This document shows, one piece after another, positions 1 through 64,000 of a stretch of DNA of 64,000 bases. The notes under the pieces were generated by a model. It made no database searches, had not been told where the DNA came from, and was given only the letters and a program-made list of their open reading frames with translations. Position 1 is the first letter of the stretch. Every line of letters begins with the position of its first letter. Position numbers and translations under genes: made by a program. This stretch comes from Nitrospinaceae bacterium (GTDB lineage: Bacteria; Nitrospinota; Nitrospinia; Nitrospinales; Nitrospinaceae): the NCBI GenBank assembly GCA_965223665.1, contig OZ245011.1:2624001-2688000 (forward strand). The letters are read 5' to 3'.

Positions 1-135
1 CCCCAACCAATGTTCGAAAAATTTCCTAACGAAATTGTTAGGATTCCTCAATACGATACGCGGGTCAGATCATTAAATTTATCTAATGTTGTTTCGATTG
101 CAGTTTATGAAGCCTTAAGACAATTGGGATTGTAG
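1..135 (+). CDS. trmL: tRNA (cytidine/uridine-34-2'-O)-methyltransferase, 3' end (partial)
   Basis: Manual frame-1 translation ...VRIPQYDTRVRSLNLSNVVSIAVYEALRQLGL* matches the SPOUT/TrmL C-terminal motif RSLNLSN..A.YEA.RQ. Confidence 0.85.
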   Translation, partial: PQPMFEKFPNEIVRIPQYDTRVRSLNLSNVVSIAVYEALRQLGL

Positions 136-137
136 TA

Positions 138-1124
138 TTAAGGCTCTTGAAAATTGACTCGCAATAAAATCTTTTCTCCATTTACATCAAATGGAACAAA
201 AAATTGAGGACCAACACTTTCTGAAACCTCATCCCACTCAACCTCTCCCATTTTAGCTTTAGGCAAGCCTAATTGAAAATTTAACCCTGTCCCATTTAAA
301 TGATTCGATGATTCATTGGAATGCACCAGTTTAAAAATTTCATTAGAATATTCTGCAATTTTTACTTTGACTATCCCGCCAATTATATTTCCCAATTCTT
401 CCACGACCCCACAAATCATTGAAAGATCAATCTCCCCAAAAATCATTTCATAAATAGTACAAGCCACATTTTTCGGAAAATATAAAAAGATGAGTAATCT
501 AACTTTATGCTCTTCATCTGTAAGATCGATTAGTGAACTAAAGTCCCCTTTCGCGTCACATTTCTCAATGGCTTCACCAGGATCTGCGGAAATCATATAT
601 TGACCAAAAGATTCAACGGCTGATTCCACAAACGCAGAAATGATTTTCCCATCCACAGAACCTTGGTCATTTGTCTGAACAGGTGGTGAAGACTTTTCAT
701 GCTTCTGTTCAAAACAAATAAATCCATTATTTTGACTTAAACCTTCAATTGCTTTTGCAAGCTCATCTTTTAAGAACGGTTTTCCTAGATATCCATTAGC
801 TCCAAAATTATTAAACCTATCAATTAATAAGGGATATTTTTCACCACTTATTATTAACAATTTGGCATTACGGTTTTTTTCATTATCATGACTTCTAATT
901 TTTCCAATCAGATTCTCTGTACTCACAAACTTTAAATGAATACTTGTCGTTATCAAATCAAACTCACGCAAATCTAACATCATTAATGCTTGTTGACCAT
1001 CTGTAGCCAAACAAATATTTTTTGTATCAAAACCAATTCCCATCAGAAATTGTTTGATTAAAAGTGTCATACTATTGGAATTGTCAATAACCAAAACTTT
1101 CCATTCTTCGTAGCTCTTGCTCAT
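138..1124 (-). CDS. Atypical receiver domain fused to CheX/CheC-like phosphatase domain
   Basis: N-terminal REC fold (VLVIDNS, YLGKPF); C-terminal CheX-like region with EELGNIIGG (E-x2-N) motif. Confidence 0.7.
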   Translation of the reverse strand: MSKSYEEWKVLVIDNSNSMTLLIKQFLMGIGFDTKNICLATDGQQALMMLDLREFDLITTSIHLKFVSTENLIGKIRSHDNEKNRNAKLLIISGEKYPLLIDRFNNFGANGYLGKPFLKDELAKAIEGLSQNNGFICFEQKHEKSSPPVQTNDQGSVDGKIISAFVESAVESFGQYMISADPGEAIEKCDAKGDFSSLIDLTDEEHKVRLLIFLYFPKNVACTIYEMIFGEIDLSMICGVVEELGNIIGGIVKVKIAEYSNEIFKLVHSNESSNHLNGTGLNFQLGLPKAKMGEVEWDEVSESVGPQFFVPFDVNGEKILLRVNFQEP

Positions 1125-1300
1125 AACTTCCTGAATTATAAAGAGTTAACGTAAAATTAAAGTGGGGTAATTAAAAAATATTAATCCTCACTTAAGAGTT
1201 TTTTAATTTTAAAAAATTAAACTGGGTACACAAGTAATAGGCTTTAGGTTTCAGGATAACATAAGAAAGTTGTCTTTCAACTACAGGAGAGGAAAACAAA

Positions 1301-1774
1301 ATGAATAAAAAACTTAACAAATTAGGATTAATGCTAAAGACCAACGTTTTATTTTCTTTTATGGTGCTAACCCTCGGAATGGTTGTACTTCCAGCTTTTA
1401 GTCAAGCTGCTGGAACATGCCCCCAACCTAGAAAAACCAAATCCGCTCCCGCAAACTTGCAAAAAATGGCAATTCCAGCCAGTGCAGATGCAGCAGCAGG
1501 AAAAAAAATATTTGAAAAAACTTCAAAACCCTTGGCTTGCAAAATGTGTCATGGAGAAAAAGGAGATGGTAATGGAAAACTTGGGAAAGCCTTAAAGCCT
1601 TCTCCACGAAATTTCACATGTGAAGCAACAATGAAGAATGTTTCTGCGGGTCAAATGTTTTGGATTATTAAAAATGGTTCCAAGGGAACCGGTATGGTTG
1701 CCCATGGTAAAACCCTGAAAGATCCTGATATTTGGAATGTTGTGAAATATATCCGTACAGATTTGATGAAATAA
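1301..1774 (+). CDS. Periplasmic monoheme c-type cytochrome
   Basis: Signal peptide, CKMCH heme motif, P-RNFT and GSKGTGM (axial Met) motifs; RBS GGAGAGGA. Confidence 0.9.
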   Translation: MNKKLNKLGLMLKTNVLFSFMVLTLGMVVLPAFSQAAGTCPQPRKTKSAPANLQKMAIPASADAAAGKKIFEKTSKPLACKMCHGEKGDGNGKLGKALKPSPRNFTCEATMKNVSAGQMFWIIKNGSKGTGMVAHGKTLKDPDIWNVVKYIRTDLMK

Positions 1775-1828
1775 TTTTAAGTTTGGATATCTCTATTTCC
1801 AATTTGAAAGAAGAAAGGGAGGAATACC

Positions 1829-2635
1829 ATGAAAAAACACATTTTAAAAACATTCACTTTATTTTCCATAATGTTATTGGCTGCACTGCCCGTTTATGCC
1901 AAAAAGAGTAAATACGAAGTTATTAAAGTTGAAAACGGTGGGACTTTAACAGGGATAGTAAAATTTAAAGGAGAAGTACCTCCCCCTATACTTGAGGATT
2001 TAAAAAAAGGGAAAAATTCCGAGTTTTGTTCGACTCACCCTGACGCAGGGAAGGATGGAATCCGACCCCGAACTAAAATTTCTGTAACAAATGGAAATCT
2101 TGAAGGAGCAGTGGTTCTTATAGAAACCCTTAATAAAGGAAAAGATTGGAATAACGAGCCAATTAATTTCGATTTTAAAAATTGCGATATTTTTCCAAAA
2201 GTAACAGTAGTACGAAAAACACCTAAAGGAATGAAGGAAGGTCTTGTACTAATTAAAAACCATGACCCGGATATCCTGCATAATCCTCACGGATATTCCA
2301 AAGTAGGTGCAAATGCTAAAACTCTTTTTAATAAACCCCTTCCAAGCAAAGGGGACGTTGCAGATGTCACAAAAAGTTTAAAAAGGTTTAAAGCAAAAAA
2401 AGACAAACATTTTTTCCTGCAATGTGATCAACACAATTTTATGGAAGCTGATGCTCGAATTGTTTATAACCCATATTATTCTGTCACAGGGAAAGATGGA
2501 GTTTTTAATTTAGATCAAATTCCTGCAGGTAACTATAAAATTACGGCTTGGCATCCTTATCTAGGCCAAGTAACTCAGGAAGTCGAAGTTCCAGCAGGTG
2601 GAAACTCAAAAGTTACGTTTGAGCTTTCAAAATAA
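1829..2635 (+). CDS. Secreted carboxypeptidase-regulatory-like/cupredoxin-like protein
   Basis: Signal peptide; GTLTGIVKFKG start, HNPH...CDQHNFM, IPAGNYKITAWHP. Confidence 0.7.
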   Translation: MKKHILKTFTLFSIMLLAALPVYAKKSKYEVIKVENGGTLTGIVKFKGEVPPPILEDLKKGKNSEFCSTHPDAGKDGIRPRTKISVTNGNLEGAVVLIETLNKGKDWNNEPINFDFKNCDIFPKVTVVRKTPKGMKEGLVLIKNHDPDILHNPHGYSKVGANAKTLFNKPLPSKGDVADVTKSLKRFKAKKDKHFFLQCDQHNFMEADARIVYNPYYSVTGKDGVFNLDQIPAGNYKITAWHPYLGQVTQEVEVPAGGNSKVTFELSK

Positions 2636-2658
2636 AAGCCTAACCTCCCATTAGGTCG

Positions 2659-2690
2659 GCGTCGGAGTGAAAACTCCGACGCTTTTTTTT
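2659..2690 (+). terminator. Rho-independent terminator
   Basis: 10-bp stem GCGTCGGAGT-GAAA-ACTCCGACGC followed by T8. Confidence 0.9.
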
Positions 2691-2790
2691 ACAAAATAAC
2701 TTCCCTATCCCTCTCGCAGGAATCTTATTGAATTCCTTAATTTTTAAATGTATAAACGAAACTTATGTCAATCCCTCGGGATGGGAGATT

Positions 2791-4374
2791 ATGGCTCAAA
2801 AGTTTTTAAGTAAAATTGGAACCTTAGTATTTTCTTTATTGGGAGTTGCCGTATTATTTTTTTCTTCCTGCCAAGAATCAAAAGAAACTCCCAAACCAAC
2901 TTCCAATTCAAAACAAATCCACCAAGCTCAAGACTTATTTCTTAATTTCATCAAAGAAGGCAATATTAAAAAGATTCAACAGGCATTAAACTCTGATCCT
3001 CCACTTAATCAAAATACATTAAACGAAAGCCTCCTCCTATCACTGGATTCCAATCAAACCGATACTGCAAACTTATTGTTAGATCATAAAGCTGATCCCA
3101 ATGCAAAAGATGAAGAAGGATTTACAGCTCTGATGGAGGCAGCCTTACATGGTGATTTAAAAATGGTTCAACGGTTACTTCAATTAGGTGCAGACATAAA
3201 AGCTATAGATAATGAAGGGAGAACGTTATTAATGTGTGCAGCTTCCGGAGGAAACCTTGAGATAGTCAATATCCTTCTCGAAAAAGGAGTAGATGTTAAT
3301 ACTCAAGATCAATATGGTTTTACAAGCTTAATGTGGGCTTCGGCTGCCAATCAATTTGCTATTGTAGATACATTGATTAACCATAATACGAAAATACAAA
3401 TTAAAAGTAACAATGGCTATACAGCATTATGGCTGGCCGCCATCCGGGGAAATAAAAAAATCGTTAATTTACTCTTAGAAAAAGGTGCTAAGGCTGATAT
3501 CCAAAATCAAGATGGGTTGTCTTTATTAATGGATCTTGCAGTAGGCGGCGAAGTTGAAATTGTAAAATCTTTACTGGAACATGGTGCAGATGCAAATTCT
3601 AAAGATAATTTTGGCCGCACTCCACTCATTGACATCGCTTATCGCGGAGAAATTGATAGAGTTAAATTACTTCTTGAATATGGTGCAGATGTAAATGAAA
3701 AGGATGGAGAAGGATTAACCGCTTTAATGGCTGCTGTAGGTAGAGGAAATAGTGAAATTGTAAAGCTTTTGCTGGACAAAAAATCTGATCCCAACGCAAA
3801 AGACCAATTAGGAAGAACCCCGTTAATGGATGCAGTGCAAGGAGGGCAATTTGAAATTGCCCAATTGCTTTTACAATACAAAGCAGATGTTAATGTTAAA
3901 GATCAAAATGACATCACTCCCTTAAAAGTAGCCGCAGCTAGAGGGAATTTAAATATAGTTAAATTGCTATTAGACCATGGTGCAATGTATCAATCTTCCA
4001 AAGCAGAAGGTTTTACCGCTCTCACCAGTGCTGCCTTTGGTGGAAATCCTGACGTCGTTCAACTCTTTCTGAATAAAGGTGTGGATATCAATGAAAAAGA
4101 CAACCGTGGTTTAACCCCATTAATTAGCGCATCGTTTGGTAACAATTTAGACATTGTAAAAATGTTATTGGATAAAAAAGCGGAAGTCAACGCAACAACT
4201 AATAACGGTTGGACTGCTCTTATGAGCGCTGCTTTTAGTGGAAACGAAAAAATTGTAAAGTTATTACTTCAGAACGGCGCTGACGTAAAAGCAAAAACGC
4301 AAGATGGATGGGATGCAAAAAAAAGTGCTGAAATGGGTGGACATAAAAAAATCTTGCAACTTCTAAAAGGCTAA
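2791..4374 (+). CDS. Ankyrin-repeat lipoprotein (~13 repeats)
   Basis: Repeated GADVNxKDxxGxTPL units; lipobox-like FFSSC after a hydrophobic stretch; ATG 2791 preferred over ORF start 2728. Confidence 0.9.
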   Translation: MAQKFLSKIGTLVFSLLGVAVLFFSSCQESKETPKPTSNSKQIHQAQDLFLNFIKEGNIKKIQQALNSDPPLNQNTLNESLLLSLDSNQTDTANLLLDHKADPNAKDEEGFTALMEAALHGDLKMVQRLLQLGADIKAIDNEGRTLLMCAASGGNLEIVNILLEKGVDVNTQDQYGFTSLMWASAANQFAIVDTLINHNTKIQIKSNNGYTALWLAAIRGNKKIVNLLLEKGAKADIQNQDGLSLLMDLAVGGEVEIVKSLLEHGADANSKDNFGRTPLIDIAYRGEIDRVKLLLEYGADVNEKDGEGLTALMAAVGRGNSEIVKLLLDKKSDPNAKDQLGRTPLMDAVQGGQFEIAQLLLQYKADVNVKDQNDITPLKVAAARGNLNIVKLLLDHGAMYQSSKAEGFTALTSAAFGGNPDVVQLFLNKGVDINEKDNRGLTPLISASFGNNLDIVKMLLDKKAEVNATTNNGWTALMSAAFSGNEKIVKLLLQNGADVKAKTQDGWDAKKSAEMGGHKKILQLLKG

Positions 4375-4437
4375 TGACAACATTTAAAACTTTTTTAAAC
4401 AAGTTATTCCAAAAATATTATTGGTAAAAAAATTAAA

Positions 4438-5493
4438 CTAACTCAACAACACCTGATTTTTACCATTTGATTTAGCTCTTAATAAAGCAGCATCGGCTCT
4501 TTTGAATAGAGACAATTCGTTATCGCCTTCTTTAATTTCAGCTATCCCAACACTCACTGTAATTTGGACACGTTTTTCCTTATCCGCATAAACATCATTC
4601 ACTAAATGAGTGCGAACATTATCAATGCGAGCACGAAACCTTTCAGCAACGGCTTGAGCATCTTTTATTTTGGCCTTATTGAAAATTACCGCAAACTCCT
4701 CCCCTCCATATCGAAACACAACATCATTTTCTCTTATTGAAGATCGAATTATATTGGCAATAGAAATCAAAGCATTGTCTCCAGCATCGTGACCATACTT
4801 ATCATTAATGCTCTTAAAATTATCAATATCAATAACTCCAAGGCAAGCAGGTTCCTTTAATCTATTGAAGTGGTTGACCATTTGAGATATTTTCATATCA
4901 TATGCTGCTCGGTTTAATACTTTTGTCAGCGCATCAATAATTACCCTCGCCTCAGATTCCTTTAAACGTTTATTAAGTTCCTCACTTAGTTTCTGGGATT
5001 TTATTAATTGATTTTGAACAGTAGCAAACCCTTGCTTTACGGATCTGGTTTTTTCCAATATTTTCTTTTTAAGTGCCCGGATATCTTTTAAGTCGTCGGT
5101 TTGCTCCATTTCCTGAATAAACCCGTCAAGTTCATTATCAAATGCTCCTGTAGGTTGAGCAATTTCTTTAATACTTACTGTCAATTCACGTACTACATCA
5201 ACCAAGTTTTCTTTTTCTAAGAGACGGAAATCATCTTCTATTTTCTTGTTATCAAAATATTCAGAGACTTCTTTATGCAAACCGGTGGGTTCTTTTTCCT
5301 CAAGAGTTTTCTCAATGACTCGGTTTAATTCTCCTAACTTTCCTGAAAGGCTTTGCTTCTCTCCTAAAAGCTGGATTATACCGTTTGTAAAAGCAATAAC
5401 TATTCGGGACAAACGCTCGACATAGTCCACCGAAACCAATTGACCGCCGGGCAATTTGATTTTGTCATTCATTGTTTGAACTTCTCTAACCAT
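4438..5493 (-). CDS. Diguanylate cyclase (coiled-coil + GGDEF)
   Basis: DALTKVLNR, DIDNFKSIND.YGH, RYGGEEF, KSNGKN. Confidence 0.9.
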   Translation of the reverse strand: MVREVQTMNDKIKLPGGQLVSVDYVERLSRIVIAFTNGIIQLLGEKQSLSGKLGELNRVIEKTLEEKEPTGLHKEVSEYFDNKKIEDDFRLLEKENLVDVVRELTVSIKEIAQPTGAFDNELDGFIQEMEQTDDLKDIRALKKKILEKTRSVKQGFATVQNQLIKSQKLSEELNKRLKESEARVIIDALTKVLNRAAYDMKISQMVNHFNRLKEPACLGVIDIDNFKSINDKYGHDAGDNALISIANIIRSSIRENDVVFRYGGEEFAVIFNKAKIKDAQAVAERFRARIDNVRTHLVNDVYADKEKRVQITVSVGIAEIKEGDNELSLFKRADAALLRAKSNGKNQVLLS

Positions 5494-5584
5494 TTAATTT
5501 TATAAAAGTTATTTTAAAAGGGTCTTTAAAATTGTAACAAAATTTGGGGAGAGGCGGAATATTTCTAATATTAATTTTTGGGGG

Positions 5585-6313
5585 TTACTTCATCGAACTC
5601 TGGGCACAACGAAAACCAAAGTTAGAATTTCTCACATCCGGCGCTGACCAATACCGAGTTACAGAGGTAATATGTTTAATACTGGAATACCAAGATCCTC
5701 CTCTTAAAACCTTATCTTGGCCATTTTCAGGACCTTTTGGGTTTTTTAAGGGGCTCTTTTCATAATACTTTCTATCATACCAATCAGCATTCCATTCCCA
5801 AACATTTCCGGCCATATCATAAAGTCCAAATGAATTTGGAAGTTTTTTGGCAACAGGATGAGTTTGGTCATCTGCATTATCATCAAACCAGGCGTAATCA
5901 CCAGGTTCATTTTTTCCCCAATAGTGCAGAGTCACCGAACCTCCTCGAATAGCCTTTTCCCATTCGGCTTCCGTGGGTAGACGCTTTCCTATTTTTGAAC
6001 AATAAGCTTTTGCTTCAAACCAGGTAACTTGATCAACCGGTAAATCAGGGTTTTGAAATTTTGATGGATTGTCCTTCATTATTTTTACATATTCCGCTTG
6101 GGTCACTTCATGTATATCAATAAAATAGGAATCTAAAAATACATTATGAGGAGTTTTATTGCTAACTCCTTCCCACCCCATAATAAATTCTCCTGAGGGT
6201 ATTTTAACCATGTTGTCTGGGGTAGCCGACCAAGATACCCCTAAATTAAAGAAAAAGATGAAAAAGAAAATAACTGAAAACTTTTTCACTGTATTAAAAA
6301 AAAATAAATTCAT
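5585..6313 (-). CDS. Formylglycine-generating enzyme (FGE/SUMF1) family protein
   Basis: Signal peptide; RLPTEAEWEKA, GLYDMAGNVWEW, RGGSW, GFRCA. Confidence 0.9.
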   Translation of the reverse strand: MNLFFFNTVKKFSVIFFFIFFFNLGVSWSATPDNMVKIPSGEFIMGWEGVSNKTPHNVFLDSYFIDIHEVTQAEYVKIMKDNPSKFQNPDLPVDQVTWFEAKAYCSKIGKRLPTEAEWEKAIRGGSVTLHYWGKNEPGDYAWFDDNADDQTHPVAKKLPNSFGLYDMAGNVWEWNADWYDRKYYEKSPLKNPKGPENGQDKVLRGGSWYSSIKHITSVTRYWSAPDVRNSNFGFRCAQSSMK

Positions 6314-6436
6314 GACTTACTTATCCAATCCTTCTTAGAGGTCAATTTAAATTGAAAAAATCTTGGCCTAATTTTGATGAAAGCTATAATATCATAGTCT
6401 TTTAAAAATAATACTCACTCAAATTATGGAAACACA

Positions 6437-6817
6437 TTGAGCTTTTGGAATTTATTCAAAAATAAAAAATTAAAAGAACTTGAAGAAGCTGTTAGTAAAA
6501 ATCCACTGGACCCAAAAGTCCATTTTGAATTAGGAAATGAACTGGAACTTGCCGGGAAGTATCAGGAAGCGATCAAATCGTTTAAAGAAACCATTCGATT
6601 GCACCCTACATCTGCCGAGGCCCATTTTAATTTAGGGATACTTTTTGCCCAATTAGAGGATGGAAGAGAAGCCATTAAACACATGGTACAAGCGGGAAAT
6701 TTATTTTCCCAAAGAAAGAATACCTCTGACCAGGAAAAAGCCAGGAAAAAACTCCGTGAACTTCACAATAAGTTCCCTGAGGCTTTAAAAAAAAATGAAC
6801 CGAAAAATTCCCCCTAA
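6437..6817 (+). CDS. TPR-repeat protein
   Basis: HFELGNEL...AIKSFKETIRLHPTSAEAHFNLG TPR pattern. Confidence 0.8.
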   Translation: MSFWNLFKNKKLKELEEAVSKNPLDPKVHFELGNELELAGKYQEAIKSFKETIRLHPTSAEAHFNLGILFAQLEDGREAIKHMVQAGNLFSQRKNTSDQEKARKKLRELHNKFPEALKKNEPKNSP

Positions 6818-6954
6818 AAATCCCGAAAATTCAATTCCTCACCAATTCAAGTTCTTAATTTAAGATTTATTTTTTTAAAATCAATTTTTTGAACTAAACT
6901 GTAAACCTGATAAACTTTTATTCAACAAATAATAATTTTGTCTAAAGTAAAAGA

Positions 6955-8490
6955 ATGAATGTTTGCCTAATTGAGCCTTCTAAGTTTGTTTCTTTAACAA
7001 ATTTTGTTTCAACTATTAGTATGCCACCCATTGGCCTGGCCTATATTGCATCCGCAGTCCGGGAAGCCGGGCACAAGGTAACGGTGATAGATAGCCCTGG
7101 TTCAGCTCCTCGAAAATATACTCCTTTTCGCGAAGTTAGGCTTCGTGGTTTATCTAATTCTGAAATTATTGAAAGAATTCCTAAAGATTGTCAGGTCATT
7201 GGACTAAGCTGCATGTTCACCTCAAATTGGGTTTATGTTAGAGAATTAATCAGAGAAATTCGTAATAATTTTCCAGATCAAAAACTAATTATGGGAGGGG
7301 AACATGTCACAGGATTTCCTGAGTTTTCATTACAACAGGCTCCTCTAGACTTGGTCATAATGGGTGAAGGAGAAGAAACAATTGTTAAAGTTCTCAGTTG
7401 TTGGGAACAAAACAATCCAGTAGATGATTTAAAGGGAATTGCTTTTAGAAAACCCGATGGGAAAGTTCAAATAAATTCTCGTCATGACAGAATTAAGGAA
7501 ATTGACGAAATACCCTGGCCTGCTTGGGACTTATTCGATATTGATTCTTACAACGAAGTAAACCAACCTCATGGTTCCTCCCAAGGAAAATTTATGCCAA
7601 TGCTAGCGACAAGAGGTTGCCCTTTCCAATGCACCTTTTGCACTAGTCCAAATATGTGGACTACAGCTTGGATTCCAAGAAACCATAAGTTAGTAGTTGA
7701 TGAAATGGAACATTACTATCAAAAATATGGAGTCACTGATTTCCAATTTGAAGATCTCACTGCAATCGTCAGAAAAGATTGGATCCAAAACTTTTGTGAC
7801 GAAATAATTGATAGGAAGCTTAACTTTACTTTTCAAATGCCCTCTGGAACACGTAGTGAATCCATAGATTTTGAAGTCGCCAAAAAACTTAAAGCCGCTG
7901 GGTGTCATGAGTTTGCGTTTGCGCCTGAATCGGGAGATCCTAAAGTCCTTAAAGCCATTAAAAAGAAGGTTGACCTTCCCGCTATGTACAAAGCAGCAGA
8001 TGCTGCTCTCAAAGCGGGTATCAATGTGGGATGTTTTTTTATAATTGGTTTTCCTGAGGATACCTATAGGAGTGTGATAAAAACTTTTGGAGCTATGATA
8101 AAGTGTGCTTGGAAAGGTTTCACGAATGTAAATCTTAACGGCTACTCTCCACAACCCAATACGGAATCTTTTAATTCTCTCCAAAAAGATGGAGTCATCA
8201 GAAATTTAGACGACAATTATTTAATGAGTTTATTTACTTTCCAGGATTTTGGGGCAAAAAAAACTTCCTACAACAAAAAGTTTGGGGACCGCGAACTTTC
8301 TTTTTTGGTTATTTTCGGGCAAAGCTTGTTCTACATTTTTTACTTTATTAGAAAACCCAAACGCATTTTCCTATTAATTCGCGATCTTTTTTCAGAATCT
8401 TCCAGTAATAAAAGTAATAAAATGGCAAAGTCTGCATTAAAAGATGCTTTTACAATTATCAAAGCCAGGTTAATGAAACCAATCTCATAA
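6955..8490 (+). CDS. B12-binding radical SAM protein
   Basis: PPIGLAYIAS, GGEHVT, GEGEET, RGCPFQCTFC (CxxxCxxC). Confidence 0.9.
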   Translation: MNVCLIEPSKFVSLTNFVSTISMPPIGLAYIASAVREAGHKVTVIDSPGSAPRKYTPFREVRLRGLSNSEIIERIPKDCQVIGLSCMFTSNWVYVRELIREIRNNFPDQKLIMGGEHVTGFPEFSLQQAPLDLVIMGEGEETIVKVLSCWEQNNPVDDLKGIAFRKPDGKVQINSRHDRIKEIDEIPWPAWDLFDIDSYNEVNQPHGSSQGKFMPMLATRGCPFQCTFCTSPNMWTTAWIPRNHKLVVDEMEHYYQKYGVTDFQFEDLTAIVRKDWIQNFCDEIIDRKLNFTFQMPSGTRSESIDFEVAKKLKAAGCHEFAFAPESGDPKVLKAIKKKVDLPAMYKAADAALKAGINVGCFFIIGFPEDTYRSVIKTFGAMIKCAWKGFTNVNLNGYSPQPNTESFNSLQKDGVIRNLDDNYLMSLFTFQDFGAKKTSYNKKFGDRELSFLVIFGQSLFYIFYFIRKPKRIFLLIRDLFSESSSNKSNKMAKSALKDAFTIIKARLMKPIS

Positions 8491-8509
8491 AAGTTTCATA
8501 AAGAAATAA

Positions 8510-9190
8510 TTACTTTTTAGCGACTAAAAATGACTGTTTTCCCATAATCTGCCAGGCAAGAGGAAACTTAAGATAAAGCTTAACCAATAAAGGGTGCTGA
8601 GGAATTTTGCTTTTGGTGGTAAAGGGTAAAAACCGGTCAATCACCTTTTCAATTGAAAAACTTTTTGCTTCTAAGCCTTCTATAAGACTTTTTTCAGTTA
8701 AAGGGACGTGATGATCAAAAAAATCCCAATATTCAAATTTACAATAACGTATATTTGGTTGCAGAATTAAAAATTTTCCCCCTGGTCTTAGCAAGCGGTG
8801 TACCTCTCCAAAGGTTTGGAATACTTCCTCCTTATTTTTCAAATGCTCTAAAAAATTACTGCAAAATACAATGTCCAGGGATTGTTCTGGTAAAACTGAA
8901 ATATCTGTAGATCCCAAGTGATATACTTTGACATCCGGTTCAGCAAAATGGGGAGTGTCCTTATTTAAATCTATTGCAAATTTATTTTTACACTTTATAT
9001 TGTTGATGAAATCGCAGTATCCAGCTCCTAAATCCAACACGTCGCTGTCAAGGGGAACGAATTGTTGAAAAAAGTCCGGACATAATACTTGCCAAATTTT
9101 GGTTTTAGCAGAAACTTCTTTATTGCTAAATCGACCTTGATATATTTTTTCTAAAGTTGAATTTAATTGATCTTTTTCTAAATTCTTCAT
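8510..9190 (-). CDS. Class I SAM-dependent methyltransferase
   Basis: VLDLGAGYC, SNFLEHL, LLRPGG. Confidence 0.85.
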   Translation of the reverse strand: MKNLEKDQLNSTLEKIYQGRFSNKEVSAKTKIWQVLCPDFFQQFVPLDSDVLDLGAGYCDFINNIKCKNKFAIDLNKDTPHFAEPDVKVYHLGSTDISVLPEQSLDIVFCSNFLEHLKNKEEVFQTFGEVHRLLRPGGKFLILQPNIRYCKFEYWDFFDHHVPLTEKSLIEGLEAKSFSIEKVIDRFLPFTTKSKIPQHPLLVKLYLKFPLAWQIMGKQSFLVAKK

Positions 9191-9272
9191 TTTTCAATTT
9201 CTAATTTTTAAAATTTATTTTTGAATCAAGTTTAAACTAAAAATTGTTTAATTAAAATTTTAAATAAAAATT

Positions 9273-10793
9273 ATGGATTTACCACCTTCTTTAAAAAGAA
9301 AAGAAAATATAAAAACCCGTTATTGGGAAGAAATTGATTACTTTATTGAAATCAGAAAACAGTGGCGCGCTCAGATGGTGCGCCATTTATTTCACCTTAT
9401 TCCAGGTGAAAACATTTTAGAAATTGGATGTGCAAAAGGACAATGGACTCGGGTCCTGGAAACATCTACTGAAGGAAAAAATCCCATTACTGCGGCCACC
9501 TTCGACTCAGGTTACCACGCTCACCTGCAATCTCAAAACTTTCCAAAGAATGTAGAAACATTACATTTAGAAAAATTTCCCGGAGCTTTAGACGGACGAC
9601 AATTCGATTTTATTGTTGGTTGGCATATGCTTCCTCGAGAAGGTTATTCAAAATTTTTATTTGATTTAAAAAAACTATTGAAACCTGGCGGCCAAATTCT
9701 TTTGTTTGAGCCGAACCCATGGAATCCTTATTTTCAGCTTAGACGATTAGCAAACAAACTAATATTCAGGAAGTCCAAAAAGGAAAAACCTTATTTTAAT
9801 AGAATTCAAATGCTATCAATTCTGTCTGAAATTGGTTACACCAAGGTCAAAATACTTCCTTATGATTTCCTTTTTCCTCCCCTACCCAAGGCCCTGCTTT
9901 GGCCTATGCAAAATTTAAGTCTGATTTTTGAAAATACACCTTATTTAAGAAACTTTGCAGGAGACCTTTTTCTTTGGGCCCAAAATCCACCACCGGTTGA
10001 GTGGAAACGGCCTAGGGCCAACCTGGCTTTTCATTCCGCGCTACACAATAAAGTTTCAGTAGTAGTACCCTGCCATAACGAAGAGGCTAATATTAAACCT
10101 CTGGTAGAAAGCTTAAGAGGATTTTACAACGACTATATTTACGAAATTATTTTAGTGGATGACAACAGTCGAGACAAAACCGCTGAGATAGGTGAACAAT
10201 TGGGACAAACTGATCCAAGAATTCGAGTGGTTCGACGCAGTATGCCAAATGGAGTGGGTCGCGCACTTCGTGATGGGTTTGCCTCGGCAAAAGGTGATTA
10301 TGTATTGTCTATGGATTGCGACTTTCAACACATTCTTCCCGAAATGACTGGGTTATTTGCTGCCATAAATGAAGGGGCTGATATTGCCATAGGAAGTAGA
10401 TTTTCCAGAAAAAGCGTTCTACTTAACTACCCATTTACCAAAATTATTGCCAATAGAGGATTTCATATCCTCGCTCGGTTATTATTAAAAAAACCTTTTC
10501 GTGATGTTACAAATAATCTTAAGTTAATGAAAAAAGAAGTAGCAAAAGATATCGAAATTGAATCCAATGATTTTGCAGCAAATGCCGAAACCGGTTTAAA
10601 ACCCATTTTATTAGGATATAAAGCCCAAGAAGTTCCAATCTCCTGGATCAATCGGTCCATCGATATGGGATTCTCAAGTTTTAATCTAGTTAAAACTGGA
10701 CCAAATTACTTTTTTGTCTTTTTTAAATTATTTTGGAGGCAATTTCGAGGTAAAAGCATCAAATTAAAAACAGCACAGGTTAATATGGATTAA
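9273..10793 (+). CDS. Bifunctional class I methyltransferase / GT2 glycosyltransferase
   Basis: ILEIGCAKG...LKPGG N-domain; VSVVVPCHNEE, VDDNSRD, MDCDFQH C-domain. Confidence 0.85.
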   Translation: MDLPPSLKRKENIKTRYWEEIDYFIEIRKQWRAQMVRHLFHLIPGENILEIGCAKGQWTRVLETSTEGKNPITAATFDSGYHAHLQSQNFPKNVETLHLEKFPGALDGRQFDFIVGWHMLPREGYSKFLFDLKKLLKPGGQILLFEPNPWNPYFQLRRLANKLIFRKSKKEKPYFNRIQMLSILSEIGYTKVKILPYDFLFPPLPKALLWPMQNLSLIFENTPYLRNFAGDLFLWAQNPPPVEWKRPRANLAFHSALHNKVSVVVPCHNEEANIKPLVESLRGFYNDYIYEIILVDDNSRDKTAEIGEQLGQTDPRIRVVRRSMPNGVGRALRDGFASAKGDYVLSMDCDFQHILPEMTGLFAAINEGADIAIGSRFSRKSVLLNYPFTKIIANRGFHILARLLLKKPFRDVTNNLKLMKKEVAKDIEIESNDFAANAETGLKPILLGYKAQEVPISWINRSIDMGFSSFNLVKTGPNYFFVFFKLFWRQFRGKSIKLKTAQVNMD

Positions 10794-10947
10794 ATTCCTC
10801 CCTCCCCCACTAAAAAAATCTTTTTTTAATCTACCTAATTACAGACTTTATTTTTTTAAAAAAAAATAATTGCAAACAAATTCTAGATCAAACCCTGGAA
10901 ATGCCTTAACCTATTAATTATTCAATATTAAAATAAAGGACAAAAAC

Positions 10948-11328
10948 TTGCCGTTTCCAAAAGTTCTAGTAGTTGATGACGAAGAAAAGATGTGTTACAC
11001 ACTTAAAAAATTGCTAGAACTCAGTAAATATCAAGCAGAAGTCGCCCATGATGGACACCAGGCTATTGAAAAACTTAAAAGCTTCGAGCCTCATTGCGTC
11101 TTACTGGATCTAAGAATGCCTAACATGAATGGCATAGATGTTCTCAAAGAAATTAAATCTCTCCAGCCTGAAACAGCAGTCATTATGACAACTGCGTTTA
11201 TAACCGAAGAAGCCCAAAATGAATGTCTTTCCGCGGGAGCTAATGACTATTTAACAAAACCTATCAACTTTCAAACTCTATTAGAGAAAATTGGAGGTTT
11301 AGTAAAGTCAGTTCAAAAGGTATCCTAA
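10948..11328 (+). CDS. Single-domain response regulator
   Basis: VLVVDDE, LLDLRMP, YLTKP. Confidence 0.9.
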   Translation: MPFPKVLVVDDEEKMCYTLKKLLELSKYQAEVAHDGHQAIEKLKSFEPHCVLLDLRMPNMNGIDVLKEIKSLQPETAVIMTTAFITEEAQNECLSAGANDYLTKPINFQTLLEKIGGLVKSVQKVS

Positions 11329-11576
11329 AATAAATTTGTGCCCTTACCCTCTTTCCCTTTTTTATCTTTAACTAATCTATAGACGAAAAAAATCCCGTAG
11401 GGTATCATTAACCAAAAGACCAAGACCCCCCACATCAATCCACTCTCGCCATATTGAATTTTCAAGGAACTAATGGGTTGCCAAATAGTCCAAAAAATAT
11501 AAATTGCAAAAATGAACCCTATATATATTAATAGCCTACTCCGCTTATTTTTACCGATTGGACTATTCTTGCTCAT
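11325..11576 (-). CDS. Small hypothetical membrane protein (2 TM)
   Basis: Two hydrophobic helices and a basic tail; its 5' end overlaps the divergent MORN gene. Confidence 0.35.
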   Translation of the reverse strand: MSKNSPIGKNKRSRLLIYIGFIFAIYIFWTIWQPISSLKIQYGESGLMWGVLVFWLMIPYGIFFVYRLVKDKKGKEGKGTNLF

Positions 11577-12135
11577 AATAATATTTGGGTTTCCCTTTTG
11601 TAAAACGCAGATTTTTGCCAAAACATTAGAAGATTACTACGATAATGGCAAAATTCATTTAAAAAAAAACGTGGATGACAACAATCTCCTTCATGGATGG
11701 ACACAAGAATATTATAAATCAGGTAATTTGAAATCAGAGCGAATGTATGAACATGGGTATCTACATGGAAACAGCCGACTATATTATCCAACAGGGGAAT
11801 TGATGACCGAATGGGTTTATAAATTCGGAAAACGTAACGGCATTAGCTTGGGTTACTATAAATCAGGGACTCTTAAGGACAAAGGATTCTATAAAGAAGA
11901 CCTCTTAAATGGGAAGGTAAAAATGTTTTATCCAAATGGAAAAATTAAAAGTGAATTGAATTTTGTTAATGACAGGCAGGAAGGAAAGGGAACAACTTTT
12001 TATCCCAATGGAAATATTCAATTTGTTTATTTCTACAATAAAGGCCAATTAATTTATCGAGAATCATACAATGAAAAGGGAAGACTTATTAAAAAACAAG
12101 AATATCGCAAACCATCAAGATTCCCCCTGAACTGA
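11512..12135 (+). CDS. MORN-variant repeat (YwqK-like) secreted protein
   Basis: Repeated YYxxGxLK/E..Y.NG units after a hydrophobic N-terminus. Confidence 0.8.
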   Translation: MNPIYINSLLRLFLPIGLFLLIIIFGFPFCKTQIFAKTLEDYYDNGKIHLKKNVDDNNLLHGWTQEYYKSGNLKSERMYEHGYLHGNSRLYYPTGELMTEWVYKFGKRNGISLGYYKSGTLKDKGFYKEDLLNGKVKMFYPNGKIKSELNFVNDRQEGKGTTFYPNGNIQFVYFYNKGQLIYRESYNEKGRLIKKQEYRKPSRFPLN

Positions 12136-12258
12136 TTTTCCTTACATTTTTAGAATCGAGAAATATTTAACTCTACTAAAATAAGTACTAATTTAGTTTC
12201 ACCTTTTTAACCCATAAAGTTTCACCTGAATCCTTATTCGAGATATAATGGGATTTGA

Positions 12259-13557
12259 ATGAAAACCAAACTATCAAAACCAACTATCGAAAAACCATCT
12301 CCACTAAAAGCTGTATTGGTAGGGATTACAAATAATAGCAGTCCCATATTATCCTCTTCTCCCTTAAGCGAATTAGCTGGATTGGCAACCACTGCCCACT
12401 ATGAACCAGTTGGATTTTTGGTGCAAAGGTTGATTAAGGTCAATCCAAAGACCTATATAGGAAGCGGAAAAGTCCAGGAACTAATTCAGGCAGTAAAATA
12501 CCACAATGCAGACGCCGTAATATTTGACGAAAACTTGTCACCGGGGCAAACCAGGAATTTAGAAAAAGTATTAAGTTGTCCTGTCGTGGACAGGTCATGG
12601 ATTATTTTAGAAATCTTTAGCGATCATGCGCGTACTCGAGAAGCCAAAATCCAGGTACAACTTGCTCGTCTTAAATATTCCTTACCTCGCCTCACCAAAA
12701 TGTGGACTCATCTTTCACGACAACGAGGGGGCATAGGAATGCGGGATGTAGGGGAAACCCAAATCCAATTGGACCGTCGAATTATCCGTGATCAAATTTC
12801 TAAACTGGAGAAAAAATTAAAAAGAATCCATAAAGAGAAGCAAACTCAAAGAAAATCACGCCAGGGGGTTTACCAAGTTGCTCTTGTCGGGTACACGAAC
12901 GTAGGTAAATCCACCCTAATGAATTGCCTTACTGGTGCCTCTACCCTAGTAGAAGATAAACTATTTGCAACTCTCGACTCAACAATTCGAAAAGTAAAAA
13001 AGAACTTTCCCTATCCTATATTGCTTGCAGATACGGTGGGCCTCATTAATAAACTTCCCCACGACTTAGTGGCTTCATTTAAAAGCACTCTAGATGAAGT
13101 TAGAGATGCTAACCTATTGCTGCACGTGGTAGACATAAGTCACCCCGATTTCTTGCAACAAATGCATACGGCCGAGCAATTATTAAGAGATTTAGGAGTT
13201 GAAAACACCCCCAAAATTTTGGTCTTTAATAAAATGGATGATATGAAAGATCGTACGAATTTACAAAAAATAAAATATGATTTTCCTAATGCGGTATTTA
13301 TTTCCTGTAAGAAAAAACAAGGGCTCGACAAACTTCGCAAAGAGATAATAGGTCAATATGAAAAAAACCTATTACCCTATAAAGTCATCTTGAAATACGA
13401 TCAATCCAATTTAATTCCAACAATAAGACAGCACGCTCTAATAATCAAAGAAAAGTATAATCAAGATACTTTAACATTAGAGCTTAGAGTTTACCCAAGT
13501 CACCAATCCCAGCTCCAGGAAATTTTAAATGGCAAATTTTCCTTGGTAGCCTCTTAG
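12259..13557 (+). CDS. hflX: GTPase HflX
   Basis: HARTREAKIQVQLA, GETQIQLDRR, GYTNVGKST, DTVG, NKMD. Confidence 0.95.
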   Translation: MKTKLSKPTIEKPSPLKAVLVGITNNSSPILSSSPLSELAGLATTAHYEPVGFLVQRLIKVNPKTYIGSGKVQELIQAVKYHNADAVIFDENLSPGQTRNLEKVLSCPVVDRSWIILEIFSDHARTREAKIQVQLARLKYSLPRLTKMWTHLSRQRGGIGMRDVGETQIQLDRRIIRDQISKLEKKLKRIHKEKQTQRKSRQGVYQVALVGYTNVGKSTLMNCLTGASTLVEDKLFATLDSTIRKVKKNFPYPILLADTVGLINKLPHDLVASFKSTLDEVRDANLLLHVVDISHPDFLQQMHTAEQLLRDLGVENTPKILVFNKMDDMKDRTNLQKIKYDFPNAVFISCKKKQGLDKLRKEIIGQYEKNLLPYKVILKYDQSNLIPTIRQHALIIKEKYNQDTLTLELRVYPSHQSQLQEILNGKFSLVAS

Positions 13558-13571
13558 ATTCTATTTTAAAC

Positions 13572-13880
13572 TTATTTCTTGGCTATTTCTGTGGCTATGT
13601 ACAATCCTTTATCTGTAACCACATACTTACCTGAAACCGTATCCCCTTTTTTAATTTCCGCAATTCCTGAATAGCCAGTAAGTTTTGATTGGTCATTGAT
13701 AATGACCGTGAAGCGTTTCTTATTTACGGGATCTTTAATTGCCACTTTGTTTTTCTTTGCCAATACTTTTTTCACACTGCCAGAAAATGAAACATCTTCC
13801 CCCGAAAAGGCTTGACCACTCAAAAAACTAAAAATTAAAATTGCCATTCCCACAACATATAGTAAAGACTTTATACGCAT
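13572..13880 (-). CDS. Small secreted hypothetical protein (OB-fold-like)
   Basis: Signal peptide; RBS AAGGAG; beta-rich sequence. Confidence 0.6.
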   Translation of the reverse strand: MRIKSLLYVVGMAILIFSFLSGQAFSGEDVSFSGSVKKVLAKKNKVAIKDPVNKKRFTVIINDQSKLTGYSGIAEIKKGDTVSGKYVVTDKGLYIATEIAKK

Positions 13881-13901
13881 TATTACGTCTCCTTAGTAGT
13901 T

Positions 13902-16076
13902 TTAGACTACGATGAGGTTCGCCTGATTAACCGCCAGTTTCTTTTTGCCCACTCCTTTAAAAAACACAACCAGTTTTAAATTTTCCTCACGCCCCTCTCG
14001 ATTGACCACAACTCCAGAACCAAACTTGGGATGCAAAACTTTTGTTCCGACAACATACTCTCCTTGCTCATAGGAAGGATCAGCGGATTCTGGAATCGAG
14101 AGAGTATTAGATTCTCGATATCGGTTAACAGATGGGGCCACTGTTTCATAACTATTTTCTTTTTGAAGAATCTCTCCGGGGATAGAGGATAAAAAATCTG
14201 AAGGCTGATAATTATAAGTATTTCCATAAATATGACGTCGCCGCGCGTTGCTGATCATCAATCTCTGCTTGGCTCTTGTTATTCCAACATAACAAAGCCG
14301 CCTTTCTTCTTCATATTCTTCGTTATTTGAAAGGGAACTTGCATGTGGCAGCAACCCGTTCTCTGCTCCAATGATAAATACACCCTCAAATTCAAGCCCC
14401 TTGCAAGTGTGAAGCGTCATCAAATGCAAAATACCTTGAGAATCGTCAATCGAATCCTGGTCTGATACTAATGCAGCTGTATCTAAAAAATCCTGTAAAT
14501 TCCCCTTTTGTTCCGTTTCAACAAATTGCTCCACTGCAGTATAAAGTTCATTTAAATTTTCTAAACGACTTCTGCTTTCTACTGTATTTTCCTTTTCTAG
14601 CATATTGCCATAACCACTAAGCTCAATGACCTCTCGTACAAAATCCACCGGAGACTCTTCTTCATATACTCTGTGGAGGTGATCCCAAATATTAAGGAAG
14701 TGAGCTATTTTGGCTACTGCTCCAGATTTTACAATACCTTCATTTCCGGCTTGTCGAAATGCCTCCAATAGAGAAATATTATGTGAATCACTAAAAGCTT
14801 CAACTTTTTCAACTGTTGTTTTTCCTATCCCACGGGTCGGCAAATTTATAATGCGTTTGAGTGAAACTGAGTCTACCGGATTGATCACTATCCGCATATA
14901 TGACAAAATATCTTTAATTTCTTTTCTTTCATAAAAACGCAATCCCCCAATAACCTTATATGGGACACCCGCCTGGCGTAATTGATCCTCTAAAACTCGC
15001 GACTGTGCATTAGTCCGATACAATATAGATACATCATCATAAGACCATCCCCCCTCCGCAACCCACTCTTGGGCACAATCACATACACGACGTGCTTCAT
15101 CTACTTCATCTTGAGCTCTGTAATATTTAATAAGCGGACCTTTTTCATTTTCTGTCCAAAGCGTTTTATCCTTACGAAATTCATTCTCCCTAACCACTGC
15201 CCCCGCAGCCTGTAAAATATTTTGGGTAGAGCGATAGTTTTGCTCCAGCTTTACAACACAAGTGTTAGGGTAGTCTTTTTCAAAATTAAGAATGTTTTCT
15301 ATATTCGCCCCACGCCAACTATAAATACTTTGATCATCATCTCCGACCACACATACGTTTTGATGATTCCGAGAAAGCAGGCGGACTAAATGATATTGCG
15401 TCAAATTAGTGTCCTGAAACTCATCAACTAAAATATATTGATATTTGTTATTGTAATAATCGCAAACCTGCGGCTTTTCCCTAAATAGTTTCACAGATAA
15501 CATTAAAAGATCATCAAAATCCAAAGCATTATTTGACCGCAGTGTTTGCTGATAAAAAGGATAAACATAGGCTGCTTTCATTCGATGACTGTAAGACATT
15601 GCATCAATATCAATATCTTCTGGCAACAAATAGTCGTTTTTAAACCCACTAATACAATTCAGGATAGATTTTGGAGGAAAGGCTTCTTCATTTACCTGAG
15701 CGGTTTTCATACACTTCTTAACCAAAGATAATTGGTCTTGGGCATCATATATAACAAAATCATTCGTAAACCCTAATTCATGAATATGCTTCCTTAGTAA
15801 TGCCAAACAAAACGAATGAAATGTACTGATCCAAGGCAAGGTTTCTAAAAAATTCAACTTATCATAAACACGCTGTTTCATTTCTTTTGCAGCTTTATTT
15901 GTAAAAGTGATTGCCAAAATACTTTCAGGGGAAACATTTTTCTCCTGAATTCCATAAATGATGCGTGAAGTGATCACACGCGTTTTTCCCGAACCAGCTC
16001 CAGCAACCACCAATGTAGGACCATCGAAATGACTTACCGCTTTTAATTGTTGAGGGTTCAATTCGTCCAAAAACAT
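13902..16076 (-). CDS. pcrA: UvrD/PcrA superfamily I DNA helicase
   Basis: AGAGSGKT, VDEFQDTN, LEQNYRST, KGLEF, EEERRLCYVGITRA, C-terminal Tudor-like HPKFG. Confidence 0.92.
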   Translation of the reverse strand: MFLDELNPQQLKAVSHFDGPTLVVAGAGSGKTRVITSRIIYGIQEKNVSPESILAITFTNKAAKEMKQRVYDKLNFLETLPWISTFHSFCLALLRKHIHELGFTNDFVIYDAQDQLSLVKKCMKTAQVNEEAFPPKSILNCISGFKNDYLLPEDIDIDAMSYSHRMKAAYVYPFYQQTLRSNNALDFDDLLMLSVKLFREKPQVCDYYNNKYQYILVDEFQDTNLTQYHLVRLLSRNHQNVCVVGDDDQSIYSWRGANIENILNFEKDYPNTCVVKLEQNYRSTQNILQAAGAVVRENEFRKDKTLWTENEKGPLIKYYRAQDEVDEARRVCDCAQEWVAEGGWSYDDVSILYRTNAQSRVLEDQLRQAGVPYKVIGGLRFYERKEIKDILSYMRIVINPVDSVSLKRIINLPTRGIGKTTVEKVEAFSDSHNISLLEAFRQAGNEGIVKSGAVAKIAHFLNIWDHLHRVYEEESPVDFVREVIELSGYGNMLEKENTVESRSRLENLNELYTAVEQFVETEQKGNLQDFLDTAALVSDQDSIDDSQGILHLMTLHTCKGLEFEGVFIIGAENGLLPHASSLSNNEEYEEERRLCYVGITRAKQRLMISNARRRHIYGNTYNYQPSDFLSSIPGEILQKENSYETVAPSVNRYRESNTLSIPESADPSYEQGEYVVGTKVLHPKFGSGVVVNREGREENLKLVVFFKGVGKKKLAVNQANLIVV

Positions 16077-16089
16077 CAGCAAATCCTTT

Positions 16090-17202
16090 TCAAGGCTTAG
16101 GTAGATTAGAGGAATGTTCTGAAACTTTCACTAAAGTCACCTCCAACTCAATTTCCTTACCTTTCCTAAAAATCTTAATAGGAACCGCCTGATTGGAGGG
16201 AGTATGAGCACAAATCATAGGTAACTCACGGGAAGTGGCAATGGGGGTTCCATTAAATTCTGTGACCACATCCCCTTCTTTTAAACCGGCTTTTTGAGCT
16301 GGGCTATCTTTTACAATTTGAACAATATAAGCTCCATGGGCAATAGGAAGTTTCAGCAATTCTTTAATGTCTATTGTAATTTCACGAATCACTACACCCA
16401 GCCAACTTCGTTCGACTTTCCCTTTTTTCTTGAGTTCGGGAAGCACCTTTTTTACCAAGTCAATCGGAAGTGAAAAACCTAGTCCCTGGCCGCGGGAAAG
16501 TACCATGGTATTAATTCCCACAACCTCACCCCGTGTGTTTATTAAGGGACCTCCACTATTACCTGGGTTGATTGGAGCATCAATTTGAATAAAATCATCA
16601 AAATTGCTATATCCTAATGACCGTTTTTTTGCAGAAACAATTCCTACTGTAACCGTCTGCTCCAATCCAAAAGGACTTCCAATCGCCATTACCCACTCTC
16701 CTATCTTTAGTTTTGAAGAGTGGCCCAGAGGCAAAACCGGTAGAGGCTCTTTAGTATCGATTTTTATCAGTCCAATATCCATCGCTTCATCAATGCCGAT
16801 GACTTTAGCTCGATAAAGTTGACCATCTTTTAATCCCACTTGAATGACATCTGAGCCAGAAATAACATGGGCATTGGTTAAAATATAGCCTTCATAATTA
16901 AAAATAAAACCAGAGCCTTCTCCACGGGCTCGAAATCCGTCTTCCCGAGAACCGTTTCGAGAGGAAGGAAAATCGTCCGATGGATAATCCGGATAAGATT
17001 GAATGGGGATTTTTTCTAAAGCTCGAATATTGACTACAGAGGGACTTAGTTTTTCTACTAAATTACTAAAAAGAGACAACCTTAAATCCTCATCTGGAAG
17101 AACAGGTTTGTTTGTATTTTCGGTCCAAAAATCCGAAACAGCTATGGAAGGCATAACTAAATTCAAAATTCCAATTAACATTAAAAATCTAATTTGTTTC
17201 AT
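16090..17202 (-). CDS. HtrA/DegQ-like trypsin serine protease with one PDZ domain
   Basis: TNAHV, DIGLIKI, GNSGGPL triad motifs; C-terminal PDZ. Confidence 0.92.
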   Translation of the reverse strand: MKQIRFLMLIGILNLVMPSIAVSDFWTENTNKPVLPDEDLRLSLFSNLVEKLSPSVVNIRALEKIPIQSYPDYPSDDFPSSRNGSREDGFRARGEGSGFIFNYEGYILTNAHVISGSDVIQVGLKDGQLYRAKVIGIDEAMDIGLIKIDTKEPLPVLPLGHSSKLKIGEWVMAIGSPFGLEQTVTVGIVSAKKRSLGYSNFDDFIQIDAPINPGNSGGPLINTRGEVVGINTMVLSRGQGLGFSLPIDLVKKVLPELKKKGKVERSWLGVVIREITIDIKELLKLPIAHGAYIVQIVKDSPAQKAGLKEGDVVTEFNGTPIATSRELPMICAHTPSNQAVPIKIFRKGKEIELEVTLVKVSEHSSNLPKP

Positions 17203-17327
17203 GGACTAAAAACTTTTCAAATTAATTGATGAAATTAATAAAAAGCTCTACACCTATTAAAGCCTTGCCAGCTTACCATTTTCTTAGTGAATAATTCCAC
17301 AGGGAGAGGAGTCAACTTTACTAAGTA

Positions 17328-18278
17328 TTAAACCAAATGTTCCCAAACCACACTGGCTAATGCTTCAATGAATAGCGGAGAAGTATTGAGAGATTCTGTG
17401 CGATAGAGATGAAGACCCCTTTCCTCAGCATATTTTTTAAAAGCAATATCAATGTCATATAAAATTTCAATATGATCACAAACAAAACCCACAGGGACTA
17501 CCAGGGCCGCTTTTCCTCCCTGCTCTACAATTGTATCAATGGTATCTTCTACGGTGGGTTCCAACCAGGGAACCGGAATCATACCCTGACTTTGATAGGC
17601 TTGATGCCAGTTAGAAATAGAAATACGGTTTAAAATCCCATGCATTGTTTTTTCATATTCCGTCACATAAGGATCTTTATCAAATTCAACCGAGCCTGAG
17701 GGAATACTGTGTACAGTAAAAATTGTATGGAATTCGGAGTGACCATCGGACCGCAACTTATCAGCTGCAGCTTGATAACGATCTACAAAAGCATCAATTA
17801 ATACCGGAGCATTCGGCCAACGTGTAATGAACCGAATTTCCATATCTCCTACATTACATAAGCCCAATGCCTCGTTAAAAGCTTTCAAATAACGTTCCGT
17901 ACTCCATTTGCTGTATTGAGGCGCCAAACAAATTACTACCAACCGTTGAATGCCGTCCTCCTTAACCTGCCGAACCGCATCTCGTATATAGGGACTCCAA
18001 TTACGCATCCCTAAATAAATTTTAAATTCGTCACCCTCACTTTCTTGATTCAAAAATTTTTCTAGTTCTTTTGCCACTTCCTGGGTGATTTCTAATAAAG
18101 GAGAACTTCCTCCAATAAGTTCATACCTTGAGGCAACTTCTTGAATGACTTCTGGTGATGATGGAGTACCACCACGGATATTTTTTAAAAATTCAGGAAT
18201 ATCACGAATGCGATTAGGTGCCCCGTGAGCAATAAGAATTACTCCGGTTTTACATTTTAGTTGAGAAGAATTATCCAT
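17328..18278 (-). CDS. hemH: Ferrochelatase
   Basis: GGSSPL, MRNWSP, HSIP, WLEP, FVCDHIEILYDID. Confidence 0.92.
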   Translation of the reverse strand: MDNSSQLKCKTGVILIAHGAPNRIRDIPEFLKNIRGGTPSSPEVIQEVASRYELIGGSSPLLEITQEVAKELEKFLNQESEGDEFKIYLGMRNWSPYIRDAVRQVKEDGIQRLVVICLAPQYSKWSTERYLKAFNEALGLCNVGDMEIRFITRWPNAPVLIDAFVDRYQAAADKLRSDGHSEFHTIFTVHSIPSGSVEFDKDPYVTEYEKTMHGILNRISISNWHQAYQSQGMIPVPWLEPTVEDTIDTIVEQGGKAALVVPVGFVCDHIEILYDIDIAFKKYAEERGLHLYRTESLNTSPLFIEALASVVWEHLV

Positions 18279-19320
18279 AATTATATTCGTGCACGATGTC
18301 GACCACAGCCTTGACATGATCTACTGGAGTATGTTGCAAAATTCCATGACCTAAATTGAAAATGTGTCCAGGTCTTCCCTGAGCCCGTTTCAATATGTCT
18401 AGAACTCGGTCTTTGATTACAGGTATCGGCGCAAATAGTATATTTGGATCCAAGTTGCCTTGAATAGGAGTATCGTGACCTACTTGGTTCCAGGCATCAT
18501 CTAAGTCGATCCGCCAATCGAATCCAAATACATCACCACCCGATTGACGAACTATTGGTAACATCGAAGAAGTTCCGGTACTAAAGTTAATTACAGGCAC
18601 ACCGGTATCTTTGAGCCCGGCAAAAACTTTTTTGGAATACGGCTGAATGTATTTTTTATAATCACTCGGACTCATGCAACCGACCCAACTATCAAAAACC
18701 TGCAAAGCCTGAGCCCCGGAACGAACTTGCATCTTCATATAATCCACTAATACTTTCACAACCTTTTCCATAAGTAGGCCCCAGGTTTCCGGTTCCTCAT
18801 ACATCATTCGTTTAGTGATGGTGAAATCTTTGGCTTTACCTCCACCGCCACCTTCTACCATATAACTGCATAGCGTGAATGGTGCAGCAGCAAAACCCAC
18901 TAAGGGCATTTTGTTTGAAATTTCTGCGCGCACCAGCTTGATTGCTTCACCCACATACCCCAACTGTTCATCGGGATCCACAGGTTTAAGAGCTTCTACT
19001 TCTTTGTGTGTGCGAACCGGACGAGGTATAGAAGGGCCATCACCCACTATAAATTCCAAACCGGTGCCCATCGGTTCTAAAGGCAATAAAATGTCGGCAA
19101 AAATTATCGCAGCATCAACACCCAGAACATCTAACGGCTGCATAGTTACTTCCGCTGCCAATTCAGGAGTTTGGCACATCTCTAGAAAAGAATACTTTTC
19201 CTTCATATCGCGGTACACCTTCATGTACCGACCCGCCTGTCGCATAAACCAAACCGGGGTTGCGTCCACAGGTTCCCCGCGACAGGCCTTTAAAAACCGA
19301 AAATCACCGTTCGTTGTCAT
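18271..19320 (-). CDS. hemE: Uroporphyrinogen decarboxylase
   Basis: PVWFMRQAGRY, QVFDSW, QGNLDP, FNLGHGI. Confidence 0.97.
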   Translation of the reverse strand: MTTNGDFRFLKACRGEPVDATPVWFMRQAGRYMKVYRDMKEKYSFLEMCQTPELAAEVTMQPLDVLGVDAAIIFADILLPLEPMGTGLEFIVGDGPSIPRPVRTHKEVEALKPVDPDEQLGYVGEAIKLVRAEISNKMPLVGFAAAPFTLCSYMVEGGGGGKAKDFTITKRMMYEEPETWGLLMEKVVKVLVDYMKMQVRSGAQALQVFDSWVGCMSPSDYKKYIQPYSKKVFAGLKDTGVPVINFSTGTSSMLPIVRQSGGDVFGFDWRIDLDDAWNQVGHDTPIQGNLDPNILFAPIPVIKDRVLDILKRAQGRPGHIFNLGHGILQHTPVDHVKAVVDIVHEYNYG

Positions 19321-19496
19321 ATCCGCTCACATTTCGAAGTTAAAACCCATGATTATATGCCCTTACTCACCCCAAGATCAAACCGAATTTGGATAAATAC
19401 TCTACTTGAAAATGGAAATTCCGAATTACCTGATTAAAAAGACTAAATCAATCAAAAATTAACCACCAATGGCACTTACGTTCCCCAAATTAGTTT

Positions 19497-20627
19497 TTAT
19501 TCGGTTTTACAAGATATTTGAATTTCCTCCAATACCCAAGGATTTGTCTCGTTTGGAAGGTGGTTACGAAAAATCGTATTTGCTTCTTTACCAAGGATTT
19601 GAGTTAAAGCCCAAACTGCATGTGCTCGGATAAGGGGTTCTTCATCCCTCAGGGCTTTAGTTAAAACAGGAACTGCTTCTAAGTCTCCTGAGTTTCCTAA
19701 TGCCACTGCCACATTTCGTAACAATCCTCTCCGTTTGATCCTTTTTATGGGGCTTTTGCGAAACCTTTCGCGAAATCCAACATCATCCAATTGCATGAGT
19801 TCAATGAGCAAGCGCGTTCCTTGTTTTTCCTGAAAAGCAGAATCTTCAGTGGGAACTGCGAAGGAATTCCAAGGGCACACAATTTGGCAATCATCACATC
19901 CATAAATACGGTTGCCTATGGGTTTCCGAAACTCCCTGGGAATTGGCCCTTTTAACTCAATGGTTAAATACGAAATACAACGGCGAGAGTCCAATACATA
20001 GGGAGCCACTATGGCTTGTGTCGGACAGATTTCAATACAACTGATACAAGTCCCACAATGGTCCACTCCGGGATCTGAGATAGGTAATTCCGCATCCGTC
20101 AATATCACTGCCAAAAAGTACCAGGAGCCTACACCTTCCGTCAGCAAATTAGTGTGTTTGCCTATCCAGCCTAAACCCGCTTGTTGTGCTAGTGGCTTTT
20201 CTAAAATAGGTCCCGTATCGACATAGCTTTTACTTTGGCATCCTGGAAATAATTCTGACAATGTATTTTCCAATTCTTTTAACCGCGGTTTAATAACATC
20301 ATGGTAATCCTGATTCAGTGCGTAATGGGAAATGTCTCCGGTTTGGGAATCTTCTAAAAACTCCAACCCTCGCGGTTGGGTAAAATAATTGGTTCTCAAA
20401 CATAGGACACTCTTCACTCCAGGTAAGACTTGATTAAGGTCTAAACGCTTATCTCTCCAACGCTTCATATATGCCATCTCGCCATTAAACCCTTGTTCTA
20501 ACCATTGCTCAAATTTGTTTCTAACCAAATCCAGTTTGGGTTCAGCTACTCCAATATCATCAAATTTCAATGACTCCGCTTTTTCAATCAATAACTGTAA
20601 TTTATTGTTTTCAGCAAAACCAATCAT
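19497..20627 (-). CDS. queG: Epoxyqueuosine reductase
   Basis: YVDTGPILE, CGTCISCIEICPT, RCISYLTIE, GCDDCQIVCPWN, HEAT-like tail. Confidence 0.95.
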   Translation of the reverse strand: MIGFAENNKLQLLIEKAESLKFDDIGVAEPKLDLVRNKFEQWLEQGFNGEMAYMKRWRDKRLDLNQVLPGVKSVLCLRTNYFTQPRGLEFLEDSQTGDISHYALNQDYHDVIKPRLKELENTLSELFPGCQSKSYVDTGPILEKPLAQQAGLGWIGKHTNLLTEGVGSWYFLAVILTDAELPISDPGVDHCGTCISCIEICPTQAIVAPYVLDSRRCISYLTIELKGPIPREFRKPIGNRIYGCDDCQIVCPWNSFAVPTEDSAFQEKQGTRLLIELMQLDDVGFRERFRKSPIKRIKRRGLLRNVAVALGNSGDLEAVPVLTKALRDEEPLIRAHAVWALTQILGKEANTIFRNHLPNETNPWVLEEIQISCKTE

Positions 20628-20700
20628 CGTTCAATTTCCATTGCTTGCTATGCAGGATTTTGTTATTCTCGAATTCACCATTCTAAATAAGGCAAATTCA

Positions 20701-21636
20701 ATGAATTCTACCGGCTTCATTTATCATCCAACATATCTCGAACACGATACCGGCTCGCATCCTGAAAATTCTGGTCGATTAAAGGCGATCATGCAAAAAC
20801 TTGATGGATCGGACCTTTACTCTCAACTTACTATAAAAGAGCCCCGTAAAGCGACTCCTGAAGAAATAGCTTTCAACCACCAATCGGAATATGTCGCAGC
20901 AGTCGATAAAGCCTGCCGAGAAGGAATCACCCGATTGGACGCAGACACTGTCGTTTGCGACAAATCTTATGAAGCAGCCCTGCTATCCGCTGGTGCAGGA
21001 CTAACTGCTGTGGACTTAGTGGTTGATGGCGATTGCAGCAACGCATTCGCCGCCGTAAGACCCCCCGGGCATCATGCCGAAAATAATTATGCCATGGGTT
21101 TTTGCTTGTTTAACAACGTGGCCATTGCAGCTGAATATGCTATCAAGAATAAGGGATTGAACCGAGTATTTATTTTTGATTGGGATGTACACCATGGCAA
21201 TGGAACCCAAAACTCTTTTTATTCTGACTCAAGGGTATTTTACAGCAGTACGCATCAATATCCATTTTATCCCGGTACCGGTGCTGAAGGAGAAACTGGG
21301 ACCGGTGATGGATTAGGGTCCACTCTAAACTTTCCCATGAGAGCTGATTCCAATGATAAAGATTATCTGCCTGTGATTAAGGATAAATTGATTCCGGCAA
21401 TGTTTAGCTTTAAACCTGACCTCATTATAATTTCCGCCGGATTCGATGCTCACCAGAATGATCCCCTTGCCAATATCAATATCACTACTGAATGTTATGG
21501 TGAAATGACCCAACTTATAAAATCTGCCGCCCAGGAAATTTGTCAAGGCCGGTTAATTTCCATGCTGGAGGGAGGCTATGATTACGATGCCCTGTCTGAC
21601 TCTGTTTACGCTCATTTGCAAAATTTGTTAAAATAA
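20701..21636 (+). CDS. Histone deacetylase family (acetylpolyamine amidohydrolase-like) protein
   Basis: HPEN, RPPGHHA, GFCLFNN, DWDVHHGNGTQ, SAGFDAH, LEGGY. Confidence 0.93.
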   Translation: MNSTGFIYHPTYLEHDTGSHPENSGRLKAIMQKLDGSDLYSQLTIKEPRKATPEEIAFNHQSEYVAAVDKACREGITRLDADTVVCDKSYEAALLSAGAGLTAVDLVVDGDCSNAFAAVRPPGHHAENNYAMGFCLFNNVAIAAEYAIKNKGLNRVFIFDWDVHHGNGTQNSFYSDSRVFYSSTHQYPFYPGTGAEGETGTGDGLGSTLNFPMRADSNDKDYLPVIKDKLIPAMFSFKPDLIIISAGFDAHQNDPLANINITTECYGEMTQLIKSAAQEICQGRLISMLEGGYDYDALSDSVYAHLQNLLK

Positions 21637-21668
21637 CTGCAAATTAACTTTAATGATAAACTTGAACT

Positions 21669-24143
21669 ATGCTTCAACAGTATATCCGCCAGTTTACAGA
21701 TAAGGTAATCGAGGCATTAAATGTGGGCACCATGGAAATGGTGAACCTTCGCCAAACCCTCCTCACCCCTGAATTCATTCTTATTGGCATTTTAGAACAA
21801 CAAGATTCACAAATTGTTAAATTGTTTGATACTTATTATCGAGAAGAAAAAGGCTTGGGAAGAAAGGTTCTGGACCGGTTGTTTGAAATTCAAAATCCGG
21901 AAGCCCAAACCAAAGAACACATGATCCAACACATTCAATTGGCAAAAGAAACAGAAAACCTGTTTGAAATTGCAATGGATGAGGCTAAAAAATTGGGCGA
22001 CCGATTTATTAGTGTAGGGGCCATGTTTCTGGCAATGTTCGATAAACGCACGGGGCAAGTTTCTGAAGTTCTCAATGATTTTGGACTCAAATACAATAAA
22101 GTAAAGGAAGATCTTGAAATCATGCGAGGAGGGATTTCCATTTCGGAAAAAAATGCGGAGGGAAAGTTAGATGTTTTAAGCCAATATACTACTGATCTTA
22201 CTGACATGGCCCGAAGGGGAGACTTAGACCCTGTAATTGGTCGTGAAAAAGAAATCAATCGAATCATTCAAATTCTTTCGCGACGCAAAAAAAACAATCC
22301 CGTTTTAATTGGCGAGCCCGGCGTGGGTAAAACAGTAATCGTTGAAGGCTTGGCTCAAAAAATTGTAAAAGCAGAAGTCCCTCATTCCTTGATGAACAAA
22401 AGAGTTAAAGTTTTAGAGATGTCTGAAATTATTGCCGGAGCCAAAATGCGCGGAGAATTTGAAGAACGCATGAAAGCAGTAAAAGATGAAATTGCCGCGG
22501 CCCATGGAAGTATTATTTTATTTATTGATGAACTACATACCATTGTTACCGCTGGTGCAGGCGCAGGGGGAGTAGACGCCTCCAATATGCTAAAGGCTGC
22601 TTTAGCTAAAGGACAGTTGCAATGTATTGGTGCCACTACATTGGATGATTACAAAAAAAGTATCGAAGAAGATAAAGCGTTAGCTCGTAGGTTTCAACCC
22701 ATCTTAGTTAACGAACCTTCTGTAGATTTAACAGTTTCTATGCTAGAAGCCCTTAAAAATAAATATGAGAAACACCATTCCATAACTTTTGATGAAGATG
22801 CATTAGTAGCCGCGGCAAAGCTATCTGAAAAACATATTTATGATCGAGCGTTGCCTGATAAAGCCGTCGACCTTTTAGATGAAGCAGGAGCCCAAAAACA
22901 TTTAGCTTTGATTTATGTTCCACCGGAGGTCCAACAATTAGAAAAAGACCGCAACCAAGTTTTGCAAAAACAAAAAGAGGCGTTCGATTCACAAAATTTT
23001 CAAAAAGTAGCTGAGCTACGGCAAGAAATTTTGGAAATTGACAATAAACTCCATAAAGAAAAAGAAGCATGGAATAAACAATTAAAAAGTGTGGATCATT
23101 CTGTCACGGTCGATGATATTGCCAACGTAGTTGCTACATGGACCGGAATTCCAGTTAATAAAATCCGGGAAACAGAAACTGCGAAACTTGTACATATGGA
23201 AGAAAATTTACATAAACGAGTGATTGGCCAAGATAACGCAATTATTGCCATCAGCAACGCCATACGCCGCAACCGAGCAGGTTTAAAAGAAAAAAACAGG
23301 CCCATTGGGTCCTTTCTGTTTTTAGGACCAACGGGAGTGGGGAAAACAGAATTGGCAAAAGCCCTAGCAGAATTTCTTTTAGATGATGAAAATCGATTGA
23401 TTCGCTTGGATATGTCTGAATATATGGAAAAGCATTCTGTTTCAAAAATCATTGGATCCCCACCGGGTTATGTTGGATACGACGAAGGAGGGCAACTTAC
23501 GGAAAAAGTCCGACGCCATCCATACTCGGTAATTCTGTTAGATGAATTAGAAAAAGCGCATCCTGACGTATTTAATATTTTATTACAATTACTCGATGAT
23601 GGAAGACTGACAGATGCTCATGGTCGGGTTACCAGCTTTAAAAATGCAATTATCATTGGCACTTCCAACATTGGAACTCAATCTATTACTACAGGGAAAA
23701 CTAAGGGGATAGGATTTGCGCAAACCGATGACAAAGAGAGAGATTATAATCAAGTGCGGTCCATGGTTTTAAATGAAGTACAAAAGTTGTTCAAACCGGA
23801 GTTCATCAATCGTTTAGATGATTTAATCGTTTTCCATAAATTAGAACCGGAGCAAATTAAAGAAATTGCCGTCCTTATGTTGAACAATTTGAATAAACGG
23901 CTGAAAGAAAGCAATATGGAATTAGAAGCCACTGAGGCGGTTAAGGTCCAATTGGCAAAAGACGGTTTCAGCGAAATGTATGGCGCACGCCCTCTGCGCC
24001 GATTAATTGAGGAAAAAATTGAGAATGCACTTTCGATGAAAATTATCAATGGGGAAGTAAATCCAGGTGAAAAAATTCTGGTAGATTACAGAAATGATGA
24101 GTACGTTTTTACATCGCGTACCCTCGCCCCTGAAAAGAGTTAA
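21669..24143 (+). CDS. clpC: ATP-dependent Clp protease ATP-binding subunit (ClpC-type)
   Basis: Clp-N repeats, two AAA+ modules (GEPGVGKT, GPTGVGKT), IGF ClpP-binding loop, short middle domain. Confidence 0.88.
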   Translation: MLQQYIRQFTDKVIEALNVGTMEMVNLRQTLLTPEFILIGILEQQDSQIVKLFDTYYREEKGLGRKVLDRLFEIQNPEAQTKEHMIQHIQLAKETENLFEIAMDEAKKLGDRFISVGAMFLAMFDKRTGQVSEVLNDFGLKYNKVKEDLEIMRGGISISEKNAEGKLDVLSQYTTDLTDMARRGDLDPVIGREKEINRIIQILSRRKKNNPVLIGEPGVGKTVIVEGLAQKIVKAEVPHSLMNKRVKVLEMSEIIAGAKMRGEFEERMKAVKDEIAAAHGSIILFIDELHTIVTAGAGAGGVDASNMLKAALAKGQLQCIGATTLDDYKKSIEEDKALARRFQPILVNEPSVDLTVSMLEALKNKYEKHHSITFDEDALVAAAKLSEKHIYDRALPDKAVDLLDEAGAQKHLALIYVPPEVQQLEKDRNQVLQKQKEAFDSQNFQKVAELRQEILEIDNKLHKEKEAWNKQLKSVDHSVTVDDIANVVATWTGIPVNKIRETETAKLVHMEENLHKRVIGQDNAIIAISNAIRRNRAGLKEKNRPIGSFLFLGPTGVGKTELAKALAEFLLDDENRLIRLDMSEYMEKHSVSKIIGSPPGYVGYDEGGQLTEKVRRHPYSVILLDELEKAHPDVFNILLQLLDDGRLTDAHGRVTSFKNAIIIGTSNIGTQSITTGKTKGIGFAQTDDKERDYNQVRSMVLNEVQKLFKPEFINRLDDLIVFHKLEPEQIKEIAVLMLNNLNKRLKESNMELEATEAVKVQLAKDGFSEMYGARPLRRLIEEKIENALSMKIINGEVNPGEKILVDYRNDEYVFTSRTLAPEKS

Positions 24144-24147
24144 CATT

Positions 24148-24666
24148 GTGGAAAATCCCCCAGAAAAATGGGTCCATTTAGCTATATTAATTAGCTTGGG
24201 AGTTGTCTTACATAGAGTAGAAGCCTTTCTTCCCTTACCTTCCCCTTGGGTAAAATTGGGTTTGGCTAATATTATGTCTCTCGTAGCATTAGCATTATAT
24301 GGCTTCCAGGCAGCGCTTTTAGTTACAATTTGGCGCGTAGTGTTAGGAGGGATTTTGGGAGGAACTTTTTTAAGCCCGACATTTTTTTTGAGTATAGGAG
24401 GAGGATTGGCTGCCGTTGTTATGATGGCACTTGTATTTCGATTGGGTTACGGAAGATTAAGTTTAATCGGCGTTAGTGTTGCCGCAGCATATGCTCATAC
24501 AATTGCAATTTTCTTTCTGGTATTTTTCTTTTTTATTTATCAAAAAACTTTTCTAAATTTACTTCCCCTTTTTCTAACCTTATCTCTGGTTTCTGGAATT
24601 TTAACCGGTATCCTTGCCAACCATGTCACGCAAGGGTTACGAGAAGAAGGTTTTTTACTTAAATAA
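24148..24666 (+). CDS. Gx transporter family (heptaprenyl diphosphate synthase component I-like) membrane protein
   Basis: P.PWVKLGLANI, SLIGVSVAAAYAH; start uncertain (GTG 24148). Confidence 0.8.
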   Translation: MENPPEKWVHLAILISLGVVLHRVEAFLPLPSPWVKLGLANIMSLVALALYGFQAALLVTIWRVVLGGILGGTFLSPTFFLSIGGGLAAVVMMALVFRLGYGRLSLIGVSVAAAYAHTIAIFFLVFFFFIYQKTFLNLLPLFLTLSLVSGILTGILANHVTQGLREEGFLLK

Positions 24667-24799
24667 CTCTATCAAAAAGAGCTCAAAATTCTCTAGTTCT
24701 CATTTTGACTTATTTTTCCCATTCATTTAGACTTAAATAATACTTCTAATTAATCCAGAATAAATTCCTTTTAAGACAATAAATCAGAAAAATAATACT

Positions 24800-25483
24800 G
24801 TGAAACTATCAATAGTAATTCCAATTTATAATGAAAAGGCTACACTCCCTACCCTGCTCGAAAGAGTAGAAGCCGTCAATTATGAAAAAGAAATTATACT
24901 GGTTGATGATTATTCTACTGATGGAACAAGAGAATTAGTTAAGGAATATGAAGGCAAAGAAGGCTTTATAGTAGCTTTTCATCCTAATAATATGGGGAAA
25001 GGAGCTGCACTGCGTACCGGATTTTCCAAAGTTAGTGGGGATATTGTTGTCATCCAGGATGCAGATTTAGAGTATAATCCTCAAGAATATTCCAAACTAT
25101 TAGAGCCAATTTTGGATGGACGTGCGGATGTAGTTTATGGTTCCCGTTTTTTAGGAGGTCCGCATCGAGTATTATTTTTCTGGCATTATTTAGGAAACAG
25201 AGTATTGACAACTTTTTCAAATATCTTCACTAATTTAAATTTAACTGATATGGAAACCTGCTATAAAGTATTCACAAAGAATGTTCTTAGTTCAATTACT
25301 GTCAAATGTGATCGCTTTGGTTTTGAACCAGAATTTACTAGCAAAGTTGCCAAAAGAAAATTCAGAATTTACGAGGTCCCTATTTCATACAGCGGTCGAG
25401 ATTATACCGAAGGAAAAAAAATTGGTTGGAAAGACGGAGTGGCAGCTCTCTGGTTTATTATTAAATTTCGCTTAGTGGATTAA
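24800..25483 (+). CDS. GT2 glycosyltransferase (DPM1-like)
   Basis: [33 protein letters not shown]. Confidence 0.9.
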
Positions 25484-25486
25484 ATT

Positions 25487-26845
25487 CTACCCGTATTTAG
25501 GTATCTTCCCCGATTTTAATTCCTCCTCAAACCTCCCTGTTTCTCTTGCCAATAAACGACTAAGGCCAATTAGACCAATTAAATTGGGAACAGCCATACA
25601 GGCGTTCATCACATCTGAAAAATTCCAGACAATTTCTAATTTCAAAATTGAACCCAAAAATACAACCCCTATCCATAATACTCTATAAAATAAAATCCAT
25701 CTTTCTCCTGCTATATATTCAAAACATTTTTCTCCGTAATAGCACCAGCCCAAAATTGTTGAAAAAGCAAAAGTAATAACGCCTAAAGTTACAAGCCAAA
25801 GACCCCAATCTCCAAACAATCCTTTCTGAAAAGCAACTATGGTCAAAGCAACACCAGTTTCTCCCGTAGTCCAAGATTGCGTAACAGCAAGCACCAAACC
25901 AGTGAGCGTACAAACAATAATGGTATCCAGAAAAGTTCCTGTCATTGAGACTAATGCTTGCTTAGCAGGTTGATTCGTCTTTGCTGCTGCCGCCGCAATT
26001 GGTGCCGATCCTAAACCTGATTCATTTGAAAAAAGACCCCTGGCAACACCAAAACGTATAGCTTGAGCTAAAGTTGCGCCTGCAAAACCCCCTGCGGCAG
26101 CTGTTCCGTTAAAAGCACTTTTACAAATTAAAACCAGACCTTGAGGAATTTGATCGATAAATTTAACAATTATATACATACAGGCCGCAAAATATATCAC
26201 CACCATAATGGGAACAAAAAAAGAAACAACGTCTGATATTCTTTTTACTCCCCCCAAAACCACTAATCCTGTTGCCCCCGCTAATAAGAATCCTAAATAT
26301 ACTTTATCAATGTCCCAAACTTTGACCACCGCTGCAGCAGTGGTATTCGCTTGCACCATATTCCCGATTCCAAAAGCTGCTAATGAACCAAAAAGCGCAA
26401 AGAGCAATCCGAGCCATTTCCAACCTAATCCAGATTCCAAATAGTACATGGGCCCACCCGAAAATTCTCCTTTACGATTTTTTTGGCGAAACCTTACTGC
26501 TAAAAAAGCTTCAGCGTATTTAGTCGCCATTCCAAATAAAGCTGTAATCCACATCCAAAAAACCGCTCCCGGGCCCCCCAAAGCCACTGCGGTACTGACT
26601 CCTGCAATATTGCCTACACCAATAGTGGCTGCCAAAGCAATCATCAACGCCCCAAAATGAGAAATATCTCCTTCACCTTTTCGATCTTTAGAGAAAGTTA
26701 ACCGCAAACCATAAAATAAAAGCCTAAATTGGATTCCCCGTAATTGAATAGTGAGCAATATTCCCGTGCCCAAAAGAAGGGCTAATAACCAAGGACCCCA
26801 AACGATACTGCTAAGATCGGCTAAAAATTGATTTATAGCTTTCAT
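25487..26845 (-). CDS. Alanine/glycine:cation symporter (AGCS family)
   Basis: GVGNIAGV, GGPGAVFWMW, GGPMYY, RGLFSNESGLGS. Confidence 0.93.
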   Translation of the reverse strand: MKAINQFLADLSSIVWGPWLLALLLGTGILLTIQLRGIQFRLLFYGLRLTFSKDRKGEGDISHFGALMIALAATIGVGNIAGVSTAVALGGPGAVFWMWITALFGMATKYAEAFLAVRFRQKNRKGEFSGGPMYYLESGLGWKWLGLLFALFGSLAAFGIGNMVQANTTAAAVVKVWDIDKVYLGFLLAGATGLVVLGGVKRISDVVSFFVPIMVVIYFAACMYIIVKFIDQIPQGLVLICKSAFNGTAAAGGFAGATLAQAIRFGVARGLFSNESGLGSAPIAAAAAKTNQPAKQALVSMTGTFLDTIIVCTLTGLVLAVTQSWTTGETGVALTIVAFQKGLFGDWGLWLVTLGVITFAFSTILGWCYYGEKCFEYIAGERWILFYRVLWIGVVFLGSILKLEIVWNFSDVMNACMAVPNLIGLIGLSRLLARETGRFEEELKSGKIPKYG

Positions 26846-26908
26846 AATTTGGGAAAATTATTTGGTAGGTTTAATGGGGTAAGTCAAACAAACAATATTA
26901 AAACTGTA

Positions 26909-26930
26909 AAAAGAGTCCTCGGACTCTTTT
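26909..26930 (-). terminator. Rho-independent terminator after the DUF4124 gene
   Basis: AAAAGAGTC-CTCG-GACTCTTTT hairpin with A/T tails. Confidence 0.65.
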
Positions 26931-26941
26931 CCATGGCTAAT

Positions 26942-27781
26942 CTAATATGAAGAGCCTTCCGTTTTCAAACGTTGATTTCTTTTTGCGGAATCAAGAGAAT
27001 CAGAGGAATTAGAATACTTTTTTTCTAAAGCTTGTTTTTCGTTTTTTTTATTTTTTTCCACTTTTTCTTTCTCGTTCTTTTCTTTTTCAGCTTTTTCTTT
27101 CTTAGCTAATTCCTTTTTTTCTTTGTCTTTTTCTAAAGCCTTCTCCAGTTTACTAATTAATCCTTGCTGGGTTTTCGCTTCACCTCTCACCCGGTTAAAC
27201 ATCGCTACCAAGTGTGTTTTTAACCCTAGACCTACCGACTTTGCCTGTTTATCTTTTTGGATACTTTGATTTAGAAAGTTTTTAGTTTCTAATAACTCAG
27301 GAACTTTTGAAGAAGCAAGATCCGACGCTAATTTTTCTTTTGCAGGTAATCCGCCTTGAATAGAGGTAACTAATCTTCGTCCGTTCGTAAAATTATAAAC
27401 AACATCGTCAAAGGCTTTAACTCTTAACACATTATTTTTCAAATTTGTTATAGAGCGTTGGACAAGGGCTTCATCTTTTTTGGAAAATCCATCATCTAAA
27501 GGTTTTTCAGGAGTTTGTGACTCAGTCGAATTTGAATCTTCTTTAGATTCTGGTTTTTTTAATTTTGGATCAGAAAAACCTCGCAAAGGCTTCATACTAG
27601 GCCCACTCCGGTATTTTATCGGAATGTTGCTTTCATTATTGGTGTAATGGACCTTTCCTTGATCATCCACATATTTATAAACTTTTGCACACACTCCATA
27701 AGGGTGAGAAAAAAATAGCCCAAAAATCATTAAAAAAACACAATTTAACTTAATTGAAAAACTTTTTACTTGCATGTTCAT
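26942..27781 (-). CDS. DUF4124-domain secreted protein with charged coiled-coil tail
   Basis: Signal peptide then VYKYVDDQGKVHYTN..IP.KY. Confidence 0.75.
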   Translation of the reverse strand: MNMQVKSFSIKLNCVFLMIFGLFFSHPYGVCAKVYKYVDDQGKVHYTNNESNIPIKYRSGPSMKPLRGFSDPKLKKPESKEDSNSTESQTPEKPLDDGFSKKDEALVQRSITNLKNNVLRVKAFDDVVYNFTNGRRLVTSIQGGLPAKEKLASDLASSKVPELLETKNFLNQSIQKDKQAKSVGLGLKTHLVAMFNRVRGEAKTQQGLISKLEKALEKDKEKKELAKKEKAEKEKNEKEKVEKNKKNEKQALEKKYSNSSDSLDSAKRNQRLKTEGSSY

Positions 27782-27888
27782 GATTCTCGAAAATTGATTA
27801 AAAGTTTTCCCCCTTTAGAATTATAACAACCGAAAGAAGTCTCTGCTATAATTTAATTAAAAGTTCAACTTATAAGAGAGTTCCTAAT

Positions 27889-28437
27889 ATGACTTTAAGT
27901 CCCCTAAAGTTTATTGATGAAAATGCTTTCTTTTTAGGAAACCAAGATCGCGTTGTCGGTTTTTTTCTTTATGATACTTACAATAAAGAGGTCGCCAAGG
28001 TAAAAGGTCTCATGGTAGATTTGGATTATCATAGGCCACAGTATTTGGTTATAGAACTAGGAGGATTTTTATCCACAGAAGGTAAAATCATTTTATTTCC
28101 CAAAGAACTTTATCAACCAGCAGGCCTTGGAAAAGTTGTTACGGATTGGACGCGGGAATCTATTCAGCAGGCTCCCTCTGTTGAAAACCTGGCAACACTC
28201 TCTCGGGAAGAGGAACAATTAATTTTAAGCTATTTTGATATAAAACCCTATTGGGAAACAAACATAGAAAAAGAAAAACCCAAACTTCCAAAAAATAATG
28301 ATGTGTTTGATAACGATTTAGAGGAATATAAACAAAAAATGGTTACTGACACTTTTGGAAAAACATGGAAAGATACCGGCAGAGAAATTCCAAATTTAAC
28401 CCTGGATCGAAAACCCCCTATCCCACCCAATAAATAA
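27889..28437 (+). CDS. PRC-barrel domain protein
   Basis: KVKGLMVD...YLVIELGGFL...ESIQQAP...YFDIKPYW. Confidence 0.75.
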   Translation: MTLSPLKFIDENAFFLGNQDRVVGFFLYDTYNKEVAKVKGLMVDLDYHRPQYLVIELGGFLSTEGKIILFPKELYQPAGLGKVVTDWTRESIQQAPSVENLATLSREEEQLILSYFDIKPYWETNIEKEKPKLPKNNDVFDNDLEEYKQKMVTDTFGKTWKDTGREIPNLTLDRKPPIPPNK

Positions 28438-28441
28438 TCTC

Positions 28442-29539
28442 TCAATTTTTGGTTTTATCCTTACTATTTACTCGCTCAAGCAACCTGTCCACTGCTTCCA
28501 CTACATCGATTACACTGATATCTTCAATACAAAATGGTTTATTGTGGGAAGAAGGCTCACATTCCTTAAAAAAATTGTGCCGACAAGGAGAACATGGAAA
28601 ATTCTTAGTTACAATTTCTTTCTTTTCTTCGGAAATACATGGGTCCGTCGTTAAGCGATTACCTGGTCCAAAAATGGCTACAATGGGTGTGTCTACTAAC
28701 GAGGCTAAATTCATTATTCCGCTGTCATTCGCTACCAGAAGTTTACAGTTTTTTAAAATTCCTAACACAACCTGTAGGTTTAATCCTGTCAACGAAGTTA
28801 CATGGGACAGCGGACAAAAATCTTTAACTTTATTGATTAAGGATTCTTCAGCCTTACTTCCTAGCAAAATAATTTTGGCTCTTTTTTCTTTTATCAATCG
28901 TTGACATAGAATCCCAAAGCGCTCTACATGCCAACGCTTTTCAGGTTTAGAGGCCCCTGGCTGAACTGCAATAACTAAGTCACTAGATTTTATTCCCATT
29001 TGAGACAACATTTCGAATTGCGCTCTTTTTTCATTTTCTCCAACCAATTCTTTAAACTTTTTTTCAATATGGGTAATACCCAAAGGAGATAAAAGATGAA
29101 AATAATAGTCTATTCCGTGAATTTTTTTGGAATCCATTACAGCTGGTATCGGATCAGTTAGCCAAGTACTTCTTCCATCAGTGTTATACCCGATCCGTAC
29201 TTTTGGCTTGGCAATATAAGTCAAGACGGCGCTTCTCAATGAATTAGGCAAAACAATTCCCAGGTCAAACCTATATTTTCTCAAAGTCCATGCAAATCGT
29301 AATGATGCAAACCACTCATTTTTTTTAAATGGAATTTTAATTACAGAATCAATATCTGGATGATTCAAAAGGAACTCATTAGATGGAGCCCGGACCACTA
29401 CGGTAATTCTTGATTGGGGATAATTTAGACGTAAAGCCTGAATTGTTGGAAGAGCAAAAACAACATCACCAATCCAATTTGGCATCCAAACTAAAATATG
29501 ATTAATCGGTGTTTCTTTTAAATAGGTGGAGGGCTGCAT
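28442..29539 (-). CDS. waaF: LPS heptosyltransferase II (GT9)
   Basis: PNWIGDVV, PGASKPEKRW, NDSGIM, PCSPC. Confidence 0.85.
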   Translation of the reverse strand: MQPSTYLKETPINHILVWMPNWIGDVVFALPTIQALRLNYPQSRITVVVRAPSNEFLLNHPDIDSVIKIPFKKNEWFASLRFAWTLRKYRFDLGIVLPNSLRSAVLTYIAKPKVRIGYNTDGRSTWLTDPIPAVMDSKKIHGIDYYFHLLSPLGITHIEKKFKELVGENEKRAQFEMLSQMGIKSSDLVIAVQPGASKPEKRWHVERFGILCQRLIKEKRAKIILLGSKAEESLINKVKDFCPLSHVTSLTGLNLQVVLGILKNCKLLVANDSGIMNLASLVDTPIVAIFGPGNRLTTDPCISEEKKEIVTKNFPCSPCRHNFFKECEPSSHNKPFCIEDISVIDVVEAVDRLLERVNSKDKTKN

Positions 29540-29556
29540 AGCTTTAAAGGATCGGG

Positions 29557-30810
29557 TTAGTGAACTCGTTTAATATTTGCCCCTAATTTAGATAATTTTT
29601 TCTCCATTTTTTCATAACCTCGGTCAATATGATAAACACGGGAAATAACCGTTTCACCCTGCGCAGCTAATCCCGCTAAGACCAAAGATGCACTGGCCCT
29701 GAGATCAGTAGCCATAACCGGAGCCCCATTTAATTGGTTCACTCCTCTCACAATTGCCGTGTGACCATCTATAAGAATATCTGCCCCCAATCGTTTCAGT
29801 TCTGCCGCATGCATAAAACGATTTTCAAAAACCGTTTCCGAGATAATACTTTGTCCTTTTGCCAAACACATCAATGCCATAAATTGAGCTTGGACATCCG
29901 TTGCAAAACCAGGATAGGGTTGAGTTTTGATATTTACCGAGTTTAAAGTTCCCAACCCTCGGACTTTGACAGAATTTCCCTCTTCTTTTATATCGACTCC
30001 AGCCTCACGGAGCTTTAAAATTACCGGTTCCATATGAGAGGGAATACAATTGATTAATTCAATATCGCCTTGTGTTATTGCACCGGCAATCATATACGAA
30101 GCGGCTTCAATTCTATCCGGAAAAATTCCACATTGAATAGGCTTTAAGGAAGGTACTCCCTGGATAATAATCATGTCTGTTCCCCCACCTTCAATTTTGG
30201 CACCAGCAGCGTTTAATATATCTGCTAAAAACTCTACCTCTGGTTCTTTGGCCACATTTTCCAAAACCGTTTCCCCCTCAGCTAATACTGCCGCCATCAT
30301 AACATTCATGGTTCCTGTGACCGTAACAGTGTCAAAATAAAAATGGGTCCCTTTTAAATATTTTGCCGTACCACGGACATAGCCGCCCTCCAATTCAATA
30401 TTCGCTCCTAGCGCTTGCAACCCTTTAATATGAAGATCAATTGGACGTGCTCCAATAGCACAACCCCCGGGCAAGGACACTTCCGCTTTACCCAATCTGG
30501 CCAATAAGGGTCCCAAAACTAAGCAAGAAGCCCTCATGGTCGAAACTAAATCATACCTGGCACAATGTTTGTTAATTGAAGTCGTATCTAAAATAACTTG
30601 ATTATTTTTTATTTCGCTTACATCGGCTCCTAAATCCTTAACCAGTGCTACCATTGTAGAAACATCACGGACATTAGGAAGGTTATGAATTTTATTTTCA
30701 CCCTGCGTAAGTAAGGTGGCTGCTAAAACAGGTAAAACTGCATTTTTCGCACCACTCAAATGAACCTGACCTTTTAAGGGATACCCACCTTGAATAACAA
30801 TTTTATCCAA
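29557..30810 (-). CDS. murA: UDP-N-acetylglucosamine 1-carboxyvinyltransferase
   Basis: GAKNAVLP, LPGGCAIGARP, FENRFMH, ATDLRA, HIDRGYE. Confidence 0.97.
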   Translation of the reverse strand: MDKIVIQGGYPLKGQVHLSGAKNAVLPVLAATLLTQGENKIHNLPNVRDVSTMVALVKDLGADVSEIKNNQVILDTTSINKHCARYDLVSTMRASCLVLGPLLARLGKAEVSLPGGCAIGARPIDLHIKGLQALGANIELEGGYVRGTAKYLKGTHFYFDTVTVTGTMNVMMAAVLAEGETVLENVAKEPEVEFLADILNAAGAKIEGGGTDMIIIQGVPSLKPIQCGIFPDRIEAASYMIAGAITQGDIELINCIPSHMEPVILKLREAGVDIKEEGNSVKVRGLGTLNSVNIKTQPYPGFATDVQAQFMALMCLAKGQSIISETVFENRFMHAAELKRLGADILIDGHTAIVRGVNQLNGAPVMATDLRASASLVLAGLAAQGETVISRVYHIDRGYEKMEKKLSKLGANIKRVH

Positions 30811-30814
30811 AAAA

Positions 30815-31705
30815 CTATCTCCTAAATGAAGAAACTATCCTGTCACATCCACTATAATCTTTAATTACCTGTGGTTTTTCAAAATTACTATTAAGCTCTA
30901 GTAAATGAGCAACCGTCTGACCTTGTTCATCTCCTACTTCAACAATTAAAGCTCCTCCTGGGCTAAGGAAATTAGGAGAATTTGAAATGATTTGGTAATA
31001 AAAATCCAATCCATTTTTCCCTCCATCTAAGGCCAATAACGGTTCCCAATCAGAAACATCTGGCATTAACTTTAAAATATTTTTTGATGGAATATATGGG
31101 GGATTCGTCAGAATAAAATCAAAGGAATCGTCATCAATAAATTCCCAATCACCCAGAATATCTCCGAGAATAAATTTAATTTGAGGAACATTGTGGTTGA
31201 AAGCATTTTGTTGGGCAACTTTTAATGCTTTTTTTGAGATATCAACTGCGAACACATTACTGTTAGGAATTTCTTTGGCAACTGTTATAGCGAGAATACC
31301 CGATCCAGTTCCCAAATCCAGAATCTTGAGGACCTTTGTTTTCTTTGTTTCATTGAGTATTTTAAAAAAATGCTCAATTAAAATCTCCGTTTCTGGGCGA
31401 GGAATAAGTACGGAAGGGTTTACTTCAAAATCCATGGACCAAAACTCTCTTTTTCCTAAAATATACGCCATAGGTTCCCTTGCTTTTCGGCGCTCTATCA
31501 AACTTTTTATATTTTCGAAGGCATCAATACTTATTTGACCCTCCTTTTGAAGCCAAAGTTTTTGTCGAGGAATTTTTAAAGTGTGAGCTAAAAGTAATTC
31601 TGATTCTAACTCTGGATTATCGACTCCATGTTTTGCAAGTTCTTGTCGACAAAATTTAAATACATTATTTAGAAAAACTGCATTTTTATCTAAAAATATA
31701 TCCAT
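30815..31705 (-). CDS. prmC: Release factor glutamine methyltransferase
   Basis: LIPRPETE, LDLGTGSG, NPPY; downstream of prfA. Confidence 0.95.
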   Translation of the reverse strand: MDIFLDKNAVFLNNVFKFCRQELAKHGVDNPELESELLLAHTLKIPRQKLWLQKEGQISIDAFENIKSLIERRKAREPMAYILGKREFWSMDFEVNPSVLIPRPETEILIEHFFKILNETKKTKVLKILDLGTGSGILAITVAKEIPNSNVFAVDISKKALKVAQQNAFNHNVPQIKFILGDILGDWEFIDDDSFDFILTNPPYIPSKNILKLMPDVSDWEPLLALDGGKNGLDFYYQIISNSPNFLSPGGALIVEVGDEQGQTVAHLLELNSNFEKPQVIKDYSGCDRIVSSFRR

Positions 31706-31723
31706 GATAAAAAAGGGTTGTAT

Positions 31724-32794
31724 TTAGTTGGAGCTCGCTTTTAACGACTCGGCTTGAAAATGCAATAAAAGTTTTTCGAGCAATTCATCCAGATCTCCCT
31801 CCAATACCGTGGTCAATTTGTGTAAAGTCAAGCCTATGCGATGATCTGTAATCCTTTCTTGCGGAAAATTGTAGGTTCGAATTCTTTCACTTCGGTCTCC
31901 ACTCCCAACTTGCTGTTTACGGTCTTTTGCCATAGCCTCTTGTTGTTTTCGCTGTTCTTCATCATAAAGCCTTGCTCGGAGAACTTTCATAGCTCGATCT
32001 TTATTTTTGTGTTGAGATTTTTCATCCTGACAGGTGACCACTAATCCAGTGGGAGCATGCGTGATACGTACAGCAGAGTCGGTCGTGTTTACACTTTGTC
32101 CACCCGGACCGGATGACCGGAAAACATCTACTTTTAAATCTGCCGGGTTGATTTGCACATCCACATCTTCAACTTCTGGAAGAATAGCAACGGTTACTGC
32201 GGAAGTATGAATTCGTCCCTGTGTTTCGGTGGTCGGTACTCTCTGTACTCTATGGGTTCCCGCTTCATATTTTAATTTGCTAAAAACTCCTTTGCCCTGA
32301 ATATTACAGGTGATTTCTTTATACCCGCCCACACCGGTCAAACTACTATTTAAAATTTCAACAATCCACTTTTTGCTTTCAGCATACCGCAAATACATTC
32401 GATAAAGGTCTGCCGCAAACAAACCCGCCTCATCACCCCCCGTTCCGGCCCGAATCTCCATAATGACGCTTTTTTCATCCCTCGGGTCTTTGGGCAACAG
32501 AAGAACTTTTAATTGGTTCTCACTTTCTTCTCTTTGCTTTACCAAAATTTCGCACTCGCTTTGTGCCAACTCGATTAATTCCTCATCCTTTTCATCTTCT
32601 AAGATTTTTTTGTTTTCTTCCAACTCTTTAACTGTCTTTTTCCAGGCACGGTACTCATTAATAACCGGAGTAATTTCTGATTGTTCACGAGCATATTTTT
32701 TAAATTCTTGTTGGCGAGAAATGATATTTGGATCACTCAATAAATTATTGAGTTCTTCATAACGTTTTTCAATTTCTTCTAACTGCTCAAACAT
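31724..32794 (-). CDS. prfA: Peptide chain release factor 1
   Basis: GTGGDEA, PxT motif (VPTTE), [15 protein letters not shown]. Confidence 0.97.
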
Positions 32795-32874
32795 TTATGG
32801 AATCCTAAAAATGAGGAATGAAGGCACAAGGCCATAGAGAGGTCAAAAACAATAAAGGAAAGGGGAGGAATTAA

Positions 32875-33111
32875 CTAATTGGGTGCGGCTTGTTCTTTTG
32901 GTTCGGTTGTCTGGGCTTTTTTATATTTTCTATTAAACTTCTCAATACGCCCTGCACTATCTACTAACTTCTGTTTTCCAGTATAAAAAGGATGACAGGC
33001 AGAACAAATTTCTACACTGAGATCCTTAGATGTAGAAAAAGTTTTCATTTCATTACCGCAAGCACATTTTACGGTAATTTCAAAATATTCCGGATGAATT
33101 CCTGCCTTCAT
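32875..33111 (-). CDS. rpmE: 50S ribosomal protein L31 (Zn-binding type)
   Basis: [13 protein letters not shown]...[10 protein letters not shown]. Confidence 0.97.
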
Positions 33112-33129
33112 TTCTAACTCCAAAAAAAA

Positions 33130-34380
33130 TTACGAGTTCATTGTTTGAATAAACTCGGCGTTGGTCTTTGTCTCTTTCACTTTCTGTAGAAGGAGGTCCA
33201 TCGTATCATGAACACCCATGGGGAGCAAAACTTTTCTCAACAACCAAATCCGTTGGAGTTCCTCCTGTTCCATAAGGAGCTCCTCTTTTCGGGTGCCCGA
33301 ACGGTTGATGTCAATTGCAGGGAATGTACGTTTTTCTGCCAATTTTCTATCCAGTACGATTTCCAAATTACCAGTTCCCTTAAATTCCTCAAAAATAACA
33401 TCATCCATCCGGCTACCGGTATCTACCAGTGCTGTTGCGATAATGGTCAAGCTACCACCTTCTTCCAAATTTCGGGCCGCTCCAAAAAATCGTTTAGGCC
33501 GCTGGAGTGCATTGGAATCCACACCACCACTCAAAACTTTTCCACTCGGTGGGACAATGGCATTATACGCTCGCGCCAACCGAGTAATACTGTCTAAAAG
33601 AATCACTACATCCTTTTTGTGTTCTACTAAACGTTTTGCTTTTTCAATTACCATTTCTGCAACTTGCACATGACGCTGTGCCGGCTCATCAAATGTAGAG
33701 CTAATCACTTCTCCTCTTACCGACCGCTGCATATCCGTAACTTCTTCAGGACGTTCATCAATAAGAAGTACGATCAAGGCGACTTCAGGAAAATTAGTGC
33801 TAATACTATTCGCAATGGATTGCAAAAGCATGGTTTTCCCGGTACGCGGGGGTGCAACAATTAATCCACGCTGACCTTTTCCAATAGGGGTCATAAGATC
33901 CATGATACGTGCGCTATAATCTGTACAACCTGGAGTTTCCAACCGCAGTCTTTCTTCGGGATATAAAGGGGTTAAGTTATCAAAAAGTATTTTATCTTTT
34001 GTCTTATCCGGGTTTTCAAAGTTTATAGCCTCTACTTTTAAGAGCGCAAAATAACGTTCATTTTCTTTTGGAGGACGAATTTGTCCAGATATGGTATCGC
34101 CAGTATGCATATCAAATTTCCGAATCTGCGATGGTGAAACATAAATATCATCTGGACCCGGAAGATAATTGTATGTAGGAGCTCTTAAAAACCCAAAGCC
34201 ATCAGGCAAAATTTCTAATACACCTTCACCAAACATCAAACCATCTTTTTCGATTTGCGCCTGAAGAATTTTAAAAATTAAATCTTGCTTTCTTAAACTG
34301 CTATGACCTTGAATCTTGAGCGTTTTTGCTAAATTTGTTAATTCAGAAATGGTTTTTGATTTAAGTTCTTCGATATTCAT
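33130..34380 (-). CDS. rho: Transcription termination factor Rho
   Basis: [33 protein letters not shown]. Confidence 0.98.
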
Positions 34381-34843
34381 TTGTGGTGGTAATTTAAGGT
34401 TAAATGGATGGATTAAATTGTGTGGTTAATAACTTTTGTTCTAGTTTAATCTCTTTTAAAAAGGTTAAGTATGAGGATATTTCGGAGTCCTTCAGAATCC
34501 CCTACGAGATCCTGGATTAAGTGTTTTCGTTAGCAGGATTCCGATTGCAAAAGAGGTTAAATGGAGCCTTGCTATAAGGGGTATAATTACAAATTATACG
34601 GTTCTACTTTCTTTGTCAATCCTTTTCTTTTGAAAAACCCCTTTTACCGACGAATTGGGAAGGAAGACTTTTAGAAGCAAATCCATTTACTTCTTACTTA
34701 ATAATATAAATGTCTATGAATCAAAAGCAATAACTTTCTAGAACTTTCGCCATTTTTTCACTTCGTTAATGTAAAATATTTTCTATGCATTCTAACAACC
34801 GAAGAAGACAGGATATAGAAAACTTTTACTATAATTAAACATT

Positions 34844-36436
34844 ATGGCCGCCTTTACCCTGAGCAGAGTCGATCTCTTAATACTAATATTGTACTTTGTA
34901 TTTATTTTATGGCTCGGTCTTCGGTTTGTAAAAGCTCATGAAAATGCTGAGGAATATTTTTTGGCTGGGCGTAGGATGACTTGGCCTTTCATAGGAATTT
35001 CTCTATTTGCTTCCAATATCTCCAGCACCACCCTCCTCGGATTATCGGGTGCAGCTTATAGCCATGGAATATCAATTTATAATTATGAATGGATGGCTTC
35101 GATTATTCTTGTTTTCTTTGCTATTTTCTTTTTACCTCTCTATTTAAATTCCCGGGTTTTTACAATGCCCGAATTTTTAGAAAGACGCTTTGACATACGA
35201 TCCCGGTATTTTCTTACCGGAATCACTTTGATCGGCAACATCGTAATTGATACTGCAGGGAGTTTATTTGCCGGGGGGATTGTTCTGAAATTAATCTTTC
35301 CTGAAATTCCAATGGAATACACCATCGGAGGACTCGCTTTGATGGCAGGACTTTATACCATTGCAGGAGGATTGGCCGCGGTAATTTATACGGATGCGGT
35401 ACAAACAGTGCTTATCTTGTTAGGTTCTATATTAATTAGCGTTGCTGGTTTAAATAAAGTGGGCGGGTGGAATGCAGTTACTCAAGTAACCCCTCCTGAA
35501 ATGTTAAGTTTAATACGACCAATAGATGATACAAGCGTTCCATGGACTGGATTGGTTTTTGGGGTTTCCATTTTAGGGTTTTATTTTTGGTGTAATAACC
35601 AGTTTATGGTTCAACGTGTACTTAGCGCAAAAAACTTAAACCATGGAAGATGGGGTGTATTATTTGCAGCTCTTTTAAAACTGCCCGTACTTTTCATTAT
35701 GGTTTTTCCCGGAACCATGGCTCGAGTCTTATATCCTGATTTAACAGATTCCAATATGGTGTTTCCTGTTTTAGCTTTTGATTTGCTTCCCATCGGAGTT
35801 GTTGGTTTGGTTATCGCGGGTCTTCTTGCAGCAATCATGTCCAGTATAGACTCAACTCTAAATTCCGCTTCTACTTTGGTAACTATGGATTTTGTGGCAA
35901 AACTTCGGCCAGATTTTACCAGTGAAAGATTAATGTGGGTGGGCCGCGTCACTACTTTTATTTTTATGGCACTTGCCGCTTTTTGGGCTCCACAAATTGC
36001 AAATTTTGAATCTCTATTTGGTTATTTACAAAGAATCCTGGCATATTTATCCTCGCCGGTAGTGGCGGTTTTTCTTTTAGGGGTATTTTGGAAACGCGCT
36101 AATTCGCAGGGCGCATTTTGGGGATTACTCTCGGGACTTGTAGTCTCTATTTTTCTTTTTTATTTTAATGAGATAAATCTGATTATTTGGAAAAAACCCA
36201 TCCATTTTTTACATATTGCTCCTCTTTTATTCGGAATCAGTGCATTCGTTATTATATTTGTAAGTCTTTCAACCCCACCACCCCTTCCTCATAAAACCCA
36301 ACAATATTTATGGACAAAAAAGACTTGGACCTTGGATTCAATGGAATTATTGAATACCCCTTGGTATCAAAACTACCGAATACTTTCAGTAATTTTAATT
36401 TTTTTTACAACCGCAGTGGTTTTCATCTTTCGGTAA
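34844..36436 (+). CDS. Sodium:solute symporter (SGLT-like SSS family)
   Basis: YFLAGR, SLFASNI, TMPEFLERRF, GGLAAVIYTD, QFMVQRVL. Confidence 0.92.
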   Translation: MAAFTLSRVDLLILILYFVFILWLGLRFVKAHENAEEYFLAGRRMTWPFIGISLFASNISSTTLLGLSGAAYSHGISIYNYEWMASIILVFFAIFFLPLYLNSRVFTMPEFLERRFDIRSRYFLTGITLIGNIVIDTAGSLFAGGIVLKLIFPEIPMEYTIGGLALMAGLYTIAGGLAAVIYTDAVQTVLILLGSILISVAGLNKVGGWNAVTQVTPPEMLSLIRPIDDTSVPWTGLVFGVSILGFYFWCNNQFMVQRVLSAKNLNHGRWGVLFAALLKLPVLFIMVFPGTMARVLYPDLTDSNMVFPVLAFDLLPIGVVGLVIAGLLAAIMSSIDSTLNSASTLVTMDFVAKLRPDFTSERLMWVGRVTTFIFMALAAFWAPQIANFESLFGYLQRILAYLSSPVVAVFLLGVFWKRANSQGAFWGLLSGLVVSIFLFYFNEINLIIWKKPIHFLHIAPLLFGISAFVIIFVSLSTPPPLPHKTQQYLWTKKTWTLDSMELLNTPWYQNYRILSVILIFFTTAVVFIFR

Positions 36437-36905
36437 AAATTAAAGGGTATATATTTAAAGTATAGGAATACTTTAGTGAAAACTTATACCCCAAGAAAAT
36501 GGGTAGGGGGGATTATGAGAAACAAAATAACCTTTCAATCCCAGGTGCTTGCTTTCATTTTTCTTATCTTGTTTTTGATAATCCTGTTCACTTGGGTAAA
36601 TGTGGAATTTAACGTCTCGATGTATTAATAACAATTGAATTGTTGACGAACTTTTTAAGATTGATTCCACTTAAAATCCCTTTTAATCTAAAGATAATAA
36701 GTCTACAAAAATCTACAGGACCACAACCCCTAGACGAAGAATAAAAAGTTGGCAATGCAGGGGTAAAGTGTTACTTTTTAAATAGATAGAAAGCTCGATC
36801 TTTAGTTACCGAAATACCTACTTAACCCTTGAGTCATAACTTTTACATTTCATTCTGATGAATTAATTTTTTTCTTTTCATTTTCTGGACCAAGAACTTT
36901 TTCTG

Positions 36906-38327
36906 ATGCAACCATCTTCTTTTCCTATAATTGAAAAAGAAATCTCCAAAGAGTTTACAAAATCATCTGAAATTGCAATTAAAGTAGAAAATCTGAGTAA
37001 GTGCTACCAGATTTTTAATAAACCTCATGACCGCCTTTTACAGATGCTCTATCGGGGACGCAAAAAGTTTTCACGCGATTTCTGGGCTCTTAACAATATT
37101 TCATTTGAAATTAAAAAAGGGGAAACCATTGGGATTATCGGCAAAAACGGTTCCGGTAAATCTACGCTCCTTCAATCGATTTGTGGAACTTTAAATCCCA
37201 CTTCCGGATCCATTCAAACACATGGACGTATTGCAGCTCTATTGGAACTAGGCTTTGGGTTTGACGTTGAGTTTACTGGTCGTGAAAATATTTTAATGAA
37301 TGCAATGTTGTTAGGACTTTCTAAAGAGGAAATCGAAACTCAGTACGATAAAATTGTAGATTTCGCGGATATCGGTGAGTTTATTGACCAACCGCTTAAG
37401 ACATATTCAAGTGGGATGACAGTACGTTTAGCTTTTGCCGTGGTTGCTCATGTAAAAGCGGATATTTTAATTATTGATGAAGCCTTGAGTGTCGGCGATG
37501 CTTTTTTTGTGCAGAAGTGCATGCGTTTTCTTCGCAATTTTATGAAAACCGGAACCATCTTATTTGTAAGCCATGATATGGGTGCCATATTGAATTTTTG
37601 CAACAAAGCAATTTGGCTTGAAAACGGCAGTATCAAAGCCCAGGGCAAACCTAAGGAAATCACTGAACTCTATTTAGAAAAACAATACAAAGCAGAGTCC
37701 GGGGAGGAGCTTTACCCAAGCAATGGAAGCAGCATCCCAGACGAAGAGCAAAAAAGCCCACTCCCTTTAAAAGAAAACGGGAAACAACCAAGAGATATGC
37801 GGTTGGATTTTATTAATCAAACCAATCTAAGAAACGATATTGAACTGTTTCCCTTCACACCTGATTCTTCTGAATTTGGGATCGGCGGTGCAAAAGTTCT
37901 TAGTGTCCAACTAACAGACTCAAAAAATCAACCTTTGTCTTGGGTTGTTGGGGGAGAAGCTGTCCGGCTGGTGATTCACGCTGAGGTAAATAAAGATATT
38001 GATAATGTGATTATAGGGTTTCAGGTCAAAGATCGATTAGGCCAAGTCGTATTCGGGGATAATAGTTTTTTGAAATATTTATCCAATCCCGTCCATGCAA
38101 AACCTAATGACCACTTGGAGGGAATTTTTGATTTCCAAATGCCACTTTTACCCAATGGAGACTATACCATCATGGTTGCCATTGCCGATGGAACTCAAGA
38201 AAAACATCTCGTTTTAAACTGGATTCATGATGCCCTCGCCTTCAGGGTACATACCACCTCTGTAGTTCATGGTCTCATTGGAGTCCCCATGAAAGACATT
38301 CAAGTCCATTCCAAAAAGTGTCGCTAA
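36906..38327 (+). CDS. wzt: Polysaccharide ABC exporter ATP-binding subunit with Wzt-C carbohydrate-binding domain
   Basis: GKNGSGKST, YSSGMTVRLAF, DEALSVGD, C-terminal Wzt-C-like domain; no wzm upstream. Confidence 0.85.
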   Translation: MQPSSFPIIEKEISKEFTKSSEIAIKVENLSKCYQIFNKPHDRLLQMLYRGRKKFSRDFWALNNISFEIKKGETIGIIGKNGSGKSTLLQSICGTLNPTSGSIQTHGRIAALLELGFGFDVEFTGRENILMNAMLLGLSKEEIETQYDKIVDFADIGEFIDQPLKTYSSGMTVRLAFAVVAHVKADILIIDEALSVGDAFFVQKCMRFLRNFMKTGTILFVSHDMGAILNFCNKAIWLENGSIKAQGKPKEITELYLEKQYKAESGEELYPSNGSSIPDEEQKSPLPLKENGKQPRDMRLDFINQTNLRNDIELFPFTPDSSEFGIGGAKVLSVQLTDSKNQPLSWVVGGEAVRLVIHAEVNKDIDNVIIGFQVKDRLGQVVFGDNSFLKYLSNPVHAKPNDHLEGIFDFQMPLLPNGDYTIMVAIADGTQEKHLVLNWIHDALAFRVHTTSVVHGLIGVPMKDIQVHSKKCR

Positions 38328-38334
38328 AGAGAAT

Positions 38335-39177
38335 ATGGAAAACAATTTACAATTAACCGAAATGAAAGAAAAATTTTGGCGAGATGGTTACGTAAAGCTG
38401 GGAACCATTTTTGACACAAATGAAGTTTCTATTCTTCTCAAAGTAATCGCAAATTTTGAAGGAATGAAACAAAGACACCACGAAGTGAAGCAAAAGTTTG
38501 ATCAAGGAAATTATCCTTCTTTTGAATCCATTTTTGTTATGGATGATGTGTTTAGCGACAATATTTTCGCCCTGGCCACTCGGAAAAAAATAATCCTGGA
38601 TAACCTCTCTTATTTTTTTAATGATGATGCTTATCTCTATCATTGCAAGGTTCCATTAAAATACCCGTCAATGCCAGGTTTTAAATACCATCAGGACTAT
38701 TATTATTGGTATCAGATGGGTTGCATATATCCTGATATGGCCACCTGCTTTATTGCTCTTGACCCTTCAACAAAAGAAAATGGATGCCTCAAGTTTATTC
38801 CCCAATCACATAATTGTGGAAGGATAGATCATATCCTTCACAATGGATTTTCTGATAGCGAAGCCAACCCGGAAAGAACCCGGATTCTAAAAGAACGAAA
38901 CGGCGAAGAATTGATGGAATTGAATCCCGGAGAAGCCGTGGTATTTCACGGTAACCTTTTACACGGCTCGTCGACTAATGACTCCCCTCATTCTCGAATT
39001 GCATTAATCGGATGCTACAACACCAAACACAACAGCCCCATTAATCGTGACTGGACACACCCACCTTACGCAAAGCAAGAAAGATTCGATGGAAAATTAG
39101 ATGAATCTTACCTGAATAAACTTCCGGACATGTCCGTCTCATTCAAAGAAACACTCCCCTCCACCGCATCTTTTTAA
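38335..39177 (+). CDS. Phytanoyl-CoA dioxygenase (PhyH) family Fe(II)/2OG oxygenase
   Basis: HQD...ENGCL..IP.SH...LLHGS...R facial triad pattern. Confidence 0.85.
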   Translation: MENNLQLTEMKEKFWRDGYVKLGTIFDTNEVSILLKVIANFEGMKQRHHEVKQKFDQGNYPSFESIFVMDDVFSDNIFALATRKKIILDNLSYFFNDDAYLYHCKVPLKYPSMPGFKYHQDYYYWYQMGCIYPDMATCFIALDPSTKENGCLKFIPQSHNCGRIDHILHNGFSDSEANPERTRILKERNGEELMELNPGEAVVFHGNLLHGSSTNDSPHSRIALIGCYNTKHNSPINRDWTHPPYAKQERFDGKLDESYLNKLPDMSVSFKETLPSTASF

Positions 39178-39486
39178 ATCTAAACAAGTTCCCAAATTAT
39201 TAAAGAAATTCAATCTCGATATGTGATACAAGTAGTTTGTTAAAATCAGAATCATGTGGGGGACATGCTGGGATTCAGTGAGGTTGCAAATCCCATAGAA
39301 GCACATAAAGGTTACGACAATGATGACCGGGTAATCGCCTTGCTAACACATGGATTTAGAAATCAAAAAATGTCATCACTGATTCAAGAACGATGCGAAT
39401 GGATTGAGTTGGCGCAATAGTTTTAAAATTATGTCTTATACTGTTACGAAGAGCAGAAACTTTTTCTCCATTGACCCAATATAAAA

Positions 39487-39888
39487 ATGAGAAATCCTAA
39501 AAACGTATTTCACTTAGCGATTCCCTGTGCTTCATTAGATGAAACCGAGAATTATTATGTCAATAAACTCGGAGTAAGGTTGGCTCGGCGATATTCGGAT
39601 CGAATCACTTTGGACTTTTTTGGTGACCAAATCGTTTGCCATTTATGCCCGGAAAAAGTAGATCCCGTTCCACAAATGTATCCCAGGCATTTTGGGGTAA
39701 CTTTTAAAGATAAAAAAGAGTTTGATAGTTTATTAAAACTGGCTCAACAACAGGGACTGGAATTTTTCAAAAAACCTTTTGTCAGGTTTGAAGGGATGGA
39801 AGAAGAACACCACACTTTCTTTTTGATAGATCCCTCCAATAATCTTTTAGAATTTAAGTATTACAAAAATTCTAAAATGATGTATTAA
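39487..39888 (+). CDS. VOC/glyoxalase family protein
   Basis: FHLAIP, DFFGDQIVCHL, RHFG, DPSNNLLEFK. Confidence 0.88.
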   Translation: MRNPKNVFHLAIPCASLDETENYYVNKLGVRLARRYSDRITLDFFGDQIVCHLCPEKVDPVPQMYPRHFGVTFKDKKEFDSLLKLAQQQGLEFFKKPFVRFEGMEEEHHTFFLIDPSNNLLEFKYYKNSKMMY

Positions 39889-39945
39889 AAAAGTTCCTTT
39901 TTTAACATCTCCGAGACTTAAGCTAGAATTTTTTCCAAAATTAAT

Positions 39946-40040
39946 TTGGCGGGGACTACCGAACAAAACTTACAAGGTCAATTAATAAAAAGCGTTTCTT
40001 CAATTCAATTTTTCCAACATGCCCCCAAAGTTGCCCCTAA
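39946..40040. mobile_element. att-like site copy A with paired TGCCCC arm-type repeats
   Basis: TTGGCGGGGA...TGCCCCCAAAGTTGCCCCTAA; alignable by eye to 50882-50978. Confidence 0.55.
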
Positions 40041-40117
40041 ATGGTAAAGACCTTATTCAAAATTTCTTTTTACTAAGAATAATAATTGAAATTAAGTTTT
40101 GAAGTTTTTAAAAAGGA

Positions 40118-40149
40118 AAAGGGCTAAAACCCAAAAGCTTTAGCCCTTT
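40118..40149 (-). terminator. Terminator hairpin after the large surface-protein gene
   Basis: 11-bp inverted repeat AAAGGGCTAAA / TTTAGCCCTTT with a T-rich tail on the minus strand. Confidence 0.65.
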
Positions 40150-40223
40150 CAAATTCCAATCAAAAATATTCCAAGTCAGATCAAATAGTTACTTTAAAAT
40201 CATTTTTTAAAATGCTAAACAAG

Positions 40224-43200
40224 TTAACCAGAACAATCCAACTCTATATTATACGAACCGGTGCTCACTAAAAATCTATCATTGATACGAACAATGTATG
40301 TTCCTGTTTCCGACAATACAAACTGCCGCTGGGTATTAGCATCGAACGTTCCCAACGAAGCTCCACTAGGCGCAAACACCGTGAACCGAGCTGTAAAACC
40401 AGAAGACGTTAATACCAAATCCACCGTTGCTCCCGCATTACCGCTAAATTGAAATAAATCCACTTCAGCTGAAGCATCGATCGTTCCAGCATGGTTCTCA
40501 CCGCAACTGATCAAAGTCGGTGTCGGAGAAGCAGGAATTAAACAAGTAAGACTCAAATTATACGAACCGGTGCTCACTAAAAATCTATCATTGATACGAA
40601 CAATGTATGTTCCTGTTTCCGACAATACAAACTGCCGCTGGGTATTAGCATCGAACGTTCCCAACGAAGCTCCACTAGGCGCAAACACCGTGAACCGAGC
40701 TGTAAAACCAGAAGACGTTAATACCAAATCCACCGTTGCTCCCGCATTACCGCTAAATTGAAATAAATCCACTTCAGCTGAAGCATCGATCGTTCCAGCA
40801 TGGTTCTCACCGCAACTGATCAAAGTCGGTGTCGGAGAAGCAGGAATTAAACAAGTAAGACTCAAATTATACGAACCGGTGCTCACTAAAAATCTATCAT
40901 TGATACGAACAATGTATGTTCCTGTTTCCGACAATACAAACTGCCGCTGGGTATTAGCATCGAACGTTCCCAACGAAGCTCCACTAGGCGCAAACACCGT
41001 GAACCGAGCTGTAAAACCAGAAGACGTTAATACCAAATCCACCGTTGCTCCCGCATTACCGCTAAATTGAAATAAATCCACTTCAGCTGAAGCATCGATC
41101 GTTCCAGCATGGTTCTCACCGCAACTGATCAAAGTCGGTGTCGGAGAAGCAGGAATTAAACAAGTAAGACTCAAATTATACGAACCGGTGCTCACTAAAA
41201 ATCTATCATTGATACGAACAATGTATGTTCCTGTTTCCGACAATACAAACTGCCGCTGGGTATTAGCATCGAACGTTCCCAACGAAGCTCCACTAGGCGC
41301 AAACACCGTGAACCGAGCTGTAAAACCAGAAGACGTTAATACCAAATCCACCGTTGCTCCCGCATTACCGCTAAATTGAAATAAATCCACTTCAGCTGAA
41401 GCATCGATCGTTCCAGCATGGTTCTCACCGCAACTGATCAAAGTCGGTGTCGGAGAAGCAGGAATTAAACAAGTAAGACTCAAATTATACGAACCGGTGC
41501 TCACTAAAAATCTATCATTGATACGAACAATGTATGTTCCTGTTTCCGACAATACAAACTGCCGCTGGGTATTAGCATCGAACGTTCCCAACGAAGCTCC
41601 ACTAGGCGCAAACACCGTGAACCGAGCTGTAAAACCAGAAGACGTTAATACCAAATCCACCGTTGCTCCCGCATTACCGCTAAATTGAAATAAATCCACT
41701 TCAGCTGAAGCATCGATCGTTCCAGCATGGTTCTCACCGCAACTGATCAAAGTCGGTGTCGGAGAAGCAGGAATTAAACAAGTAAGACTCAAATTATACG
41801 AACCGGTGCTCACTAAAAATCTATCATTGATACGAACAATGTATGTTCCTGTTTCCGACAATACAAACTGCCGCTGGGTATTAGCATCGAACGTTCCCAA
41901 CGAAGCTCCACTAGGCGCAAACACCGTGAACCGAGCTGTAAAACCAGAAGACGTTAATACCAAATCCACCGTTGCTCCCGCATTACCGCTAAATTGAAAT
42001 AAATCCACTTCAGCTGAAGCATCGATCGTTCCAGCATGGTTCTCACCGCAACTGATCAAAGTCGGTGTCGGAGAAGCAGGAATTAAACAAGTAAGACTCA
42101 AATTATACGAACCGGTGCTCACTAAAAATCTATCATTGATACGAACAATGTATGTTCCTGTTTCCGACAATACAAACTGCCGCTGGGTATTAGCATCGAA
42201 CGTTCCCAACGAAGCTCCACTAGGCGCAAACACCGTGAACCGAGCTGTAAAACCAGAAGACGTTAATACCAAATCCACCGTTGCTCCGGAAGATCCTCTA
42301 AATCTAATAAAATCTTCTTCTGCGGGTGCATCAATCGAATCAGAGACGAGCCCTCCGCATCCAATACCCGGAAGATATGTGAAACCATTCACCAGAGTAT
42401 CTGTTCCCAATGGATTACTCACTTGAACATCAACCAAAATATTAGGCTGAACAAATGGACCTGCAGGTGTAAACGCCGTTATGGTTTGCATATCTACCCA
42501 TGTGACATCTGTTGCAGGAACACCATCGATCAATACATCCGTATTGTGGGTGAAATTGGTACCCGTAATCGTCACAAAATCCCCACCAATGGACAATCCT
42601 TCATTCGGAGAAATGTTACTGATGGTCGGAGGTGAATTAATCACGGTTACCACCTGTGTGTCTGTAGCCGAATTACCGGCAGCGTCCATCGCGGTCCAGG
42701 TTACAATCGTATCCCCTAAAGGAAACGCACCCAACGGAGCGTCGTGTGTGACACTCACTACTCCAACATTATCAGACGTGGTTGGAGTACCTAATTCTGT
42801 AGTCAAAGTCGGTCCCGGAAGAGTCCACTTAATATCCGGTGGTGCAACAATCATGGGTGGTTGGGTATCTCCCCCACCAATTACATATTCGATGGTAATC
42901 TTAGGTTTACCGGAAGGGGCTTCACTAGAGTTGAAATCGATGCCATCATTCACGCCGGAAGCATTGCGAACAATGATTCCGTTATTGGAAATACTACCGC
43001 TGATCCATGCTTGTACCAGATTGATGCCATCGGGATTCAAATTAATGATATTCTCCCCAAACTGACCGGGAGTGATAGTTCCCAACAAAGCGCTTCCAAT
43101 AGTAGTAATATCGTTCCAAGTCACCGTTCCTTCATTCCAGGAATTGTCCACAGAATACAACTCATAAGGACCTCCACTAATATTGGTCAGGTTAAAATGA

Positions 43201-45119
43201 ACGCTCACCGACTGCACATTCGCATTCGTGGGTATGCCGGACAAATCCCAATGAATGACTGAGCGCACTTCACCAAAACCGTTTGCATCTTGGTCAGACC
43301 CATCCGCCAAAAGAACAGTATCGGAGCCAAAGTTATCGGTTGGGCTGGACTCACGAATTGTAGCGTCCTCGTCTGCATCCTCCATCACCATCACTTCCGA
43401 ACCTGGTGAAGTGTAGGTGACTTTCAAAGTCGGTCTTCCCGAAGCGGCTTCTTTGGAGTTCATGTCAATTCCGTTGGTGGTGCCACCAGTACGAATAGCC
43501 ACCCCATTATTGGGAACATTTCCATCCACCCAGTCCTGAATCAAATCGATACCATCCTGGTTCAAATCAACCACATTCTCATTGAATATAAAGGGTGGGA
43601 TGGTTCCCAATGGAGTGGTGCCAAAATTAGAAGCCAAACTATTCCACGTCACAGTACCTTCATCCCAAGCCGTATCGTTGGAAACAATATTATAAGGGCC
43701 ACTGCTGACATCGAACAGATTAAGAGAAATGCTTGCAGATAGAATTGTTGACCCTGCGGGAATTGTGCTCAAGTCCCATCCAATCACCGTGACCAACTCT
43801 CCACCACCGTCATCGCCATCGGCACTGAGAAAGGTTTGACTGCCAAAGTTGGTATTCGGTGCGTTTTCACTGACGTAAGAATCTTTTATCGATTCCAGGC
43901 TTTGCATAATTATTGGGGGAGGAGAATCGCTGAAGACTATTTTAAGTTCAGGCCGCGTGGTTGCCCCTGCCGCTTCGCTGGAGTTCACAACAATTCCATC
44001 ATTAGTACCTCCCGACTTAATCACTACACCATTGTTATCGATTGAGCCATCGATCCAACCCTGCACCAAATTCTTGCCGTCATCGTTAAGGTCGACCACA
44101 TTCTCACCAAACTGTCCCGGGGTAATGGTACCAAGCAAAGTTGTGCCGACACTTGGCGCAATGCCATTCCAATTAACCGTGCCTTCGTTCCAAGATGTAT
44201 CAACCGAATAGATTTCATAAACACCGGAACTCACATTTGATAATTCGAGAATAATGCTGGCAGATTGAACCATGGCAGTAGAAGAGATAGAAGAAATATC
44301 CCATTTGATCACCGACTGTAATTCACCGAACAACCCGTTGCCGGGATCTTGTGAAACACCATCTGCACTTAATGAGGTATCGTTACCAGCATTACTGGTG
44401 GGGGATGTCTCACGTATGGAAGAATCTTCCGTTCCCGCATAGGCAGGGCTGGGGGACACACCATTCTGAAAACTCTGCATTGTTGCAGATGCGGTTGTGT
44501 AATCAACTGTCAGTTTGGGCCGCGTGGTTGCCGAAGCCGCTTCCCGACTATTGGCATCGATTCCATTGTTGGTGCCGCCACTGCGAATGATAATTCCATT
44601 ATTCGGGGTACTGCCGTTAACCCATCCTTGAACTAAACTGATTCCCGCGGGGTTTAAAGAAATAACATTTTGTCCAAAAGTTCCGGGAGAAATGGTACCT
44701 AATATCGTACTACCTATATCTGATGCGATATCACCGTATGTAACACCGCTTTCGGTCCAGCCTGTATCTACTGAATAAATATCATAAGGCCCACTACTGG
44801 TATCGGTGATTTCCAGAGTGATACTGGCAGACTGTACCATTGCCCCTGTGGGAATGGTTGAGACATCCCATTGAATTACAGACACGACTTCACCAAAAAG
44901 ACCATTGCCTGGGTCTTGATCGGTTCCGTCAGCACTTAAAAAAGTTTCAGAGCCAAAGTTACTGGTGGGAGAGGTTTGTCTAAGAAAAGAGTCCTGCGTT
45001 CCCGCATAAGTTCCATCGGGAAACACTCCGTCTTGAAACTCGGTCGTGGTTTGAGCGAAAGCTAAAGAATTTAAAAACAGGAATAACAGGAAAACAAGTA
45101 CGGAAACTATTTTCTTCAT
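40224..45119 (-). CDS. Large secreted protein: 4x DNRLRE (CBM96-like) + HYR + IPT/TIG + 7x PPC-like repeats
   Basis: Signal peptide; four D.(F/Y)(L/I)RE..P..NFG...RP.L.V.Y modules; DTQPP...FPLGDT.VTWTA.DAAGN (HYR); PTISNISPNEG..GG..VTITGTNF (IPT); 103-aa repeats with GTYIVRI. Confidence 0.85.
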   Translation of the reverse strand: MKKIVSVLVFLLFLFLNSLAFAQTTTEFQDGVFPDGTYAGTQDSFLRQTSPTSNFGSETFLSADGTDQDPGNGLFGEVVSVIQWDVSTIPTGAMVQSASITLEITDTSSGPYDIYSVDTGWTESGVTYGDIASDIGSTILGTISPGTFGQNVISLNPAGISLVQGWVNGSTPNNGIIIRSGGTNNGIDANSREAASATTRPKLTVDYTTASATMQSFQNGVSPSPAYAGTEDSSIRETSPTSNAGNDTSLSADGVSQDPGNGLFGELQSVIKWDISSISSTAMVQSASIILELSNVSSGVYEIYSVDTSWNEGTVNWNGIAPSVGTTLLGTITPGQFGENVVDLNDDGKNLVQGWIDGSIDNNGVVIKSGGTNDGIVVNSSEAAGATTRPELKIVFSDSPPPIIMQSLESIKDSYVSENAPNTNFGSQTFLSADGDDGGGELVTVIGWDLSTIPAGSTILSASISLNLFDVSSGPYNIVSNDTAWDEGTVTWNSLASNFGTTPLGTIPPFIFNENVVDLNQDGIDLIQDWVDGNVPNNGVAIRTGGTTNGIDMNSKEAASGRPTLKVTYTSPGSEVMVMEDADEDATIRESSPTDNFGSDTVLLADGSDQDANGFGEVRSVIHWDLSGIPTNANVQSVSVHFNLTNISGGPYELYSVDNSWNEGTVTWNDITTIGSALLGTITPGQFGENIINLNPDGINLVQAWISGSISNNGIIVRNASGVNDGIDFNSSEAPSGKPKITIEYVIGGGDTQPPMIVAPPDIKWTLPGPTLTTELGTPTTSDNVGVVSVTHDAPLGAFPLGDTIVTWTAMDAAGNSATDTQVVTVINSPPTISNISPNEGLSIGGDFVTITGTNFTHNTDVLIDGVPATDVTWVDMQTITAFTPAGPFVQPNILVDVQVSNPLGTDTLVNGFTYLPGIGCGGLVSDSIDAPAEEDFIRFRGSSGATVDLVLTSSGFTARFTVFAPSGASLGTFDANTQRQFVLSETGTYIVRINDRFLVSTGSYNLSLTCLIPASPTPTLISCGENHAGTIDASAEVDLFQFSGNAGATVDLVLTSSGFTARFTVFAPSGASLGTFDANTQRQFVLSETGTYIVRINDRFLVSTGSYNLSLTCLIPASPTPTLISCGENHAGTIDASAEVDLFQFSGNAGATVDLVLTSSGFTARFTVFAPSGASLGTFDANTQRQFVLSETGTYIVRINDRFLVSTGSYNLSLTCLIPASPTPTLISCGENHAGTIDASAEVDLFQFSGNAGATVDLVLTSSGFTARFTVFAPSGASLGTFDANTQRQFVLSETGTYIVRINDRFLVSTGSYNLSLTCLIPASPTPTLISCGENHAGTIDASAEVDLFQFSGNAGATVDLVLTSSGFTARFTVFAPSGASLGTFDANTQRQFVLSETGTYIVRINDRFLVSTGSYNLSLTCLIPASPTPTLISCGENHAGTIDASAEVDLFQFSGNAGATVDLVLTSSGFTARFTVFAPSGASLGTFDANTQRQFVLSETGTYIVRINDRFLVSTGSYNLSLTCLIPASPTPTLISCGENHAGTIDASAEVDLFQFSGNAGATVDLVLTSSGFTARFTVFAPSGASLGTFDANTQRQFVLSETGTYIVRINDRFLVSTGSYNIELDCSG
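40248..42287. repeat. Tandem 309-bp repeat, ~6.6 apparently identical copies
   Basis: Identical antisense ORFs at 40261, 40570, 40879, 41188, 41497, 41806 and 42115 (period 309); identical protein repeats. Confidence 0.95.
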
Positions 45120-45360
45120 AATCCCCCCCTGAATGGAATAATGGTAAGAAAGGTTAGCCTAATTTTGCTAGGAACATGGAGCATGCAAGATTAGGCCAAT
45201 AATAAATCAAAATTATTTATAGTCAACTAATTTAAAGCACCTGATTACTGAAAAAAATATTCACTAAATTCATTCCATGTCATTATGGGCTAATATCACC
45301 TAAAAACTTTTTAATAAAACAATTTGAATTAGTCCTTTTTGACTACCGACAAAATTATAT

Positions 45361-46533
45361 TTATGTTTCGATCAAGGGATAAAAGTCTTCTTCTCTTAAT
45401 TGAAATGTCCAGGCTACCGCTTGCTTCGCAGTTCTCATCGTATCTGGGACTCTGATATAAAAAGATTTATAAGTTCCATCCTTCTCTGGAGTTGCATTGA
45501 ATACCTTTACCATGGTAAGTGGCTCGTCATTGGTCAACTCTTTGGTAAATAGAACTCCATATTCATCTTGATGAACCATTTTTGGATTAGATTCGATAAG
45601 GTATCGCTCTAAGCCAAACCGTTCTAACATCACTCTCCGAACAGAGGGATCAGTTTCTCTATCTATTTGATACGAAGTAATATTATGAGATCGTTCAATA
45701 ACTTCTTGAGGAACCCTTGTACCATGCCATTGATAAATTCCTCTCAGATTTGACCAAAGGATTGCGGGACGACTTTCATCATGAAGCCGTTCCTGTTCAT
45801 CCATTAATATATGTATTGGCTTTTCTACGAGGATGGCTATTTTTTTAAAAGGAAAAAATAGACTCGTATTTTGGGCAAGGGCCAAAGCCCACTCTAAAAT
45901 GCTAGATCTACTGAAATCACATAATTGAGAAAATAAACCATAAGTCATCAAACTTAAGGATTCCTTGGTATCAAAACTCCTACAGCGAATGTTGTTCCAA
46001 AGAAACCAGTACTTTTGCTGATCCCACTCAAGGGCTTTAAGATTTAAGAGTAAATCCAATTTAGAGTTTAGTTCATCCAGGATACAATCATCCACAAAGT
46101 CCCCGACTTGGTGGTGAATTGCTTCATTCTGCACAGGAACCCAAACCTGCCGGCGCAAATTTCCTTTAATGCGATGTACCATCCGTGTTATTAGAAGTCC
46201 CCAGTCCTCTTGCTTTTCAATTTCCTCATAAACGGTATTTCGTAACTTAGAAGTTAATCGTTTCACTGGGGAATTTGAAAAAAATTCACTGATATCTTCA
46301 TATACCTGAGCTAAGAGAAAATTAACCTGAATCGCTTCAAAAGGAGACTGATACCAAACAATGGGAGGAACTTCTTTCCCGTAAAACTGATAAATTTCAC
46401 GCAACGCTTTTTCCGCTTCATCCCTATTGACCGGACCGGTGGCCCACTTTTGATTTCGCCAGTTGTTTTTGAGATCAGCAATTTCTTGATACATGTGTCC
46501 TCTCCCTTGGATTAAGGTTTTAATCTTGGACAT
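45361..46533 (-). CDS. DUF6745-like protein
   Basis: LHDESRPAI.W...YQWHGTRVP, RRVMLERFG, EPLTMVKV.NATPE.DGT...RVP..MRTA.QAVAWTF; probable start MSKIK at 46533. Confidence 0.7.
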   Translation of the reverse strand: MSKIKTLIQGRGHMYQEIADLKNNWRNQKWATGPVNRDEAEKALREIYQFYGKEVPPIVWYQSPFEAIQVNFLLAQVYEDISEFFSNSPVKRLTSKLRNTVYEEIEKQEDWGLLITRMVHRIKGNLRRQVWVPVQNEAIHHQVGDFVDDCILDELNSKLDLLLNLKALEWDQQKYWFLWNNIRCRSFDTKESLSLMTYGLFSQLCDFSRSSILEWALALAQNTSLFFPFKKIAILVEKPIHILMDEQERLHDESRPAILWSNLRGIYQWHGTRVPQEVIERSHNITSYQIDRETDPSVRRVMLERFGLERYLIESNPKMVHQDEYGVLFTKELTNDEPLTMVKVFNATPEKDGTYKSFYIRVPDTMRTAKQAVAWTFQLREEDFYPLIET

Positions 46534-46845
46534 AGCGATTGTTCTCTGGGGAGTACTCACGTTGCCGGATAACTTGATAAGTTCCTCTCGGTAGTGAAAT
46601 AAAATTGTGCTCTTCATGTTGCAGGGGAACTTTTTGGTTGACTACTAAAAATAAGAGGTTGTTGTGACCGGCAAAGAGTTCTGCCCCTTCTTATAAATAG
46701 CGTGCGCATGGCCTGTTGCCTCACCTTCGGCTAAAACCAGTTTTTGGTCCCTGGAGTTTCCCACCTTTTGTAGAGTGGGTTGATATTCTTGAAAGTGTTT
46801 CCAACTGATTTCTTTCACCAAAACATCTCCTTGTCGATACTGCAT
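46520..46845 (-). pseudogene. Conserved His-motif small protein (YRQGDV...EGEATGHAH...HEEH...RQREY), one frameshift
   Basis: Adding one G to the G4 run at 46684-46687 joins MQYRQGDV..GHAHAIYKKG to AELFAG..LQHEEHNFISLPRGTYQVIRQREYSPENNRYVQD*; RBS GGAGGT. Confidence 0.75.
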
Positions 46846-47007
46846 AGCAACCTCCAACCTAAACGCATTTAATATTTGTTGTTAAATTTGATCTGAAAAA
46901 ATTCTCAAGTATGAACTAAAATAAATCTCTTCATACAATTCGCTTTTACCATTTGCAGTAAGGAAATAAAATCCAATTTAAAAGGATGAAGGGTTTTTGT
47001 AAAACAG

Positions 47008-47060
47008 ATGCATTCCTTAATAAATTATTTAAATGAATTATTCATTTTGCATGCATTCCT
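47008..47060. promoter_or_regulatory. Candidate operator: 8-bp inverted repeat flanked by a 10-bp direct repeat
   Basis: AAATGAAT-T-ATTCATTT (47031-47047); ATGCATTCCT at 47008 and 47051; lies between divergent genes. Confidence 0.4.
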
Positions 47061-47171
47061 ATTATTTATTTACCTTTTGGATTTTTATATTTCCGGTTTG
47101 AATGCTAAATCAAATTAGTGTAGTAGTGGGTTCAAAATATTGCTCATTGTCCAATCATTAGAGGAGGGTTT

Positions 47172-48338
47172 ATGGATAATATCCCCCAAGCTCATATTGA
47201 TGTGGTTGCAGTTTGCAAGTTGGCTGCGGAAGGAAATACCCAAGAGGAGATCGGTCGTACTTTAAAGATGAATCAAGCAAAAGTGAATCGAATTTTAAAG
47301 GACCATGGAGCCACCTATATTAAAACCTTTAAAACTTTTATTGAAAATGAGGGCGATCCCAAAGGAATCATGCAATTAGTTCAGGATCGAATCACAAGAA
47401 AGGACTTGCAGGATCAATTGAGCCAGGAGGCAAAAGACCCTAATTTTAAATTGCGAGTATTTACTCTGCCCAGTGGTTCTCCACAATGGCGCTTGGAACG
47501 TTTTGGGATTTTATGCGCGGGTTACGTAAAAGATTTATTCTCTTCTTCCCGATATTGTGGAGTGACTTGGGGAACTCATCTGGACAGCCTAACCAATGCC
47601 TTAAAAGGGTTTATCATAAATAAACCACGGAGGAACAAAATTGAGTTCATTCCATTATCCGGAGAACCCTTGGGAATAAGCCCCAGCTATTTTTCCAGTT
47701 CCACCTTGGCTCTTCGACTAAATCAAATTGTCAATGGCAACACCAAATCTGAACCCTTTTCTTTGTCCGCTGTTCCTGCCTTCATTTCCCCTATGAATTT
47801 AACCCCTTCTGAATTAAGAGGAATCTGGAAAATGATCGGAGAAGTGGAAGCTTACCAAAAAGTGTTTGGCAGACCCTTGTCCAAAAATAATCCACAAAGA
47901 CCCAAAGTGGAGCAATTGGATATGTTATTAACCAGCCTGGGAGGAGGTGGGGTAATGTTGCGTTATGGTGACCATGAAATGATTCCTAAAAATGTTATAG
48001 AGGATACTGGCCTAAACCAATTAGCATTGGGAGATTTGGGTGGCGTGCTTATTCCCAAAGATTCATCTAAAAAAAAAGCCATAACCCAAATTCAAAAACG
48101 ATGTACGGGTTTAACCATGGGTCATTTACAAAACTGCGTTAACAAGGCAAAGAATAGCAAGAGCAAAAATAAACCTAAAGGCGTGATTGTTCTCGCTTTG
48201 GGAGAACAAAAAGCAGAACTCGTTCTGGCCTGCATCCGATTAGGCTTGATCAACCAACTTTTGTGTTGTAATGCTTTGGCGGATAAATTGTGGAGTTTTT
48301 TGACGGCAACGGATTTGAATTTTATTAGCAAGAAATAG
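47172..48338 (+). CDS. SorC/DeoR-type regulator (HTH + sugar-binding domain), divergent member
   Basis: TQEEIGRTLKMNQAKVNRIL HTH; GVTWGTHL, IPLSG, ALGDLGG, ALGEQKA, INQLLC. Confidence 0.7.
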   Translation: MDNIPQAHIDVVAVCKLAAEGNTQEEIGRTLKMNQAKVNRILKDHGATYIKTFKTFIENEGDPKGIMQLVQDRITRKDLQDQLSQEAKDPNFKLRVFTLPSGSPQWRLERFGILCAGYVKDLFSSSRYCGVTWGTHLDSLTNALKGFIINKPRRNKIEFIPLSGEPLGISPSYFSSSTLALRLNQIVNGNTKSEPFSLSAVPAFISPMNLTPSELRGIWKMIGEVEAYQKVFGRPLSKNNPQRPKVEQLDMLLTSLGGGGVMLRYGDHEMIPKNVIEDTGLNQLALGDLGGVLIPKDSSKKKAITQIQKRCTGLTMGHLQNCVNKAKNSKSKNKPKGVIVLALGEQKAELVLACIRLGLINQLLCCNALADKLWSFLTATDLNFISKK

Positions 48339-48800
48339 TTTTTGAGTTTAAAAGATCCTTTGAGGAAATAATATGAGGTTTTTTTCTTTTGAGAATAAAA
48401 CTCTGGCATTTGTCCTCAACTCGGAATACTATTCTTGTGCCTAAGGAATATTCTCCAGCTAAAAATGGGCTGGACAAAACTTTAAAAATACCTCAGAACC
48501 TGCGCGTAAAAATATTTTTTCTTGGAACAAAATTTTTAATACCACAACCAAGCTCATATCTTTTATCATTTGTCATGAAGTGAATAGGAATAGAATAGGA
48601 CAGATCGACAAACGCTAAAGCTATTTGGTAGAAATTCCATTGTTGCTAAACCATAAAGGATTTTTCTGATTCCCAATTGTTCTAAATCACTAAAAGAGGA
48701 TCAAATGGAACACAAATCCACAACGCCTTACAAGAAAGACCACCAATAGGACAATTAATTCTTTATATCGGAGAAATTACTAAGAATTAGGAGAATTGTA

Positions 48801-49178
48801 ATGATTAAGGCCGGTTCTTACATGAGTCACCCTGTATTGACAACAACACCTGATGTCCTTGCCCATGAAGCCGTAGAAGAAATGCAGCAGAATAATGTAG
48901 GATCTATTCTGGTAGAATCTAACGGAGAGTATGTTGGGATATTTACGAAAACGGATTGGACTCATAAGTTCCTTAAAGGGGGCGACCCTAATTCCATTAA
49001 AGTTTCATCCATGATGGTGTCACCAATTATCCGTGTTGAAAAGGATGAGCCGATATCGAAAGCCAGTGAGTTAATGGAAGCCAATAAAATCCGCCATATT
49101 GCTGTAACAAATGAAGGGGAAATTGTAGGAATTTTGTCAGTAAAGGATTTAGAAAAGTGTTGGATAAACTGGAAGTGA
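48801..49178 (+). CDS. CBS-pair protein
   Basis: NVGSILV...VGIFTKTD; IRHIAV...VGILSVKD. Confidence 0.88.
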   Translation: MIKAGSYMSHPVLTTTPDVLAHEAVEEMQQNNVGSILVESNGEYVGIFTKTDWTHKFLKGGDPNSIKVSSMMVSPIIRVEKDEPISKASELMEANKIRHIAVTNEGEIVGILSVKDLEKCWINWK

Positions 49179-49244
49179 TTAAGGCTTACCTTTAAATCGG
49201 GAAGACTTTCATAGTCTGGTCAAATTTTATTCGCCAGAAATACC

Positions 49245-49967
49245 TTAAGTCACACTGGGTTTGGTTCTTTTAGATAGATTATAATCATTAAGCATCCCCG
49301 TGATAGTGTATTCATTCAAGTCCGACCATTGCTCATATGCTTCAGCGACAGCAAATCTTAAATCTTCGCGCACATTCGGGCAATAAACCTTGTCCACCTG
49401 CTTGGCTAAATCCTTTAAGGAACCCAAGTGCCCGGTAGGGACGGCCACAATCATTTGGCTTGGTCCACATTTACGAATGGCTTCCACTGCCACCTGCATG
49501 GTCACCCCCGTGGCCAGGCCATCATCCACAATAATCACAGTTTTGCCGTTACAATTTGGAAACGGCAGACCTTTTCTAAACACCTGATTCCGACGTTGAA
49601 CCTTGTGTCTGGTTCTTTCTTTATCCTCTTTGACCTCCTCATCACTAAGACCTAAGTTTGTGATAAACGATTGCCTGACCATTTCGGTACCATCAAAAGC
49701 TATCGCTCCATAACCTAATTCAGTGTTCCAATGCGGGGTTATCTTATTTGCCACTGCAATATCCAAGTTTAAGCGAAGTAAACGTGCAATGACTAACGCT
49801 ACTGGAACCCCCCCTGACGGTATTCCTAAAACCAAGGAATTGCTGTCCAATAAGCCTTCGAACATACTTCCGAGCACCTCCCCGGCATGTTCACGGTCCC
49901 TAAATACTTTCGGACGATTTCGTAGTTCAGGCACATCAATTATCACTTTTTCTGTCTCTAAATTCAT
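49245..49967 (-). CDS. Phosphoribosyltransferase family protein
   Basis: FRDREHAG, GIPSGGVPVA, VIIVDDGLATG PRPP-binding motif. Confidence 0.88.
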   Translation of the reverse strand: MNLETEKVIIDVPELRNRPKVFRDREHAGEVLGSMFEGLLDSNSLVLGIPSGGVPVALVIARLLRLNLDIAVANKITPHWNTELGYGAIAFDGTEMVRQSFITNLGLSDEEVKEDKERTRHKVQRRNQVFRKGLPFPNCNGKTVIIVDDGLATGVTMQVAVEAIRKCGPSQMIVAVPTGHLGSLKDLAKQVDKVYCPNVREDLRFAVAEAYEQWSDLNEYTITGMLNDYNLSKRTKPSVT

Positions 49968-50076
49968 TACTTCCCGCTTCTTTTTCGGATTAAAACGTAA
50001 ATTCCTTCTTCTTTAAAATGATATTTGATACCTTAGAGTTGATAACAGGCTTCCATTCGCTTAAAAATTTTTTCTT

Positions 50077-50484
50077 TTACATGTGCGCGGCAAACTCAGG
50101 CTCAATGAGGCTTCTTAGAACATCACCTCTAGAAACAATTCCCACCAGCTTATCATCCTTAACAATGGGCAGTCGGATGATATTAAATTCCTCCATGATT
50201 TTAATAAATTCATCAACGGTTGCATCTTCCCTTGCAGTCACGACATCTCGGGTCATAATATCTTTGGCGGTGATTTTAACCAATTCATTTGTGTCTTTCA
50301 CGGCCTTTAAAAGATCAAGTTCTGTGATAATTCCTACAAGTTTTCCTTCCTCATTCGTAACAGGCATTCCGCTATAAAGACCCGTCATTAACTGTAGGGG
50401 CACATCCCGAGCAGAAGCATTTTCTCTCGCTGAAATCACGGGTCTTGTCATTATTTCTGAGGCCTTCCTGGTCAACTTAATCAT
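50077..50484 (-). CDS. CBS-pair protein
   Basis: SGMPV...LVGIITELD; IRLPIV..KLVGIVSRGD; RBS AGGAGG. Confidence 0.88.
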   Translation of the reverse strand: MIKLTRKASEIMTRPVISARENASARDVPLQLMTGLYSGMPVTNEEGKLVGIITELDLLKAVKDTNELVKITAKDIMTRDVVTAREDATVDEFIKIMEEFNIIRLPIVKDDKLVGIVSRGDVLRSLIEPEFAAHM

Positions 50485-50710
50485 AGCTCACCTCCTTTTT
50501 TTCATGATAATATTTGAAGGACAAATTGACCCTCGCACGATAGGCGACTACCTTTCCATCTTCTACCTTCATATCAAGCTTGGATATTTCAGCGACTCTA
50601 AGGTCATCCAATGTTTTACCAGCGGTTTCAATCGCATTTTTAGCCGCATCTTCTCATGAAACTTCGCTTGCCCCAACAAGTTCAATAATTTTATAAACTG
50701 TATCACTCAT
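50477..50710 (-). pseudogene. Dodecin (flavin-binding) with an in-frame TGA
   Basis: Manual translation MSDTVYKIIELVGASEVS*EDAAKNAIETAGKTLDDLRVAEISKLDMKVEDGKVVAYRARVNLSFKY...; TGA at 50654-50656 where homologues commonly have Trp; absent from the ORF track. Confidence 0.85.
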
Positions 50711-50881
50711 GAGATTCCTTTCAGTTAAAGCTTCCAAAAATACAAGGGCTATGATATTTAAAAAAATGTGTCTTCAGTTCACTAGCACACTCTAATATTT
50801 AAGATCGTTAGATGAGAAAAAATATTCCCAGGTAGAGGTGATATTGCTCAATCGGGGTTCAGCAGAGTCGGGGATGAGGTA

Positions 50882-50978
50882 TTGGCGGGGATACAACCAA
50901 ATAAATCTTGTAAATCCAATTTTATAAATACCTTAACTAAATTCAACTTTTTCATCTTGCCCCCCAAATTGCCCCTAA
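50882..50978. mobile_element. att-like site copy B; probable left end of the satellite-like element
   Basis: TTGGCGGGGA...TGCCCCCCAAATTGCCCCTAA; 88 bp from the last element gene; homologous to 39946-40040. Confidence 0.6.
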
Positions 50979-51065
50979 TTTTTATATTGCCATTTCCTAC
51001 AAACCCAACCAATAGTTTAAATTCCAAAACAAAACTCTAGCCTATTAATTTAAATTTTGTTCATC

Positions 51066-51665
51066 TCAATATTTCAAACCCAGTTTCTGACTGATTCCTC
51101 TTAAAGAAATATCTATGTAGGCATCATGCTTACAGACTAATTTTTCAAAAGTTTTCCAATGCATTCCCTTAGGTTTCCAGCCGTTTCCATTTAGAAAACC
51201 CGGCTCCCATCCCAGTTTCTCCCTTATTTTATTCAGCTTTCTAGCGGCGCGGTCATAACTGACTTCCTGCTGGCTGGCATAGGCAAGCTCATAACAATGT
51301 CTACAAGCAAAAACGGTTTCTCCATAAAGGATAGCCACACGGCGTTCACACCCTACAGCAGGACAAAGAAACCAGGGTCGTTTTCCCCCAAAGTGACAAG
51401 AAGTCCAATCTAAATAAACAGAATACTTTTTATGCTGCCATTTGTCTTCATCCCATCTTTTATGATTGTAAGTCAGAATAATTCGGCCCGGTTCTACCCG
51501 AACTTGTATCGTTGCCACCGTTTCACCATTGCGTGACCAGTTCCAGGAAAAAGACTGATGCCCGGTCAACAACCCTCGGCGTTTCCAATCCCGGATATCA
51601 ATTTCCCTGTAATCATCGGTCGTATCCTTTTTATCCCATCTTTGCCCACTGCCATATCCACCCAT
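51066..51665 (-). CDS. Conserved hypothetical protein of integrative elements (Zn-finger-like)
   Basis: MGGYGSG start, GGKRPWFLCP..C.RRVAILY, FACRHCY.LAY.SQ, KPKGMHWKTF. Confidence 0.75.
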   Translation of the reverse strand: MGGYGSGQRWDKKDTTDDYREIDIRDWKRRGLLTGHQSFSWNWSRNGETVATIQVRVEPGRIILTYNHKRWDEDKWQHKKYSVYLDWTSCHFGGKRPWFLCPAVGCERRVAILYGETVFACRHCYELAYASQQEVSYDRAARKLNKIREKLGWEPGFLNGNGWKPKGMHWKTFEKLVCKHDAYIDISLRGISQKLGLKY

Positions 51666-51789
51666 AACTCCTCCTTTTTATCGAAATCATTAAGGAACTT
51701 TACCTTTTGACGTTGACTTTATTGCTTTTCAATGAACTATTCAGGTACTAATGAGACCTCATTTTTAGGTGCTATTTATTTTCGTTTTT

Positions 51790-52296
51790 TTAGTCGTTTT
51801 CCTTACTTTCCGACCCAATATCGCCCCCAAAAAGAACTTTGCACTCTAAAATCGTTCTTAACTCTTCCGGAGCGAGTGTTTTAACATCCAATTCAACAAG
51901 GTCCTTCTCCGTGAACACCGGCAAACTTTGATCGGGCACACATCGGGCAACAGATTTATCCTTCGCCAAATACAAGGCTTGATTCAAAATGATCGAGTAA
52001 ATTTTGACATACCCCAGCCTTCGATAATCTTCAATGGATTGCCTTAGCTGCAATACCCTTTTGTTTTTTAACACCAAGGCCAGCGCTTCCTCCTCAGCTT
52101 TTTCCCGGGAGAAATTTACTTTTTCAGAAGTCATCAATTGAACATATTCCTCGTAAATTTCTCTATCCACCTCGTTCAACAATGGCCAAGGTAGTTCATC
52201 ACTGTTTGATGAAACGACCAAAGGTTCTCGTTTTATTTCCTCTAAAGGTAAGGACGAGTCCTTCACCTGGCTGGCTAAATTCAAATATTTGCCCAT
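51790..52296 (-). CDS. Hypothetical protein
   Basis: 168-aa ORF in the element operon with RBS AGGAG. Confidence 0.6.
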   Translation of the reverse strand: MGKYLNLASQVKDSSLPLEEIKREPLVVSSNSDELPWPLLNEVDREIYEEYVQLMTSEKVNFSREKAEEEALALVLKNKRVLQLRQSIEDYRRLGYVKIYSIILNQALYLAKDKSVARCVPDQSLPVFTEKDLVELDVKTLAPEELRTILECKVLFGGDIGSESKEND

Positions 52297-52320
52297 GGAA
52301 TTTTTTTCTCCTAACTGGAA

Positions 52321-52391
52321 TGCGAAAAAAGAGAATTAAGCGAAAAAAGTCCTTGAATCAAAGTTAATTCGCATTTTTCGCTTTTTTCGCA
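52321..52391. repeat. Convergent 9-bp iteron-like repeats (candidate replication origin)
   Basis: Plus strand TGCGAAAAA-AGAGAATTA-AGCGAAAAA; minus strand TGCGAAAAA-AGCGAAAAA-TGCGAATTA. Confidence 0.55.
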
Positions 52392-53758
52392 TCCCCTTTT
52401 TGTAAAAACCACCGTTCTACAGGTCGGCCACCACTACTCTCGACTTTGTAAAACGCAACTCCTTTTTCAAACAAAGCTTCCAGGGCGCGACCGATTTGTT
52501 GCGAATCCTTATGTCTTTTAAACAAAGCACTGATTTGGGTACGCGTCATTCCATTCGGGTAGATGTCCAAGGCCCTTTTTATTTCATCGGCAACCGGGTC
52601 ACCGAGCGATTTCCCAAACACAAACCCCGCGGAAGCCTCGCAATATTCCCAAATCGCTAAAGCGGCGAGCAAATGCTCTTCTTTTATTTTTGAGGAACAA
52701 TCCAACAGAGCATAGATCATTGCCAATCGCATCACCTGGGCTTCCGCTCTTGCAATGGCCGCACCCAAAAGACCCGGTTTTCCTTCACTCAGTTCAGGAT
52801 AAACTTGTGCCCAGGTCCTGCGTGCGAAATCATCTCGCTTGAGTTCCCCCATCACTCGTGCTTCGTTCAAAGTCTCTCTTAGTCTAGTGATCAAAGGATT
52901 TAAATCGACTTCGTGCAACCGTCCCCCTTCAGGTAGAACTTTGGATCGCTTGACACACACCAATAAAAACCGATTCACGAATCCGTTACAAAGCTCTGTA
53001 GCTGTTATCTGACGAAACAATTCATCCTTGGTGATATGCCCCACAACGGAAATATGAGGTTCGCTGGCTCGAGCCTGACTGTTTTTGGTCAAGGTCCGCA
53101 AATCACGTCCATCCCATGCGTTTCTTACAATAGGGGATAACGTATTACCCTCACGATTCAAAACTTTCAAAGGCGAGGCAAACTCTGATTCCAGTATCAA
53201 AGCCCGTTTGTCTTCAATACCCGGGTCAATTATTTCATCTTCATAACCAACGATTCTCTTTTTTTCTCGAATCGCCACTTTCTTCTTAATTTCATCACGA
53301 ATCAACCAGATCAATCCTTCTCCACTGGAGAGACCGGAATGAATGCATTGCTTGGACCAAGGGTCATCGACCACAGAAAACAAACTCTCAATTTGTCCCC
53401 AACTGGTACCTTTGCGTCCTTTTGCCGAGGCTCCCACCATAACAGTGAACAGGTTTGGATAATGCTTGTCGGCTTCCGCTTTAAAATAAGCTCCACGACC
53501 GACACAATTTCCAAACGCAGTCAGCAGTTGAAGCAACAAGGAAGCGGGGTCAGCTTCCGTATGCGGCTCCAGGGTTTTAACAATATCTCCGGCCAATCCG
53601 TAATAAGCCATGTCCTCGAGAGGAGACGGCCAATCAATCCTCAAACCGTTTTCACTCTGACCTCCCGATTCAGGAGTAAAGGATTGGGCAGAGTTTTGAA
53701 AAGGGTTATCAGGTGAAATGGTGTCTGAAACTGCTGGGCCAATATTATTTTCAGCCAT
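52364..53758 (-). CDS. DUF3987/YfjI-like replication protein (P-loop helicase-like)
   Basis: PHTEADP, VGASAKGRKGTS, GLSSGEGL, ESEF, RNAWDG, NGFVNRFL, C-terminal wHTH with GGRP; start MAENN. Confidence 0.75.
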   Translation of the reverse strand: MAENNIGPAVSDTISPDNPFQNSAQSFTPESGGQSENGLRIDWPSPLEDMAYYGLAGDIVKTLEPHTEADPASLLLQLLTAFGNCVGRGAYFKAEADKHYPNLFTVMVGASAKGRKGTSWGQIESLFSVVDDPWSKQCIHSGLSSGEGLIWLIRDEIKKKVAIREKKRIVGYEDEIIDPGIEDKRALILESEFASPLKVLNREGNTLSPIVRNAWDGRDLRTLTKNSQARASEPHISVVGHITKDELFRQITATELCNGFVNRFLLVCVKRSKVLPEGGRLHEVDLNPLITRLRETLNEARVMGELKRDDFARRTWAQVYPELSEGKPGLLGAAIARAEAQVMRLAMIYALLDCSSKIKEEHLLAALAIWEYCEASAGFVFGKSLGDPVADEIKRALDIYPNGMTRTQISALFKRHKDSQQIGRALEALFEKGVAFYKVESSGGRPVERWFLQKGDAKKAKNAN

Positions 53759-54773
53759 AAACCACCTCCGTTTGACGAAGAACATCTAACCAATCCACCG
53801 AGTTTTTATCATTAGGAATATCCATAGGAGGCACACAGATTTTGATACGCGTTTTCTCCTCTTCCCAAAGCCGGTTTCCAAGGATTTGTGCTGCCCGCTC
53901 CCCTCTTCCATTCCTGTCTTTATCGCAGGCGATCCAGATTTCGTTTGCGTTAGAAGGAACAACCACTTTTTCAAGACCGGTTGCAGTCAGACAAGCCCAG
54001 ACTGGGAAATCGGACAACTCATGAATGGCGATTGCCGTTTCAACTCCCTCGGTTAGGACCAAAGGATGGTCTGCGCGCACCTCATAAAGTTTGACAGCCC
54101 CTCCGTTGATCGACTGAGCGCATCGATATGTTTTCTTGGGACTCTCAACAGGCGCTTTGCCCAAACCATCCGGGTCCAACCAAATGCGATGAATGCCAAC
54201 CAGCTCATCCTTAAAAGTGATCGGTGCCACAATAGCGGGATAAGCTCGCATAAACTTTTTTCCTGAAAAATAGGAAAGGCTGGAACAAAAACGTAAACAG
54301 TTCGGAACCACACCACTCAATCCGCGATATTCTAAATATTCAGATATGCGGCCCGGATCAGAGGAGGTTTGTTTAAGAATGGTTTTTACTTTTTCACTTC
54401 TCTTTTTAATTTCGTAACCTTTATTGAATGAAATTCTGGTCAACGGTTTGGAATGACAGGAAGGAGAGCCATCCTGATCCAATCCAAGATAACGGGCAAC
54501 TGCCTCCAACGTTTCAACAAAGTTCCAACCCTTCACCCACATCAACAAGCTGATTCCGTCATGGAAGGGTCCGTTTAGGTTGCAAACCCCTCCACCCTTC
54601 TCATTGGCATCAGGAAACAATCGAAACCCGTCTTTCTCGCCATGACATAAACAGCGAACATGTCGCCCTGGCTTTTGACAAGCATCATCCAATTCAGGTG
54701 CCAACGCGCAAAATATGCTCAGCCAGTTTCCCGAAGCGCACTCTTTCAGGTCATCAATATTGATTTTATTCAT
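53751..54773 (-). CDS. P4-alpha-like Zn-finger + Toprim primase
   Basis: RHVRCLCHG.KDGFR, DGISLLMW, YLEYRGL, GIHRIWL, TEGVETA, IACDKD, DWLD. Confidence 0.85.
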   Translation of the reverse strand: MNKINIDDLKECASGNWLSIFCALAPELDDACQKPGRHVRCLCHGEKDGFRLFPDANEKGGGVCNLNGPFHDGISLLMWVKGWNFVETLEAVARYLGLDQDGSPSCHSKPLTRISFNKGYEIKKRSEKVKTILKQTSSDPGRISEYLEYRGLSGVVPNCLRFCSSLSYFSGKKFMRAYPAIVAPITFKDELVGIHRIWLDPDGLGKAPVESPKKTYRCAQSINGGAVKLYEVRADHPLVLTEGVETAIAIHELSDFPVWACLTATGLEKVVVPSNANEIWIACDKDRNGRGERAAQILGNRLWEEEKTRIKICVPPMDIPNDKNSVDWLDVLRQTEVVYG

Positions 54774-54888
54774 TTTTATTCTCCTTCCGCTTGGATACCC
54801 AAAGAGCAAACCAAATGGGCAGCCATCCCCAAACCGCTAAAGTCCGGATGATTTCTTTCAACCATTGAAATAGTTTTGAGCAGTTCAT
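54766..54888 (-). CDS. Small hydrophobic protein (40 aa) between alpA and the primase
   Basis: MNCSKLFQWLKEIIRTLAVWGWLPIWFALWVSKRKENKNE*; ATGA overlap with the alpA stop and overlap with the primase start. Confidence 0.55.
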   Translation of the reverse strand: MNCSKLFQWLKEIIRTLAVWGWLPIWFALWVSKRKENKNE

Positions 54889-55103
54889 CTGTTCTGCCCT
54901 CCATCCTCATTCAGTTCCTTACGGCTCGCTTCAATTTTTTTGGCTATCCATTCATCAATTTCTGATTCGATCCATCCAACCGCACGATCTCCAAGAGATA
55001 CAGGAGGCGGAAAAAATCCTTGAGACACTTTTTGATAAATTGAGCTACGGGAAAGTCCTGTGCGGTGTTTGACTTTTGGAAGTCTTAAAATTCGATTTTG
55101 CAT
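54885..55103 (-). CDS. alpA: AlpA family excisionase/regulator
   Basis: RILRLPKVKHRTGLSRSSIY...FPPPVSLGDRAVGWIESEIDEWI. Confidence 0.93.
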   Translation of the reverse strand: MQNRILRLPKVKHRTGLSRSSIYQKVSQGFFPPPVSLGDRAVGWIESEIDEWIAKKIEASRKELNEDGGQNR

Positions 55104-55340
55104 TATTAGTCTCCATTAGGATTTATTAAACATAATGGAACCAATTTAGTTGTGCGATTTGGGCGAAGGAAGCCCCCCGAAGCGAAAGTGGAGATTTCTG
55201 AAACCCTTATCAATACAGGGTCAAAAAATTAATTTTGGGAAAGTTTCTGTTGGAGAAGAAAAGTAGAAAATTGTTAAAACTTTTAATAATAAAGGTTTGC
55301 GGTAACTTGAATTGGGCGTAAATTTTCCGCCCAACTTTTT

Positions 55341-56120
55341 TTATTTTTTCATGTTTTTTCGAATGGTTTCCGAGCTATAGCCTTGTCCGATAGGCATCCT
55401 GGAAATCTGAATAGCGCACCAATTATCCGATTGCCCTGGATTCTTTCTCTTGATTTTTCGATATTCAGTTCCCCAACCGGAATGTCTTGTCTTTGTATCC
55501 TGTTTCCGAGCTTCACGTTTAATGACTGATGGTTGATACTGATTGGAAGGGGGTGAATAATCTACAAACTTTAAAATTTTCTTAAGATTGACTTGAATTA
55601 AGTTTTTTTTAACAGTAAATAATTCAATCAATGGACTAGAAGCGTTAGACGCTTTCAAAGAAACCGGAGCTTGACAATCCAATTGGAGAAGACCAGACTT
55701 TGTCTTTCCTTGGTAGTTTCCTAAATGAATCGTTCCGGATTTTTTATCTTTTTTGGGTTTCCCTTTGATTCCCAGTGAACGGTTAACCCATCGCGCCACT
55801 TGATCTTGGGTGAGTTTCCATTGTTGCAGCATCTCCTGAGGAATAGGGATGCGTCCCATATCATCCCGGTAATCACAGGCCACATAAATTCGTGTAGGTT
55901 GACCATTTTTTGTTTGAGCATGCACTGGCATGAAACAGTTTTCTTCACATCCTGGGCAAACTACTGACTTAGCAAATAATGCTGGTTTAATCCATCCCTC
56001 ATTCTGAAACAGTTCAATGGCACCCTCTGGCCACCGTTGGACCTGGTCCCAGGAAATTGTTTTGTCTCCACTCTGTTCTAATCTTAAAATCAAATCTTCC
56101 AAAACATCTTCAAGAGTCAT
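55341..56120 (-). CDS. Hypothetical protein with Cys cluster and C-terminal HTH-like region
   Basis: CPGCEENC...YVACD; basic C-terminus ending SSETIRKNM; ATGA coupling to the upstream gene. Confidence 0.7.
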   Translation of the reverse strand: MTLEDVLEDLILRLEQSGDKTISWDQVQRWPEGAIELFQNEGWIKPALFAKSVVCPGCEENCFMPVHAQTKNGQPTRIYVACDYRDDMGRIPIPQEMLQQWKLTQDQVARWVNRSLGIKGKPKKDKKSGTIHLGNYQGKTKSGLLQLDCQAPVSLKASNASSPLIELFTVKKNLIQVNLKKILKFVDYSPPSNQYQPSVIKREARKQDTKTRHSGWGTEYRKIKRKNPGQSDNWCAIQISRMPIGQGYSSETIRKNMKK

Positions 56121-57307
56121 GCAGCATTCTCATCATTTTGTTCTTCTTTTTTTATGGGTTCAATTCCAGAGTCGATCAACATTTTTCGTATAATCAAATC
56201 CCGACCATCATGACGTAAGGCACACCAATTGGGATAACTGATCTTGAACCTTCGAGTATGACTTCTTGTTTCGGGGTTATGGACAAAATTAACTTTGATC
56301 TCTGCTTGAGACACATGAAAAGGAGGCAAATGGAGTTGGTCTATTAAATCAAAAATCGCATTTCTGTCATAGCTTGGATCAGCTTCCACAGTGACTCGCT
56401 TTTTATTTCCAGTTTTCAGACTCAATCGAAGCTGAGTGATCATCACTTCATCAATTCCGGAATCTATAGAATATTTAAAAGAAAAGTTCCTGTCCACTAA
56501 GTCGTCCAAATCATAAACAAGTTGATTCGCACCAAATTCATCGAGTTCATCCATTCCCAAAATAGATTTGGCAAATATCTGTTGTAATACGGGAACCGAC
56601 TTGGTGTTTCTGGGAGCATAAATATCTAAAGAACCTTCCACCTGTGTATAGACGAAAATGATTTCAAAGGCAGGATGACGTGCTTGAGGGGATAATGAAT
56701 TACGCACCCACTCAATACTGGACTGCGCAAAATCTTCCGGGTAGGCAAAAAAATATTCCTTTTCATGCCGACGAAAAACATCCACCATACAGTTGCGACC
56801 TCTTCCCTCTTTTTTATAAAAATGATCACTAATGGCCTGCGATAATTTTTCAATGTCCCCTTCTTCCACCTTTGGTGGCAGGTCCGGTAAATCATTTCGC
56901 TTCTTCCATTTCGAAACCGAAATACTATCCGAATGTAAAAATCCCCTACCCCCGGACCAATATCGGGGATGCTCCAGATAGGTCCACATCACTTTTCCAT
57001 GGAACCCCTCAATTTTTGCTATTTCTTTCAAAAACTCGGAATCTTGGTGAAAGTCAGCTTCATCCGATAGCGCGGTCACTCCCCCTTGACAGGCCATGGT
57101 ATCAATATCCTGAAACTCCGCTTCCATTTTCGTCTGTTTCTCCGGAGGCAAGGCAATAAAGGCCTCAAAGATTGGGTCTATCGTAGTTTCGTTCAACTCT
57201 TCAAAGTCGATGTCTTCCAAAACATTTTGCTTAACTTGAAAATATTGAGCGAGGAAACGATTGGGAACTTGCCGAAAAAACTGTTTATGTGAATATTGAC
57301 GAGCCAT
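56117..57307 (-). CDS. Conserved hypothetical protein
   Basis: Long ORF, probable start MARQYSHKQFFRQ at 57307 (ORF extends to 57355). Confidence 0.75.
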   Translation of the reverse strand: MARQYSHKQFFRQVPNRFLAQYFQVKQNVLEDIDFEELNETTIDPIFEAFIALPPEKQTKMEAEFQDIDTMACQGGVTALSDEADFHQDSEFLKEIAKIEGFHGKVMWTYLEHPRYWSGGRGFLHSDSISVSKWKKRNDLPDLPPKVEEGDIEKLSQAISDHFYKKEGRGRNCMVDVFRRHEKEYFFAYPEDFAQSSIEWVRNSLSPQARHPAFEIIFVYTQVEGSLDIYAPRNTKSVPVLQQIFAKSILGMDELDEFGANQLVYDLDDLVDRNFSFKYSIDSGIDEVMITQLRLSLKTGNKKRVTVEADPSYDRNAIFDLIDQLHLPPFHVSQAEIKVNFVHNPETRSHTRRFKISYPNWCALRHDGRDLIIRKMLIDSGIEPIKKEEQNDENAA

Positions 57308-57446
57308 TTGTGCATTCCTTATGAGGAATTTTTCATGTAGTATACCCTTATCCATTAGAATTTCGCAAAAAACTAAAAAAGTTCCATTTACTTTTTTGGA
57401 AATCTCTTCACAAATTAATTTTCATATTTAATGTAGGTGAAAAATT

Positions 57447-59681
57447 ATGGAGAAATTTTTGAGTGAAAACCTGAAGAAGAACACAATTCTTGCCCACGTC
57501 TTAAAAGACTCTTCAGAAAAATGGATTGAACATGATTTACTAGAGCATTTAGTTTGTGTTGGAAAACTTGCCAAAAAATTTGCCGATAAATTTAATAATG
57601 GCGATTGGGCTTATTTAGCTGGACTTTGGCATGATTTAGGCAAATACAATCCCAAATTTCAAAGTTATATCAAAATCAAAAGCGGATACGATCCAGATGC
57701 ACATCTTGAAACTAATCCTGGCAAAGTCAACCATTCGAGTGCGGGTGCCTTGCACGCGATAGAAAAATTTGGGAAAAAAGGGAGAATTCTTGCCTACCTC
57801 ATTGCTGGGCACCATGCCGGGTTAGCTGATTGGTATTCAAAAAATCAAGGAATTGGATCGCTATCAAGTCGGTTGAATGAAAAGAAACATTTAATAGAAA
57901 CTCTTTCAGTCACTCCCCCTTCAAAAATCTTAAATCAGGAATTTCCCACCTCTAAACCTAATACATCATCCAGACATATCCATTTGTGGATTCGTCTGCT
58001 GTTCTCATGTTTAGTAGATGCCGATTTTTTGGACACCGAGCAGTTTATGGATTTGGAAAAATCAAAACTTCGCTCCAATTTCCCCCATCTTTCCCTGCTA
58101 TTAAATCAATTCAACCAATATATGCAAAAAACCTTTTCTAAGGCATTATCCAGCCCTGTCAATAAAATACGATCAAACATTCTTAAACAATGCAAAGAAA
58201 AAGCATTAAATCCTTCGGGAATTTATTCTCTTAACGTTCCTACGGGTGGAGGAAAAACTTTATCTAGCCTAGCCTTTGCATTAGAGCATGCCATTCATTT
58301 AAAAAAAGATCGAGTTATTTATGTAATTCCTTATACAAGCATTCTGGAACAAACTGCAGATATATTTCGTAACATTTTTTCTGAAGGTGTAGTTGAACAC
58401 CATAGCAATCTCGATTCAGAAAAAGAATCTCCCAAAAGTCGATTAGCCTGTGAAAATTGGGATGCTTCTATCATCGTAACCACTAATGTACAATTTTTTG
58501 AATCTTTATTTGCAACTCGAACCAGTCGCTGCCGCAAACTCCATAACATTATTAACAGTGTTGTCGTTCTGGATGAAGCTCAATTGTTTCCCACGGAATT
58601 TTTAGACCCCATCCTTTCAGTTATTAGTGAACTTTTCAATAATTACAAAGTTAGTTTCCTCATTTCTACAGCCACACAGCCCGTTTTTAAGGAACAAATA
58701 ACTTTCGATTATCATTTTAAGGGTTTACCACGGATAGAGGAAATCATTGAAGATCCAATCAAACTCCATGAATCTCTTAAGCGGGTACAAGTAAACCATT
58801 TTAATAATTTACAAGCACTGCAGAATTGGGAAGTCCTTGCCAAACCATTGAAACAACATGAAAAAGTTTTATGTATTGTCAATACCCGGCGAGACTGTCG
58901 TACTCTTTTTCGTTTAATGCCAGAGGGAACCTATCATCTTTCCGCTCTCATGTGCGGGGAACATCGCTCAAAAATAATTTCTGAAATAAAAGAAAAACTC
59001 ACCCAAAATTATCCCATCCGAGTTATCAGCACACAACTCGTGGAAGCGGGTGTGGATTTTGATTTTCCCGTGGTTTATAGAGCGCTGGCAGGCTTAGACT
59101 CCATAGCCCAGGCCGCCGGTCGTTGCAACCGGGAAGGGTTATTACCGTATGGAACGCTTATGGTTTTTGTTCCCCCAGGAAATAAACCCCCGACCTTTTT
59201 GAAAAAGCAAGTTTCCACTGCTTTACAAATCATTAACTCCAATACCGGCGAACTTTTATCTCCCCAAAACTACGCACAATACTTCGAGCACATTTATTGG
59301 AAAGCACCTAATTTGGATGCAAAAGGGATTTTGCAAGAATTAAAACCCGGTCAAGACGGAGAAGTTCAATTTCGAACCGCCGCACAAAAATTCAAACTCA
59401 TCGAAGACGATTTTCAAAAGCCCATTATTGTTATCTATCGCAATGAGGATTTAATAAATCAATTACGAGAAAAAGGACCAGAACGAAAACTTTTGCGTTC
59501 ATTACAGCGTTACGTAGTTAACATTCAAAAAATTGCCCACGACCTTTTATTAAACAAAGGAGATATTGAAGAACTGCATCCAGGAATTTTTGTCCAAATC
59601 AATCCTGGTTCTTATGACCAACAATTTGGTTTTGTTGGAGACATACCCGAGGCTCATGATCCAAATGATTATATGTTTTGA
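57447..59681 (+). CDS. cas3: CRISPR-associated HD nuclease/helicase Cas3 (type I-C)
   Basis: HDLGK, HHAGL, DADFLDT, PTGGGKT, DEAQ, STQLVEAGVD, QAAGRCNREG. Confidence 0.95.
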   Translation: MEKFLSENLKKNTILAHVLKDSSEKWIEHDLLEHLVCVGKLAKKFADKFNNGDWAYLAGLWHDLGKYNPKFQSYIKIKSGYDPDAHLETNPGKVNHSSAGALHAIEKFGKKGRILAYLIAGHHAGLADWYSKNQGIGSLSSRLNEKKHLIETLSVTPPSKILNQEFPTSKPNTSSRHIHLWIRLLFSCLVDADFLDTEQFMDLEKSKLRSNFPHLSLLLNQFNQYMQKTFSKALSSPVNKIRSNILKQCKEKALNPSGIYSLNVPTGGGKTLSSLAFALEHAIHLKKDRVIYVIPYTSILEQTADIFRNIFSEGVVEHHSNLDSEKESPKSRLACENWDASIIVTTNVQFFESLFATRTSRCRKLHNIINSVVVLDEAQLFPTEFLDPILSVISELFNNYKVSFLISTATQPVFKEQITFDYHFKGLPRIEEIIEDPIKLHESLKRVQVNHFNNLQALQNWEVLAKPLKQHEKVLCIVNTRRDCRTLFRLMPEGTYHLSALMCGEHRSKIISEIKEKLTQNYPIRVISTQLVEAGVDFDFPVVYRALAGLDSIAQAAGRCNREGLLPYGTLMVFVPPGNKPPTFLKKQVSTALQIINSNTGELLSPQNYAQYFEHIYWKAPNLDAKGILQELKPGQDGEVQFRTAAQKFKLIEDDFQKPIIVIYRNEDLINQLREKGPERKLLRSLQRYVVNIQKIAHDLLLNKGDIEELHPGIFVQINPGSYDQQFGFVGDIPEAHDPNDYMF

Positions 59682-59721
59682 TGAGCCTTAACATAGAAAT
59701 CATTCTCAATAAGGAGGGACA

Positions 59722-60378
59722 ATGAGTACTTTTTGTCTTAAAGTGTGGGGCGATTACGCGTGCTTCACCCGCCCTGAAATGAAAGTAGAGCGAGTCTCTT
59801 ATGATGTAATGACACCCTCGGCAGCAAGAGGAATACTGGAAGCCATACTTTGGAAACCGGCCATTCACTGGGTGGTCACCCGAATTGATGTCCTCAAGCC
59901 CATCCAGTGGTTTTCCATCAGGCGAAATGAGGTGGCTTCTGTCATCAGCAAAAGAAACGTTTCACAGGCAATGAAATCCGGCAAAAAAGATTTAGCGATT
60001 TATGTAGATGAAGATCGCCAACAAAGGGCCAGCACACTTCTGCGTGATGTTGCCTATTTGATTCACGCTCGATTTGACCTGATAAACCCAGGCCCAGAAG
60101 ATACGGAAGGAAAATTCTTGGGCATGTTTGAGCGCCGCGCATCCAAAGGGCAAAGTTTTCACCGGCCCTACCTGGGAACTCGTGAATTTGCCGCCCAGTT
60201 TGAATTGATTCCCAAAGACAACCCCTTGCCAAAACCCATCGACAAAACGGAAGAACTGGGTTGGGTGCTTTACGATTTGGATTATGAAGATCATTACCGG
60301 CCTCGATTCTTTAAAGCCCGGTTGGAACAGGGAAGAATGACAATCCCTGCCTGGAACAGTGAGGAGGTGCGCGGATGA
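59722..60378 (+). CDS. cas5: Type I-C Cas5 (Cas5d)
   Basis: ACFTRPEMKVERVSYDVMTPSAARGILEAILWKP, RRNEV, PYLGTREF. Confidence 0.96.
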   Translation: MSTFCLKVWGDYACFTRPEMKVERVSYDVMTPSAARGILEAILWKPAIHWVVTRIDVLKPIQWFSIRRNEVASVISKRNVSQAMKSGKKDLAIYVDEDRQQRASTLLRDVAYLIHARFDLINPGPEDTEGKFLGMFERRASKGQSFHRPYLGTREFAAQFELIPKDNPLPKPIDKTEELGWVLYDLDYEDHYRPRFFKARLEQGRMTIPAWNSEEVRG

Positions 60379-62122
60379 TTTTACAAGCTTTGAACGAATA
60401 CTATGAAAGAAAATCAAAGCTGCAAGATTCCGGCTTGCCTCCTCTCGGTTTCGAATGGAAAGAACTTCCCTTTCTTATCGTAATTGGTGAAAAGGGACAA
60501 TTTATAGATATTGAAGACACTCGAGAAAAAGAAGAAAAGAAAAACAAGACTAAATCTTTTTTAGTACCACAGAGTGTTAAAAAATCAGTCAATATAGCAG
60601 CAAATTATTTTTGGGGAGCGATTGGTTACGCTTTGGGCAAAGACAATAAAAGCAAACCAAAGCGTTTGCTTGAGATGCACCAAGCTTTTTTGGATCTCAT
60701 ACAGTCCAGTTTTCCAAATCCTCAGGAAGAGAAAGGAGTGAATGCGCTTTGGTTATTTCTGAATTCATCCAATAAAACAGAAACCTTTAAACATCCCTTA
60801 TGGAAGGAAATGCTTGAGATCAGCCCCTTCATTTCTTTTCGCCTCCAATCAGAGAATTTGTTGATTTGCCAGAGAGAAAAAGTTCGCGAAGCTTGGCAGA
60901 ATAAGAACCAAGCAGAACTTGCAAAAAAACAACTTTGTCTCGTAACAGGAAATTACGGTGAAATCGAACGCATTCATCCCTCCATAAAAGGTGTAAGAGG
61001 CGCCCAGTCTTCAGGCGCAGACATTGTTTCTTATAACAAACCTGCCTTTACTTCATTTAACAAAGAGCAAGGAGACAATGCCCCTATTAGCCAATTAGCT
61101 GCTTTTTGCTACACCACTTCTTTGAATTATCTTTTAAGAAAAAATTCTCCACAAAAATTGCCAAATTGGAGATGCGACTACTGTTTTTTTGGGCGGATAA
61201 AGAACATCGAACAGAAACTCTATTAAGTGAATTGTTTGAGGAGTCACCTGATGATCCCGACCGAAATGCTCGAGCAGTCGAAAGTCTTTATAGTTCTCCA
61301 CATACTGGTGCACTACCCCTTGAAGAAGATAATACCAAATTTTATGTTCTCGGTTTATCGCCCAATGCCGCACGTCTCTCAGTTCGTTTCTGGCACGTCA
61401 CCACTGTTGCTGACTTGGCCAAAAACATCAAACAACATTTCGAGGATATTTCCATTATTCACTCTCCACAGGAAAAAAAAGTTCTTTCTTTATTCCGGCT
61501 TTTAGTGAATACGGCCGCATTAGGTAAATCCGAAAACATCATTCCCAACCTTTCAGGTGAAACCATGCGCAGTATATTGCAAGGTACCCCTTACCCAAGA
61601 ACTCTACTGCAACAGGGTATTAATAAGATGTCGTGCCGAGCAATCTTCCAGCGAGAAAAATGTAAATTATCCTCGAGCGGCTTTAATCAAGGGCTGCTTA
61701 AACCGAATCATTAGAAATTTTTCAACCGCAAGAAAAGGAGATCACCGTGTCATTGGATACCAGCAATCACAACACAGGTTATTTGTTGGGCCGCTTATTC
61801 GCTGCTCTGGAAAAAATCCAGGAAGAAACCCATCCTGGAATCAACGCCACCATTCGAGATCGATACTATGGTGCAGCCTCTGTAAGACCAAGTATGGTTT
61901 TTTCTTCTCTCTTAAAACTTAAAAATCATCATGTCTCCAAATTGGAACACCAAGGACGTAAAGTGTTTTTTGAAAAGCTTTGTGGGGAAATTATTGATGG
62001 AATTAAAAATAATTTTCCATCCGTTCTCAATTTTGGAAGATCAAGGCCGTTTTGCCATTGGCTATTACCACCAACGTCAAGAATTTTTCAAAAAACACGA
62101 AACAGAAGAAAAAGGAGAATAA
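60375..62122 (+). pseudogene. cas8c: Type I-C Cas8c (Csd1), split by ~5 frameshifts
   Basis: [66 protein letters not shown] spread over several frames. Confidence 0.9.
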
Positions 62123-62124
62123 TT

Positions 62125-62986
62125 ATGAGCATCGAAAATCGATATGACTTTGTTTTGTTATTTGATATCAAAGATGGCAACCCCAATGGCGACCCTGATG
62201 CTGGAAATCTGCCGCGCCTGGACCCGGAAACAGGCCACGGCCTTGTGACTGATGTCTGCCTCAAAAGGAAAGTGAGAAACTATGTCCAAATGCTTAAAGA
62301 ACAGCAAACTGGTTTTAATATATTTATAAAAGAAAAAGCTGTTTTGAACCAATTAATTGATAGTGCTCACGAACAACCAGAAGTTAAGATAAAAGAAAAA
62401 GGAGATAAAACCGAGGCGGCTCGTAAGTATATGTGTGAACAATTCTATGACGTTCGGACTTTTGGAGCCGTAATGTCCACCGAAAAAATGCTGGTCAAGT
62501 TCGCGGGCCGATCCAGCTTTGCTTCGGCAGAAGTTTAAACCCAATTTTTCCCTATGGAACACTCCATCACCCGCATGGCAGTAGCGACTGAAAAAGAAGC
62601 AGAAAAGCAACAGGGTGATAACCGCACCATGGGAAGAAAGAATACTATCCCTTATGGACCTGTATCGAACCCATGGGTTCGTATCCGTTCCATTTGCCAC
62701 CCAAACCGGCTTTTCCGAAGATGATCTTTCCTTATTTTTTGAAGCTTTAAAAAACATGTTTGATCATGATCGGTCTGCTTCCAGAGGAGAAATGGCAAGC
62801 CGACGACTTATCATATTCAAACATAACGACAAATATGGCAATGCACACGCTCATGAATTGTTTGACCGGGTTCAGGTTGAGCTAAAAGATAAATCCAAAC
62901 CTCCACGCAATTTTGATGATTATGAAGTAACACTCGATGAATCCAATCTTAATGGAGTTTCGATTGATAAAGAAAGAAGCTTTTAA
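62125..62986 (+). pseudogene. cas7: Type I-C Cas7 (Csd2), split by ~3 frameshifts
   Basis: [44 protein letters not shown], then (frame-shifted) [30 protein letters not shown]. Confidence 0.9.
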
Positions 62987-63709
62987 TGGAAAATTCCTCA
63001 ACATCTTTATTTTCCGAAGAAGAGTTACTGCCCATTTCGGCGTTGCAGCATTTGGTGTTTTGCGAGCGCCAGTGGGCGCTCATCCACTTGGAACAGTATT
63101 GGCAGGAGAATCCATTAACTCTGGAAGGCCAGTTCCTGCATCAAAAAACCGATGAAAACCAAACTGAAGTCAAAGGTCCCCTGCGCATTGCGCGGGGGCT
63201 GCGGCTTCGTTCTCTGAAGCTCGGGTTGATTGGCCGTGCCGATGTCGTCGAATTTCATCGCGTTCCATCAGTCGAATAAAAAATTAATGTCCTCAGCCAG
63301 CCTTTCCCTCAAAGGAGCCGCCGGTCTCTGGCAGCCTGTTCCTGTAGAATACAAACGCGGTCGCCCCAAGTTTTTAAATTGCGACAAAGTCCAACTCTGT
63401 GCTCAGGGAATGTGTTTGGAAGAAATGCTGCACGTTTCTATCCCGAAAGGATTTATTTATTACGGTAAAACCCGTAAACGGCTAGAAGTTCCGTTCGACT
63501 CCTCGTTAAGGGAAGAAACCGGAACACTTGCAAAACGCTTGCACGAATACACGCAAAAACAATTCATGCCCAAAGCTCAATATGAAAAAAAATGTGAGAG
63601 TTGCTCCTTACTTGACCACTGCATGCCCAAACAATTAGATCATAAAGGAGAATCCCAAAAATATCTGCAACGGCAAATTCATTCCCTTCAGGAAGACTCA
63701 GGAGAATAA
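62986..63709 (+). pseudogene. cas4: Cas4, one frameshift near 63266
   Basis: ISALQHLVFCERQWAL, ADVVEF, then PVEYKRG, QLCAQ..CLEEM, KKCESCSLLDHC. Confidence 0.9.
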
Positions 63710-63713
63710 CTCA

Positions 63714-64000
63714 ATGAAAAAATTATTGAACACACTTTATATAACGCAGTCGGAAACCTATCTTTCTAAAGAAGGCACAACAATACGAATTGAAAAAAAC
63801 GCCGATCCTCCATTAAAAATTCCCATCCACAATCTGCAAAGCATCATCTGCTTTGGGTCCGCAACGCTTTCGTCTCCATTGCTGGCTTTATGCAGCGAAC
63901 ACAACGTCAGCGTCGCTTTTTACACCGAATGGGGAAAGTTTCAAGCTAGAGTTCATGGTCCCGTTTCCGGGAATGTTTTGTTGCGCCGCGAGCAATACCG
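63714..64000 (+). CDS. cas1: Type I-C Cas1, 5' part (runs off the window)
   Basis: Manual translation MKKLLNTLYITQ..YLSKEG..IPIHNLQSIICFG..GKFQARVHGPVSGNVLLRREQY. Confidence 0.93.
   Translation, partial: MKKLLNTLYITQSETYLSKEGTTIRIEKNADPPLKIPIHNLQSIICFGSATLSSPLLALCSEHNVSVAFYTEWGKFQARVHGPVSGNVLLRREQY

Follow-up and report, generated by a model that had tools for sequence, protein, structure and literature searches.

The window, a stretch of 64,000 nucleotides from the genome of a marine Nitrospinota-like bacterium (G000), carries near its right end the genes of an integrative element and, next to them, a type I-C CRISPR-Cas operon. Both run past the window edge; extrapolated window coordinates equal the L001 coordinate plus 62,000. 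The layout given in the preliminary description, with the element genes on the minus strand and cas3-cas5-cas8c-cas7-cas4-cas1 on the plus strand, was recovered at the positions claimed; that description makes no mention of the frame breaks which the assembly shows in cas8c, cas7 and cas4. The sister species used for comparison is referred to as G001. The features are as follows.

50886–50975: left, ssrA-distal terminus, matching the end of the G001 island (L017:3043–3132) at 87% identity over 90 bp
50957 and 50969: TTGCCCC motifs in the left terminus
51066–51665, minus strand: orf199, conserved zinc-ribbon-like protein (CP..GC ... CRHC)
51790–52296, minus strand: orf168
52364–53785, minus strand: DUF3987 protein, helicase-like half of a P4-alpha-type replication protein (Pfam DUF3987, 3.1e-14; PHROG helicase/primase families)
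53751–54809, minus strand: DNA primase with Zn ribbon, DUF7146 and Toprim (Pfam matches; phrog_510 "DNA primase", 3.1e-50)
54885–55103, minus strand: alpA, AlpA-family excision regulator (Pfam Phage_AlpA, 1.2e-22; PHROG "excisionase and transcriptional regulator")
55341–56120, minus strand: orf259, conserved partner of orf412 and alpA, Cys-rich (CPGCEENC)
56117–57307 (57355 with the alternative start), minus strand: orf412, 396 aa when read from the conserved MARQY start (phrog_37634, 1.5e-25)
57308–57349: TATACT -10-like box and palindrome ATTCCTCATAAGGAAT, upstream of orf412
57350–64000, on to 70718 (extrapolated; L001:8718): cargo slot, 13.4 kb in all
57447–59681, plus strand: cas3 (HD nuclease and helicase), intact (TIGR01587, TIGR01596 and Pfam Cas3 domains)
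59722–60378, plus strand: cas5c, intact (Pfam Cas_Cas5d, 5.1e-40)
60375–62122, plus strand: cas8c (Csd1), Csd1 pieces in successive frames, five frame changes in the assembly
62125–62986, plus strand: cas7 (Csd2), three frame changes in the assembly
63010–63709, plus strand: cas4, one frame change near 63240 in the assembly
63714–64000 (first 95 codons), on to 64739 (extrapolated; L001:1714–2739), plus strand: cas1, type I-C (TIGR03640 best match on the in-window part)
64711–65064 (extrapolated), plus strand: cas2 (Pfam, 7.5e-27)
65065–65245 (extrapolated): leader
65246–70393 (extrapolated), plus strand: CRISPR array, 78 repeats of 32 nt, 77 spacers, 68 of them unique
70684–71892 (extrapolated), minus strand: int402, P4-type tyrosine integrase of 402 aa, intact, 92% identical to the G001 integrase
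71883–72359 (extrapolated), minus strand: int158, arm-DNA-binding domain only, overlapping the int start by 10 nt
72364 (extrapolated): GGGGCAA motif beside int158
72525–72883 (extrapolated), minus strand: ssrA tmRNA gene (ARAGORN; tag ANDYEVAVAA), 3' end facing the island

The integrase that had been expected beyond the window was located past the array, followed by ssrA, and 166 bp separate the 3' end of ssrA from the int158-int402 pair; a neighbouring tRNA or tmRNA gene had also been anticipated. E. coli CP4-57 is likewise an ssrA island, in which the tmRNA gene is followed by an integrase and, further in, by alpA. Judged from its description, it shares with the present locus the order ssrA, integrase in the same orientation, alpA, and the Pfam AlpA family is named after CP4-57.

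At the opposite end, G000 and G001 sequences are unrelated to the left of 50886, and synteny between them picks up again at 72492. The att-like end proposed at 50882 needs to be divided in two: a true terminus exists at 50886–50975, but no att direct repeat was found. A copy of the ssrA 3' end of at least 13 nt is absent from the left end, the whole island lacks any 25-nt copy with up to 8 substitutions, and only GGCGGGG(A) is common to the ssrA 3' end and the left end. Of the suggested core and GGGGCA arm sites, GGGGCAA/TTGCCCC motifs are present at both ends, at a window-wide count equal to chance level, but there is no clear core repeat. Among assembled contigs of 20 kb or less, neither an excised circle nor an empty site was seen. 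An extra 5.6 kb (45243–50885) is missing from G001 at the same site, so the locus is composite.

The slot was delimited by comparison with the sister species. Identity between G000 and G001 ends at 57349 and restarts at 70719, and a G001-like contig from another sample departs from the window sequence at precisely 57349. Between orf412 and cas3 lie 91–139 bp, depending on the orf412 start codon, with no integrase among them, as had been noted. The 744-aa cas3 ORF aligns end to end with relatives, the whole cas1 matches Pfam Cas_Cas1 at 5.6e-103, and the cas1 and cas2 ORFs are intact; cas2 and an array had been among the features to look for downstream. The G000 genome has one PF01867 match, i.e. 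a single Cas1, and the island is the site of its only CRISPR-Cas system and adaptation module. Given that 76 of the 78 repeats are identical, the array looks young or maintained. Duplicated spacer blocks were observed (23–27 = 32–36, 48–50 = 51–53, 8 = 42). The proposal that the spacers are aimed at helper or competitor phages found no support, as the protospacer search linked none of the spacers to a phage or a family element.

The family-defining gene is orf412; of its 926 homologues at E ≤ 1e-5, not one bears a functional name, and a fold comparison gave no match. Its upstream sequence is conserved between G000 and G001. The adjoining orf259 keeps this position in all four related genomes and in most metagenome loci. 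The AF2 model of orf259 (pLDDT 87) had no Foldseek match in PDB or BFVD, and winged-helix-like matches were only at background level (Z 4.5–5.6); the protein is probably DNA-binding. The alpA, primase and DUF3987 genes are intact ORFs, the latter two being fused into one 776-aa ORF in G030. No match to orf199 was found in Pfam, NCBIfam, PHROG or PADLOC, nor a PDB sequence match; its homologues in 10 other family loci are 37–65% identical with invariant Cys columns, and it lies near the distal end of islands with a primase-type replication module. For orf168, the same four libraries gave no family match and tblastn no homologue in its own genome or related loci. The P4-like integrase foreseen in the preliminary description has all catalytic residues, and R-K-HxxR-H-Y is invariant in 7/7 aligned family integrases; by this measure it looks active. 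Homologues of int158 occupy the same position in G092 (56%, 159 aa) and L057 (34%).

Among 102 genomes of the order queried with orf412, five were positive, G000 included. The family backbone is a P4-type int, a variable slot, a fixed orf412-orf259-alpA set, a replication module and a conserved distal end; in this island a small arm-binding ORF precedes int, and the replication module consists of primase and DUF3987. The G001 island lies at the same ssrA, with orf412, orf259 and alpA 93%, 72% and 71% identical at the amino acid level, besides the integrase and the terminus listed above. Its slot, bounded as in G000, contains PDC-S18, a type IIG restriction-modification (RM) enzyme and a 159-aa ORF, and a cas3 query found no match in this species. 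A cas operon standing here without the element genes, which would have spoken against cargo, is thus not what the relative shows: G001 keeps the backbone and has other defence genes in the slot. In the three remaining genomes, the order and orientation of int and orf412-orf259 are unchanged; ssrA adjoins in two, and the third contig stops before it. Their slots hold PD-T4-1 with an SNF2/REase-III-like gene (G030), a DUF4402/PapD pilus operon (G091), or nothing but a 163-bp gap (G092).

A metagenome scan retained 80 orf412 loci, 12 of them with an integrase upstream of orf412 in the same orientation and slot lengths from about 0.25 to 8.9 kb. Slot content was scanned for 10 proteins from six metagenome loci: RM systems were found in three, L078 and L100 (both type I) and L046 (a type IIG/I fusion), and the slot proteins of L057, L051 and L056 had no PADLOC match. 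No cas genes were detected in the 89 other family loci examined.

The region from 50886 to ~72524 (extrapolated) is most likely a single integrative mobile island of ~21.6 kb at the tmRNA gene 3' end, a member of an unnamed widespread family whose variable slot here holds CRISPR-Cas. It might instead be a genuine phage satellite of the PICMI or P4 kind that depends on a helper phage for induction and packaging and whose CRISPR-Cas gains spacers against non-helper phages or competing elements; we consider this a serious alternative, though an unlikely one. PICMI satellites of Vibrionaceae (Barcia-Cruz et al. 2024, PMC10803314) have roughly six genes and insert beside fis; in the part of that paper used here, they have three mandatory markers, all found in the island: integrase, AlpA and a DUF3987-type primase. 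They need no capsid-remodelling genes, which the island also lacks, and their small gene iolg overlaps the integrase gene as int158 does. Both occur in marine hosts and have one hotspot of accessory anti-phage systems, including type I/II RM, but the PICMI hotspot lies between prim and fis and that of the island between int and orf412. The island also differs in its ssrA site, its length and the extra fixed pair orf412-orf259; no CRISPR-Cas is among the PICMI defence systems named in that part of the source.

P4-like satellites (Rousset et al. 2022, PMC9122126; de Sousa et al. 2023, PMC10085698), as far as the portions of these papers used here describe them, share a P4-type integrase, AlpA, a P4 alpha-kind primase/helicase and an integrase-proximal anti-phage hotspot (int-psu in P4; PMC9122126; PMC10803314). 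A phage connection is also suggested by orf412, which is a PHROG family with about half of its Atlas clusters viral-labelled, and by five family loci in IMG/VR. However, in two of these (L029, L030) orf412-orf259 adjoin inovirus and not tailed-phage genes. Searches of Pfam and PHROGs link none of the ORFs to terminase small subunits, capsid proteins, Psu/Sid/Delta or other hijacking families, epsilon is missing as well, and the island is about twice the P4-like median of 10 kb (PMC10085698). P2/P4 hotspots are said to be without CRISPR-Cas and type I RM owing to capsid size (PMC9122126), whereas slots of the island family hold both: CRISPR-Cas here, type I RM in relatives. The lack of spacer matches to phages also counts against this reading. 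Neither a helper phage nor excision or packaging of the island was seen. The initial designation as a phage satellite found no support: as no capsid or packaging gene is present, the locus is best described as a satellite-like defence island with CRISPR-Cas cargo, its satellite status not proven.

It is less probable still that the island is a decayed, immobile remnant fixed in the chromosome, with cas8c, cas7 and cas4 as pseudogenes. In favour of this, the assembly has nine frame changes within 61160–63260, no att repeat was found, and decay is seen elsewhere in the family, where G030 has a TAG within orf412 and an SNF2 gene that is split. Most of these frame breaks are assembly errors, however: short-read contigs contradict six of the nine, the other three being two in cas7 and one in cas4. 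In cas8c, contigs of run X1 are one base shorter at 61161, 61184, 61615, 61718 and 62031, and removal of these five bases yields a 580-aa ORF that aligns over 1–601 of 603 with reference Cas8c. The cas7 change at 62659 is also contradicted by X1 contigs, and all contig depth agrees with the missing base at five of the six contradicted places; a compensating pair around 62480–62547 in cas7 puts a stop in frame at 62536. The intact ORFs of cas3, cas5, cas1, cas2, int, alpA, primase and DUF3987, the near-uniform repeats and the preserved integrase residues likewise argue against decay. On the other side, backbone identity to G001 (82–87% nt) resembles that of the chromosomal flanks (87–89%), about equally diverged; this is equally compatible with recent mobility and with a long stay at the site during which modules were exchanged in situ.

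That an ordinary chromosomal cas locus merely adjoins a chance alpA/primase integration, outside any mobile element, is very improbable: the operon and the element genes do run in opposite directions, there is no att site that divides or links the two, and cas3 homologues exist in seven other genomes of the order, none with an orf412 match, but the cas locus is enclosed in the island, since integrase and ssrA lie on its far side, int stands directly beside orf412 with nothing between in G092, L096 and L103, the corresponding chromosomal site of G001 carries different genes within identical borders, and cargo is also opposite to int in G001, G030 and G091.

CRISPR-Cas on islands has been described elsewhere. 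In the Acinetobacter baumannii "archipelago" downstream of ssrA (Rubio et al. 2023, bioRxiv 10.1101/2023.09.20.558655), a type I-Fa CRISPR-Cas island, proposed to act against same-site competitors, is among alternative islands that include RM. The subtype (I-F), the phylum and the proposed vehicle, a phage-plasmid, are different, and the part of the preprint used here describes no int-orf412-alpA-primase backbone. Vibrio islands and Tn7-like elements (McDonald et al. 2019, PMC6360697) carry complete type I-C systems with arrays in mobile or island DNA absent from sister strains, but the carriers there, where one can be identified at all, are transposon-rich regions or Tn7-like elements, and "AlpA", "primase" and "satellite" are absent from the text in the portion used. 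VEIMEs (Eppley et al. 2022, PMC9618062), compared by description from part of the source, are integrative elements of marine origin that encode tyrosine integrases, AlpA and primase/helicases; they are defined by recovery from virus particles, unlike the present island, and may overlap with the orf412 family.

By analogy with AlpA/Int islands and PICMI/P4-type elements, AlpA and Int, perhaps with int158, would excise the island, primase-DUF3987 would replicate the excised circle, and transfer between cells may occur by hitch-hiking, with a helper phage or otherwise. Cargo could be swapped by recombination in the conserved flanks (the 3' end of int on one side, the promoter of orf412 on the other), as known elements suggest. 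The CRISPR-Cas cargo would provide adaptive immunity for host and island against phages and rival elements. In this organism, the slot of an ssrA island holds CRISPR-Cas where related islands hold restriction systems, other genes or nothing.

The CRISPR-Cas locus, of type I-C, was found in an island of 21.6 kb and about 17 genes (window 50886 to ~72524), which lies at the 3' end of the tmRNA gene ssrA. The window corresponds to C1:2624001-2688000 in an assembly of 4.35 Mb (six contigs, 38% G+C), and coordinates above 64000 were extrapolated as the C1 position minus 2624000. L001 denotes the downstream 20 kb (window coordinate = L001 coordinate + 62000), and ORFs such as orf412 or int402 are named by their length in amino acids.

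Components of the island
orf199, orf168, DUF3987 protein, Zn-ribbon/DUF7146/Toprim primase, AlpA, orf259 and orf412: minus strand; ORF listing and family scans
cas3, cas5, cas8c, cas7, cas4 and cas1 (first 95 codons): plus strand, divergent from orf412; ORF listing and family scans
Remainder of cas1, followed by cas2, an AT-rich leader (181 bp) and the 78-repeat array: L001, downstream of the window; array on the plus strand
int402, 402 aa: L001, beyond the array; arm-binding, central and catalytic domains
int158, 158 aa: L001:9883-10359 (window 71883-72359, extrapolated), minus strand; arm-DNA-binding domain alone
ssrA (tmRNA gene): 166 bp beyond int158; 3' end faces the integrase

The ORF listing and family scans bear out the gene map of the preliminary description, which had read the cas operon as possible cargo of a satellite-like element with its integrase past the window. 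That reading is supported: cas2, the array, a P4-type integrase and the tmRNA gene were all located downstream, and the one item missing there was a clear att core. As a P4-type integrase island, the locus has a complete integrase, a position directly 3' of ssrA and different content in relatives; no tRNA genes were found within the 64-kb window. The residues R-K-HxxR-H-Y are present in int402 and invariant in all seven aligned family integrases. The start of int402 is overlapped by 10 nt by int158, homologues of which occupy the same position in G092, a genome from a different family of the order (intact, 159 aa, 56% identity), and, more weakly, in the metagenome locus L057 (34%). Because it is kept at this position in both, int158 seems to be a conserved gene, not the stump of a dead integrase; by analogy with the PICMI gene iolg, it is perhaps a directionality or regulatory factor.

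The sister species G001, the only same-genus genome compared, is syntenic with the source genome (G000) up to window 45242 on the left and again from 72492 on the right, 33 bp outside ssrA. The 90-bp terminus of the G001 island is 87% identical to window 50886-50975. An att-like end had been proposed at 50882; a conserved terminus does begin 4 bp away, and the att direct repeat was not found. No direct repeat of the ssrA 3' end of at least 13 nt occurred in 30000-72359 (blastn-short), and a fuzzy search of the island for the ssrA-end 25-mer with up to 8 substitutions returned none above chance. The sole sequence common to the ssrA end and the left end was GGCGGGG(A), at 50884-50892. GGGGCAA was rejected as an integrase arm site, with 11 occurrences in the window versus 10.2 expected; its pairing at both island ends alone is suggestive. 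Joints in mapped short-read contigs had short sides of 22-45 nt and seem to be cross-matches to DNA of other organisms.

Several features were observed outside the terminus. Contigs of three runs (X1, X2, X4) skipped 63 bases at 50728-50790, and another X1 contig matched the assembly, which suggests a minor length polymorphism within the population. The 5.6 kb between the terminus and the chromosomal flank (45243-50885) had no counterpart at the G001 site and encodes a DUF6745 protein, a 388-aa HTH/sugar-binding-like protein, CBS-domain proteins and a phosphoribosyltransferase. The segment has paralogues on contig C5 (61-81% aa identity) and at C1:1112370-1113071 (90% nt identity), and a DUF6745 gene was also found near the G092 island; it may be what is left of an older island, or additional accessory DNA. 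At 40549-42103, immediately to the left of the variable region, six copies of a 10-nt word are spaced exactly 309 bp apart, a periodicity that indicates a tandem-repeat coding region with 103-codon units.

The G001 island lies at that genome's own ssrA and shares 92% amino acid identity with the G000 island in the integrase, 93% in orf412, 72% in orf259 and 71% in alpA. Nucleotide identity between the two islands ends at 57349 and returns at 70719, within the final dozen codons of the integrase. In G001 the same borders enclose the candidate defence gene PDC-S18, a type IIG restriction-methylase of 1355 aa and an ORF of 159 aa; like the cas operon, all three run opposite to the integrase. In a second sample of the same study, contigs tracked orf412 (~92%) and diverged from the window exactly at 57349, where their letters became those of the G001 cargo side. 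The cas locus and array (57350-70718, 13.4 kb) therefore occupy a discrete slot whose content can be swapped. At the slot border, directly upstream of orf412, are a -10-like box and a perfect 16-bp palindrome. The island backbones are 82-87% identical at the nucleotide level and the chromosomes 87-89%; such similar divergence would fit an old resident whose modules were exchanged in place.

The gene order cas3-cas5c-cas8c(Csd1)-cas7(Csd2)-cas4-cas1-cas2 with no cas6 constitutes a type I-C set (Pfam and NCBIfam). No foreign ORF family interrupts the series in these two collections, and reference I-C proteins align across the whole region. The array comprises 78 repeats of 32 nt and 77 spacers of 32-37 nt (68 unique), with three duplicated blocks. 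Its repeats end in ATTGAAAC, an ending typical of type I-C, and they cross-match arrays of I-C type on plasmids from Nitratidesulfovibrio vulgaris, among others. Signs of a live system are the identity of 76 of the 78 repeats and Cas1, whose single copy in the G000 genome lies in the island. A cas3 query returned nothing in G001; the best Cas3 within the order was on a short contig of genome G041 (57% identity), and the closest outside it, in a scan of genome contigs, came from just three loci in other phyla (48-55%).

In the assembly, cas3, cas5, cas1 and cas2 are intact ORFs, and nine frame breaks fall within 61160-63260: five in cas8c, three in cas7 (one of which puts a stop in frame) and one in cas4. 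Logan contigs of four runs from one study were mapped onto window 50501-70500, with low depth (~3-6) around the cas7 and cas4 breaks. Contigs of run X1 lacked exactly one base at each of 61161, 61184, 61615, 61718, 62031 and 62659, that is, at six of the nine breaks. All contig depth agreed at five of these places, and 5.5 of 9.1 at 61161. Contig evidence covers these six; the remaining three are a compensating pair in cas7 (~62480-62547) and the break in cas4, and cas7 fragments of other organisms cross-match there. In silico deletion of the five cas8c bases restored a 580-aa ORF aligned to residues 1-601 of the 603-aa reference Cas8c. Mis-polishing would be a plausible source of the extra bases in cas8c and cas7. 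A seeming run of cas pseudogenes can thus be an assembly artefact, and with nine indels clustered in 2.1 kb and the rest of the assembly clean, apparent pseudogenes of this genome need a read-level check.

Spacer matching, which had been suggested as a way to identify targets among phages and satellites, gave nothing convincing in any of the sets searched. Matches from the collections of phages (8 records) and plasmids (59 records) seemed to be driven by the repeats or to be no better than chance, and the best match in the source genome itself was 24 nt with 2 mismatches. The fetched orf412-family loci gave at most 12-17-nt chance matches. Across the 102 genomes of the order, the best match (28/34) lay in AT-rich intergenic sequence, had no TTC PAM and was judged to be chance.

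Homologues of orf412 were present in 5 of these 102 genomes, G000 counted. All five (G000, G001, G030, G091, G092) have an upstream integrase in the same orientation and a variable slot, and the order int-[slot]-orf412-orf259 is common to G030, G091 and G092. The series orf412, orf259, alpA runs on one strand in G000 and three of the four other genomes, the exception being G092, in which no alpA was found.

Slot content in three further genomes of the order
G030: adjoins ssrA; PD-T4-1 and a split SNF2/REase-III-like gene
G091: adjoins ssrA; five DUF4402 genes, a PapD-like chaperone and an usher-like gene
G092: empty; int-to-orf412 gap of 163 bp

The G030 copy (L021/L024) has an in-frame TAG in its orf412 homologue, and its SNF2/REase-like cargo gene is split into ORFs of 104 and 1055 aa; some family members may be decaying, or these breaks may likewise be assembly errors.

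Beyond the order, 926 orf412 homologues were retrieved at E ≤ 1e-5, the best 120 with 53-93% identity. Those with a named source organism come from several phyla, and none carries a functional name. A metagenome scan gave at least 477 orf412 relatives, of which the best 80 loci were analysed, 34 of them with at least 3 kb upstream of orf412. Among these best 80 of at least 477, orf259 follows orf412 in 67, most of the others ending too early, and 12 have an upstream integrase in the same orientation, with slots of ~0.25 to 8.9 kb. Judged from 10 proteins of 6 loci, slot content included type I RM with R, S and M subunits (L078, L100) and a 1639-aa type IIG/I fusion (L046); PADLOC gave no match for the scanned slot proteins of L057, L051 and L056. 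No cas genes were found in the 80 metagenome loci (best 80 of at least 477; 34 reach 3 kb or more upstream of orf412), the five IMG/VR loci or the four other genomes. With none in these 89 other loci, the CRISPR-Cas cargo is so far a one-off, and the slot holds mostly restriction-type defence.

The module also occurs in other settings. In a second architecture, an HTH protein and a second tyrosine recombinase of 367 aa replace the primase-DUF3987 pair (metagenome loci L074, L077, L080 and L085; G001, L017:3159-5942; G091). In several of these metagenome loci the opposite strand carries a distant integrase (~33%), and it is at that end that the tmRNA lies. In two IMG/VR loci (L029:283-8375 and L030:1-10516), orf412-orf259 is followed by inovirus genes, namely an RCR Rep, a pI/Zot-like ATPase, a pIV secretin and an integrase. 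From these neighbours, the orf412-orf259 module is therefore common to inovirus-like prophages and capsid-less islands. On the small G000 contig C3 (7749 bases), an integrase with 26% identity to int402 and an alpA homologue lie ~900 bp apart (145-2389), and this contig may be another small integrative or excised element.

None of orf412, orf259, orf168 and orf199 belongs to a Pfam, NCBIfam or PADLOC family. A single PHROG of unassigned function matches orf412, its Atlas neighbours are all hypothetical, and the best hit of a PDB profile search was a 101-aa uncharacterised protein (E = 0.0048). With its AF2 model (pLDDT 75.8, pTM 0.36), Foldseek found nothing in PDB at E ≤ 1e-3, and the best VIA Z score of 6.6 was at background. 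PDB sequence searches with orf259 and orf199 gave no match, nor did Foldseek with orf259 against PDB and BFVD at E ≤ 1e-3 (best VIA Z 5.6). The orf259 product is Cys-rich with weak winged-helix-like features.

We designate the locus a satellite-like integrative defence island. It may be asked whether it is a true helper-dependent phage satellite, which we consider rather improbable. Integrase, alpA and a DUF3987 primase are the mandatory markers of PICMIs and are all in the island; PICMIs are reported to lack capsid-remodelling genes, to carry defence cargo including type I RM and often to have an integrase-overlapping gene required for excision (PMC10803314). The co-located int, alpA and DUF3987/DUF5906 primase of the PICMI model (PMC10803314) are present, although int is 15.6 kb away from alpA because the cargo lies between. 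PICMIs sit beside fis and have around six genes (PMC10803314), unlike the island at ssrA with its 21.6 kb and ~17 genes. Of the SatelliteFinder P4-like model (PMC10085698), the integrase, the AlpA-type regulator and the alpha primase/helicase are present, the alpha function being split over the Toprim primase and DUF3987 genes. By itself, however, an integrase, alpA and primase set makes at most a 'Type C PICI', a class that de Sousa et al. treat as ambiguous (PMC10085698).

Membership of orf412 in a PHROG and the five family loci in IMG/VR favour a phage connection, but two of those loci place orf412-orf259 beside inovirus genes. Packaging or hijacking genes were absent from Pfam and PHROGs results: orf412, orf259, orf168 and orf199 did not match psu, delta, sid or epsilon/ash (E ≤ 0.01), no spare ORF of at least 50 aa is left for psu/delta/sid-type genes, and no PICI/cfPICI packaging or morphogenesis genes (terS, ppi/cpm, capsid, portal) were detected. 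P4/P2 hotspots are reported in PMC9122126 as being without CRISPR-Cas and type I RM for capsid-size reasons, and the chromosome-like divergence of the G000 and G001 backbones also speaks against a satellite.

For the integrative defence island, gene content and context suggest a possible life cycle. AlpA with Int, perhaps helped by int158, would drive excision from ssrA, and the primase-DUF3987 pair would replicate the excised circle. The products of orf412 and orf259 may regulate the alpA operon or serve as its accessory DNA-binding factors. Cargo cassettes would be exchanged through recombination between the 3' end of int and the promoter of orf412, and the I-C system would guard both host and island.

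It is conceivable, though we think it unlikely, that orf412-orf259-AlpA islands form a new phylum-spanning family of helper-dependent satellites with a hotspot free of the capsid-size limit, and that the G000 member is the first satellite known with complete adaptive immunity. If true, a satellite would carry interference genes together with cas1-cas2-cas4 and a memory of 77 spacers. As a parasite of phages, it could learn new targets, shield its host and itself from non-helper phages or rival islands, and spread memory horizontally.

CRISPR-Cas systems occur on islands, transposons, plasmids and phages. Integrase-proximal defence hotspots are already described in P4-like satellites and PICMIs (PMC9122126, PMC10803314). 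Reported CRISPR cases include I-C and other types on Vibrio islands and Tn7-like elements (PMC6360697), a I-Fa system among alternative ssrA islands of A. baumannii (bioRxiv 10.1101/2023.09.20.558655) and alpA genes adjoining I-F systems in Shewanella (PMC12887000). A search of main article texts found no published description of a complete CRISPR-Cas system in an int/AlpA/primase satellite-like island. What appears to be new is the combination of a satellite-like int/AlpA/primase island with a swappable slot holding a whole CRISPR-Cas system including its adaptation genes.

Going by the source names of close orf412 homologues, the host is probably a marine member of Nitrospinota, a phylum whose mobile elements have, to our knowledge, been little studied. 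The island belongs to a family with hundreds of members across phyla, two core genes of which have neither a name nor a known function. It provides a concrete case of CRISPR-Cas loci moving as cassettes between conserved flanks, and it raises the testable question of whether such islands excise and travel with 13 kb of cargo.
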